DNA of 62,738 bases, the filler included, from Nemertoderma westbladi (lineage: Eukaryota > Animalia > Xenacoelomorpha), in assembly GCA_032718475.1 (NCBI GenBank). It is 3 parts of 3 records of this genome, joined end to end, with 100 filler letters (N's around TTAATTAATTAA, not from the genome) between each part and the next. Parts side by side here need not be neighbours in the genome. Positions count along the whole stretch, not along the records: positions 31,767 to 58,627 come from JAUCBJ010002713.1; 2 more parts are not named here. One strand, written 5' to 3'. Position numbers and translations under genes: made by a program. Positions 1 to 62,738 of this stretch are shown piece after piece. The notes under the pieces are model-generated. The model saw only the letters and a list, made by a program, of their open reading frames with translations. It did no database searches and was not told where the DNA came from. Each line of letters begins with the position of its first letter. The stretch's first letter is position 1.

Positions 1-543
1 GACGGGATCCAGGAAGGATCCCGGTTTATCCGGTTGTTTAGTTCACGCGTCCCCGCCGTGTGTATGAAAGGTAAAGGGAGTTCGTGTCGTTCGTCGTAAA
101 TAATAACTGATATAGATATAGGGTATATAGATATAGGTATATGGATAATGTTGTCGTATACAGAAGGCGGGATACGGTAATTAAAGTCCCGGTCCTTCCC
201 TAGCTAAACTAACTAACCTAACTAGCACCAATATGATACTGAGATAACTGAACTGAAATGATTACTGCCAACTGGCTATATTGCACGGTTGGCCTTGTTA
301 CTCTACCTAATCGATGCCTTTCCCCCCTCTGATTGGTTGATACCCTTGTTGGCGCCCTTTGGAGTGTTTCCGTTCACTCCACCTGTTCTCTCTGGGTTAG
401 GGGTTTGGCCCCTGACCCTTATTGTGTGTTTCCTTCCCATTTTGTTGGGGTGGCACGAGTTGGTGGTTACCCAATCTCGTGGCCCCCAATATTGCTTATC
501 GGCTTAACTTTATGGGGTGTTAGCGGGATTGAATAAGCTAACA
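1..543 (-). repeat. 3' LTR (about 546 bp; last 3 bp lie outside the window)
   Basis: Matches 11299-11426 plus 13058-13472 with only about 2 visible mismatches (positions 3 and 99). Begins TGTTAGC on the minus strand. Confidence 0.95.
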
Positions 544-551
544 CTCCCCCC
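544..551 (-). other. Polypurine tract of the LTR element
   Basis: Minus-strand GGGGGGAG immediately precedes the TGT start of the 3' LTR. Confidence 0.8.
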
Positions 552-2067
552 ATGCTATCTTCCCGGTGAGAAGATAGCATCCACCTTAAGTGCGCTACAA
601 TCCCGCTGGATCCCGATCTAGTATCGGGTGTGGGGTGGAATTCTTTTCTCTCGGAGCCGGCTTTCCAGGCCGCTCCCTATGGGTATGATAACGCTACCCT
701 GTATGCCTGGCGTCTCATGTCGGGCCGATCGCGCTCACCTCTCACGCGACTTTTGTTTCCCCAACACTTTCGCCCTATCTCTTCTCCACTCTCACCCTAA
801 CTCTCTCATACCCTCGGACCTCCTCGTCCCTCACTCAGCCTCTTATTCTCCCCCCCCCACACACACTAGAATTGCGTCCGCACTCTCTCCGCACTTCGCA
901 CTATTACTCCGTTCCTCAACCCCACTTCGACTGCCTCATCCGTTCTGACGAATCTCCCCCCCCCCCCCCCCTCTTGTGCCGTCGCACTCAAGAGGTGTGA
1001 AATTGTCTGTTGTCTCGTCCATAGTGCCATAGTCAGTTTACCCCCCAGTCCCAGTAGCTAATTGAGAAAGGTTGTATGACTATAGTACTTACTCCGAACG
1101 TATGTATTTGTAGATTACTAATTACTACGTACGTACATACAAATTGCACTTATATGATTATTTGCATTAATTAAATTTGTACTTAATAGTTCGTACGTCC
1201 CACGCGGCACCTTCCAGGCGTACCACGTCCAAGTCTCAGTTTCTCTCCCCCCCTGGGAACCTATCTGTTCCTCTGTTCCTCGATGGGCGGCACCCCTCCG
1301 AACTCGTCGTCGTCTTCCTCCTCTGGCAGTGGCTCCAACCCCGGTATCCCGATGGATCCACTATGTCCCTTCCCGCCTTGGCTCTCGCCCGTAGCTCTCC
1401 ATCCCTCTAGCTCCTTTAACTTCCTTTGCGGTTGTTCGCCCTCGGCGCCCGCTGGTATGGGCATTGCTTGCAATCTCGACGTCGACTGTTTCGGTGATCC
1501 CACCGTCCATCCCAGTTCTCGCCCTAGAGACTCCCCCAACTCCCTGACGAAGTCCAATGAAGTTCGTCTAAGCCTGCCTGTTCCTCGAAGCCGTAACTCT
1601 GCGTCCTGGCCTCCTCTTCCCTCTCCTCTGCTTCTATCCTCTCCCGTCTAGTTTGCCTGCCATCTCGAACTCTGCCCGATCGTTCACCCGTAGGTGGTGC
1701 CTTGCCAAGGCGCAAACGTGATGAGTGATGGGTTTAGGTGGTTTAAGTTCAGTTCGATGGCCTATCTCTTTCTGAATTTCTGAGTTATTGCCTATTCTTA
1801 CTACTGTTACCATAATTTGTTCCCCTTTTAGCCATATTCTTATTCTAATTTTATTTTGATTTTAATCCTACTGTCCTATTACTTGCTACTGCCTATGGAT
1901 TATTCTATCTCCTAATCCACATTCTGGCCTACTCTGTGGGCCTGTGCAGTACAGCAGTATATGTCGCGCGGCCTACACGATCTATCCAACTGTACTCATA
2001 TGCCCCCCTCTCGCTACTAACTGCTAACTAATATCTATATCTTATATACCCTTCTACCTCTTACTCT

Positions 2068-2560
2068 CTCTCTAACTAACGGTACTACGTACCCTCTAAC
2101 TCTCTAACTAACAGTACTACGTACCCTCTAACTCTCTAACTAACGGTACTACATACCCTCTAACTCTCTACCTAATGGTACTACGTACCCTCTAACTCTC
2201 TAACTAACGGTACTACGTACCCTCTAACTCTTCTCTAACTAACGGTACTACGTACCCTCTAACTCTTCTCTAACTAACGGTACTACGTACCCTCTAATTC
2301 TCTTCTAACTAACGGTACTACGTACCCTCTAACTCTCTAACTAACGGTACTACGTACCCTCTAACTCTTCTCTAACTGACGGTACTACGTACCCTCTAAC
2401 TCTCTACTTAACTAGCGGTACTACGTACCTCCTAACTAACTAACTCTAGGTACTACGTACCTCCTAACTAACTGACTAACTCTAGGTACTACGTACCTTC
2501 TTACTGACTAACTAACTCTAGGTACTACGTACCTTCTTACTGACTAACTTCTGCCTACTA
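2068..2560. repeat. About 30-32 bp tandem repeat (ctaactaacggtactacgtaccctctaactct) in the retroelement 3' non-coding region
   Basis: Roughly 15 degenerating copies visible directly. Confidence 0.9.
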
Positions 2561-2701
2561 ACTGCGTACCTACTATGTACTATTATTTTATTTTTATTTT
2601 CTATTTTTATTTTCTATTTTTATGTGTGGGAAGGGCGTCTCGCCCTCAATCCCACCCCCCTCAGTCCAAAGCTTGGACGACTAAACTCATTACCAACTCC
2701 A

Positions 2702-5700
2702 CTAAGGTGCCCCTTCTAACAGACAGCATTTTCCTACTGCTCTCCTGTAGGTTTTTCTGTCCTTCACACCTATCTTACCACCTATCCGCACTTCTACCGA
2801 TCGGACTCTTCCGTCCTCGTCGGAGTAAGTGCCTACAACTCTCGCCAACCGCCACTGGTTGTTGATGATAGTATCATCCGTAACGATTACGAGATCTCCC
2901 TCTCTTAACTCCCTATTTGGCTTCCTCCACTTACTCCTTTTATGGAGTGTGGGTAGGTATTCCTCTACCCACCTCCTCCAATACTCTGCGCTTATTGCTT
3001 TAGCGACTTTCCAACTTTGGCGGGAGTGTATGTCATCTGGGTCTACACCCCGCATATCGATGGTCGCTGGCCTTTCCATCAGGAAATGGCTAGGCGTCAG
3101 CACGTCTAATGACTCAGGGTCATCATTCTCCGGGTATAGTGGTCTGCTATTAATGATCCCCTCGCACTTCGCAAGAACTGTCCGTAAGACGTCCTCAGTG
3201 ACCATGTGGGTGTTCATTAGCTTCGTCATTAGACGCTTTGAACTGCCCACCAGTCTCTCGACGCACCCTAGCGTATGTGGTGCATACGGCGTCCTTCTCT
3301 CCCACTTTACTTGTCATCGTCTCATGGCTGCCCTGACTTCTTCTCCTTCCAGGGTGTCCAAGGCCTCTGCCATCTCATTCTCTGCGCCCACAAAGTTGGT
3401 GCCGTTGTCGCTGTATATCACTGCGATCGTCCCACCTTTGCGGTCCCTAAACCTTTCTAAGGCATTAATGAATGCTGATGCGGTTGCATCTTGGGCGAGT
3501 TCTATCCCTACCGCCCGCGTGTTGTTACATACGAAGATGATACCGTAGCGTTTCTCCGTGTGCCGCATCACCTTGATCTTTATCGGCCCGAACATGTCCA
3601 CACCGCAATGCGTAAATGGCGGGTCGTGCTGTCTTACTGTATAGTGATACTGGTAGTGGCGCCATCTCTTGTATGGCTCGCTCCTTCTTCGCTCGTCGGC
3701 AGGTCTGGCACTGCCCCACCACCGCTTTTACCTTCTTCCTCAACTGTTTGACCCAAAAGGTCCTCCTTATCTCGGTGAGGGTTCGGTTGGTGCCCCCGTG
3801 CAATATCGACTTGTGGGAGTCCCAAATAATCTGGTGAACTATTGGCGATCCTGTTGGAATGATGATGGGTTTCGGTGGTATGATTATGCTGTTGTTGTAT
3901 CCCACCCTAGAATTCATTACTAGAATCCCGTCGTCATTAAGTTGTGGCGACAGCGTGATCAGCTCGCTGTCCCGTCGGAGGTGTTGTTGGTTACCGACGC
4001 GTTCTACCTCGTCACTATAGTTCTTCCATTGTTCATAGCGGATGATTGCCTTAGCCGCTCCTTCCAGATCTATGGATGTCTTGATCTTGTCTTTGCCAAC
4101 TCCCGCGAGGAAATTCCCGAAGGCTCTCCAATACGCCACTAGTTTCTTGGTCTTATACCAACTAGAACTGTAGCTGAGGAGTTTATCCGTCGGGTTATCG
4201 CACAGTTCTCGTCTTGGTTGCACGTCCCTAATCTCCCTCACCATCTGGGAGTATATCTCTTCTCCCTCTGAATCTCCTTCTTCTCCCTCTGACACTACTT
4301 CTGAGCCCGGGTCCACCTTCCTCATCGGTGGCCAGGCCTCCTTATCGCTCAGAAATTGTGGCCCATGTTGCCACAATACTTCCTTCTTCAAGAAAGTGTG
4401 GCGTACCACGCCCCTCGACAACAAGTCCGCTGGGTTCTCGTCCGTTGGGCAGTAGTGCCACCTTTCCAGTTCTGTGGCCGCCCTTATTTCGTCCACTCTA
4501 TTTGCGACGAATATTGGGTATCTTGTCCTTTCGTTATGTAGCCAACCAAGCACTACCATGGAGTCCGTCCAGTAGTGTGTCTCCACTATGTTGGGAATAG
4601 TGTCCACTAGGTAGGCTGTGGCCCTAACTCCTAGTCTTGCAGCTGTCAATTCTAACTTGGGAACTGATGCTGAATCTGGCGGCGTTGACTTTGCTTTGCT
4701 AAAGGCTAGTCTGGGCTTGTGAGCCCCCTCTCGTTGTACTAAATAGAGTGCCGCTCCGTATGCCTCCAACGACGCATCGGAGAACATGTGTAGGTCCAGA
4801 TTCGTCATGTTCCCATCCGGGAAATACACTCGTGGCATGTTGTATGTTCCCATCTTCTCCAAGTCTCCTGTCCACTTACTCCACTGTTTCTTGATCTCCT
4901 CTGGTACCTCTACGTCCCACTCATCCTTCAATTTGTATACTCTCTTGAGTATCTGTTTTCCCGCAACTAATAATGGGGATGCTAGGCCTAGGGGATCGTA
5001 TATCCTTGCTATATACGATACATAGCCCCTCTTCGTGTGGATGTCTGTGCCCTCCTGGCTCAGCTGATACTTCAGTTCGTCTGTCTCTCTGTTCCATACG
5101 ATTCCCAATGCCATCTGTTGAGATTCTGTTCTTTTAATCGCCATGTCCTGCCCTTTGGCTGTCGTGGGATTATCCATGGTCGATTCTGGTCTCTTGTCCT
5201 CTATCGCCTTGATAAATTCTTCCGAACTGGATTGGAATTTGGTCAGGTTAAAGCCGGATCCTTTTAGGATGTCGCGAACCTCGCGCCCCGTGTCCAGTAT
5301 CTCCTTAACCGTGTTTCCAGACTCCATCCCGTCGTCTACGTAGAAGCCGCGTCGAATCATATCGACGGCCCTAGCGCTGTATCTATCTTCCTTCCCCTTC
5401 ACTGTGTCTCTGACTGCCATAGTCGTCGTAAATGAAGACGACTTGGCCCCCATGTTTTGTACTACCATCTTATATGCTGGTATTATCGACGGTTCTTCCT
5501 CGCCGTTATACCATAAGAAGCGTTGACTGTCGCTATCTTCCTCCGTTACACGGACTTGGTTGAACATGCCTTCTATGTCACACGTGAAGGCGTGTTTCCC
5601 ATTCCTAAATCTAAGTAGGACCTCTATGCCCGAGTTGTATATGTTTGGGCCTTCTAACAGATAGTCGTTTAAGCATTTTCCATTGGTCTTTGCCGATGCG

Positions 5701-8700
5701 TCAACTACCATCCGCAGTTTACCTTTCTTTGGGTCTAAAGCCACGTGGAGTGGCAGGTAATATGTCCTGTCCGTGTTCGGTTCGTCGACCGGTAACTCCA
5801 CGGCCCATCCTTTCTCGACGTACTTCTTAATCGTTCTGTGGATGTACTCATTCTTCTCGGGGCTCCGTTTTAGTGTTTGTTTCAGCTTGCGGAGTCTCGT
5901 GAGTACCATCCCTCTATTATCGGGCAGTGGTATCTTCGGTAGTTTCCATACCATTCCTATAGTATACCGCCCCTCATCGCAGGTCATCAATTCCTCCACA
6001 CTTTGTAAAGCCTGCTTGTCTTCTACCGAGGTCCCGACCCCGGTCTCTTTTAGTCCCTCGAAATCTCGTCTGAGCAGTCTTTTAAGCAGCTCCTCTGCTC
6101 CCTCATCACCCATTTCCTGCATTGTTCCCGCGAACATGCATCCTGATGTCTCCGACATCCTAAATGGTATCTTGCTCTTGATTGGGCCACTCAGCGTCCA
6201 CCCGAATGGTGTCAATATCGCCACCGGATCACACTGCTTGTCTTCGCCGAAGACCGTTTGCATTCTTTCGTGGGCCATTGGGCAGTCCATTCCTACTATG
6301 ATGGATACCTTCCTAACGTCCACGTCTGGGATTGAGAAGTCAATGTCGTCCAGGAATTTATATTGCTTGACCTCGATGTTGGTTGGCCGCCTGGCATTGA
6401 TATTAATTGACTCTATTACTTGGATGGGGTCGATGGTTGCCCCATAGTCGCATCCCGGTGCCACTGCTGCAATTGCGCACCGCCCGGTTCTCATCTCCAG
6501 GATCTCATCTTTGCTAGAGATGGTTGTTACCGCCATTCTGCTTGGCCTCGTTCTCAATCCTATCTCTTCGGCCACCCATTCCTCGACTAATGTGAAGGCA
6601 GCTCCACTATCGACCAGCATTAGTGTTGTTACTGATCGATTGCCTTCCCCAATCACTCGCACGGGTACTACTCCAAGTAACACCGTTCCTCACTTCTTCG
6701 CCCCTACTGTGCTCGTCGCCATCGTCTGGCCTCTCCTCTGACCAAACTTTACCGGCCTCTCCTTGCATTCCCTTGCTCTATGTCCACTCATCACACATCG
6801 CGAGCAGATTTTATTGCTCAACGCATAATCTATCTGATCTTGCCTAGGTAGCGCCTGCCAGTACCTGCAGTTCATGGTTTGATGAAGCGCATTTGCGTGT
6901 AGCTGGCATTTGCTCTTTGGGTCGTAGCCCTCCTTATACAGTGCATCGCCTATCGCAGCTGCGTTTGTACCAAAGTCCCTACTATTCTTATTGTTTGGAT
7001 TCGGCCTACTGGACGTATTGGGGTTATATTTATTTGTGTTGTTATTATTCCCCTGTCCGTTCCATGGTGTGGTCTCACTTTCGGCTATCTGTGGACTTGC
7101 AGTCCCCTGCGTCGCTGCATATGGCAATGATTGCCTGAGCCTCGGTAATGCGTTTGATGTGTTGTGCTCTGGTTTCGGTCTATGGTAATCCGTCTTTGGT
7201 CCCTTTCCCAGGCTATCTTCGCTATAGACTGGGTCAGTTATTAGTTTAGCCTCGTAGTTTAAGAAGCTTGACATTTCTTCTAAACCCGGCTACGCACCCT
7301 TCCTATCTCGAGTGGAGAAAGCGATTTTCCTCCACTTGTTGCGCAACCACATCGGTAGTGCCTGCGCTATCGTGGTGATGTTGTTGGACGCGTTGAGTTC
7401 GTATGGCGCGTCAAGCGTCTTTAACACGATCAGCGCCTTCTCAACCTTGTTCGCAAATGTCTTAATGCTAACGGGATTATCCTGTAGGCCACCCGATGTT
7501 ATGCCTCTCAGTGTCTGCCTGATGATCTTGGCCGGGTGCCCGTATTCCCTATCCAGTGCCCGCCATGCTGTCGTGAAGCCGCCCTCTATGCCTTGATATT
7601 GCCTCACGATGTCGTATGCTGGGCCTCCCGTGTATACTTGCAGATATTTTAGGCACTCCGCCTGCGTCAAGTTCTTTGTCAGTATTTCGTTACTATACAT
7701 GCGCCGAAACTGTAGATATTCTTCCGGCCTACTCCCATCGAATTTGAATGGTTCCACGGGTGGTAACTCGATCCTCGTTTTCAACGCATCGATCAACGTG
7801 GCCATCCCCTTCGCCTGCGCTTCCAATGGATTCGATGGATGCTGTATGGTTTCTCCTGTCTGGTGCGGTCCGTCCGTCCTATTTCTTGACTTTCTTTGAC
7901 TTGGGTATGTTATTGGGGGTAGCGGCCCCCTCCATATTTCTGTATCACACGACCTATTTTCATCCAAGGGACTCGTTGTTCTTGCTCCTATCGGGGTATA
8001 TTGTTGATATTGTGATGGGGGAATGTCATCCTGTCCCCCCCCCACCGGTATGTTTGGTACTGGGGTTGATGTTAATATGTTGGGGCCCCTACACCTATGC
8101 GCAATAATTCCCCCCTCCCCTGGGTATATGTTATGTCCCTGCATGCTGTAGTCATACTGCTGTACTGGTACCGGTATAGGCCTATCAGCTTCTGGCCTAC
8201 CCGCCGGTATGTATTCCGCGACTTCCGGGTTTAATCACGTCGTCCGCGCTATCCTATCGCCTACATTGCCTCTGTCAGTATGGCCTATGGTATGTGCAGT
8301 AAGGCCTACAGTATGTCCTACAGTCTGCATGTGTCGCTCGGGATCGAAGTTTATTCTTCTCGAATAGTCCTCTCCGTGGCTACCGTACTCTCGATCGGTA
8401 GGTATATTCCGTCGGAAAGTTTCTCTTCGACCCCCCTCTCTACTGTTCTCATCTTCGTACCAGTACATCGCGTACCCCTCCATCGGCGCGTGATGTGCCT
8501 CGCCAGGTCGCATCTCTCCGGGGCGATGGCAATCTCCCGGAGTCCGACCCCACTGACTCTCCGTTCTCATCTCAACCACCGACGGCTCGCTATCCGTCCT
8601 CGCTCTTTCATCGTTCGCGGCGATACTTCTACTACTGTCTTCTCTTCTCCTCCTTTCAGTGGAGTATTCCCACTCGCGAGATCTCTCGTCGACCTCCCGG

Positions 8701-11225
8701 TTAAACCCCACTGTTCTTCTTCCCTCTTCTGATCGGGCTCGACGCTTCGTCCGCCCTCTCACGACGTCAACCTGTCTCTCTCTGCTCGGTCGCACGCCGC
8801 TGGGGATACTCGCAATCCCCCTATTACTCTCCGTCGCCGGGTGTTGCGGTTTACCTATTTTGGCCCGCGCATTATCCGCTGACGGCTGTGGGACACTCTC
8901 TGCCCCCCCCTTTTCGCCGCTAACTCGCGGTTGTGGGGCCCCTGTAGCCCCCCCCCCCCACTCGCCACATCTAGCTTCGCTATCTCTCACCCCGCTACCA
9001 TATCCCTCTCCAGTCGACACATCAACCCTACCGCGGTCGGGTCTATTCACCCCCGCCTCTCCCTCTGCTATTGCGTGGCCTACCAGGCCCTCTACTCCCT
9101 GCCTACCAACTACGTGGCCTACCAGGCCCTCGCTGGGTCTATCCAACCCAGCCACTCCCTGCCTATCAACTACGTGGCCTACCAGGCCCTCGCTGGGTCT
9201 ATCCAACCCAGCCACTCCCTGCCTATCAACTACGTGGCCTACCAGGCCCTCGCTGGGTCTACCCAACCCAGCCGCTCCCTGCCTACCAACTATACGGCCT
9301 ACCAGGCCCCCGTCTGCCTGGCTATACACGCCCGACGTGTTCACGTTAATAGCACCCATATTGGAAACGGAATTAATTTGTTCGTTTGGAACAAAATCAT
9401 TTGAATTATTTTGTAAATTCGGGCTTGGATCATTATTTAAATTATTTGAATTATTATTATTTTCTAAGTTTAAATTATTATTCGGATTATTTTGCACGTT
9501 CAAATTGAAATTATTATTTGTATTTAAATTTAAATTACTGCTACTAGGTAAAGTATTATTTGCTGCAATAAAGGTTTGGTTAGAGTTATCCCATACGGTA
9601 CTATTAATATTAACGACGTCTACTGTAGCATTATTGTTATTACCCCCCCCCCCCCCACCCGTACGGTCACACCAGTTTTGGGTCTGTCGTGCGGTCCCTG
9701 TAAGTGGGGTATTAATAAGTGTATCCACGGCCCCCGGCTCCTCGGAAATACTCGAGCCGGCCCCGCTCTCAGACGTCCCCGCCCGCGCCAGTTGCAGCTC
9801 GCGCGTGCATCTAATCTTATGCCCCATAAGCTCACTTTGGCGTCTCTCTAATTCTTTTCGCTCACACTCCTCCCTTGCCATTCTCTCCCTACACTCCCGT
9901 TCGCTTTGCTCGGCCAATTCCAACTCTTTTCTAGCTCCCTCCCTTCGTCTCGCCTCACGCTCTCTGCGTTCACCCTCCTCTCTCACCTCTCGTTCTTTGC
10001 GCTCGTTTTCCTCTCTCGCCTCACGTTCCCTACGTTCCGCCTCACGCTCTTTGCGCTCGTTTTCCTCTCTCGCTACACGTTCCCTACGTTCCACCTCACG
10101 CTCTCTGCGCTCGTTTTCCTCTCTCGCTACACGTTCCCTACGTTCCGCCTCACGCTCTTCTTGTTCCCTCCTCTCTGTTTCCTCACACTCCCTAAGGCTT
10201 TTCAAAGCCCTTTCGGCCCTCTCTCCGGTTTCTCTAATCAATGCCGTTTCCCTCTCTAGCCGCATTCTCCCCTCCTCTAACTGTTTATCCATTTCCCTCT
10301 GACCTTGCTCTATCAGGTCGAGATGGTACGCGGCATTTATCTCTCTCACCCGTCTTTCTTTCGCGGAGGATGTAGCAGACTTATCGGTTACGACGGACTC
10401 CCTCCGCCTTCCCGACCTACTGACTTTCCCCCACCTCCCGGAACTTCCTCCGACCGACGAGGCCGAATCCTCGGGGTTAACCTCGGATTCGCCCCCCTCA
10501 GGTCTCTCCCAACCCACTAATTTTAGTCCCCGGGCATCGACTAAGTACGGCCCTACGTACACTACGCTAGGTTCCATACCCCTATACCGCCACAAGTCAT
10601 ACAGTTCCTCGGCAACCCCTCTCGCTCTCTCTTCGGCCACTTTTCTCTGTCCGAATCGCATTAAATAGTTAAAATGTCTATTCGACTCACCTAGTCCTTT
10701 CTTTAGTTTTACCTTGTCTATCGTCGCCCCTCCTCTCCGGGTTGTGATGTAGGCCCGTCGAAGTCGCTCAGAAACCCCGACGTCCTCGTCGCCGACCTCT
10801 CTTCCGTCTCTCCGGGTCCGGCGTCGTACCGTCGGCCCCACCGTCGCCGTTTCGGTGGGCCGCTCGTCGCCCTCGGCCTGTGGCTGGCCGGCGACATCGG
10901 TACCGACATCTCCTCCGTCTCTTCGGGTCCGGCGTCGTACCGTCGGCCCCACCATCGCCGTTTCGGTGGGCCGCTCGTCGCCCTCGGCCTGTGGCTGGCC
11001 GGCGACATCGGTACGTCGACCCACGTCTCGTGTCGACTCGTCTCCGTCTCCCTCCGTCTCGCTCTCTCCTTCTCTTGGCTCGACCTCGGGTTCCAGGCGG
11101 CCCCTCTCATCCTGGACTGCCGGATGACCCGTTACCGATGGGTCCGGCGTTGTGGGCCTGTAACGCCTGATCGTTAATTCTTCGTCCGGGGTCCGCGTCG
11201 GTGTTATCTCTCCCGACTGACTCAT
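2702..11225 (-). pseudogene. BEL/Pao gag-pol polyprotein (about 2840 codons) broken by 4 in-frame stops and 1 frameshift
   Basis: ORFs 8235-11225, 7290-8144, 6690-7274 and 3525-6683 share one frame, separated by single stops at 8235 (TGA), 7290 (TAG) and 6690 (TGA). A frameshift near 3620 restores PPFTHCGVDMFGP, and there is a further TGA at 3314. Motifs: FDGSRPEEY (Pao Gag), CSRCVMSGHRAREC knuckle, LVDSGA protease, YVDD RT, FSDAS...ELTAA...WTDS...NPADLLSRG RNase H, HHCC plus SDNGTNF integrase, and C-terminal WRLARV. Confidence 0.93.
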
Positions 11226-11295
11226 CTCGCTTGGTAATTGGTGGCTGGTGGTTACTGAGTTTAGTTGACCAGGGGAACAGCTCGGATTTAATTAC

Positions 11296-13472
11296 TGTGA
11301 TGGGATCCAGGAAGGATCCCGGTTTATCCGGTTGTTTAGTTCACGCGTCCCCGCCGTGTGTATGAAAGGTAAAGGGAGTTCGTGTCGTTCGTCGTATATA
11401 ATAACTGATATAGATATAGGGTATATGTGAGGTTTGATCAAGAAACCGACCTACGGTTACAAAAAATAATTTTGTGTTTTTTTATTGATTCAAATACACA
11501 TTTTTATGCTGAATCGAACACTGAAAACAGATTTTAAATCCGATAAAGTGTTGTCGAGATATTGAGTTTTGAAAATTAGTAGTCTTATGACCAAATATTA
11601 ACAAAGTTTTGAGAAAAACGCCTTTCAAGTTATGAGAGTTTCAAACGTTCCCGCCAATTTTCTGTAATTGGGGGGATTTTCAAATGAAAACTTTTACGAT
11701 ATTTCAAAGCAGACTTGTAAAAAATTAGGTATATACGTCAGAATTCTGATACACATCAGTGAATGGACCTTAGGCGAAAATTTTTTAATTTTTATTTCTA
11801 TTGGAGGTCACTCTGTCTGTTTGTATGAATACTTGTCTGTTTGTCAGTCAAAAATGTAACAAATAAATAAATAAAGCACCACCACCTACATTTTTTTGCT
11901 ATTGGGTTTTTATTTGCCGATGATTTCAAATACGATGTCGGTTTTCACTATTTACCGATTCTAGACGATTGTTTGCATGTCAGTCAGTCTGTCTGTTTTT
12001 GGTATGTCTGTATGTCTGTTAAAATTTAAGAAGCGCACAAACTATTCAAAATTTGTGTTATGGGGTTTTTCTGGGTGGTGATAACATTTAAAATGTCACT
12101 GGGTGGTAATTACAGTTAAAATTTCACTTTTTCAGTTTGAAGAAATCTAGACGTTCTGTCTGTTTGTCTGTCTGTCTGTCGGTCGGTTTGTCTGTAAAAA
12201 TTGAGAACTAAATCAAATTAACAAACAAATTTATTTATGGGGTTTTCATGGTCGGTGATTTCATTTCCGATATCTATTTTTACTTTTGATTGATTATTTA
12301 ATTTGTACGTCTGTCTGTCTGTCGGTCTTTCTGTCTGCTTGTCTGTCAAAATTGAGAAATATCTCAAATTAACAAACAATTATGGGGTTTTCTTGGTCGG
12401 TGATTTCATTTCACCCAAAAGCAAAACATTTTGTTAGATCTCATGTTTCCTTAATTTTTGACAGACAAACCGACACACAGACAGACAGACAGACTGACTA
12501 ACACGACTTCAGACAGTCAGGATCGCGTCAAACCCATAAATCGACATTGGAAATGGAATCGCCTTCCGAGAAAACCCCCAAAGCAAAACATTTTGTTAGA
12601 TATCATGTTTCCCTAATTTCTGACAGACAAACGGACACACAGACAGACAGACAAACAGACTGATCGACAGTCTATAATCTGTCAGCCGTGGAAAGTAACA
12701 ATTGAAATGAAATCACTGAACAGGAATACTCATAGCAAAAATTATCCTGTAGGACAAATACAATTATAGTATTTTGAAAAAGTAATACTGTTACTGAATC
12801 TTACAAATAATTGGTCACTTATTTATAATAATTTAAAAATGAGTGAGGTCTACAAAAAATCAAATAACTCCAAAACTAATATAGATATGAAAATTTCGTT
12901 TACAGTTTCAGAATTAGCAAAAAATTCTGATCTAGAAAAAGTAAAAAAATAAAATTCGATATTTTAATACCAAATGAACTATTTTGACTTCAACCTCTAA
13001 TTATGTGAAATAATATTTTGCAACGGTAGGTCGATTTCTTGATCAAACCTCACATATAGATATAGGTATATGGATAATGTTGTCGTATACAGAAGGCGGG
13101 ATACGGTAATTAAAGTCCCGGTCCTTCCCTAGCTAAACTAACTAACCTAACTAGCACCAATATGATACTGAGATAACTGAACTGAAATGATTACTGCCAA
13201 CTGGCTATATTGCACGGTTGGCCTTGTTACTCTACCTAATCGATGCCTTTCCCCCCTCTGATTGGTTGATACCCTTGTTGGCGCCCTTTGGAGTGTTTCC
13301 GTTCACTCCACCTGTTCTCTCTGGGTTAGGGGTTTGGCCCCTGACCCTTATTGTGTGTTTCCTTCCCATTTTGTTGGGGTGGCACGAGTTGGTGGTTACC
13401 CAATCTCGTGGCCCCCAATATTGCTTATCGGCTTAACTTTATGGGGTGTTAGCGGGATTGAATAAGCTAACA
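11296..13472 (-). repeat. 5' LTR, split by a nested DNA transposon
   Basis: 11296-11426 and 13058-13472 together reproduce the 3' LTR. Confidence 0.95.
11427..13053. mobile_element. Non-autonomous TIR DNA transposon (1627 bp) nested in the 5' LTR
   Basis: About 30-bp TIRs (gtgaggtttgatcaagaaaccgacctac / gtaggtcgatttcttgatcaaacctcac). Comparison with the empty site in the 3' LTR shows an ATAT duplication, or TA if the termini are TGTG...CACA. No transposase. Internal inverted ctgtctgtc/gacagacag and ggggtttt/aaaacccc blocks. Confidence 0.93.
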
Positions 13473-16400
13473 GAAGGCCAGGGTCAAGGATACCCCAGTG
13501 AAGGCCAGGCACAAGGATAGCCCAGTGAAGACCAGGCTCAATGATAGCCCTGAGTCGACCAGACTCAATAATAGCACTAAGATGGCCGGGCACAAGGATA
13601 GCCCAGTGAAGACCAGGCACAAGGATAGTCCGGTGAAGGCCAGGCACAAGGATAGCCCAGTGAAGGTCAGGCTCAATGATAGCCCCGAGTGGACCAGTCT
13701 CAATGATAGCACTAAGATGGCCAGGCACAAAGATTCCCCAGTGAAGGCCAGGCACAAGGATACCCCAGTGAATGCCAGGCACAAGGATAGCCCAGTGAAG
13801 GGCAGGCTCAAGGATAGCCCAGTGAAGGCCAGGCACACGGATAGCGCAGTGAAGGCCAGGCTCAAGGATAGCCCAGTGAAGGCCAGGCACAAGGATAGCC
13901 CAGTAAAGGCCAGGGTCAAGGATACCCCAGTGAAGGCCAGGCTCAAGGATAGCCCTGAGTCGACCAGGCTCAATGATAACCCTGAGTCGGCCAGACTAAA
14001 TGATAGCCCTGAGTCGACCAGGCTAAATGATAACACTAAGATGGCCAGGCACAAGGATACCCCAGTGAAGGCTAGGCACAAGGATACCCCAGAGAAGGCC
14101 AGGAACAAGGATAGCCCAGTGAAGGCCTGGCTCAATGATAACCCTGAGTCGGCCAAACTCAATGATAGCTTTGAGTCGACCAGGCTCAATGATAGCTTTA
14201 AGTCGACCAAGCTCAAGGATACCCCTGAGTCGGCCAGGCTCAAGGATACCCCTGAGTCGGCCAGGCTCAATGATAGCACTAAGATGGCCAGGCACAAGGA
14301 TACCCCAGTGAAGGCCAGGCTCAATGATAGCCCTGAGTCGGCCAGGCTCAATAATAGCACTAAGATGGCCAGGCAAAAGGATACCCCAGTGAAGGCCAGG
14401 CACAAGGATACCCCAGTGAAGGCCAGACACAAGGATATCCCAGTGAAGGTCAGGCTCAATGATAGCCCTGAGTCGGCCAGGCTCAATGATAGCCCTGAGT
14501 CGACCAGACACAATGATAGCCCTGAGTCGGCCAGACTCAATGATAGCCCTGAGTCAACCAGACTCAATGATAGCCCCGAGTCAACCAGACTCAATGATAG
14601 CCCCGAGTCAACCAGACTCAATGATAGCACTAAGATGGCCAGGCACAATGATACCCCAGTGAAGGTCAGGCTCAATGATAGCCCTGAGTCGACCAGACTC
14701 AATGATAGCACTAAGATGGCCAGGCACAATGATACCCCAGTGAATGTCAGGCTCAATGATACCCCGGGGTCGGCCAGGCTCAAGGATAGCCCAGTGAAGG
14801 CCAGGGTCAAGGATACCCCAGTGAAGGCCAGGCACAAGGATACCCCAGTGAAGACCAGGCACAAGGATAGCCCAGTGAAGGCCAGGGTCAAGGATACCCC
14901 AGTGAAGGCCAGGAACAAGGATACCCCAGTGAAGGCCAGGCACAAGGATAGTCCGGTGAAGGCCAGGCACAATGATACCCCAGTGAAGGCCAGGCTCAAT
15001 GATAGCCCCGAGTGGACCAGTCTCAATGATAGCACTAAGATGGCCAGGCACAAAGATTCCCCAGTGAAGGCCAGGCACAAGGATACCCCAGTGAATGCCA
15101 GGCACAAGGATAGCCCAGTGAAGGGCAGGCTCAAGGATAGCCCAGTGAAGGCCAGGCACACGGATAGCGCAGTGAAGGCCAGGCTCAAGGATAGCCCAGT
15201 GAAGGCCAGGCACAAGGATAGCCCAGTAAAGGCCAGGGTCAAGGATAACCCAGTGAAGGCCAGGCTCAAGGATAGCCCTGAGTCGACCAGGCTCAATGAT
15301 AGCCCTGAGTCGGCCAGACTAAATGATAGCCCTGAGTCGACCAGGCTAAATGATAGCACTAAGATGGCCAGGCACAAGGATACCCCAGTGAAGGCCAGGC
15401 ACAAGGATAGCCCAGTGAAGGCCAGGCTCAAGGATAGCCCAGTGAAGGCCAGGCACAAGGATAGAGCAGTGAAAACCAGGCTCAAGGATAGCCCAGTGAA
15501 GGCCAGGCTCAAGGATAGCCCAGTGAAGGCCAGGCTCATGGATAGCCCAGAGAAGGCCAGGCACAACTATAGCCCAGTGAAGGCCAAGCTCAAGGATAGC
15601 CCAGTGAAGGCCAGGCTCAAGGATAACCCTGAGTCGGCCAGACTAAATGATAACCCTGAGTCGACCAGGCTCAATGATAGCCCTGAGTCGACCAGGATCA
15701 ATGATAGCCCAGTGAAGGCCAGGCACAAGGATAGCGCAGTGAAGACCAGGCTCAAGGATAGCCCAGTGAAGGCCAGGCTCAAGGATAGCCCAGTGAAGGC
15801 CAGGCTCAAGGATAGCCCAGAGAAGGCCAGGCACAACTATAGCCCAGTGAAGGCCAGGCTCAAGGATAGCCCAGTGAAGGCCAGGCTCAAGGATAGCCCA
15901 GTGAAGGCCAGGCTCAAGGATAACCCTGAGTCGGCCAGACTAAATGATAACCCTGAGTCGACCAGGCTCAATGATAGCCCTGAGTCGACCAGGATCAATG
16001 ATAGCCCTGAGTCGGCCAGGCTTAATGATAGCACTAAGATGGCCAGGCACAAGGATGCCCCAGTGAAGGCCAGGCTCAATGATAGCCCTGAGTCGGCCAG
16101 GCTCAATAATAGCACTAAGATGGCCAGGCAAAAGGATACCCCAGTGAAGGCCAGGCACAAGGATACCCCAGTGAAGGCCAGGCACAAGGATACCCCAGAG
16201 AAGGCCAGGAACAAGGATAGCCCAGTGAAGGCCAGGCTCAATGATAACCTTGAGTCGGCCAGACTCAATGATAGCTTTGAGTCGACCAGGCTCAATGATA
16301 GCTTTAAGTCGACCAAGCTCAAGGATACCCCTGAGTCGGCCAGGCTCTAGGATACCCCTGAGTCGGCCAGGCTCAATGATAGCCCTGAGTCGGCCAGGCT

Positions 16401-19400
16401 CAATGATAGCACTAAGATGGCCAGGCACAAGGATACCCCAGTGAAGGCCAGGCACAAGGATACCCCAGAGAAGGCCAGGAACAAGGATAGCCCAGTGAAG
16501 GCCAGGCTCAATGATAACCTTGAGTCGGCCAGACTCAATGATAGCTTTGAGTCGACCAGGCTCAATGATAGCTTTAAGTCGACCAAGCTCAAGGATACCC
16601 CTGAGTCGGCCAGGCTCTAGGATACCCCTGAGTCGGCCAGGCTCAATGATAGCCCTGAGTCGGCCAGGCTCAATGATAGCACTAAGATGGCCAGGCACAA
16701 GGATACCCCAGTGAAGGCCAGGCTCAATGATAGCCCTGAGTCGATCAGACTCAATGATAACCCTGAGTCGGCCAGGCTCAATGATAGCACTAAGATGGCC
16801 AGGCACAAGGATACCCCAGTGAAGACCAGGCACAAGGATTTACCAGTGAATGCCAGGCACAAGGATAGCCCAGTGAATGCCAGGCACAAGGATAGCCCAG
16901 TGAAGGTCAGGCTCATTGATAGCCCCGAGTCGACCAGACTCAATGATAGCACTAAGATGGCCAGGCACAAGGATAGCCCAGTGAAGGCCAGGCACAAGGA
17001 TAGCCCAGCGAAGGTCAGGCTCAATGATAGCCCTGAGTCGGCCAGGCTCAATGATAGCCCTGAGTCGACCAGACTCAATGATAGCCCTGAGTCGGCCAGA
17101 CTCAATGATAGCCCTGAGTCGACCAGACTCAATGATAGCCCTGAGTCGGCCAGACTCAATGATAGCCCTGAGTCGGCCAGGCTCAATGAAAGCCTTGAGT
17201 CGGCCAGGCTCAATGATAGCACTAAGATGGCCAGGTAAAAGGATACCACAGTGAAGGCCAGGCACAAGGATACCCCAGAGAAGGCCAGGAACAAGGATAG
17301 CCCAGTGAAGGCCAGGCTCAATGATAACCTTGAGTCGGCCAGACTCAATGATAGCTTTGAGTCGACCAGGCTCAATGATAGCTTTAAGTCGACCAAGCTC
17401 AAGGATACCCCTGAGTCGGCCAGGCTCAATGATAGCCCTGAGTCGACCAGACTCAATGATAGCCCTGAGTCGGCCAGGCTCGATGATAGCCCTGAGTCGA
17501 CCAGACTCAATGATAGCCCTGAGTCGGCCAGACTCAATGATAGCCCTCGGTCGACCAGACTCAATGATAGCCCTGAGTCGGCCAGACTCAATGATAGCCC
17601 TGAGTCGACCAGACTCAATGATAGCCCTGAGTCGGCCAGACTCAATGATAGCCCTGAGTCGGCCAGACTCAATGATAGCCCTGAGTCGGCCAGGCTCAAT
17701 GATAGCCCTCGGTCGACCAGGCTCAATGAAAGCCCTGAGTCGGCCAGACTCAATGTTAGCAATACAATGATACCCCAGTGAAGGTCAGACTCAATGATAC
17801 CCCTGAGTCGGCCAGACTCAATGATAGCCCTGAGTCGGCCAGGCTCAATGAAAGCCCTGAGTCGGCCAGGCTCAATGTTAGCCCTGAGTCGACCAGACTC
17901 AATGATAGCCCTGAGTCGACCAGACTCAATGATAGCCCTGAGTCGGCCAGACTCAATGATAGCCCTGAGTCGACCAGACTCAATGATAGCCCTGAGTCGG
18001 CCAGACTCAATGATAGCCCTGAGTCGGCCAGGCTCAATGAAAGCCCTGAGTCGGCCAGGCTCAATGATAGCACTAAGATGGCCAGGTAAAAGGATACCAC
18101 AGTGAAGGCCAGGCACAAGGATACCCCAGTGAAGGTCAGGCGCAATGAAAGCCCTGATTCGATCAGACTCAATGATAACCCTGAGTCGGCCAGGCTCAAT
18201 GATAGCACTAAGATGGCCAGGCATAAGGATACCCCAGTGAAGACCAGGCACAAGGATTTACCAGTGAATGCCAGGCACAAGGATAGCCCAGTGAAGGCCA
18301 GGCTCAATGATAGCCCTGAGTCGGCCAGGATCAATGATAGCACTAAGATGGCCAGGCACAAGGATACCCCAGTGAAGGCCAGGCACAAGGATTTCCCAGT
18401 GAAGGCCAGGCACAAGGAAAGCCCAGTGAAGGTCAGGCTCGATGATAGCCCTGAGTCGACCAGACACAATGATAGCACTAAGATGGCCGGGCACAAGGAT
18501 ACCCAATTGAAGGCCAGGCACAAGGATAGCCCAGTGAAGGTCAGGCTCAATGATAGCCCTGACTCGGCCAGGCTCAATGATATCCCTGAGTCGACCAGAC
18601 TCAATGGTAGCCCTGAGTCAACCAGACTCAATGATAGCAATAATATGGCCAGGCACAATGATACCCCAGTGAAGGTCAGGCTCAATGATAGCCCTGAGTC
18701 GACCAGACTCAATGATAGCACTAAGATGGCCAGGCACAATGATACCCCAGTGAAGGTCAGGCTTAATGATACCCCGGGGTCGGCCAGGCTCAATGATAGC
18801 ACTAAGATCGTCAGGCACAAGAATGCCACAGTGAAGGCCAGGCACAAGGATTCCCCAGTGAAGGCCAGGCATAAGGATAGCCCAGTGAAGGCCAGGCTCA
18901 AGGATAGCCCAGTGAATGCCAGGGTCAAGGATACCCCAGTGAAGACCAGCCACAAGGATACCCCAGTGAAGGACAGGCACAAGGATAGCCCAGTGAAGGC
19001 CAGGCACAAGGATAGCCCAGTGAAGGTCAGGCTCAATGATAGCCCCGAGTCGACCAGTCTCAATGATAGCACTAAGATGGCCAGGCACAAAGATTCCCCA
19101 GTGAAGGCCAGGCACAAGGATACCCCAGTGAAGGCCAGGAACAATGAAAGCCCTGATTCGATCAGACTCAATGATAACCCTGAGTTGGCCAGGCTCAATG
19201 ATAGCACTAAGATGGCCAGGCATAAGGATACCCCAGTGAAGACCAGGCACAAGGATTTACCAGTGAATGCCAGGCACAAGGATAGCCCAGTGAAGGCCAG
19301 GCTTAATGATAGCCCAGTGAAGGCCAGGCACAAGGATAGCGCAGTGAAGGCCAGGCTCAAGGATAGCCCAGTGAAGGCCAGGCTCAAGGATAGCCCAGTG

Positions 19401-22400
19401 AAGGCCAGGCTCAAGGATTGCCCAGAGAAGGCCAGGATCAATGATAGCACTAAGATGGCCAGGCACAAAGATTCCCCAGTGAAGGCCAGGCACAAGGATA
19501 CCCCAGTGAAGGCCAGGCACAATGATAGCCCAGTGAAGGCCAGGCTCAAGGATAGCCCAGTGAAGCCCAGGCACAAGGATAGCGCAGTGAAGGCCAGGCT
19601 CAAGGATAGCCCAGTGAAGGCCAGGCTCAAGGATAGCCCAGTGAAGTTCAGGCTCAATGATAGCCCCGAGTCGACCAGTCTCAATGATAGCACTAAGATG
19701 GCCAGGCACAAAAATTCCCCAGTGAAGGCCAGGCACAAGGATTTACCAGTGAATGCCAGGAACAAGGATAGCCCAGTGAATGCCAGGCACAAGGATAGCC
19801 CAGTGAAGGTCAGGCTCAATGATAGCCCAGAGTCGACCAGACTCAATGATAGCACTAAGATGGCCAGGCACAAGGATAGCCCAGTGAAGGCCAGGCACAA
19901 GGATAGCCCAGCGAAGGTCAATGATAGCCCTGAGTCGGCCAGGCTCATTGATAGCCCTCGGTCGACCAGACTCAATGATAGCCCTGAGTCGGCCAGACTC
20001 AATGATAGCCCTGAGTCGGCCAGGCTCAATGAAAGCCCTGAGTCGGCCAGACTCAATGTTAGCAATACAATGATACCCCAGTGAAGGTCAGACTCAATGA
20101 TACCCCAGTGAAGGTCAGACTCAATGATACCCCTGAGTCGGCCAGGATCAATGATAGCACTAAGATGGCCAGGCACAAGGATACCCCAGTGAAGGCCATG
20201 CACAAGGATTTCCCAGTGAAGGCCAGGCACAAGGAAAGCCCAGTGAAGCTCAGGCTCGATGATAGCCCTGAGTCGACCAGACACAATGATAGCACTAAGA
20301 TGGCCGGGCACAAGGATACCCAATTGAAGGCCAGGGTCAAGGATACCCCAGTGAAGGCCAGGCTCAAGGATAGCCCTGAGTCGGAAGGACTAAATGATAG
20401 CCCTGAGTCGACCAGGCTAAATGATAGCACTAAGATGGCCAGGCACAAGGATAGCCCAGTGAAGGCCAGGCTCAAGGATAGCCCAGTGAAGGCCAGGCAC
20501 AAGGATAGCGCAGTGAAGACCAGGCTCAAGGATAGCCCAGTGAAGGCCAGGCTCAAGGATAGCCCAGTGAAGGCCAGGCTCAAGGATAGCAGAAGGCCAG
20601 GCACAACTATAGCCCAGTGAAGGCCAGGCTCAAGGATATCCCAGTGAAGGCCAGGCTCAAGGATAGCCCAGTGAAGGCCATGCTCAAGGATAACCCTGAG
20701 TCGGCCAGACTAAATGATAACCCTGAGTCGACCAGGCTCAATGATAGCCCTGAGTCGACCAGGATCAATGATAGCCCTGAGTCGGCCAGGCTTAATGATA
20801 GCACTAAGATGGCCAGGCACAAGGATACCCCAGTGAAGGCCAGGCACAAGGATACCCCAGAGAAGGCCAGGAACAATGATAGCCCAGTGAAGGCCAGGCT
20901 CAATGATATCCCTGAGTCGGCCAGACTCAATGATAGCTTTGAGTCGACCAGGCTCAATGATAGCTTTAAGTCGACCAAGCTCAAGGATACCCCTGAGTCG
21001 GCCAGGCTCAAGGATACCCCTGAGTCGGCCAGGCTCAATGATAGCCCTGAGTCGGCCAGGCTCAATGATAGCACTAAGATGGCCAGGCACAAGGATACCC
21101 CAGTGAAGGCCAGGCTCAATGATAGCCCTGAGTCGGCCAGGCTCAATAATAGCACTAAGATGGCCAGGCACAAGGATACCCCAGTGAAGGTCAGGCGCAA
21201 TGATAGCCCTGAGTCGATCAGACTCAATGATAACCCTGAGTCGGCCAGGCTCAATGATAGCACTAAGATGGCCAGGCACAAGGATACCCCAGTGAAGACC
21301 AGGCACAAGGATTTACCAGTGAATGCCAGGCACAAGGATAGCCCAGTGAATGCCAGGCACAAGGATAGACCAGTGAAGGTCAGGCTCAATGATAGCCCCG
21401 TGTCGACCAGACTCAATGATAGCACTAAGATGGCCAGGCACAAGGATAGCCCATTGAAGGCCAGGCACAAGGATAGCCCAGCGAAGGTCAGGCTCAATGA
21501 TAGCCCTGAGTCGGCCAGGCTCAATGATAGCCCTGAGTAGGCCAGACTCAATGATAGCCCTGAGTCGGCCAGGCTCAATGAAAGCCCTGAGTCGGCCAGA
21601 CTCAATGTTAGCAATACAATGATACCCCAGTGAAGGTCAGACTCAATGATACCCCTGAGTCGGCCAGGCTCAATGATAGCCCTGAGTCGGCCAGGCTCAA
21701 TGATAGCACTAAGATGGCCAGGTAAAAGGATACCACAGTGAAGGCCAGGCACAAGGATACCCCAGTGAAGGTCAGGCGCAATGAAAGCCCTGATTCGATC
21801 AGACTCAATGATAACCCTGAGTCGGCCAGGCACAATGATACCCCAGTGAAGGTCAGGCTTAATGATACCCCGGGGTTGGCCAGGCTCAATGAAAGCACTA
21901 AGATCGTCAGGCACAAGAATGCCACAGTGAAGGCCAGGCACAAGGATTCCCCAGTGAAGGCCAGGCATAAGGATAGCCCAGTGAACGCCAGGCTCAAGGA
22001 TAGCCCAGTGAAGTCCAGGGTCATTGTTACCCCAGTGAAGACCAGCCACAAGGATACCCCAGTGAAGGACAGGCACAAGGATAGCCCAGTGAAGGCCAGG
22101 CACAAGGATAGCCCAGTGAAGGTCAGGCTCAATGATAGCCCCGAGTCGACCAGTCTCAATGATAGCACTAAGATGGCCAGGCACAAAGATTCCCCAGTGA
22201 AGGCCAGGTACAAGTATACCCCAGTGAAGGCCAGGCACAATGATAGCCCAGTGAAGGCCAGGCTCAAGGATAGCCCAGTGAAGCCCAGGCACAAGGATAG
22301 CGCAGTGAAGGCCAGGCTCAAGGATAGCCCAGTGACGGCCAGGGACAAGGATAGCCCAGTGAAGGCCAGGGTCAAGGATACCCCAGTGAAGGCGAGGCTC

Positions 22401-24504
22401 AAGGATAGTCCTGAGTCGACCAGGCTCAATGATACCCCTGAGTCGGCCAGACTAAATGATAGCCCTGAGTCGACCATGCTCAATGATAGCACTATGATGG
22501 CCAGGCACAAGGATACCCCAGTGAAGGCCAGGCACAAGGATAGCCCAGTGAAGGCCAGGCTTAAGGATAGCCCAGTGAAGGCCAGGCACAAGGATAGCGC
22601 AGTGAAGGCCAGGCTCAAGGATAGCCCAGTGAAGGCCAGGCTCAAGGATAGCCCAGTGAAGGCCAGGCTCAAGGATTGCCCAGAGAAGGCCAGGATCAAT
22701 GATAGCACTAAGATGGCCAGGCACAAAGATTCCCCAGTGAAGGCCAGGCACAAGGATACCCCAGTGAAGGCCAGGCACAATGATAGCCCAGTGAAGGCCA
22801 GGCTCAAGGATAGCCCAGTGAAGCCCAGGCACAAGGATAGCGCGGTGAAGGTCAGGCTCAAGGATAGCCCAGTGAAGGCCAGGCTCAAGGATAGCCCAGT
22901 GAAGGTCAGGCTCAATGATAGCCCCGAGTCGACCAGTCTCAATGATAGCACTAAGATGGCCAGGCACAAAGATTCCCCAGTGAAGGCCAGGCACAAGGAT
23001 TTACCAGTGAATGCCAGGAACAAGGATAGCCCAGTGAATGCCAGGCACAAGGATAGCCCAGTGAATGCCAGGCACAAGGATAGCCCAGCGAAGGTCAGGC
23101 TCAATGATAGCCCTGAGTCGGCCAGGCTCAATGATAGCCCTCGGTCGACCAGGCTCAATGAAAGCCCTGAGTCGGCCAGACTCAATGTTAGCAATACAAT
23201 GATACCCCAGTGAAGGTCAGACTCAATGATACCCCTGATTCGGCCTGGCTCAATGATAGCCCTGAATCGGCCAGGCTCAATGATAGCACTAAGATGGCCA
23301 GGTAAAAGGATACCACAGTGAAGGCCAGGCACAAGGATACCCCAGTGAAGGTCAGGCGCAATGAAATCCCTGATTCGATCAGACTCAATGATAACCCTGA
23401 GTTGGCCAGGCTCAATGATAGCACTAAGATGGCCAGGCATAAGGATACCCCAGTGAAGACCAGGCACAAGGATTTACCAGTGAATGCCAGGCACAAGGAT
23501 AGCCCAGTGAAGGCCAGGCTCAATGATAGCCCTGAGTCGGCCAGGATCAATGATAGCACTAAGATGGCCAGGCACAAGGATACCCCAGTGAAGGCCAGGC
23601 ACAAGGATTTCCCAGTGAAGGCCAGGCACAAGGAAAGCCCAGTGAAGGTCAGGCTCGATGATAGCCCTGAGTCGACCAGACACAATGATAGCACTAAGAT
23701 GGCCGGGCACAAGGATACACCAGTGAAGGCCAGGCACAAGGATAGCCCAGTGAAGGCAGGCACAAGGATAGCCCAGTGAAGGAGGCCAGGCTAAAGGATA
23801 GCCCAGTGAAGGCCAGGCTCAAGTATACCCCAGTGAAGGCCAGGAACAAGGATAGCCCAGTGAAGGAGGCCAGGCTAAAGGATAGCCCAGTGAAGGCCAG
23901 GAACAAGGATAGCCCAGTGAAGGAGGCCAGGCTAAAGGATAGCCCAGTGAAGGCCAGGCTCAAGTATACCCCAGTGAAGGCCAGGAACAAGGATACCCCA
24001 GTGAAGGCTAGTCACAAGGATAGCCCAGTGAAGGCTAGTCACAAGGATAGCCCAGTGAAGGCCAGGCACAAGGATAGCCCAGTGAAGGCCAGCCACAAGG
24101 ATAGCCCAGTGAAGGTCAGGCTCAATTCTAGCCCAGTGAAGGCCAGGAACAAGGATAGCCCAGTGAAGGAGGCCAGGCTAAAGGATAGCCCAGTGAAGGC
24201 CAGGAACAAGGATAGCCCAGTGAAGGAGGCCAGGCTAAAGGATAGCCCAGTGAAGGCCAGGCTCAAGTATACCCCAGTGAAGGCCAGGCCAAAGGATAGC
24301 CCAGTGAAGGCCAGGCTCAAGTATACCCCATTGAAGGCCAGGCACAAGGATAGCCCAGTGAAGGTCAGGCTCAATGATAGCCCAGTGAAGGCCAGGCACA
24401 AGGATAGCCCAGTGAAGACCAGGCACAAGGATAGCCCAGTGAAGGCCAGGCACAAGGATAGCCCAGTGAAGGCCAGGCTCAAGGATAACCCAGTGAAGGT
24501 CAGG
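13473..24504. repeat. 27-bp satellite array (about 11 kb, about 400 units) with variant subfamilies and higher-order duplications
   Basis: Units aggccaggcacaaggatagcccagtga, gtcggccaggctcaatgatagccctga and a gcactaagatggcc variant. All ORF translations show 9-aa periodicity. Confidence 0.97.
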
Positions 24505-27500
24505 TAATTTGTATTTCTTTCAATAGAGCGGTTTATGCAAACATTATTAAACCGAAGAGGCCTTGATGTTTGCAACATGTGTTTACATAGGCCTACTGCA
24601 TGCCTGGTGTGTGTTCATAATATGATAATAATTTATTGGATGGACTGACATGTCATATTGTGTAGATAAATTTAGTAGCTATATTGTAAGAGCAAGCACA
24701 CGCACGCCTCCACATATAATGATATATTAAAATTTCTACCACACAGGAACACCCATACTGTAATGTAATGTAGGCCTGCCACAGTGTATACAGTTGGGCC
24801 TTCATACCGGTATACTAACGCACGCGGTGCAGAATATCTAATTATGTACTGAAGCGCGACTGAGTAATTGAACGAACTGAAGTTAACATTTAGTATTGAG
24901 AGTTAAGAGCTACTAATGTCCTGATTATCCAAGCGATTCGGGCCTTGTGATTTAACATGCAGTGCGACTAATCGCAAATCAGCTATAACCATATGCCCCC
25001 CTAAAAACATATTGTGTATAGTATGTAAAGCAGGTTTATTTATATACGAAATAAATATGTTATTCTTATAAATCGTTATTCTTATTATAATTCGCACGAA
25101 TTTACCCCACAATCGGGAGAAAAACGAGTACTTTTTCCCTAGTGATAAAAGTTATTAACATTGCGTAAAGGCAGCATCAGGAGTTGAAGAGTTCCATAAT
25201 TAGAAGTAAATTACTACAAAAAAGCAACAAAACTGTAATAAATAATTAGGAGCCCGCTCGACAGGCGGGATACTTACTGTAAAAATCTGTGGGATACTTA
25301 CTGTAAAAATCTCAGGATATATAACACTGACTGACTGACTGACTGATAATTATCTAGGTTCAGGCACTTCCTGCCTGGCGATTTTGTTGAAATTTTACAA
25401 GTACATTGCTTTGGTGGTTCATAATCGCGTTACAGAATATCAGATCAATTCAATGTGTGGTATTCGATATATTTCGTTTTTTTGAAATTATTTTGTCGCG
25501 AAATTAAAAGCAATGGTAAAGTAACAACTCCTGCCTGAGCTGCAGCAGCTAGCTGTGTAGAAATGGTTGAGTGCCGAGCTGCCTGAGATTGAATTCCATT
25601 AAGGCAGAATTTCGTGACTATACCCCTCCTGCTGCTGGCTGCTGGCTGAGTCTACACATCCTTTATCAGCTCTCAGGGATAGACAGAAAATAGTTGAGTT
25701 GTCAATAAACAAAATAAATTATACCACTGCAATAGGATTATATTATTATTCCAGGAATCATTGGGCTGATTATTTTGTATAGGATATACCGGTATGTAGA
25801 ATGATCTTAAAAATAATATTCTTATTTTTATTATTACATAGGATTAGCATCATTTTTTAGCTGAGCTGAAGCATTAACAGTGCAAATTAATTTAATTATA
25901 TTTTAATACCATTACTACATTGGCATACTGTAAGATAAGTTTTAACATTTCTTACAAATATTATAAAACTCAATTGTGGTGCGAGCATAAAACTCAAATC
26001 ACGCAAATTTAAAAGAACCGGGTGTGTTGTCATAAACATCTATCTCCATAGATTATTCTGCTTGACTGGGTCTGGGTGCGGCTTTGCTTTTGGGACGGGG
26101 TGCTGATTGAAAGGGGGGTTGAAGGGGGGAACTGTCCCCCCTTTTCACTTTGACTGATTTGCGGTTTTGTTAAATTTCTTGGATATAGTTGTTGTGATGC
26201 TAAAATTTAATTTGTCTTTGATAATGTATTATTTTGTTTTATATTGTTTAGACCTTAAATTTTCATAATATATTAGTTGAGTTTTTGTTTATACATTTGC
26301 TCTATAATATATTATATAATTTGTATTTATTCAAAAAATTGAATGAAATACTGTTATCACTATTATTATTTTACTAGGACTACTGACACTAATGTGGAAC
26401 AGGTAGGATATTTGCACTTTGTATGTGTTTTAGTTTTAGTAACTATAGCTACCCCTTTCTATTGTTAGTTTTGTTCTATAATGCAGCATTGGTTGATTGC
26501 CTTAGCAGCCGGTGTTGTAATATTCGTATGGAAATGGAGTCTGCATTTATAATATAGGGTGGTTCTATGGTGGGTTCAGGGTCATCACTCGCTCGGTGTC
26601 CTGGTTGTGCATCATGGGCATTTTTTCATAAATATTCGGTAATCTTAAATCTTGTAAACGTGCTTGATAATGAAATTATTTGCTTCATATTATATTTTTG
26701 TTAGTGGTAGCAAAGTTTAATTTTTTATTATGTGGGACGATCGACAAAGTCAGCTAGCCTCACGCCTTACAGTTTAGACAATTGTTTAGTTTAGGCCTAC
26801 TTACTAGGCCTACAGCTGACTGACTTAGTTCATTTGTAATAGTCTTGGCTAGGATTCTTCCCCCGGGTTCCTTCCAGCCAGCTTGCTGGCTTTCTAGTTA
26901 TAATGTTGAATTATATTGCAATGGTTCTTATATGTACAGTAATACTTAAATAGTAATGAAAAATTTTTTTTAATGCGTTGGACACAATGCAGTACAATTG
27001 TTTATTTATGTGACACTATTTATGATACCGGTCTTGGTGCGAATTAGCCAAACAAACTGTTATTGTTAGTGACGAATTCCTAGAGTTGTTTTGCTTTAAC
27101 GGAAGATAGATAGTTCTAGAACCTTTTAGAATATGTCCTCTGTGTATGAAATCTCAGTAGTTGGGTACTAAACCGTAATATAATTAGTATATTATAATTT
27201 AGATAGATGAATGCACTTAGTACACAGTAATAACTTTTCTTTTAAATATCGCCTTTATTGACCGCAAAAGTACGGATAATAAAGACTTCAATGTCCCATT
27301 TTAGGACAACAAAGTAACTATCCAATCAACCTTCCAATAATGCGAGTAATAAAATATTTATCCAATCAACGATCTAGAAGTGTATTCTTTTGAATTCGTA
27401 ATATTTTTCCTAGACCCAGTAATTACGTTGGCAATTTATAATAATAATTTAGAATTAAAATTAAGGTAAGTAGGATCGTTTGCTCCAGCAGCTAGTTTAA

Positions 27501-29499
27501 TTTGACTAATGTTCTGGACTTTGTTATGTTAATCTTCGTATTTAAAAGGGGATCTTTTATAGTTTTGGCCTCTTTGTAATCTGTATTTTCTTGAAATAGA
27601 AAAAGCATTATTTCTTCGGCCTTCGTCCTAAAAAAATGATTGTAGTATTCCTCGAAAAGCGCATTAAAAAATCGTACAAAAGGTCGAGGAAACACTAACA
27701 CTAATATGTTTTAGTGTATCAATTCTTCTTTAGTGTGTCTACTCGTTGGAGTACATCTCCACGTAATCACCATAAATGTTTCTGGACCAGTACGGCGGAA
27801 CATTACAACGTAGGCTAGCTGTCTGCCTGGTAGCCAAAAACTATCAGTTTCCGTCTTTCAGGTTCAATGACCTAGTCTCTCTATTGTGTATTGTAGCCGA
27901 TTCATAAACTTCAATAGTTAATGTAAAATAAATAGATATTAAATCTGTTTGTACAAAAAGGATTTCGAACCCCTAACAAGAACTACGTCCCCATTGTCTC
28001 GGATCCATGTGCTGCAGGACATTGAGTTCGCCGACGAGAATGAAGACGATTCCGACAACGAGGATATATATATATAGCAGTTGGTAGAGTCAGAGTCGAG
28101 ATACCGTAGAGAAGATCAGTGCACCCATTCCCGGACTGTTACTGACACGTATTGACATTGCATGGAATCGAGAAACGAAATAGAAACCCTGGAACTATGA
28201 GGTCAGATTGACATTGTCTGCAATCGGGATGCAAACATTTTCAGTCTTGCTTAGTTATGTCTGATCAGGTCGTTAGTGACACTCAATGCGAATCAGTTTT
28301 CCAATTTAATTTTCAGGTTTTACAGAAATCAGTTCAAGCAGTTTGTAAACTTGATGACCTTAAATGACCCTATTCTAACCCACTAATTGCCACTCAAAAC
28401 AATTAATAAATTCGATCAATCGTTGTGATTTATTTTGACCCTAAGAGGTTCTCAATTATTTAGAATGTTTGCAGCTGTTGCCGCATTACTTATTACAGCA
28501 ACAATAACAATTGCACCCAAGTCAATCAATCACTTTCACCCAGAGCGTCGATTATCACTATAATTGAAACACTGAATGATTATTATTCCATGCAATGGAA
28601 TGGCAGCAATACACTGATAGCTTGAATTATTACGTTTCTATTTATGGGAAGACCAATGTTTGAATAAGGATACGTTCCCGCTTCACTAAAAGTGTTATTT
28701 TTGTTAACCAAGAGATAATGATTCCTAGTTAGCGCCATGGAGTGTGTACCGGTACAAAAAGTGTTGGATACATGTATAGTGAGAGTTATTCAATCTCGGG
28801 GCTGTCCGTATACAGGTAACTGCCAACCGAAATGGTATAAAGGGGCTTTCTGGTTGCCTACTGTAGAGAAGAGCCTTCTGGAGTCATCTGGTAGAGAAGA
28901 GCACTTGCATTGCATTCAATATTTTAGGGCATTGATCAGTTCTTTATACATTATTTTGTACAGTACAGTACAGTAGTTACGGCCGCCAATGAAATAATTT
29001 GCTATCCGTATAGATAACTATTGTTCGTATAACTTCACATTGAGTATGTCTTCAATATGGCATCTCCTTGAATTTCTGAGTGGCCTATGTGCGCCATCTG
29101 ACAGTCTATCTTTCTAGCATCCGCGTATAACTATAATTTCCCTCGGCAAACATTAGTGGCCAGTTTCCCACACATCTGGTGGATACTTTGAAGAGTTTGT
29201 TATATCTTCACAGTAAACTAGAATGAAGTATAATCAATATTTAAATATAATTCTATAGTTTACGAACGCCATATGTTTAAAACTTTTAAATATACCAATT
29301 CATCTGAGTAATTTTTCCCGAAATATATTATACCACATCTTTATTTTAGTTTTAATACCGGTACATTGCCTTTTGAAAAGGAAGCTTGTTATTTGAGTAG
29401 ATTCATATCCTAATTTACAGCCGAAAACGCCTCTACTTTTCCTGTAGGTACAATTTGTGGGGGGTGGGGGGTGGGGTGGTGGGGGTTTTCATTTTGGAA

Positions 29500-30060
29500 A
29501 TTTTGTAGATCTTGGCTCAAAAATTAAAATTTTGATGGTATAAGAGTTTCCGAGGTCGCTGATCACGATAAAACTTGTTAAAAATATTTTCTGGCAATGT
29601 AATCATAATTTCTTGTGCAATTTGGTCCCTCGGGACGAAAAGAACAAGTAAAAACATGTTAAACTAAACACTTTTGCATCGGCTTTGATAATTCTCAGGT
29701 ATACGGGTTTTCGAGGTCGCTGATCACGATGAAACTAGTTATAATATTTATCTGGTGATGAAAACCCAATTTTGGTTCCATTCTGGTGCCCCAGAACGAA
29801 AAGTACAAGTACCACAAAATTATAAACTATTAAATTTTTCCTTTAGTTTGGTAATTCTTAAGCTATTCTAGATTTCAAGGTCGCTGATCACGATACAACT
29901 CGTTAAAATAATTCATGTTGACGCAACTATCATTTTGGTGCTTTTCTGGTGGAACGAAAAATACAAGTAGCACAAAATTTCAAACAGCAAAAATCAAACT
30001 TGGTTCGATATTGGAGTCTCATATTCGTGATCAGCGTCCCAGAAAACCCATAATGTTTAA
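29500..30060. mobile_element. Remnant of a non-autonomous DNA element with internal repeats
   Basis: aggtcgctgatcacgat is repeated three times about 165 bp apart, with an inverted copy tcgtgatcagcg near 30025. Confidence 0.5.
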
Positions 30061-30114
30061 GAATCACGTTGATTTAGTAATGATTTTTTTTATCAAATAT
30101 GTGCTACTACAGTA

Positions 30115-30800
30115 CAGGCCACCAGAAAAAGCAGATTTCATCCAATGTGATCACATGTGAACACATTTGTTCAAGTCATCTGATTGGCAGGTTATGGCGA
30201 GTTATCTTCTAGATCACACAGCAGGAGGCTGACTTGCTGGGACCGACAAAGGCTTTGTGTGCGGTGCGCCTGTATGTCTGATATCAGGTAGATGAGAGAG
30301 CCCCCAGGGCGTAACATTGCGGACATGGGCTGTATTGGTAGAGAGAACTACATACAAGACCACATGGAGGTTCATGGAGTGGATGGGTATGTGGATGGAG
30401 GAGCCTAGACCATCGAATAATTAATTTAGTGCAGGGAGATGTCGCGCCATTATTAGTCTGACACCGAGAGGGCACAGAGAAACACCAGAAGATGCCTTAA
30501 CATCACTAACTATGGGCCTGCCTACAAGACACTATTAACCGCACACTATAAAGGTAAACAATATCCTTATCGCATTTCAGCTGCAGTGAGTGACAGTTCG
30601 CGGCAAACTACAGAGAGTTTCCAGATTACTAAGCTTTTCAAAAGCATTCAATTGTATCCTTTGGCGAAAAATTTTGGTTGTTGCCAATTCAATTATGTTC
30701 AATTATGTTCAATTGTCCCGTTCAACAACATTACATTACACTGGTACACATTTGATAAAATGTGTTCACAATTGTACAAATCTGCGTTTTCTGGTGCCTG
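30115..30800. mobile_element. MITE flanked by TA (Tc1/mariner-like termini)
   Basis: TA-caggccaccagaaaaagcagatt ... aatctgcgttttctggtgcctg-TA imperfect TIRs. Confidence 0.7.
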
Positions 30801-30851
30801 TACTGTACCTTTTCGTGCCGCACATTGACACATATCCAAAAAATGCCTTAA

Positions 30852-31666
30852 CCCTTTAGGTACTATGGATCACCCATGTGATACATAAGCAATGGTCTGC
30901 TAGAGCGCTATGTATCATACAGGTGATCCATGCTTTTAAATGTTACCCTATGCTATTCTATTCAGCTTTAGTGCATTTCTAAGCACTCTGCTATATTATT
31001 AGTGCATCAAGGGACATCTTTTTAGATTCCGGTTCCAGTTTACTGCACCTGACTACAGGACTAGCAGATATGTGACTCTTACCATACCGGTACGGTAGGT
31101 ACAGTAACATGTCATGCTACATGTAGTATAAAGGTATAGTTTTGTTTTGTTGAAGGCCTACCAGTAATGTATCCCAGGAGAGTTAGAGCTCCGCCCACGA
31201 TACTATGGGTTCGCTAGTGATGAATCTGAGCATGAGCCCGAGGCCGAGGATAGTTCAGGTTTCAATGATACCGGTAGTGGTAGCAGTGATGAGGGCGAGA
31301 GCGATTGTGATCCAAATGAAGCTGAACGTGCCATTCCAAACCACGCCGAACTTTGGAAATTTATAGGGCTCTATCCTGTTTCAGCCCCAACATTCTACAC
31401 CTGCCAGTCTGTCATCTGGTACCGGTAGCGGTAGTCAGTTTAGGCCTATTGTAGGCCTATGTATTGGTTTAGTGTTTTGATTATTTACAAAAATTTCATT
31501 TTTTGTCAAAATTATTAGTAATTAGGCTAGGCCTATAACTTCACTTTAGATTGCCAGTATTACTTAGGGTTAGGGTCACCCTTGGGCAGTTGGGCCATGG
31601 CATACCGGTAGTTTTAGTTAGGGTTGAGGCTTGACTCTAACTCTAAAAACTAACTCTAACCAAAAC
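30852..31666 (+). mobile_element. piggyBac-like element 5' end, truncated by contig end
   Basis: TTAA followed by a CCCTTTAG terminus, a subterminal inverted repeat (ggatcacc...gatacata / tatgtatc...ggtgatcc), and an acidic Asp/Glu/Ser-coding stretch near 31205-31330 like piggyBac transposase N-termini. Confidence 0.5.
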
Positions 31667-31766
31667 NNNNNNNNNNNNNNNNNNNNNNNNNNNNNNNNNN
31701 NNNNNNNNNNTTAATTAATTAANNNNNNNNNNNNNNNNNNNNNNNNNNNNNNNNNNNNNNNNNNNN
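31667..31766. other. Artificial contig-joining spacer
   Basis: 44 N + TTAATTAATTAA + 44 N, the same design as the spacer at 58628. Confidence 0.97.
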
Positions 31767-32744
31767 AGCTATCTATAGCAACCGCAAGTAACAAACATAG
31801 TATAGTAAACGTAATCTCATATTGTAAATACTGTACTTTTATCTTTGGAACAAACCCTTCGCCCCTTTGGACCCTCTCGGAAACAAGGTTCGCCTTAAGA
31901 CTGTAAGAGGCTATCCCAGGTAAGCAATGTATCTTAATAATAACTTTAGTAATAATACCATTTGTATAGCGCCAAATTAATATTGCAAATCTATGTCATG
32001 TCATGTCTATGTATGTATCTAATGTCATCTATGTATGTGTTCTATGTCTGTGTTATTTTATTGTTCATTATAATGGTATACTTTGAGCGCCATTAAATCA
32101 TTACCAATACCTACCGAGGTACCGTGTACCACCGGTACAGCAAATCAATACTAAAAAAAAACCCAAGAAATTGATCACAGGATTAGGGGGTAAACCATTA
32201 ACTGAAACTAATCAAAAACTAAACACGATCGTGGGTGTTTCGCACAGCACGAGGCTCTGTTAACCAGAGTCTATTTTCCGAAATTTCAAAAAATTTGTAG
32301 AATTTCGCAAACCAATAACCATAACTGGAAACGTCCTTTGATAATTATTGAGGCAATAAAAAATATTGCGGCAATAATTTTATAATTCGCATTTTCGAGG
32401 AATAATTTAAAAGCATAATGTTGTTTTGAGGCCGAGGATACTATTTCGAGGAAATTGTGGATTACAAAGAGTACCAAAAAATACTTACTTTTTATCCACC
32501 TTGCAGCAACAGGTAGTTGTGCGCTAAACCGCGCGGTTTACCGCAGCCCATTTAAACAATGTTAAAACAATTAATGTAATTTCCTGTTGAATTAACAGTC
32601 TACAGATAGACAATCAGTTACCTCAACGGTACCGTTGGGTGTGAACGGGCTCCGGGTAGGGTGCACCGCTGGCTTACCGCTTCAATACCGCCAGACTACT
32701 TTACCGCTCACGCACCGTTGGATGTGAACGGGGCTATAGGCACT

Positions 32745-32872
32745 TATGTCCAAAGTACCTTGCCTAGGGACACACATTGCTAAAATTCTACAGCCTTTAG
32801 TCGGATTCGAACCTACGCAGCCATACGCTATTGTGTAAGCAGTTCAGGCCCCGTATCCACTCGGACACTTCG
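32745..32872 (-). mobile_element. tRNA-derived SINE, 5' portion
   Basis: Minus strand shows an A-box-like tgtccgagtgg and a B box ggttcgaatcc, followed by gtgtccctaggcaaggtacttt, which resembles the conserved central domain of CORE-type SINEs. Confidence 0.7.
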
Positions 32873-33889
32873 ATATGACAACTAACATCACTTCTCTGTA
32901 TGGATCTCTAGGTCTAGATCAGATTGAGTCAAAGATTTCAGCTATTTGTGGTATGGAATGGCGGTTGTATAAGGTTTCGCCACAACACATTCGCGTCCGC
33001 AAAGAAAGGGATATCATAATCATAGTAAATAATAATTCTGCAATTCAGACCAATATACAGTAGAACATCTGCTTGGTGGCCGCCGCTGAAAATCAATAAA
33101 TTCAATGTGAATCGACATCCACCATTAAGTTCTTAGCAGCAAATTGCGGCAGATCATATCTTACGTCATGACATATTACAAGTAGTGAAATGGTAGTAGT
33201 GTACTGGAATGATTCATATCCAGCCACCAACCAATGGAATATCAATAATTAAGCATGTCCAAACACGCCCAAGGCCCCAAGCCTATGGTATTATTTTATT
33301 ATAACATGGAATCGTATTGTCCAATCATAATGTTATACTAATAGGCAGTAGTGATAGGCTATGGCATCTTCTCCTATATAATATCATACACTCAACCGTT
33401 AGCGCATTGTAGGCTGTTACTGTACATATGGCATCTTCTCCTATATAATATCATACACTCAACCATTAGCGCATTGTAGGCAATGGTTTATTGTTTGTTT
33501 AGTTCTGATTCTTTTAGTAGAGAATAGTATTTTTAGTTCTGTCATCTAACAGTAAGACACATAAATGATGTAAACAATACAACATACCACTACCTTCACC
33601 ACTGACAGAATTACCCTCAAACCGCTGTGTAGAGCCCCTATATGCCCGTTGCTACTACCAGCTGAACCACCCACAACCTGATAATGAGGTAAATACACAT
33701 AAAATATGGCCCAATAATGTTACAATTTGTTAGCACAATATAGTGGGTAACAGATTGGGAATGCAACCAATAAGAGACTAACTCCAGGGCTCCACACAGC
33801 CAATCTATTGCACAATCAACCGAATTCCATCCCCAGGCCAGAGCAACCCCTAATTTGGATAATTCGTGGGCTCAGTTACTGTACTTGTA

Positions 33890-34110
33890 TATAGAGTGGT
33901 ACGTAAAAAATATAAAACGACCTGAAACGAGCTGAAACGACCCGAAACGACCTGAAACGAGCTGAAACGACCACGAAATTTAGTATGTGGCCTACCATAT
34001 AGAGTGGTACATACTAAAATATAAAACGACCTGAAACCAGCTGAAACGACCTGAAACGACCTGAAACGAGCTGAAACGACCACGAAATTTAGTATGTAGG
34101 CCTACCATAT
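33890..34110. repeat. 10-bp aaacgacctg minisatellite within a ~105-bp duplication
   Basis: Seen directly in the sequence. Confidence 0.8.
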
Positions 34111-36199
34111 AGATTGTTCAAACCAAATGAAATGTGTTGGAGGGCGCGAGGGCGGCCCTCTACACTGGTTACTGGTATGGTTGTAGCTGTATGCTGGAGG
34201 CTACAGTTCTGCACGAAGGCCCCGGACCTGTTAGGTATTAAACCATTTACGATTATTAGGCGCCATCCAGCACATTCTACTGCCCTAGACGCGGCACCAT
34301 CAATCGTCATACTTTGTGATACATTTACTAGGATATCATACTTGCTCATTCCCAGAGTTTGTTATTGAGTTTCACGCGTCATTGATTTTCGACAAAGGTA
34401 ACATGGATGGTTTGGATGTTTGGGACCAGCACATTGACGCGGCGGGTAATTATTGTGAATCAGTGATCACACTGATTGGCCAGGTCCACAGTATCTTCTG
34501 GGTCTGCGATACTGTATGATCGATATTGTTTATTGAAAGTGATATCACGGATATCTTTAGAGCTAAGTTGTGAGTTAACGGTGTTAACATATGCGTGATA
34601 ATAACGCACGTATATTTGTTTGTGTAAATACAAAATCAATTTACACTGAGAAGGGTGGTTGTGTGGTGCAGGGTTTCGTCATTTTGTAGTTGACCCACGT
34701 AAATGCATTGAATGAGTTGATGTTAATATGTATAGGCCTACCATGGCCATGGGCTTACTTAGACCAAAACAGCATGCAGTAATATAAAAATTTTCACTTT
34801 CAGTCCACAGTTTCTGAAAATGCTTCAGTTTTTTTTTTGTATAACTGTTGCATGTTCCCAACCCAACCCCTTAAACATTGCAAGGCATCTATAACACAAT
34901 TTGGCGTCGACCACAAAACCGAGAAGGACCGTTGCTTAGAAACTGGTGACGGCTAGACTACATAAGAAGCCACCCTATAAAAAAAATTGTAAAAGTGAAA
35001 AAGGAAAAAATTTTAAGAACCAAGAATCGGGCAAACCTATCAATTTCCTTCTCTTAAGCGCGATACGCATGTAACAGTGAACGTGACTTGCATAAAAATA
35101 TTTGAAAATTGTTTTCTCGGCTTCGTTGTCCCACTTCATATGCGACAATCTAAATTTCCCTCTTTAGAAAGTTTCTATTCTAATGTCGATAATTACCTCA
35201 AAAAAATCTAGTCTCTGGAAAGTTTTGTGTTCATGTAACAAGTGAGTCCATGTACTGAAACGCCAATAGCCCGGCCTCACCTTGGCCTTTGGATATGATT
35301 CTTCCGTTGTTAGATAGAGGAAAGATTTATAGAAGACTTTAACCACTTTTGTCCAAAGTGGTCGGGAAATTGCCACTGACGATCCTGCAAAACCGCAACT
35401 ATCGTAAATACGTGAAAAATGCGAAAATTGCATTCCGTGTAACTATTTTATTATCAGGGCTGATCAACCCCTTCAATGTCCGTCAACATTTTTTAATAGA
35501 CCGATCTAAGGGATGGGACTAAAATCTGACGGAATAACATTTCAAGCTCTTACCTGTAACATGTTTTTATAAAAAACTTATGAAGATTTTTTAATTGGGT
35601 CTGTTTTTGGTCCCTGAAAGCAAAATTAAAAGTTCCGTGGCTCGGCTCCAATTGATTTTTTTCCCAAATTCCTTAAATACATAACGTTACAAAATTTATT
35701 GATACCAGCATACAAAATTTTATGAAATCGGAGACAACAAATTTTCAGATATTTTTTTCAACAACTTTGATGCCCACGGCATCCGCTTTTTCATCCGCTT
35801 TTTGCGAATTATAGAGCCCAAATTATTTTTGCAATATAGGCAATATAAAGTCAAATTAGGGTCGCTGATTCTGAATTTCAAGTCAGTTTTACATTTCTAT
35901 ATACGGTTCGACTTTTATAGCCCCCAGAATATCAACAAAATTAAAATTTTTTTCACTTTAAGATCAGCTAAAAACTTCTGTTCAGTCAATTCAAGGTCGA
36001 TTACAACGAATATTACAGAATGTGTGTATTCCATTTCGAAAAACCGGACTGGTTTTATAGGTCCACAAAGTTCTACGGTACAATAATGATTGATTTTTTA
36101 ACATTTTTGACAAAAACAAACTTCAGTAAAGTGAATTTTTCAATGTCAAAATCGCCTAGCTCTAACTGTATGGCATACTTTGAGTATTTTTATTCAACA

Positions 36200-36750
36200 G
36201 TTTAATTCCCATTGATAGGGCCTACGGTATTCTACTGAATTAATTCGCGAGATATATGATTAAACTAGCGAGAAAGTGATTAATCTCGCGAAAACAATTT
36301 GCGATTGGATGTTATTTGGGACAGCAGGAAAACAGCCATCCAATAGCAGCAGTGGAATTACCCTTACAGTTGCAATAGGATATACTGTACAGTATATTTT
36401 AATAGGTATTAAATAAATAAATAGGCCTTCTGTATCATTCATTCAGCATACAGTAACATACTGTAGTTCTGCCTCCTGTATAAAGGGACGTTGTGTCAAG
36501 TTTAAGGGGATGGATGTCTGTGGCTCCTGGCTCGGGCCCTATTCTGGACTGAATTATTGTTTTCAATTAATAATTTTCTCGCGAATTCAATCGTTCATTT
36601 CGCGAGGTTAATAATATTCTCGCGAGTTTAACCATTTATCTCGCGGAATTAATAATTTTCTCGCGAGTTTAACCATTTATAAATTTAGTATTTATCAATA
36701 TTTATCTATTCATTTTATAAATAAATTCAGAAGAATATCATGGGAATTAA
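36200..36750. mobile_element. Foldback/MITE-like element
   Basis: tttaattccca...gtattctactgaatt is inverted relative to aattcagaagaata...tgggaattaaa, with mirrored arrays of tctcgcga motifs inside. Confidence 0.55.
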
Positions 36751-36764
36751 AATGTGGGCCCATG

Positions 36765-36990
36765 TTAAGAATACCAGACTTTCTGCCATTATATTTCACT
36801 TTGCAGTTACCCCCATATGAAGAATACCAGACTTTCTACCGTTATATTTCACTTTGCAGTTACCCCCATGTGAAGAATACCAGAGTTTCTGCCGTTATAT
36901 TTCACTTTGCAGTTACCCCCATGTGAAGAATACCAGAGTTTCTGCCGTTATATTTCACTTTGCAGTTACCCCCATGTGAAGAATACCAGG
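36765..36990. repeat. 52-bp tandem repeat, about 4 copies
   Basis: gaagaataccagagtttctgccgttatatttcactttgcagttacccccatgt repeated, with an inverted partial copy near 37160-37188. Confidence 0.85.
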
Positions 36991-37722
36991 TTTTCACCAA
37001 AAACACAGGTTACAGAAGGGCTGAATATAACCAAAACAATAAACGAATAAGTATACAGGTTATAAGACAGAAATAAGCTGTATAAAACACTTAATAAAGA
37101 TAAATTTAAAAAAATAAAATATCTTCATATATAAAATTCCAATAAAAAGTCGACCGAAAAGTGAAATCCTGGTATTCATCATATGGGCGAAAATGTGGAA
37201 TTTAAATACTAAAAGTATGCCATATAACTGAAGCATATAAGTGAGATCCTCAACTTTAAAATAAAATGAGATTATTTATTACTGGTACTACTGTATAACT
37301 ACCATATATTTCATTTACTGTTGATATTAAAACTACACGAACGTAGTCTGATCTCGAATGAGTCGGAATGCACGGCGTAAGTTAAATACTCTATTGGATC
37401 ATATAAAAATGTTTCCCAAAAAAATTCAGTTCATGTAATTAAAACTATGTTAACTTTAGTTGAACTTAATGAAATATTGTGACTTTTTCTATTAATTTAG
37501 TCAGTTATACTTATTATTATTCTGGTTTTTATTTATTTATTTGGGTTATCGGGCCGAGACCCATTGTACTGTAGGCTACGTACATACTAATATATCATAC
37601 ACATTAGTAACACTACACAATAGCACAAGTATTACCTACCGTATAATTAGGTCATTACACATTAGGTCACAATTAGGTTTTAGGCCTAATTTATATTAAT
37701 TAAGATATAATTATTTACACAA

Positions 37723-39126
37723 ATGGCTGCAAAGGCAAGCAATTTCTTTAGCAAAAAAGAAGATAAACCCCACTCTGAAGCAAAGAGAGGAATATTGAGT
37801 AACTTTTTAAATTCCTTTTACGGGATGCAGTTCACTAATGTGAACGATTTAATAGATAATAAAAACTTCTACAGACCGGACGTAGGAGAAAATACGTTTG
37901 CGTGTTTTTATTTCGACCCTTTTAGTGGACAAGGGCGTTACCGAAATGATGACGATGGACCATCTCAAAACGTACTGGATGGTGACGTCCATATTGAACA
38001 TGGTTCCCCTATAATCGCTCTCACTAAGTGTAATACAATGTTACATCGGATGATGGCGTCTCAAGGTCATCAAATTCCTATAGATCCTGAGGAAGTCATT
38101 AACTCATGTCACTTCTATTTAGGTGAGGCTGATAAGAACAATTTTGCCATTCTTGTGGAAGTGGTGAAAGAGAGAATGAAGTTATTGGAATGGAGACCGG
38201 AGAATATTGTAATAGAAAGAAATCTTACAAAACTTTACTTTGTAAAAATATTTACCGGTATGCAAGAGATACAATTTAGAATCCGTCTCGATTTGTATAA
38301 TAAGAAGTTTGAAGATTGGGATTTGGAAATGTTCAAGAGATACAAAGGTGTTTTTTCATTTATCGACCCATTTGGCCTAGATTTTACAATGAACCAGTTG
38401 GAATATTTGATGGGAGATACAAAATTTATATTTGTAAATCTTATGGTTCAGACTATAAACCGATTCAACCAGAACCTATACTCGCTACTTGGGAAAGTTT
38501 ACGGTGGAGATGGTTGGCAAAATGCATATAAAAGATATGATGATGAAATCATATCTGTAAACGGCAAACTGAAGATTCTCGTCGAACAATTTGAACTGAA
38601 ATTGAAATCATTTGACAAGAGAGGAAGAACGAGAACTGTATCCTTCGCAATGAGAAAAGGCAAGACAACGCCTAAGACAAACACTTTGTATTATCTGGTA
38701 TTCGTTACTAACGGATACAATTCTATAAACAAAATGAAAGGTGATATGATGAAATATACCGTACCGGAGGGTAAAGAACTCGCGTTCAGCGATTATTATT
38801 TCCATAAGGGGATAGACACACCCCTCGGAGGGAAAACTGACGACAATGGGGAAGCAAAAGTGATATTTCCGTTATTTAGAGGACAAAAAGATGTTAAGTT
38901 GGGAGAAATAAAGGCCAGAATTTTAGATGAAACTCCCTTCCCGTATCATGCGAAGGCCCTGAAGTTTCTAGAAAATGGAGGGTATATAACGAAGGTGACA
39001 GTTCCGGAGGGAGAAATACGCCGCCGCGGCACATTTAGAAACGAGGTTAGTTACAGTCCGGATGCCGAGGATACTGAAAAACATCTATATGGGAATTATT
39101 GGACGGTTGATTTCGCTGACGGATAA
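37723..39126 (+). CDS. tcmP: Intronless TcmP-like (three-Cys-motif partner) protein, putative SAM-dependent methyltransferase fold with C-terminal winged helix
   Basis: 467-aa non-repetitive ORF in AT-rich DNA with Kozak-like acaaATGG. Ordered motifs HSEAKRGIL, YFDPFSGQGRY, GSPIIAL, FYLGEAD, FSFIDPFG, YGGDGW, YYLVFVTN...KMK and ETPF...KALKFLENGG match my recollection of prokaryotic TcmP proteins. Family call is by eye. Confidence 0.8.
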   Translation: MAAKASNFFSKKEDKPHSEAKRGILSNFLNSFYGMQFTNVNDLIDNKNFYRPDVGENTFACFYFDPFSGQGRYRNDDDGPSQNVLDGDVHIEHGSPIIALTKCNTMLHRMMASQGHQIPIDPEEVINSCHFYLGEADKNNFAILVEVVKERMKLLEWRPENIVIERNLTKLYFVKIFTGMQEIQFRIRLDLYNKKFEDWDLEMFKRYKGVFSFIDPFGLDFTMNQLEYLMGDTKFIFVNLMVQTINRFNQNLYSLLGKVYGGDGWQNAYKRYDDEIISVNGKLKILVEQFELKLKSFDKRGRTRTVSFAMRKGKTTPKTNTLYYLVFVTNGYNSINKMKGDMMKYTVPEGKELAFSDYYFHKGIDTPLGGKTDDNGEAKVIFPLFRGQKDVKLGEIKARILDETPFPYHAKALKFLENGGYITKVTVPEGEIRRRGTFRNEVSYSPDAEDTEKHLYGNYWTVDFADG

Positions 39127-39262
39127 ATTATCGACGACCTGGAAAGACATTCAGACAACAAAAAGAGCCGAAAACGAAAGAGAAGCAACACGGATTCTGG
39201 ATGAGGGAATTCACAGGATTCAACCATAAAATTCAAACTTACATTTTTGAAATAATGATTAA

Positions 39263-39911
39263 GGGGGGGGGGGGGGGGGGGGGTTGGGTTGACTATTAAA
39301 CCAAAAATGTTCGTTCCCTTATTTAGGAGATTAATTTAGGAGGAAATTTATTGACATTTGGTAAACATGTAGGCCTGTAGAATAGGTTAATAAAAAAATT
39401 TCGAATTTTTTACCTAATTAACATAATTTATGCAAAACAATTTTAAAATGCAAAGGCTCTTAGAGGGATGGTCATCAAGTGCCCAAAATTTCATCATTTG
39501 TGCAGAATGGCATGCTAAATCAACCCTATGACCAGAATTTTGATAAATTTTTATGTTCAAAAATTATTTTAAAAAACCGATTTTTTGGCCAAATTTTGAC
39601 AGAATTTGCCATTTTTTACCAAAAATTGACACATTTTGTTAAATATTTGAGCTATAATAATGAATATCAAAAAAGTGGCATAGGGGGTGTTAAGCATCAC
39701 CCATTCATCATTCGAACCAAATTTCACACAAAGTCGTTCATTCTTAGTTTTATAGTTTAGTTTTATCACTCATAACTTTTGAACTACACTAGCTAATAAC
39801 AAACGGCTTGAAGTTTTCAAATCACCATAAAAATCTGCACTAGAGGGGATTGAAAATGAAAAATCTATTTTTTTTTGAATTAGTCAACCCCCCCCCCCCC
39901 CCCCCCCCCCC
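39263..39911. mobile_element. MITE with poly-G/poly-C termini (Kolobok-like)
   Basis: TTAA-G(n)ttgggttgacta ... tagtcaaC(n)-TTAT inverted ends. Confidence 0.65.
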
Positions 39912-39929
39912 TTATCTTAGCTTCTTAAT

Positions 39930-40342
39930 TGTTATCTTAAATGTTATGGTGAATGTTATTAATTATTATCGTAAATGTTATGGTGAATGTTATTAATTAT
40001 TATCGTAAATGTTATGTTGAATGTTATTATTTATTATCTTAAATGTTATGTTGAATGTTATTATTTATTATCTCAATTGTTATGGTGAATGTTATTATTT
40101 ATTATCTCAAATGTTATGGTGAATGTTATTATTTATTATCTTAAATATTATGGTGAATGTTATTATTTAATATTTTAAATGTTATGGTGAATGTTATTAT
40201 TTATTATCTTAAATGTTATGGTGAATGTTATTATTTATTATCTTAAATGTTATGGTGAATGTTATTATTTATTATCTTAAATGTTATGGTGAATGTTATT
40301 ATTTATTATCTTAAATGTTATGGTGAATGTTATTATTTATCA
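39930..40342. repeat. 31-bp AT-rich minisatellite
   Basis: ttatcttaaatgttatggtgaatgttattattta repeated about 13 times, with further copies near 41280-41335. Confidence 0.9.
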
Positions 40343-40596
40343 TCTTGCCGTGTCTGGTGTATTCCAAAAGTCACTGGGGTTGAACAATTCTCATTGGAGT
40401 ACCTCTTCATGGGTTCTGCGTTTTGTTTTGTAGAGATTTAAAAGTTCAATATTAAATTTTTTATTAAATACTGTATAAAGTTTTTGTGGTTTTTGTTAAT
40501 TTAGGTATTTTTGTATTTTGCTGGTATTGTACCTTTGGTGTTTTCTTTTGTTATTAATTTTGGTATTAATTATTTTTTATTAATTCAGGTAACTCC

Positions 40597-41245
40597 CTTA
40601 TTAACTCAGGGTCCTCCCTCGTTAACTCAGGGACCACCCTCGTTAGCTCAGGGTCCACCCTCGTTAACTCAGGGGCCACCCTCGTTAACTCAGGGACCAC
40701 CCTCGTTAACTCAGGGACCACCCTCGTTAGCTCAGGGTCCACCCTCGTTAGCTCAGGGGCCACCCTCGTTAACTCAGGGTCCACCCTCGTTAGCTCAGGG
40801 ACCACCCTCGTTAACTCAGGGACCACCCTCGTTAGCTCAGGGTCCACCCTCGTTAGCTCAGGGGCCACCCTCGTTAACTCAGGGTCCACCCTCGTTAGCT
40901 CAGGGGCCACCCTCGTTAACTCAGGGACCACCCTCGTTAACTCAGGGACCACCCTCGTTAGCTCAGGGTCCACCCTCGTTAGCTCAGGGGCCACCCTCGT
41001 TAACTCAGGGACCACCCTCGTTAGCTCAGGGTCCACCCTCGTTAACTCAGGGACCACCCTCGTTAACTCAGGGACCACCCTCGTTAACTCAGGGACCACC
41101 CTCGTTAACTCAGGGACCACCCTCGTTAGCTCAGGGGCCACCCTCGTTAACTCAGGGACCACCCTCGTTAACTCAGGGACCACCCTCGTTAGCTCAGGGG
41201 CCACCCTCGTTAGCTCAGGGACCACCCTCGTTAGCTCAGGGACCA
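40597..41245. repeat. 21-bp minisatellite (ccctcgttaactcagggacca), about 30 copies
   Basis: Seen directly; it produces the SLTQGPP repeat ORF. Confidence 0.95.
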
Positions 41246-41759
41246 ATAATGATTACCTTAGCTTCTTATTTGTTTTCTTAAATATTATGGTGAATGTTAT
41301 TATTTATTACCATAAATGTCATGGTGAATTTGTTATCGGTTATTATAAAATAATATAAACCCATCTTATTATTTATCTTAAATTATGGTAGGTAAGTTAC
41401 AACTCAAGCTCAAACTCAAACTACAAGTCAAGCTGTCAACTGGGTGGAGGGTTTGTAAAAATCAAATTATTTATTATTACATTTATATTTTTCTGAAAAA
41501 AATTATTTTTCCTCACTTAAATTTTACAGTGCAGAATAGTGAATTTCACGACTTTAATGCTCTTTACCTACGAATTAAAAATTAAAACACAAACCTGCTC
41601 AGCTCAGAGACAAAGAGACATAGGAGGAAAAATAATTGTAGTGATTGTAAAAATCGGTACCAGTAAACTGTATCGATACCAGTACATTATTGCACCGGTA
41701 ACAGTGCACTGGTATCTTCCGCTTCATTAAATGTGGTTTACTCTGGTTCCCTTATTAAA

Positions 41760-42030
41760 AATATACGAGCTCTACTCTACCCTTGGAGAACATCTCGAAC
41801 ATCTCCCTCAAAAAGACGCCTTGAAACTTGAACGGAACCGCCTCCGCTTTGTAGGACATTGCTTTCGCCATGAGGACCAGCCAGTGCATAATATTGTGCT
41901 TTGACGGCCTCGTGGAGTGAATAAGCATGGTGGACACCCCATGAAATTCTTGAGACGCCTCTTAAAGGACACTGGCCTTGAAGATGCGGATGTTCTAGCA
42001 AATGTCATGGGTGATAGGGGAGTAGGGGGA
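41760..42030 (+). mobile_element. RTE-clade LINE 3' fragment
   Basis: Plus-strand translation NRLRFVGHCFRHEDQPVHNIVL*RPRG...LLKDTGLEDADVLANVMGDR resembles RTE C-termini. Confidence 0.7.
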
Positions 42031-44127
42031 TTTTATCGACAAGTTGGCACAGCATTCTTAATATATATGTAATATATATATAATGCAGCTGCATTGTAGT
42101 AGGCCGATAGTAGTACTGTAGTAGTCGGCTGAGATGAAAACATTTTATAAATTTCTGAAATGAAAACCTTCAGCCGTTTCGTTTTATTGTTTATAATCCT
42201 GATTGATATCTGGCACATATTCTAGACATCAGACTGAACATTTCTGAGGTCTTAAACCGATTGCAGTTACCCAGTCTGCCTATAGGTGTTGAAGTGATTA
42301 GGGGACATCTTACAATTCTTTGTTGGACATAATGTCTGTTGGACATAAAATCCATATATCTGAAAATCGGGACTCATTATACATTTGGTGTTATATTTGC
42401 TCATCTCATTAAATCGAATGCGGATATATTTTTTTTTGTTACTGTGTGAATATCGGGCCATTTTAATGATTTAGCGGCCCGGGAAGATATGAATGAATCT
42501 GAGCACCCAGTTACAAATTGGAGCTCCTGGTTACGAATCTGAGTACATCGTTACAAATCTGATTACTAATCTGAGGACATGGTTGTGCATTGGAGTGTCA
42601 CCTTGAACATATAAAAAATTTCAACAGGGCAGTTCTATAAAATTAGCAAATGTGTATATCTGCCATAAAAACATTGCTTTCATTTTCACATAATTTAAAC
42701 AATAGGAAGCATGCCTTGATAGTCATAAGTTATAAAAGGCGACTAATAAAGCGATGTAGGCCTAATACCGAACTATTTTTACAGTATTAATAAAGTTCGT
42801 CAAACTTCCATAAACTTCCCAACAACTTCCCTCTATAGTAATAAATTATTTCATCTTTAAGCCCTACGTACCTACTTTTCAGTTCATTCATTACATTATT
42901 ATTGATTAGCCTAAATCAAACAATTACCGTAACGGAACAGACTAATAAATGATACGACATTATGAAATTTGTTAAGTATAGATCTTTCAATATCCAAACA
43001 TTCAAAATATATAGGCCTACATTACAGAATTACGTTTACACTTATAAAATTGATTAACAATCCAACTAAATTACATAATTTCGATATTAGGCCGTCAACC
43101 GCAGGACAATTAATAGTGCAAACAGGCTCTTGGTAACCACCCAAGCTAACTTCTAGAACGAGAATGCTGTGATATCCGTACACCACGGTCACAAAGTATG
43201 TAAATCATGCCAATACATTATACAACCAATGTAATTATTATTAATTATCGGTGGACAAGGCTAACGGGACTATTTATAAGCGTAACCATTTCCACTGGGA
43301 GGGGGGGGGGGGGGGGGGGGGGGCAATATTTACATTTATTTAAACAATGTTGGGCTTTTGCCCATTTAAATCAAACTTTTTAAACAATGTAATACTTTGA
43401 TAAAACTAACGCTTTTACATTACCGTTCGGAATATAACAGTGGACCTACACCTCTGCAGTAATATAATAATGTTGGAAAAAGCTTTAATACTCAACAATT
43501 TCACCCTTGATTATGCCTGTAATTTCGCCCCATAGAGAATGCCCCTGAGGTAGTCTTGGAAGCATAACCGGGGATTTTTAAGGATAGTCTCTGTATTTTT
43601 TTTTTATAGGGTTGAATTTTGATTTCTAAAGAACAGCTTGTCTCTATATTTCGCGTAGTTGTAATAAACTTTATCCCAATTTCATACCGCTAATAGATAT
43701 AATATTTTGGATCGTTCCACCGAAAAAAACATAAAATGTTAGTATAGAAAAATTATATATGAAATATAATACTGAAACTGTATAATGAAACTTAAGATAT
43801 AATTTTTTTATGCAAAGAGGTTATAGGTTTTTCGACACATAGAATTTCCTTACATTTTATACTTGGGTTTCCTGTCGTGATAAAATCGATGCAAATGTAC
43901 TGCAAGTAGTTTTACTGAACTACAAATTATACGAGGATCACTCCGTTATTATTATTAACGTTACCTTATACATTAACATAGTGCATTAATATTCATCTTG
44001 TTATTTTAGTGCTACTTAGAAATGCTATTGAGATTATAATGACAATTATTATTATTATATTTCATTTATATTTATACATGTTCTTTTAGCTAAGGTTAGA
44101 TGCTAACATACATATGACACGTTCGTG

Positions 44128-44453
44128 GGGTCATCGCGCAGCACGAAGTGAGCAAAGCCTTTAGCATATGGGTACCATTAACGAGTTGTCTGCCGTTAGT
44201 CAGAAGTCTTCAACACAATACTCGTCCTCCTCTTGTGCCTCGTTGCGTTCGTTCGTTTTTGACGAAACTTCAGATTCTTTCTAAACTTTTGACGGACTAC
44301 ATACGTACCAAGTTTCGTTTAATTTCATCAAGGAATAACTGAGTTATTTGCGATCAAAAATTTACGACGATAGACGACCACGACGACGACAACAGACAAC
44401 TCGCCAATGGCACCCATATGCTAAGGCTTCGCTCACTTCGTGGCTCGCCCCAC
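44128..44453. mobile_element. Small non-autonomous element with ~37-bp inverted repeats
   Basis: cacgaagtgagcaaagcctttagcatatgggtaccatt versus aatggcacccatatgctaaggcttcgctcacttcgtg, with an internal (gac)n microsatellite. Confidence 0.7.
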
Positions 44454-45125
44454 AAAGGACACAAACAAAAATAAATGTCCGTCGTTTATTGATTTAGTTT
44501 ACAAACATATCAACGACCGAGTTGTGCGTTGATAATTTTCGATCTATTATGACGCCACCTCTTCAAAAACTATACAAATTTTATTGACAAGTCTACGCGG
44601 CGGTTCAAATTTTACAACATTGACAAAAATCTTGGACATTAAATTCCTTAAAGTGTTACGTGCCATATACATAAATAGATAGAGAGATCTCTCACAGACA
44701 TTAGTTACTGACAGTACCTCTTCCATTTCTTTGAGCGCGTTCAACCATAATATAAATTATGTATGCTACTACTACTACTAGATATAGGTGGTGTTTGTCC
44801 TACCATTCTCCATTGGATTAGTTTGGTTAGCGTTGATGCCTATCATTGAGTTACAGGGTTCGAATCTCACAATAGCGGTTTTTGTAAGCCTATTAGCACA
44901 CACTGTTACGCTACTATGGCAATGATGATTATTGACAAGCATATGTCTGAAAATTATGTTGAAAATAATTCTATTCTGAGCCATCCAACAACTATAATTT
45001 ATTTTTTAATCAGCTCATATCTCTAATTATATTGGAAGTCGTCTACAATTAATTAAAATACAATATAATTAGGTATATTTATGACATACCGGTAACATAA
45101 ATATATCAATAATTGTTTACTCTGG

Positions 45126-48100
45126 TCATCTACCACCGTTCAGTGTCAGCTACCACCTGGCAGTGTCAGCTACCACCTGGCACTGTCAGCTACCACCTGG
45201 CAGTGTCCGCTACCGTCTGGCAGTGTTCGCTACCGTCTGGCAGTGTCAGCTACCGACTGGTAGTGTCAGCTACCGACTGGTAGTGTCAGCTACCGCCTGG
45301 CGCTGGCAGTGTCTGCCACCGCATGGCCGTGTCAGCTACCGCCTGGCAGTGTCAGCTACCACCTGGCAGTGTCAGCTACCACCTGGCAGTGTCAGCTACC
45401 GACTGGTAGTGTCAGCTACCGTCTGGCTGTGTCAGCTACCGTCTGGCTGTGTCAGCTACCGTCTGGCTGTGTCAGCTACCGTCTGGCTGTGTCAGCTACC
45501 GTCTTACAGAGTCAGCTACCACCTGGCAGTGTCAGCTACCACCTGGCAGTGTCAGCTACCACCTGGCAGTGTCCGCTACCGTCTGGCAGTGTTCGCTACC
45601 GTCTGGCAGTGTCAGCTACCGACTGGTAGTGTCAGCTACCGACTGGTAGTGTCAGCTACCGCCTGGCTGTGTCAGCTACCGTCTGGCAGTGTCAGCTACA
45701 GTCTGGCAGTGTCTGCTACCGTCTGGCAGTGTCTGCTACCGTCTGGCAGTGCCATCTACCGTCTGGTTGTGTCAGCTACCGTCTTACAGAGTCAGCTACC
45801 GTTTGACTGTGTCAGCTACGGCCTGACTGTGTCAGCTACCGCCTGGCGCTGGCAGTGTCTGCCACCGCATGGCCGTGTCAGCTACCGTCTGGCAGTGTCA
45901 GCTACCGTCTGGCAAGGTCAGCTACCGCCTGGTTGTGTCAGCTACCGCCTGGTAGTGCCAGCTACCGTCTTGCTGTTCAGCTACCGTCTGGCTGTGTCAG
46001 CTACCGTCTGGCAGTGTCTGCTACCGTCTGGCAGTGTCTGCTACCGTCTGGCAGTGCCATCTACCGTCTGGTTATGTCAGCTACCGTCTTACAGAGTCAG
46101 CTACCGTTTGACTGTGTCAGCTACGGTCTGACTGTGTCAGCTACCGCCTGGCGCTGGCAGTGTCTGCCACCGCCTGGCCGTGTCAGCTACAGTCTGGCAG
46201 TGTCAGCTACCGTCTGGCAAGGTCAGCTACCGCCTGGTTGTGTCAGCTACCGTCTGGCTGTTCAGCTACCGTCTGGCTGTGTCAGCTACCGTCTGGCAGT
46301 GTCTGCTACCGTCTGGCAGTGTCTGCTACCGTCTGGCAGTGCTATCTACCGTATGGTTATGTCAGCTACCGTCTTACAGAGTCAGCTACCGTTTGACTGT
46401 GTCAGCTACGGTCTGACTGTGTCAGCTACCGCCTGGCCGTGTCAGCTACCGTCTGGCAGTGTCAGCTACCGCCTGGTTGTGTCAGCTACCGTCTGGTAGT
46501 GCCAGCTACCGTCTGGCTGTGTCAGCTACCGTCTGGCTGTGTCAGCTACCGTCTGGCTGTGTCAGCTACCGTCTTACAGAGTCAGCTACCGTCTGGCAGT
46601 GTTAGCTACCGTCTGGCTGTGTCAGCTACCGTCTGGCAGTGCCAGCTACCGTCTTGCAGAGTCAGCTACCGCCCGGCTGTGTCAGCTACCGTCTTACAGA
46701 GTCAGCTACCGTCTGGCAGTGGTAGCTACCGTCTGGCTGTGTCAGCTACCGTTTGGCAGTGTCAGCTACCGTCTGGCAGTGCCAGCTACCGTCTTGCAGA
46801 GTCAGCTACCGTCTGGCCGTGTCAGCTACCATCTGGCAGTGCCAGCTACCGTCTTGCAGAGTCAGCTACCGTCTGGCCGTGTCAGCTACCATCTGGCAGT
46901 GTCAGCTACCGTCTGTCAGTTAGAGCTACCGTCTGGCAGTTTAGGCTACCGGCTTACAGTGTCAGCTACCGCCTGGCAGTGTCAGCTACCGTCTGGCAGT
47001 GTCAGCTACCGTCTGGCAGTGCCAGCTACCGTCTTGCAGAGTCAGCTACCGTCTGGCCGTGTCAGCTACCATCTGGCAGTGTCAGCTACCGTCTGGCAGT
47101 TTGAGCAACCGTCTGGCAGTGCCAGCTACCGTCTTGCAGAGTCAGCTACCGTCTGGCCGTGTCAGCTACCATCTGAAAGTGTCAGCTACCGTCTGGCAGT
47201 TTGAGCTACCGTCTGGCAGTTTGAGCTACCGGCTTACAGTGTCAGCTACCGTCTGGCAGTGTCAGCTACCGTCTGGCTGTGTCAGCTACCGTCTGGCTGT
47301 GTCAGCTACCGTCTGGCAGTGTCAGCTATTGTCTGGCTGTGTCGGCTACCGTCAGGCAGTGTCAGCTACCGCCTGGCTGTGTCAGCTATTGTCTGGCTGT
47401 GTCAGCTACCGTCTGGTGGCGCCAGCTACCGCCTGGCTGTGTCAGCTATTGTCTGGCAGTGTCAGCTACCGCCTGGCTGTGTCGGCTACCGTCTGGCAGT
47501 GTCAGCTACAGTCTGGCAGTGTCAGCTATTGTCTGGCAGTGTCAGCTACCGTCAGGCAGTGTCAGCTACCGCCTAGCTGTGTCAGTTATTGTCTGGCTGT
47601 GTCAGCTACCGCCTGGTTGTGTCAGCTACCGTCTGGCAGTGTCAGCTATTGTCTGGCTGTGTCAGCTATTGTCTGGCTGTGTCAGCTACCGTCTGGTAGT
47701 GCCAGCTACCGTCAGGCAGTGTCAGCTACCGCCTGGCTGTGTCAGCTATTGTCTGGCTGTGTCAGCTACCGCCTGGTTGTGTCAGCTACCGTCTGGCAGT
47801 GTCAGCTATTGTCTGGCTGTGTCAGCTCCCGCCTGGTTGTGTCAGCTACCGTCTGGCAGTGTCAGCTATTGTCTGGCTGTGTCAGCTACCGCCTGGCTGT
47901 GTCAGCTATTGTCTGGCTGTGTCAGCTACCGCCTGGTTGTGTCAGCTACCGCCTGGCTCTGTCAGCTATTGTCTGGCTGTGTCAGCTATCGCCTGGTTGT
48001 GTCAGCTACCGTCTGGCAGTGTCAGCTATTGTCTGGCTGTGTCAGCTACCGCCTGGCTGTGTCAGCTATTGTCTGGCTGTGTCAGCTACCGCCTGGCTGT

Positions 48101-51052
48101 GTCAGCTATTGTCTGGCTGTGTCAGCTACCGCCTGGCTGTGTCAGCTACCGCCTGGCAGTGTCAGCTACCGCCTGGCTGTGTCAGCTATTGTCTGGCTGT
48201 GTCAGCTACCGCCTGGCTGTTTCAGCTACCGCCTGGTTGTGTCAGCTACCGCCTGGTTGTGTCTGCTACCGCCTGGCAGTGTCAGCTATTGTCTGGCTGT
48301 GTCAGCTACCGCCTGGCTGTGTCAGCTACCGCCTGGCAGTGTCAGCTACCGCCTGGTTGTGTCAGCTATTGTCTGGCTGTGTCAGCTACCGCCTGGTTGT
48401 GTCAGCTACCGCCTGGTTGTGTCAGCTACCGTCTGATTGTGTCAGCTACAGTCTGATTGTGTCAGCTATTGTCTGGCTGTGTCAGCTACCGCCTGGTTGT
48501 GTCAGCTACCTTTCTGATTGTGTCAGCTACCGTCTGATTGTGTCAGCTATTGTCTGGCTGTGTCAGCTACCGTCTGGCTGTGTCAGCTACCGTCTGGCTG
48601 TGTCAGCTACCGTCTGGCTGTGTCAGCTACCGCCTGGCTGTGTCAGCTATTGTCTGGCTGTGTCAGCTACCGCCTGGTTGTGTCAGCTACCTTTCTGATT
48701 GTGTCAGCTACCGCCTGGTTGTGTCAGCTACCGTCTGATTGTGTCAGCTATTGTCTGGCTGTGTCAGCTACCGTCTGGCTGTGTCAGCTACCGTCTGGCT
48801 GTGTCAGCTACCGTCTGGCTGTGTCAGCTACCGCCTGGCTGTGTCAGCTATTGTCTGGCTGTGTCAGCTACCGCCTGGTTGTGTCAGCTACCTTTCTGAT
48901 TGTGTCAGCTACCGTCTGATTGTGTCAGCTATTGTCTGGCTGTGTCAGCTACCGTCTGGCTGTGTCAGCTACCGCCTGGTTGTGTCAGCTACCGTCTGAT
49001 TGTGTCAGCTATTGTCTGGCTGTGTCAGCTACCGTCTGGCTGTGTCAGCTACCGTCTGGCTGTGTCAGCTACCGTCTGGCTGTGTCAGCTACCGCCTGGC
49101 TGTGTCAGCTACCGACCGTCTGGCTGTGTCAGCTACCTCCTGGCTGTGTCAGCTACCGCCTGGCTGTGTCAGCTATTGTCTGCCTGTGTCAGCTACCGTC
49201 TGATTGTGTCAGCTACCGTCTGATTGTGTCAGCTATTGTCTGGCTGTGTCAGCTACCGTCTGGCTGTGTCAGCTACCGCCTGGTTGTGTCAGCTACCGTC
49301 TGATGGTGTCAGCTATTGTCTGGCTGTGTCAGCTACCGTCTGGCTGTGTCAGCTACCGCCTGGCTGTGTCAGCTACCGCCTGGCTGTGTCAGCTATTATC
49401 TGGCTGTGTCAGCTACCGTCTGATTGTGTCAGCTATTGTCTGGCTGTGTCAGCTATTGTCTGGCTGTGTCAGCTACCGCCTGGCTGTGTCAGCTATTGTC
49501 TGGCTGTGTCAGCTACCGCCTGATTGTGTCAGCTATTGTCTGGCTGTGTCAGCTATTGTCTGGCTGTGTCAGCTATTGTCTGGCTGTGTCAGCTACCGTC
49601 TGGCTGTGTCAGCTACCGTCTGGCTGTGTCAGCTACCGCCTGGTTGTGTCAGCTATTGTCTGGCTGTGTCAGCTACCGTCTGGCTGTGTCAGCTACCGCC
49701 TGGTTGTGTCAGCTACCGCCTGGCTGTGTCAGCTATTGTCTGGCTGTGTCAGCTACCGCCTGGTTGTGTCAGCTACCGTCTGATTGTGTCAGCTATTGTC
49801 TGGCTGTGTCAGCTACCGTCTGGCTGTGACAGCTACCACCTGGTTGTGTCAGCTACCGTCTGATTGTGTCAGCTACCGTCTGGCTGTGTCAGCTACCGTC
49901 TGGCTGTGTCAGCTACCGTCTGGCTGTGTCAGCTACCGCATGGTTGTGTCAGCTACCGTCTGGCTGTGTCAGCTACCGTCTGGCTGTGTCAGCTACCGTC
50001 TGGCTGTGTCAGCTACCGTCTGGCAGTGTCAGCTACCGCCTGGCTGTGTCAGCTATTATCTGGCTGTGTCAGCTACCGCCTGGTTGTGTCAGCTACCGTC
50101 TGATTGTGTCAGCTATTGTATGGCTGTGTCAGCTACCGTCTGGCTGTGTCAGCTACCGCCTGGTTGTGTCAGCTACCGTCTGATTGTGTCAGCTATTGTC
50201 TGGCTGTGTCAGCTACCGTCTGGCCGTGACAGCTACCGCCTGGCAGTGTCAGCTACCGTCTGGCAGTGTCAGCTATTGTCTGGCAGTGTCAGCTACCGTC
50301 TGCCTGTGTCAGCTACCGTCTGCCTGTGTCGGCTACCGTCTGGCAGTGTCAGCTACCGTCTGGCAGTGTCAGCTACCGTCTGGCAGTGTCAGCTACCGTC
50401 TGGCACTGTCAGCTACCGTCTGGCAGTGTCAGCTACCGTCTGGCAGTGTCAGCTACCGTCTGGCAGTGTCAGCTACCGTCTGGCAGTGTCAGCTACCGTC
50501 TGGCAGTGTCAGCTACCGTCTGGCAGTGTCAGCTACCGTCTGGCAGTGTCAGCTACCGTCTGATTGTGTCAGCTATTGTCTGGCTGTGTCAGCTACCGTC
50601 TGGCCGTGTCAGCTACCGCCTGGCAGTGTCAGCTACCGTCTGGCAGTGTCAGCTATTGTCTGGCAGTGTCAGCTATTGTCTGGCAGTGTCAGCTACCGTC
50701 TGCCTGTGTCGGCTACCGTCTGGCAGTGTCAGCTACCGTCTGGCAGTGTCAGCTACCGTCTGGCAGTGTCAGCTACCGTCTGGCAGTGTCAGCTACCGTC
50801 TGGCAGTGTCAGCTACCGTCTGGCTGTGTCAGCTACCGTCTGGCAGTGTCAGCTATTGTCTGGCTGTGTCAGCTATTGTCTGGCTGTGTCGGCTACCGTC
50901 TGCCTGTGTCGGCTACCGTCTGGCAGTGTCAGCTACCGTCTGGCAGTGTCAGCTACCGTCTGCCTGTGTCGGCTACCGTCTGGCAGTGTCAGCTACCGTC
51001 TGGCAGTGCCAGCTACCGTCTGACAGTATCAGCTACCGTCTGACAGTGTCAG

Positions 51053-51068
<16 letters not shown>
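45126..51068. repeat. 20-bp satellite array (gtcagctaccgtctggcagt), about 5.9 kb, about 295 units
   Basis: Exact 20-bp periodicity visible; the last unit overlaps the GFUS stop codon. Confidence 0.97.
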
Positions 51069-53747
<2,679 letters not shown>

Positions 53748-54699
53748 AGTTATAAGTTCAGAGCAATTACGATATCTGGATATTACAGTATTATACGGTA
53801 GGCTGGTAGGGGTAGGGCTGTAGGGTACACCGTACACGGTAGGCTGGTAGGGGTAGGGTACAGGGTAGGCTGGTAGGGGTAGGGTACAGGGTAGGCTTAC
53901 GGCTTATCGGTAATTATACGGTAGGACTATCTTACTATTACAATGATTCCGCATTCCTTCCTATTGCTTCGTTACCTGCTACCACACACCACTACTTGAC
54001 TAACTACCACTTTACTTTACCACACAATTCTATATTTTTCAAGTACCGGTACCGGTGTCCCAGTCGAAATTGCCACCCTGTACAGCTGCAGAATACGCCC
54101 CCCCCCCCCCCCCCCCCCCCCGGCGTAATCGCCTAGCGCGTAATGACCCCCGGGTATACTCGCATAGCGCGTAATGACCCTCCGGGTATACTCGCCTAGC
54201 GCGATGACCCGACCCCCTTCCGCGCCAAATTCCCCACCCCAACTGCAGAGAATTAAGATAAGATTCAGAATTAAGATACTAAATAAGCTGACAGTGCAGC
54301 AGTTAACGGTAACGGTAGGGCTGCGAATTAATATCCCGCCTCAATGTTAAAGTCTCAATTTAGGGAAAGGAGCAGGTTACAGCTGTACAGTGCAGCAGTG
54401 GCACGTTATTTTAACCAAAACAATAAACTAAGCACAATAGAACAGGTTACAGTTTTATTTTTGAGAATAATCAGCTGTTATTTGTGTCGAATTTTCCCTG
54501 GAGAGGGATGAATTTTTATTGCGAGATTTGCGAGATTTGTCGAATTTTCCCTGGAGAGGGATGAATTTTTATTGCGAGAATTTTTACCGAGAGCGTGACA
54601 ATACCCGACTCAACGATAAAGATGTAATATATTAGAACAATATAGAATATATATAGAATAATAATAATAAAATATATATATAGAACAATATAGAATATA

Positions 54700-55665
54700 T
54701 AGAACAATATATTATAAAACGTAATTACAATATAAATAGTAAATAATTAATAAACTAATAACTTACTGTAGGACTATTGTACCTATTTTTACATTGCACA
54801 CGGAGGTGAGATTTAACTGCAGATTTAAAAGAATGTTGATTATCTAGGTTTTTAATTTCATTAGGCAGAGCGTTCCAATTTTTAATGCCGTTAAAAAAGA
54901 AAGTATCAGATTCAAAGGATTTACAATTCGGGAGGTAGAAGTTTGAATCACTAGCTCTGGTACTGAAGAGTGTGTATCGCGTACTCTGTTGAATTTTTGT
55001 TTTAGGTAATTGGGACATTTACCATTATACACTTTATGCACATGGTTAAGGCGTAGCTGCTTAACTCTACTATCTATGTTAAGTAGTCCAGATTCAGAAA
55101 AGTCATCTGGAGTTAGGTGGTGCCTAGGTTTGTAGTCTTTAATAAATCGTACTACTTTATTCTGAGCTACTTGTAATTTACATTTAAGCTGTTTGGTTAA
55201 GCCTTCATACCAAGAAGAGCACGCATAGTCCATGTGACACTGTATTAAAGAAGTGCAAAGTAACTTGCGGGAGTCGGTATTTAAACTATTTTTATTTCTG
55301 TATAGAAACCTAAGCCTACTGTTAACTTTCGAGAAAATATTTTTCACTGTACTTTCTCCTGATAAGCAGTTATCCAATGTGGCGCCTAAATATTTAACTT
55401 CCTTTTTATTTTCAATCTTATGTCCATTACTAGTGACTTCAAACTTAGTTACCTTCTTTAACTTTCTTTTGGAACCAAACAAAATACTTTCAGTCTTACC
55501 GTAGTGAATGGATAGCTTATTATCAACCAACCACTCATTACAGGATTCTAGAACTGCACTTAACTTTTGGGAAATATGGATAGGATCTTTATGAGAGAAA
55601 ATAAGAGCACTGTCGTCGGCATATAAAATGAGTTTAAAATCGGGATCTATACTACTTATCATCGT
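54700..55665 (-). mobile_element. 5'-truncated CR1/L2-group LINE (RT C-terminal part, frameshifted)
   Basis: LYADDS, KTESILFG, KYLGATLD, DYACSSW and WNALP motifs in ORFs 54844-55662 and 54755-55018. Confidence 0.9.
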
Positions 55666-56419
55666 AATAATAATATTAATGTATTAACTGTAATAACTTT
55701 GTCGGATTTAGAACTGTCGAGTTGATAATTTATACGCATCAATAGAACCAAAAGTTGATAATTTTTGAGACTTTCAGACACGATTAGTTCAACAGTTTTC
55801 CGCTAGAAGGCTACCATTTCTTTGTTTTGATCCGTGCAAGCCGAAACTTTCAGATATACTAGAACGCAGCCTGTAGTGACGGCTATCGGTCTGTATTTCT
55901 CCAGTATGCCGTTAGGGGGCGAAATGTGAGAAAGTGAAAACCTTCTCCAATCTCATCCGTTCAAGCCCAATCTTGGTAAATAATTATTAATTTGAATTCT
56001 ATAATAATCAATTAGGCCCCACTTACTGTACTGTATTTGTATTTGTATTTTTTACTAATTTAATTCAATGTCAATTGATTCAATGCAAAATTAAATCAAA
56101 TCTCATAAATTAAATATTTGTTCTTCAATTTATATGTAGGCCCACTGTACTTTCCGAATGGAAGGATGGAGGCCTACTCAGGCCATGGCCTACTGTGTAA
56201 TAATATTTCAAAGGAGCGTACTGTATATGTATACATAAAACAAGTACACTACAGTACAACGTAGGTGTGTCACCTGTCGGCGTTTTCCAACCCAAACAAC
56301 TTGTCCCAAGTACTGTACATGTAATGTAGTCCTACAGTATATTGATATTGGGCTCAATAAAATACATATTGGCATTTCTTTAATAACAGTATACAGGCAT
56401 AAGTGAACATAACATAGTC

Positions 56420-56652
56420 GGTATAGCGGGATTGGTGGACGTGGGGTTAGTGGACATTATGGGGTCAGTGGACATGGAGATAGTGGGATTAGTGGATATT
56501 ATGGGGTTAGTGTAGGGTACCCTACATAGTGGGGTTAGTGGACATAGTCGCATGTTAGTGGACATTATGGTGATAGTGGACATTATGGGGTTAGTGGACA
56601 TTATGGGTTTAATGGACATTATGGGGGTTAGTGGACATCATGGGGTTAGTGT
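56420..56652. repeat. About 18-bp degenerate minisatellite (gttagtggacattatggg)
   Basis: Seen directly in the sequence. Confidence 0.8.
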
Positions 56653-58627
56653 TAAATCCATTAAAAACATCAAGACCTTTCATTATGCCCAATACATTTA
56701 CACCATTACGCCCAAAGTACACTAAGACAATAGACATGGTAGGCCTATTTGCGGTTAATTTGCGCTGGAGAGAATATTTTCACTGGCGGTAAATTTGAGG
56801 CACTATCTGAATGAATGCTATGCTGGTTCAGAAGGGAGTTCGTTTTCGAATGGATTAGAGTTGTTTTGCGATTGGTTTCGATTTCCCTTTCGTTTCGAAT
56901 GTATTCGAGTTTCGTTTCGAATTGATTCTTCGTACTATTCTAAGGTATTGAGCGGTTCTGACAATGTAAATAGCGTTACACAAGAAATAAACGTAATTTT
57001 ATGTAGCTTTTCTTATAAATTATTTCGATGTAGAATATATGCCTATAGATAGGTACTGTAGATAGATACTGTAAATAGGAATGTATAATGTAAATAGGAA
57101 TGTATACTGTAAATAGGAAATTGAAACACAGTGCAGTATATTATTGACCCTAACTCGAAGCAAACAATATCATCCGCGTCAATGTCACACCCGAACTGTC
57201 TGCTGCAAGTTACAACATGGAGGAAGTAGGTATATTTAATTCACTTTAGCCAAATTAATATACATTTAAATCTTTTAATTATCTTTTAAATTTATGTTAT
57301 AACCATAAAAAAAATAATCACGTAGATACGCAATAGATGATGATACACGAAATAATAATTGAAAAGCGCGAAATTAATAATATCATTAAATTAAGTCGAG
57401 TACTTCATAAATCTCAACTTCTTATCATTCAATGGGCATTGATAAATTTATTTAACTATGATAATAAGACTACATACAGTGCATAAAAACTATTCAGATT
57501 TAATTCAAATGTAAATACAATACAATACTGAATACAAAGAAATTTACCACTAAGTTCAGACGGGAATTATTACATAAAATGGAAATGTTTCAAATTCCTG
57601 TTCAATATTTATAAAAGTCACAATCAGCGTTGTATATAGAAAATCTCAAAGCATATAAAGGAGCACAATTAATAAACAATATAGCAGCTACATATCTACA
57701 TAATTAACTAGAGACGGGCCTAGCGAACCGTGAAGCAAGTCGTAGGAGACAGTACGAATCAAGTAAAATCTTTTTGTTCTGTCTGATAATAAATTAGCGT
57801 GGGGGTAGTCCCGGTGGTGTACGAGAAATTTTCTAGACAACTTCAAACTATAATTATTATGTTGTAATTATCTAATGAATTATATAAGCTGTTGTGATTA
57901 TAGAAGATAGAGAGCAGTTAGCGAAATGATTACTTTGTTCTATCGGATATAGTAGTCAGAGAGTTAGAGTAGTCGAGTCGTTGTTTAATAATAATAACAG
58001 CAGTTGCCATGAATTCAATACAATCGCGCACAAGAAGTGAGAAGACACATTTGTTCTTATTTTTGTAATAAATAAAACAAGTTGAGATGTTTCAATGTAA
58101 ACCGCGATTAATAATTTACAACATTTATATTATTATTATAACAGATTTTTATATTTCAAACTATAATGTTAGCCTTATGGAGGAGAATCATTATGAGGCT
58201 GAGTAAACATTCAGCCTTATAAGCATACACCCTCCACAGTATTAATGTTGGCACAAAGATTTCAAAATAAAACAATAATGCGATGAGAGCATAGTACAAT
58301 ACACTGTGTAGCCAACACACTGTTTAACTAACAGTTATTTAGCTTGCACGCCAATTAATTAACATAGCAAGGATGCATTGGGAAGAGTTATTCAGCTAAG
58401 ACTGTAATAGCCAGCCAGCTATACCAGTTAATGTTTTGTTTGATTACTGTCTGGGTTGTAGAATAGAGTGATAATAAAACTTGGCACACAAAGTACTTCT
58501 TTGTTAGTTGGCCTTCCTATTGAATGCATTACCAGGCCATCTCTATACATTTTTCATGAGTGCCAGCTGGTGTTTTATCATTGCGCCTATGGCAATTTTA
58601 GTGTTTTGGGGCTATTTTTCGAAATAA

Positions 58628-58727
58628 NNNNNNNNNNNNNNNNNNNNNNNNNNNNNNNNNNNNNNNNNNNNTTAATTAATTAANNNNNNNNNNNNNNNNN
58701 NNNNNNNNNNNNNNNNNNNNNNNNNNN
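58628..58727. other. Artificial contig-joining spacer
   Basis: N-run + TTAATTAATTAA + N-run, 100 bp in total. Confidence 0.97.
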
Positions 58728-59322
58728 ATTGGAAGGTATCACCCACGGCCTCACTTGGTTGTTGCAAGGGTGAGGCGATAGGTTCGTCAAGTTCGTTATC
58801 TAAGGAATCTTCAAAAAATGGGAGTTCAGATAGAATACAACTGTTACAAAAATAAATTGGGCTGTTACTGTTTCTGAGGGTGGAATATTTGTTTAAAGAC
58901 CTACGGTAGCACTTGGCATGGGAAAAGGTTACACATTTCTCGCACTCAACGATCTTGCTTCGCGAGTTTGCTCCGTGTTTACATATCGCACAGGTCTTCT
59001 TCATCGTCCTGCTAGGCCCTGGATTTACCTCGACATCTCCAGCAAGAATCAACGCGCAGAGTTGGGAAGTCCACCCACTAAATCTCACTGGACCAGCATT
59101 CCTCCTACTTCGAGCAAAGAGACTCACACCGTTCATTGTCCAGAGATCCGCCACAGTTGGTAGTCGCCAGCCACGATATTCTCCGTTGATTTGGAACACT
59201 GTGAAGACATCCAATACGGGAATTGGTTGAAGGCTCACCGGATCCTTTCTCACAGGAATTACATCTGCCGCCAGCAATCGACCAACCATAACGAGAACCG
59301 CCATTACCACGAGTAGTGCCAT
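58728..59322 (-). mobile_element. 5' end of a CR1/L2-type LINE ORF with a 2A-like motif and PHD finger, cut by contig end
   Basis: LILAGDVEVNPGP followed by CAIC...ECEKC...HAKC...YFCNSC (C4HC3) and ELPFF. Confidence 0.8.
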
Positions 59323-60052
59323 AATACAGTAATAATTGTCAATTAATAATAAATGAACCCGTGTATGTCTGTATGTCAGTGCTGGGTGTAGGTGGTAGCC
59401 AGGCCGCTAGCCAGGTAGCCAGGACATTATGAGTGATTTGAACGGACAAGAAAAATTATTGTCATAAATAAACCAGTGTCATTATTAACTACTTTCAATA
59501 TAGTGCGAATGTAACTATTATGTGGATAGTGTGAGACTGTTACTGTAACGCAAATCCCGCGACGTTGATTGGCCAGACGCCTAGTTCTAATTAGTTGTAG
59601 TTGTAGTTAGTTTGTATTTAGACAGTGCCAATAGTGGATTTGATCGACTGATATTATATTGATTAGAGATTTGAAGGGTTTTCTAAAATGACTTTACCTG
59701 TTGTGTGATTTGATTAAATTGCGGAAGATCCGAGAGTTGAACCAAATTCAACCAAGTAATATCCATAATCCACTTCTTTGGTCTAGCCTCGACAGCGTTG
59801 ATATCCAATGTAGCGCCACCTAGAGAATATATATGCATTATGTAATTAAATTATATATTATATATATATTATTATTATATTATATATATAAAAATTAAAT
59901 TATTACATAAATATGTATTATGTAACGCAGAAAAACCCGTATTATTACATAATTTATTGCATATAAAAATCCTCCAACTCTATACATTTCAAGTAAACAC
60001 AGAATGTGTGATATAAAACACGCCAACAACCCTCGAAATCACGGGGTGTGAA

Positions 60053-61635
60053 CTTAAACAACTCCAGTTGCGACACAGAACTCCAACCGACAAGTAAACA
60101 ACCAGTTGCGACACAGAACACCAACCGACAAGTAAACAACCAGTTGCGATACAGAACACCAACCGACAAGTAAACAACCAGTTGCGACACAGAACACCAA
60201 CCGACAAGTAAACAACCAGTTGCGACACAGAACACCAACCGACAAGTAAACAACCAGTTGCGACACAGAACACCAACCGACAAGTAAACAACCAGTTGCA
60301 ACACAGAACACCAACCAACAAGTAAACAACCAGTTGCAACACAGAACACCAACCGACAAGTAAACAACCAGTTGCGACACAGAACACCAACCGACAAGTA
60401 AACAACCAGTTGCGACACAGAACACCAACCGACAAGTAAACAACCAGTTGCGACACAGAACACCAACCGACAAGTAAACAACCAGTTGCGACACAGAACA
60501 CCAACCGACAGGTAAACAACCAGTTGCGGCACAGAACACCAACCGACAAGTAAACAACCAGTTGCGACACAGAACACCAACCGACAAGTAAACAACCAGT
60601 TGCGACACAGAACACCAACCGACAAGTAAACAACCAGTTGCGACACAGAACACCAACCGACAAGTAAACAACCAGTTGCGACACAGAACACCAACCGACA
60701 AGTAAACAACCAGTTGCGACACAGAACACGAACCGACAAGTAAACAACCAGTTGCGGCACAGAACACCAACCGACAAGTAAACAACCAGTTGCGACACAG
60801 AACTCCAACCGACAAGTAAACAACCAGTTGCGTCACAGAACACCAACCGACAAGTAAACAACCAGTTGCGACACAGAACACCAACCGACAAGTAAACAAC
60901 CAGTTGCAACACAGAACACCAACCGACAAGTAAACAACCAGTTGCAACACAGAACACCACCCGACAGGTAAACAAACAGTTGCGACACAGAACACAAACC
61001 GACAAGTAAACAACCAGTTGCGACACAGAACACCAACCGACAAGTAAACAACCAGTTGCGACACAGAACACCAACCGACAAGTAAACAACCAGTTGCGAC
61101 ACAGAACACCAACCGACAAGTAAACAACCAGTTGCAACACAGAACACCAACCGACAAGTAAACAACCAGTTGCGACACAGAACTCCAACCGACAAGTAAA
61201 CAACCAGTTGCGACACAGAACACCAACCGACAAGTAAACAACCAGTTGCGACACAGAACACCAACCGACAAGTAAACAACCAGTTGCGACACAGAACACC
61301 AACCGACAAGTAAACAACCAGTTGCGACACAGAACTCCAACCGACAAGTAAACAACCAGTTGCGACACAGAACACCAACCGACAAGTAAACAACCAGTTG
61401 CGACACAGAACTCCAAACGACAAGTAAACAACCAGTTGCGGCACAGAACACCAACTGACAAGTAAACAACCAGTTGCGACACAGAACACCAACCGACAAG
61501 TAAACAACCAGTTGCGGCACAGAACACCAACCGACAAGTAAACAACCAGTTGCGACACAGAACACCAACCGACAAGTAAACAACCAGTTGCGACACAGAA
61601 CACCAACCAACAAGTAAACAACCAGTTGCGACACA
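60053..61635. repeat. 38-bp satellite (ccagttgcgacacagaacaccaaccgacaagtaaacaa), about 41 copies
   Basis: Highly homogeneous tandem units. Confidence 0.97.
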
Positions 61636-62738
61636 AACAGGGTGACATGGTCACTCTGGTAATGGAATATAACATCGACATCATCTGCATCCAAGAACAT
61701 CGGATTTGTCATGAAGACACTGCCATGAAGTTCAATGACATTGGAAATGGATGGACGTAATGGATGGCAGTAAGAAACTCGGCCAATGCATCAATTGGTG
61801 GAGTAGGAATTCTACTAAGCCCATTTGCACTTAAGACCCTAAACAACATCGAATCTATAAATTCCAGGGTTATGATAGCAACATTTGAGGGGAATCCCAA
61901 GACAACAGTAATATGTTGCTACAGTTCAACCAATGCCTCAGAGCTAGAACAAGCAGTCAAGTTTTATGAAGATCTGACTTTACTTATAAAGGACATTCCG
62001 AAACACAATGTTAAAGTCATTGCTGGTGACCTGAATGCTCAAATTGGCCCAGAAGACATCAAGGGTTACACCTATAACACCAGTTCTAACAAAAAACTTT
62101 TAGACCTAATGGAAGAATGTGAATTGATACCAACAAACAACACATTCGAAAAGAGTAAGGGGAAGCAATGGACCTTTCAATACCCTAATGGAACCAAAGC
62201 ACAACTGGATTACATCCTTATAAACAAAAAGTGGAGAAACAGCATGATCAACTGCGAGGCATACAGCTCGTTCAACCTAATTGGTTCGGACCACAGAATT
62301 GTGACTGCAGAGATCAGACCCAGTTTGAGAGCCAGCACACCCAGGACAAGCAAGCAAATCAACTATGACTGGTAGTAAAGGATGCTTACACAGTAGAAGT
62401 TCAAAACCGCTTTGAAGCACTTCAGTCAATGGATGAAGACCAGTCCACCGATTCAATATACCAGAACATAATAAAAGCCCACAAGGAATCAGCTAAGAGG
62501 CATATCCCACAGAAACCCAAACGAAAACAGTATGTGCCATGGCAAAACTCTGAGGTTACTTGTAAGAGAGAAGATCTTAAGATAGCCTACAAAGTAAAAA
62601 CCGAACAACCAACAACCGAAAACATTAACAAGGTTGAGAAAGCTAAGTATGATCTTAAATTGGCCTACAACATCAGCCAGGAAAAGTACATAAAATTGAA
62701 GCAATTATAACTGCTCACATACAGCAACAATCAAGACT
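61636..62738 (+). mobile_element. Decayed RTE-type LINE, apurinic-endonuclease domain
   Basis: YNIDIICIQEHR, GGVGILLS, AGDLNAQIG, QLDYILIN and SDHRIV motifs; in-frame stop at about 61758 and a break after 62375. Confidence 0.88.

Follow-up and report, generated by a model that had tools for sequence, protein, structure and literature searches.

A TcmP-family gene in the Nemertoderma westbladi genome and its relatives in other animals

The locus and its surroundings

We analysed a window of 62,738 nucleotides (filler included) from the genome assembly of Nemertoderma westbladi (GCA_032718475.1), in which a preliminary description had placed a prokaryote-type TcmP methyltransferase-like gene. 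The gene and the elements around it are the following:

36169..37224, no strand assigned: nested inverted-repeat and 53-bp tandem elements, very high copy, upstream of the ORF (summed depth up to 10^5)
37723..39126, plus strand: TcmP-family ORF, 467 aa from ATG to TAA, intronless coding sequence (AlphaFold2 model with mean pLDDT 84.9 and pTM 0.88)
39127..39204, plus strand: 25 in-frame open codons beyond the TAA that include a K/R cluster; probably a former C-terminal tail, or else a read-through extension
39223..39950, no strand assigned: MITE-like element, high copy, with G-run terminal inverted repeats (arms 39223-39283 and 39890-39950), directly downstream of the ORF
51053..53747, minus strand: GFUS (GDP-L-fucose synthase) host gene with three exons and two GT-AG introns

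The ORF is uninterrupted over 467 codons and free of introns, as first reported. Its surroundings are eukaryotic, comprising a BEL/Pao retrotransposon, LINE reverse transcriptase and endonuclease fragments, the GFUS gene and elements with terminal inverted repeats on both sides of the ORF; the summed depth of the MITE-like element ranges from hundreds to more than 1,000. Since the GFUS gene has three exons joined across GT-AG introns, the contig was marked as eukaryotic. The MITE flanks, LINE fragments and spliced GFUS gene that had been claimed were thus recovered, whereas a claimed SINE was not: there was no tRNA gene in 24500-51000 and no SINE-related Rfam match in 24500-45000.

Elsewhere in the window, the BEL/Pao LTR retrotransposon (2702-11225, minus strand) retains pieces of gag (DUF1759), protease, reverse transcriptase, Peptidase_A17 and integrase in long ORFs. 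Large GC-rich tandem arrays with long stop-free frames occupy 13400-24600, 40570-41280, 45085-51050 and 60050-61710, and the array ending near 51050 adjoins the last GFUS codons. A match resembling the C/D-box snoRNA SNORD27 (44917-44983, plus strand; 45.9 bits against a gathering score of 52, E 1.9e-5) sits just before a 20-bp tandem array and may mark an intron of an unannotated host gene.

The stretch was found in four of the eight listed runs (X1-X4), which come from three samples and three studies under one organism label, one of them possibly the source; it was not found in two other organisms from the same study. All four runs carry the ORF at 99% identity or more, with allelic differences. 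In X1, X2 and X4 it lies on a single contig, from 37540 to 39179-39250, with 1, 5 and 17 other letters, respectively, while in X3 it is in three pieces. X3 covers 37590-39250 and the repeats, but not the unique flank at 35000-36639, a pattern that could fit an RNA library, although its type had been guessed as DNA. No RNA run appeared among those listed with the stretch, which speaks neither for nor against expression. The unequal depths of ORF and flank seen in X1 and X2 were left out of account, contig depth not being copy number and the depth in X4 being equal. The contigs of all four runs stop at repeats and none of them connects the ORF with a neighbouring host gene, so that host linkage rests on the assembly and on the recurrence of alleles. 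Together with the eukaryotic flanks, the alleles from three studies support the claim that the gene resides in a eukaryotic genome rather than in a contaminant.

Family assignment, fold and predicted chemistry

The protein matched the NCBIfam profile TIGR04474 (TcmP) with 67.1 bits against a cut-off of 53 (E 2.2e-18, model positions 2-261 of 263), in agreement with the family first proposed for it. A Pfam scan of the 467-aa protein gave no match above cut-off; a 'Collar' match of 16.8 bits, below cut-off, was dismissed as chance. The protein features, all on the plus strand, are as follows:

37735..38718, plus strand: class I Rossmann methyltransferase domain (approximately residues 5-332), from structural alignment of the AlphaFold2 model
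37771..37785, plus strand: N-terminal motif H17-x3-K21, both residues present in all 31 prokaryote/phage rows
37915..37935, plus strand: motif I, SAM-binding glycine loop D65-P-F-S-G69-Q-G71, from the alignment
38002..38010, plus strand: GSP motif (residues 94-96), common to RlmJ, from the alignment
38125..38127, plus strand: acidic E135 of motif II, predicted SAM ribose contact; all 31 prokaryote/phage rows have E or D here, as do 32 of the 33 animal-clade rows
38365..38376, plus strand: motif IV D215-P-F-G, predicted catalytic, Trm1 type, D in 32 of 33 animal-clade rows
38842..39114, plus strand: C-terminal winged-helix-like domain (approximately residues 374-464) in the model, counterpart of Pfam PF22560 (GMT-wHTH)

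The family motifs (H-x3-K, DxFxGxG, GSP, the acidic motif II and DPFG) are all kept and, as first reported, in order. H17, K21, motif I, GSP, E135 and D215-P-F-G are conserved in the animal-clade and prokaryote/phage groups alike; equivalents of H17 and K21 occur in 25 and 26 of the 33 animal-clade rows, most of the remaining rows having gaps there. Judging from the alignment, K21 is likely the counterpart of K18, given as the catalytic residue of RlmJ motif X in the accessible part of PMC3814359.

The model is that of a class I methyltransferase, in line with the SAM-binding Rossmann fold anticipated earlier, and its nearest structures are RlmJ and Trm1. VIA-align gave Z 14.5 for RlmJ (rmsd 4.0, 224 aligned) and Z 14.1 for Trm1 (rmsd 3.6, 220 aligned), approximately 1.5-2 units above the next family, and Foldseek ranked Trm1 first (E 3.6e-4), with RlmJ at E 1.2e-3. 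Motif IV reads DPFG in four of five archaeal Trm1 (DPYG in the fifth) and DPPF or DPPY in both RlmJ compared. The best VIA-align rows for the C-terminal domain were winged helices at weak scores (Z 5-6), and the C terminus aligns with those of prokaryotic TcmP proteins. PF22560 scored above cut-off on the prokaryotic relatives P0001 and P0115, and not on the present protein. On the model, the domain is likely a winged helix. Our guess is that 'GMT' in the Pfam name stands for 'guanine methyltransferase'.

Both RlmJ and Trm1 methylate an exocyclic purine amine, according to the accessible parts of PMC3814359 and PMC4033218. From the DPFG motif and the likeness of the fold to these two enzymes, we predict purine amino-methylation, with guanine N2 ahead of adenine N6. 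The target base is a motif-level guess, because RlmJ and Trm1 are tied and profile-profile scores are weak: hhalign against small Trm1 and RlmJ alignments gave a probability below 9%, too weak to choose. A PDB sequence search with the prokaryotic profile returned only noise. Guanine N2 would be the leading target at somewhat less than an even chance, adenine N6 would come second as a weaker candidate, a binder devoid of catalysis would be a minor prospect and some other substrate a slighter one. DNA is slightly favoured over RNA as the predicted nucleic acid; the prokaryotic partners speak for DNA and the nearest structures for RNA. In the literature searched, mostly open papers in their main texts without supplements, no activity was found for any TcmP.

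Relatives, partner genes and origin

Of 1.84 billion representatives searched, 145 matched at E<=0.001. The best relatives are long proteins of 420-550 aa (E down to 2.8e-62, 30-40% identity), and the 360-380 aa prokaryotic form enters only from E 3e-11. Exact-sequence lookup of 29 relatives yielded four with names, from Hydra vulgaris, Mytilus trossulus, Anneissia japonica and Mercenaria mercenaria. A search with a profile of the subclade gave 29 matches, of which 11 were named and all of these animal, adding Amphiura, Sinanodonta, Ruditapes and Dreissena; two word-index protein searches had poor recall (one and seven matches). The named relatives total 13 proteins, all animal and on contigs of 0.2-131 Mb. 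Their hosts are eight species in three phyla: Hydra, two echinoderms and five bivalves, among which Mercenaria has five copies. It is for these 13 proteins, rather than for most rows of the clade that contains them, that animal origin was established; vertebrates, insects and nematodes do not figure among the 13, which is not an absence test. The TIGR04474 cut-off was passed by 12 of 13 animal-clade proteins scanned, and UniRef already labels the Sinanodonta protein 'Three-Cys-motif partner protein'. OTU protease domains occur in the Mytilus protein and in P0064. One TcmP-family protein of Mercenaria (P0066) is labelled 'biorientation of chromosomes in cell division protein 1-like 1', a label that its lysine-rich tail probably explains.

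A capture confined to one lineage, conceptually like the N4-cytosine methyltransferase of bdelloid rotifers, had been proposed for this gene. Because named copies occur across Hydra, five bivalves and two echinoderms, we replace that view with one of a broad family. TcmP itself is a known family; what appears undescribed is its presence in cnidarians, molluscs and echinoderms. The literature searched held no account of animal TcmP, within the same limits of mostly open main texts without supplements; the source paper of the Pfam 'GMT' name was not among them and may mention eukaryotic members. In the portions available, PMC4738411, PMC8195603, PMC3765255, PMC10853773, 10.1101/2025.09.30.679545 and 10.64898/2026.10.19.760177 do not mention the family, and in PMC12445080 and PMC12429752 it appears in tables only.

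In a FastTree analysis of 96 rows (at least 300 profile columns), the query and the named animal proteins shared a clade of 54 rows. A quick IQ-TREE of 69 chosen rows put 34 animal-clade rows on one side of a branch (SH-aLRT 92). In a careful tree these 34 rows plus P0130 were split from 31 prokaryote/phage rows at 88/98, the 34 alone forming one side in 52% of bootstrap trees, and the query sat within an 11-row group with Hydra (100/98). A constrained topology, with the query grouped among the 31 prokaryote/phage rows plus three long rows of ambiguous position, was rejected (p-AU 5.3e-6, LG+G4), so that, for the sampled sequences, the direct prokaryote-to-host transfer first envisaged does not hold. 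Inheritance across eukaryotes, named at the outset as evidence against horizontal acquisition, was found in part, within animals, given the broad animal family and the rejected grouping. A prokaryotic ancestry of the animal family, also claimed earlier, remains likely from the breadth of TcmP in archaea, bacteria and phages (approximately 850 stretches estimated, 80 kept). No donor is named, because the tree is unrooted and its prokaryotic rows are a sample chosen by similarity. The gene tree is discordant with the species tree, Amphiura nesting among bivalves and Anneissia standing apart; the separated echinoderm proteins fit deep paralogy with loss, or transfer between animals. P0064 (with its OTU domain), P0120, P0117 and P0130 are long, eukaryote-looking TcmP proteins that fall beyond the animal clade or on its margin, and they hint at further independent eukaryotic acquisitions.

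A metagenome scan with 122 pattern matches yielded six loci of a eukaryote (L002-L007). They have one to three copies each, three in tandem in L004 and two in L002 and L005; in L002 and in L004 the leading copy appears to be broken. Of the GT-AG introns in these loci, three were checked; one L004 copy has 528 open codons when spliced against 66 unspliced. Among nine pairs, dN/dS was 0.22-0.27 in five (p<=0.0014) and 0.48-0.56 in three (two of them significant); the ninth gave 1.74 from only seven changes. From these spliced tandem paralogues with low dN/dS, at least one eukaryote has therefore domesticated the family and maintains it by purifying selection, a result that applies to the L002-L007 relatives and not to the locus at 37723-39126.

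The radical-SAM (DUF5131) partner said to accompany prokaryotic TcmP is real and more varied than claimed. A radical-SAM-like gene neighbours TcmP at 68 of 80 prokaryotic genome loci and 12 of 13 viral loci; the partners at genome loci are DUF5131 (48), spore-photoproduct-lyase-like (SPL-like; 19) and PA0069-like (5), 61 of them within 300 bp, and a Gordonia phage carries the same pair. The TcmP pairs with SPL-like and PA0069-like genes lie in L008-L087 (e.g. L058:2211-3218 and L070:5132-5974). In the eukaryotic sequence, tblastn of 59 DUF5131 proteins against positions 1-51000 of the window and L002-L007 gave no convincing partner, the sole match being 40 aa long (E 0.007) and inside a tandem repeat, and no candidate ORF for a partner was present in 24.5-46 kb. 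The TcmP pair matches the PADLOC candidates PDC-M30 and PDC-M41, whose components PDC-M30A and M41A match an archaeal TcmP and the Sinanodonta protein; PADLOC gave no match on the query protein. PDC systems are described as predicted candidates in 10.1101/2024.01.29.577857, whose main text, as far as it was accessible, mentions neither M30 nor M41.

The present copy, its interpretation and known systems

The gene had been called intact. Its ORF is indeed open throughout, but a basic stretch follows the TAA, and run X3 lacks one base at codon 335, immediately past the end of the methyltransferase core. Open 25 codons and a basic NLS-like cluster occur together at 0.33% of 28,874 flank positions, and basic tails are found in 10 of 34 animal-clade rows and in none of the 31 prokaryote/phage rows. 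From its sequence, the stretch is probably a former C-terminal tail cut by a secondary stop or, alternatively, a read-through extension. As the TAA is common to the contigs of all four runs, with no other letter there, an early loss of the tail is probable, read-through being the alternative. Between X4 and the window allele there are 8 non-synonymous and 4 synonymous codon differences (1101 and 300 sites), too few to gauge constraint. The window has G370 where three runs have the R of the subclade. At 37720, X2 and X4 have an extra G before the start codon, which places a purine at -3 and gives a better Kozak context than that of the window allele. The post-stop basic tail and the X3 frameshift are signs of relaxed constraint, and the present copy may be decaying; we put its being functional at marginally above an even chance.

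We consider it probable that the gene is nuclear and belongs to a TcmP family spread across animals, which likely goes back to a single ancient acquisition from a prokaryote, and that the gene encodes a predicted nucleic-acid methyltransferase acting on an exocyclic purine amine, most likely guanine N2. Family membership, the modelled fold, the intact motifs, the animal distribution and the spliced tandem paralogues under purifying selection are the directly observed parts of this reading.

Alternatively, the family could be functional elsewhere and the present locus have arisen from a spliced parent as a retrocopy now in decay or as a young pseudogene, which we regard as unlikely. The lack of introns, compared with intron-bearing relatives, would suit such an origin, but no poly(A) tract follows the stop and no closer parent emerged (the best relative is 38% identical, and the listed ORF contigs amount to one allele per run). 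Stopping before the basic tail would suit it too, yet several relatives likewise stop right after the final W-x-x-x-F motif. The X3 frameshift and the mostly non-synonymous allele differences have to be set against 467 open codons in which every catalytic motif is kept.

We give still less credit to the idea that the family travels as cargo in an as yet unrecognised mobile element of animals, or in an endogenous DNA virus, which spreads between invertebrates and methylates its own DNA, the present copy being a solitary leftover. An intronless solitary copy amid MITEs is what this would predict, but within 24.5-46 kb there is no long ORF besides low-complexity repeats. OTU domains are common cargo of transposons and viruses. 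The OTU protease fusions (P0058, P0064) and the discordance of gene and species trees count in its favour, as does the precedent of the methyltransferases of DIRS1 elements (PMC4738411, accessible part), whereas the copies in L002-L007 are spliced tandem paralogues and not element genes. Scans of viral contigs with the query and the subclade found no relative, BFVD gave no match at E<=0.001, and the 13 viral loci are of a distant phage type, nearly all paired with a radical-SAM gene. That the gene passed recently and directly from a prokaryote or phage into this lineage, or that it is a mis-joined contaminant, is largely refuted and highly improbable: the intronless ORF, the missing bridging contig and the bacterial nature of the largest Atlas clusters resembling the query protein would fit, but prokaryotic relatives are only 24-33% identical, the AU test rejects the grouping, alleles recur in three studies and not in the two other organisms from the same study, there is no partner gene or operon context, and sigma-70 sites number 7 against 8.1 in shuffles, not above chance.

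Under the preferred reading of an old animal methyltransferase family, SAM would bind at motifs I and II, the winged helix would hold nucleic acid, and the target base would flip into the pocket. There, in the way described for RlmJ, D215 of DPFG together with K21 would activate the amine so that the methyl group is transferred directly, and the enzyme would act without the radical-SAM partner of prokaryotes. Its role would possibly be defence against viruses or transposons, which we infer from the lineage-specific expansions, the tandem arrays with broken copies, the OTU fusions, the basic tails and the PADLOC-candidate pair. The fullest form of this proposal, that many invertebrates use an ancient, prokaryote-derived and partner-free DNA guanine-N2 methyltransferase family against viruses or transposons, is speculative and improbable as a whole.

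Of the preliminary interpretation, the family, fold, prokaryotic partner, ancestry and residence stand, and the lineage-restricted scale does not; the interest lies in the whole family rather than in a single locus. Although TcmP is widespread among bacteria, archaea and phages, the literature searched gave no biochemical function for it, and its animal members are hidden under 'uncharacterized protein' labels. The three-phylum clade, expansions, introns and purifying selection suggest that animals have long kept an enzyme of a prokaryotic conflict system. The family offers a partner-free enzyme and named hosts with genomes and tissue (Hydra, Mercenaria and Mytilus), in which methylated guanine or adenine is predicted to track with gene presence. 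If the prediction of a nucleic-acid methyltransferase is true, this is an overlooked modifying enzyme in animals; DNA guanine-N2 methylation, if true, would be a new enzymatic mark in animal DNA, where it is not established.

The closest known system is the long TcmP form of TIGR04474 with GMT-wHTH, which has the same H-x3-K, DxFxGxG, GSP and DPFG motifs and a likely counterpart of the C-terminal winged-helix-like region. Compared with prokaryotic TcmP, the present protein is approximately 100 aa longer, with several insertions and 24-33% identity, and its gene lies in a eukaryotic genome with no DUF5131 or SPL-like radical-SAM gene nearby. Trm1, the tRNA (guanine-26-N2) dimethyltransferase (PF02005), is the top Foldseek match and has, in four of five archaeal proteins, the same motif IV, but is only approximately 11% identical, and its PF02005 profile gives no match. 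RlmJ, the 23S rRNA m6A2030 methyltransferase (PF04378), gives a weak sequence match (E 0.25) that spans motif I, GSP and the N-terminal motif, and the catalytic Lys/Asp pair described for it is likely common to both proteins. The present protein, however, has an extra winged-helix-like domain, and DPFG in place of the motif IV (D/N)PP(Y/F/W) of RlmJ and DNA m6A methyltransferases. E. coli RlmJ showed no methylation of the single-stranded DNA that was tried (for these RlmJ properties, PMC3814359, accessible part). The N4CMT of bdelloid rotifers is likewise a prokaryote-derived amino-methyltransferase domesticated in an invertebrate. It belongs to a different family with a different predicted base, and is reported for bdelloids with a chromodomain fusion and shown activity, whereas animal TcmP spans three phyla, has no chromodomain and has a predicted activity (PMC8885841, accessible part).
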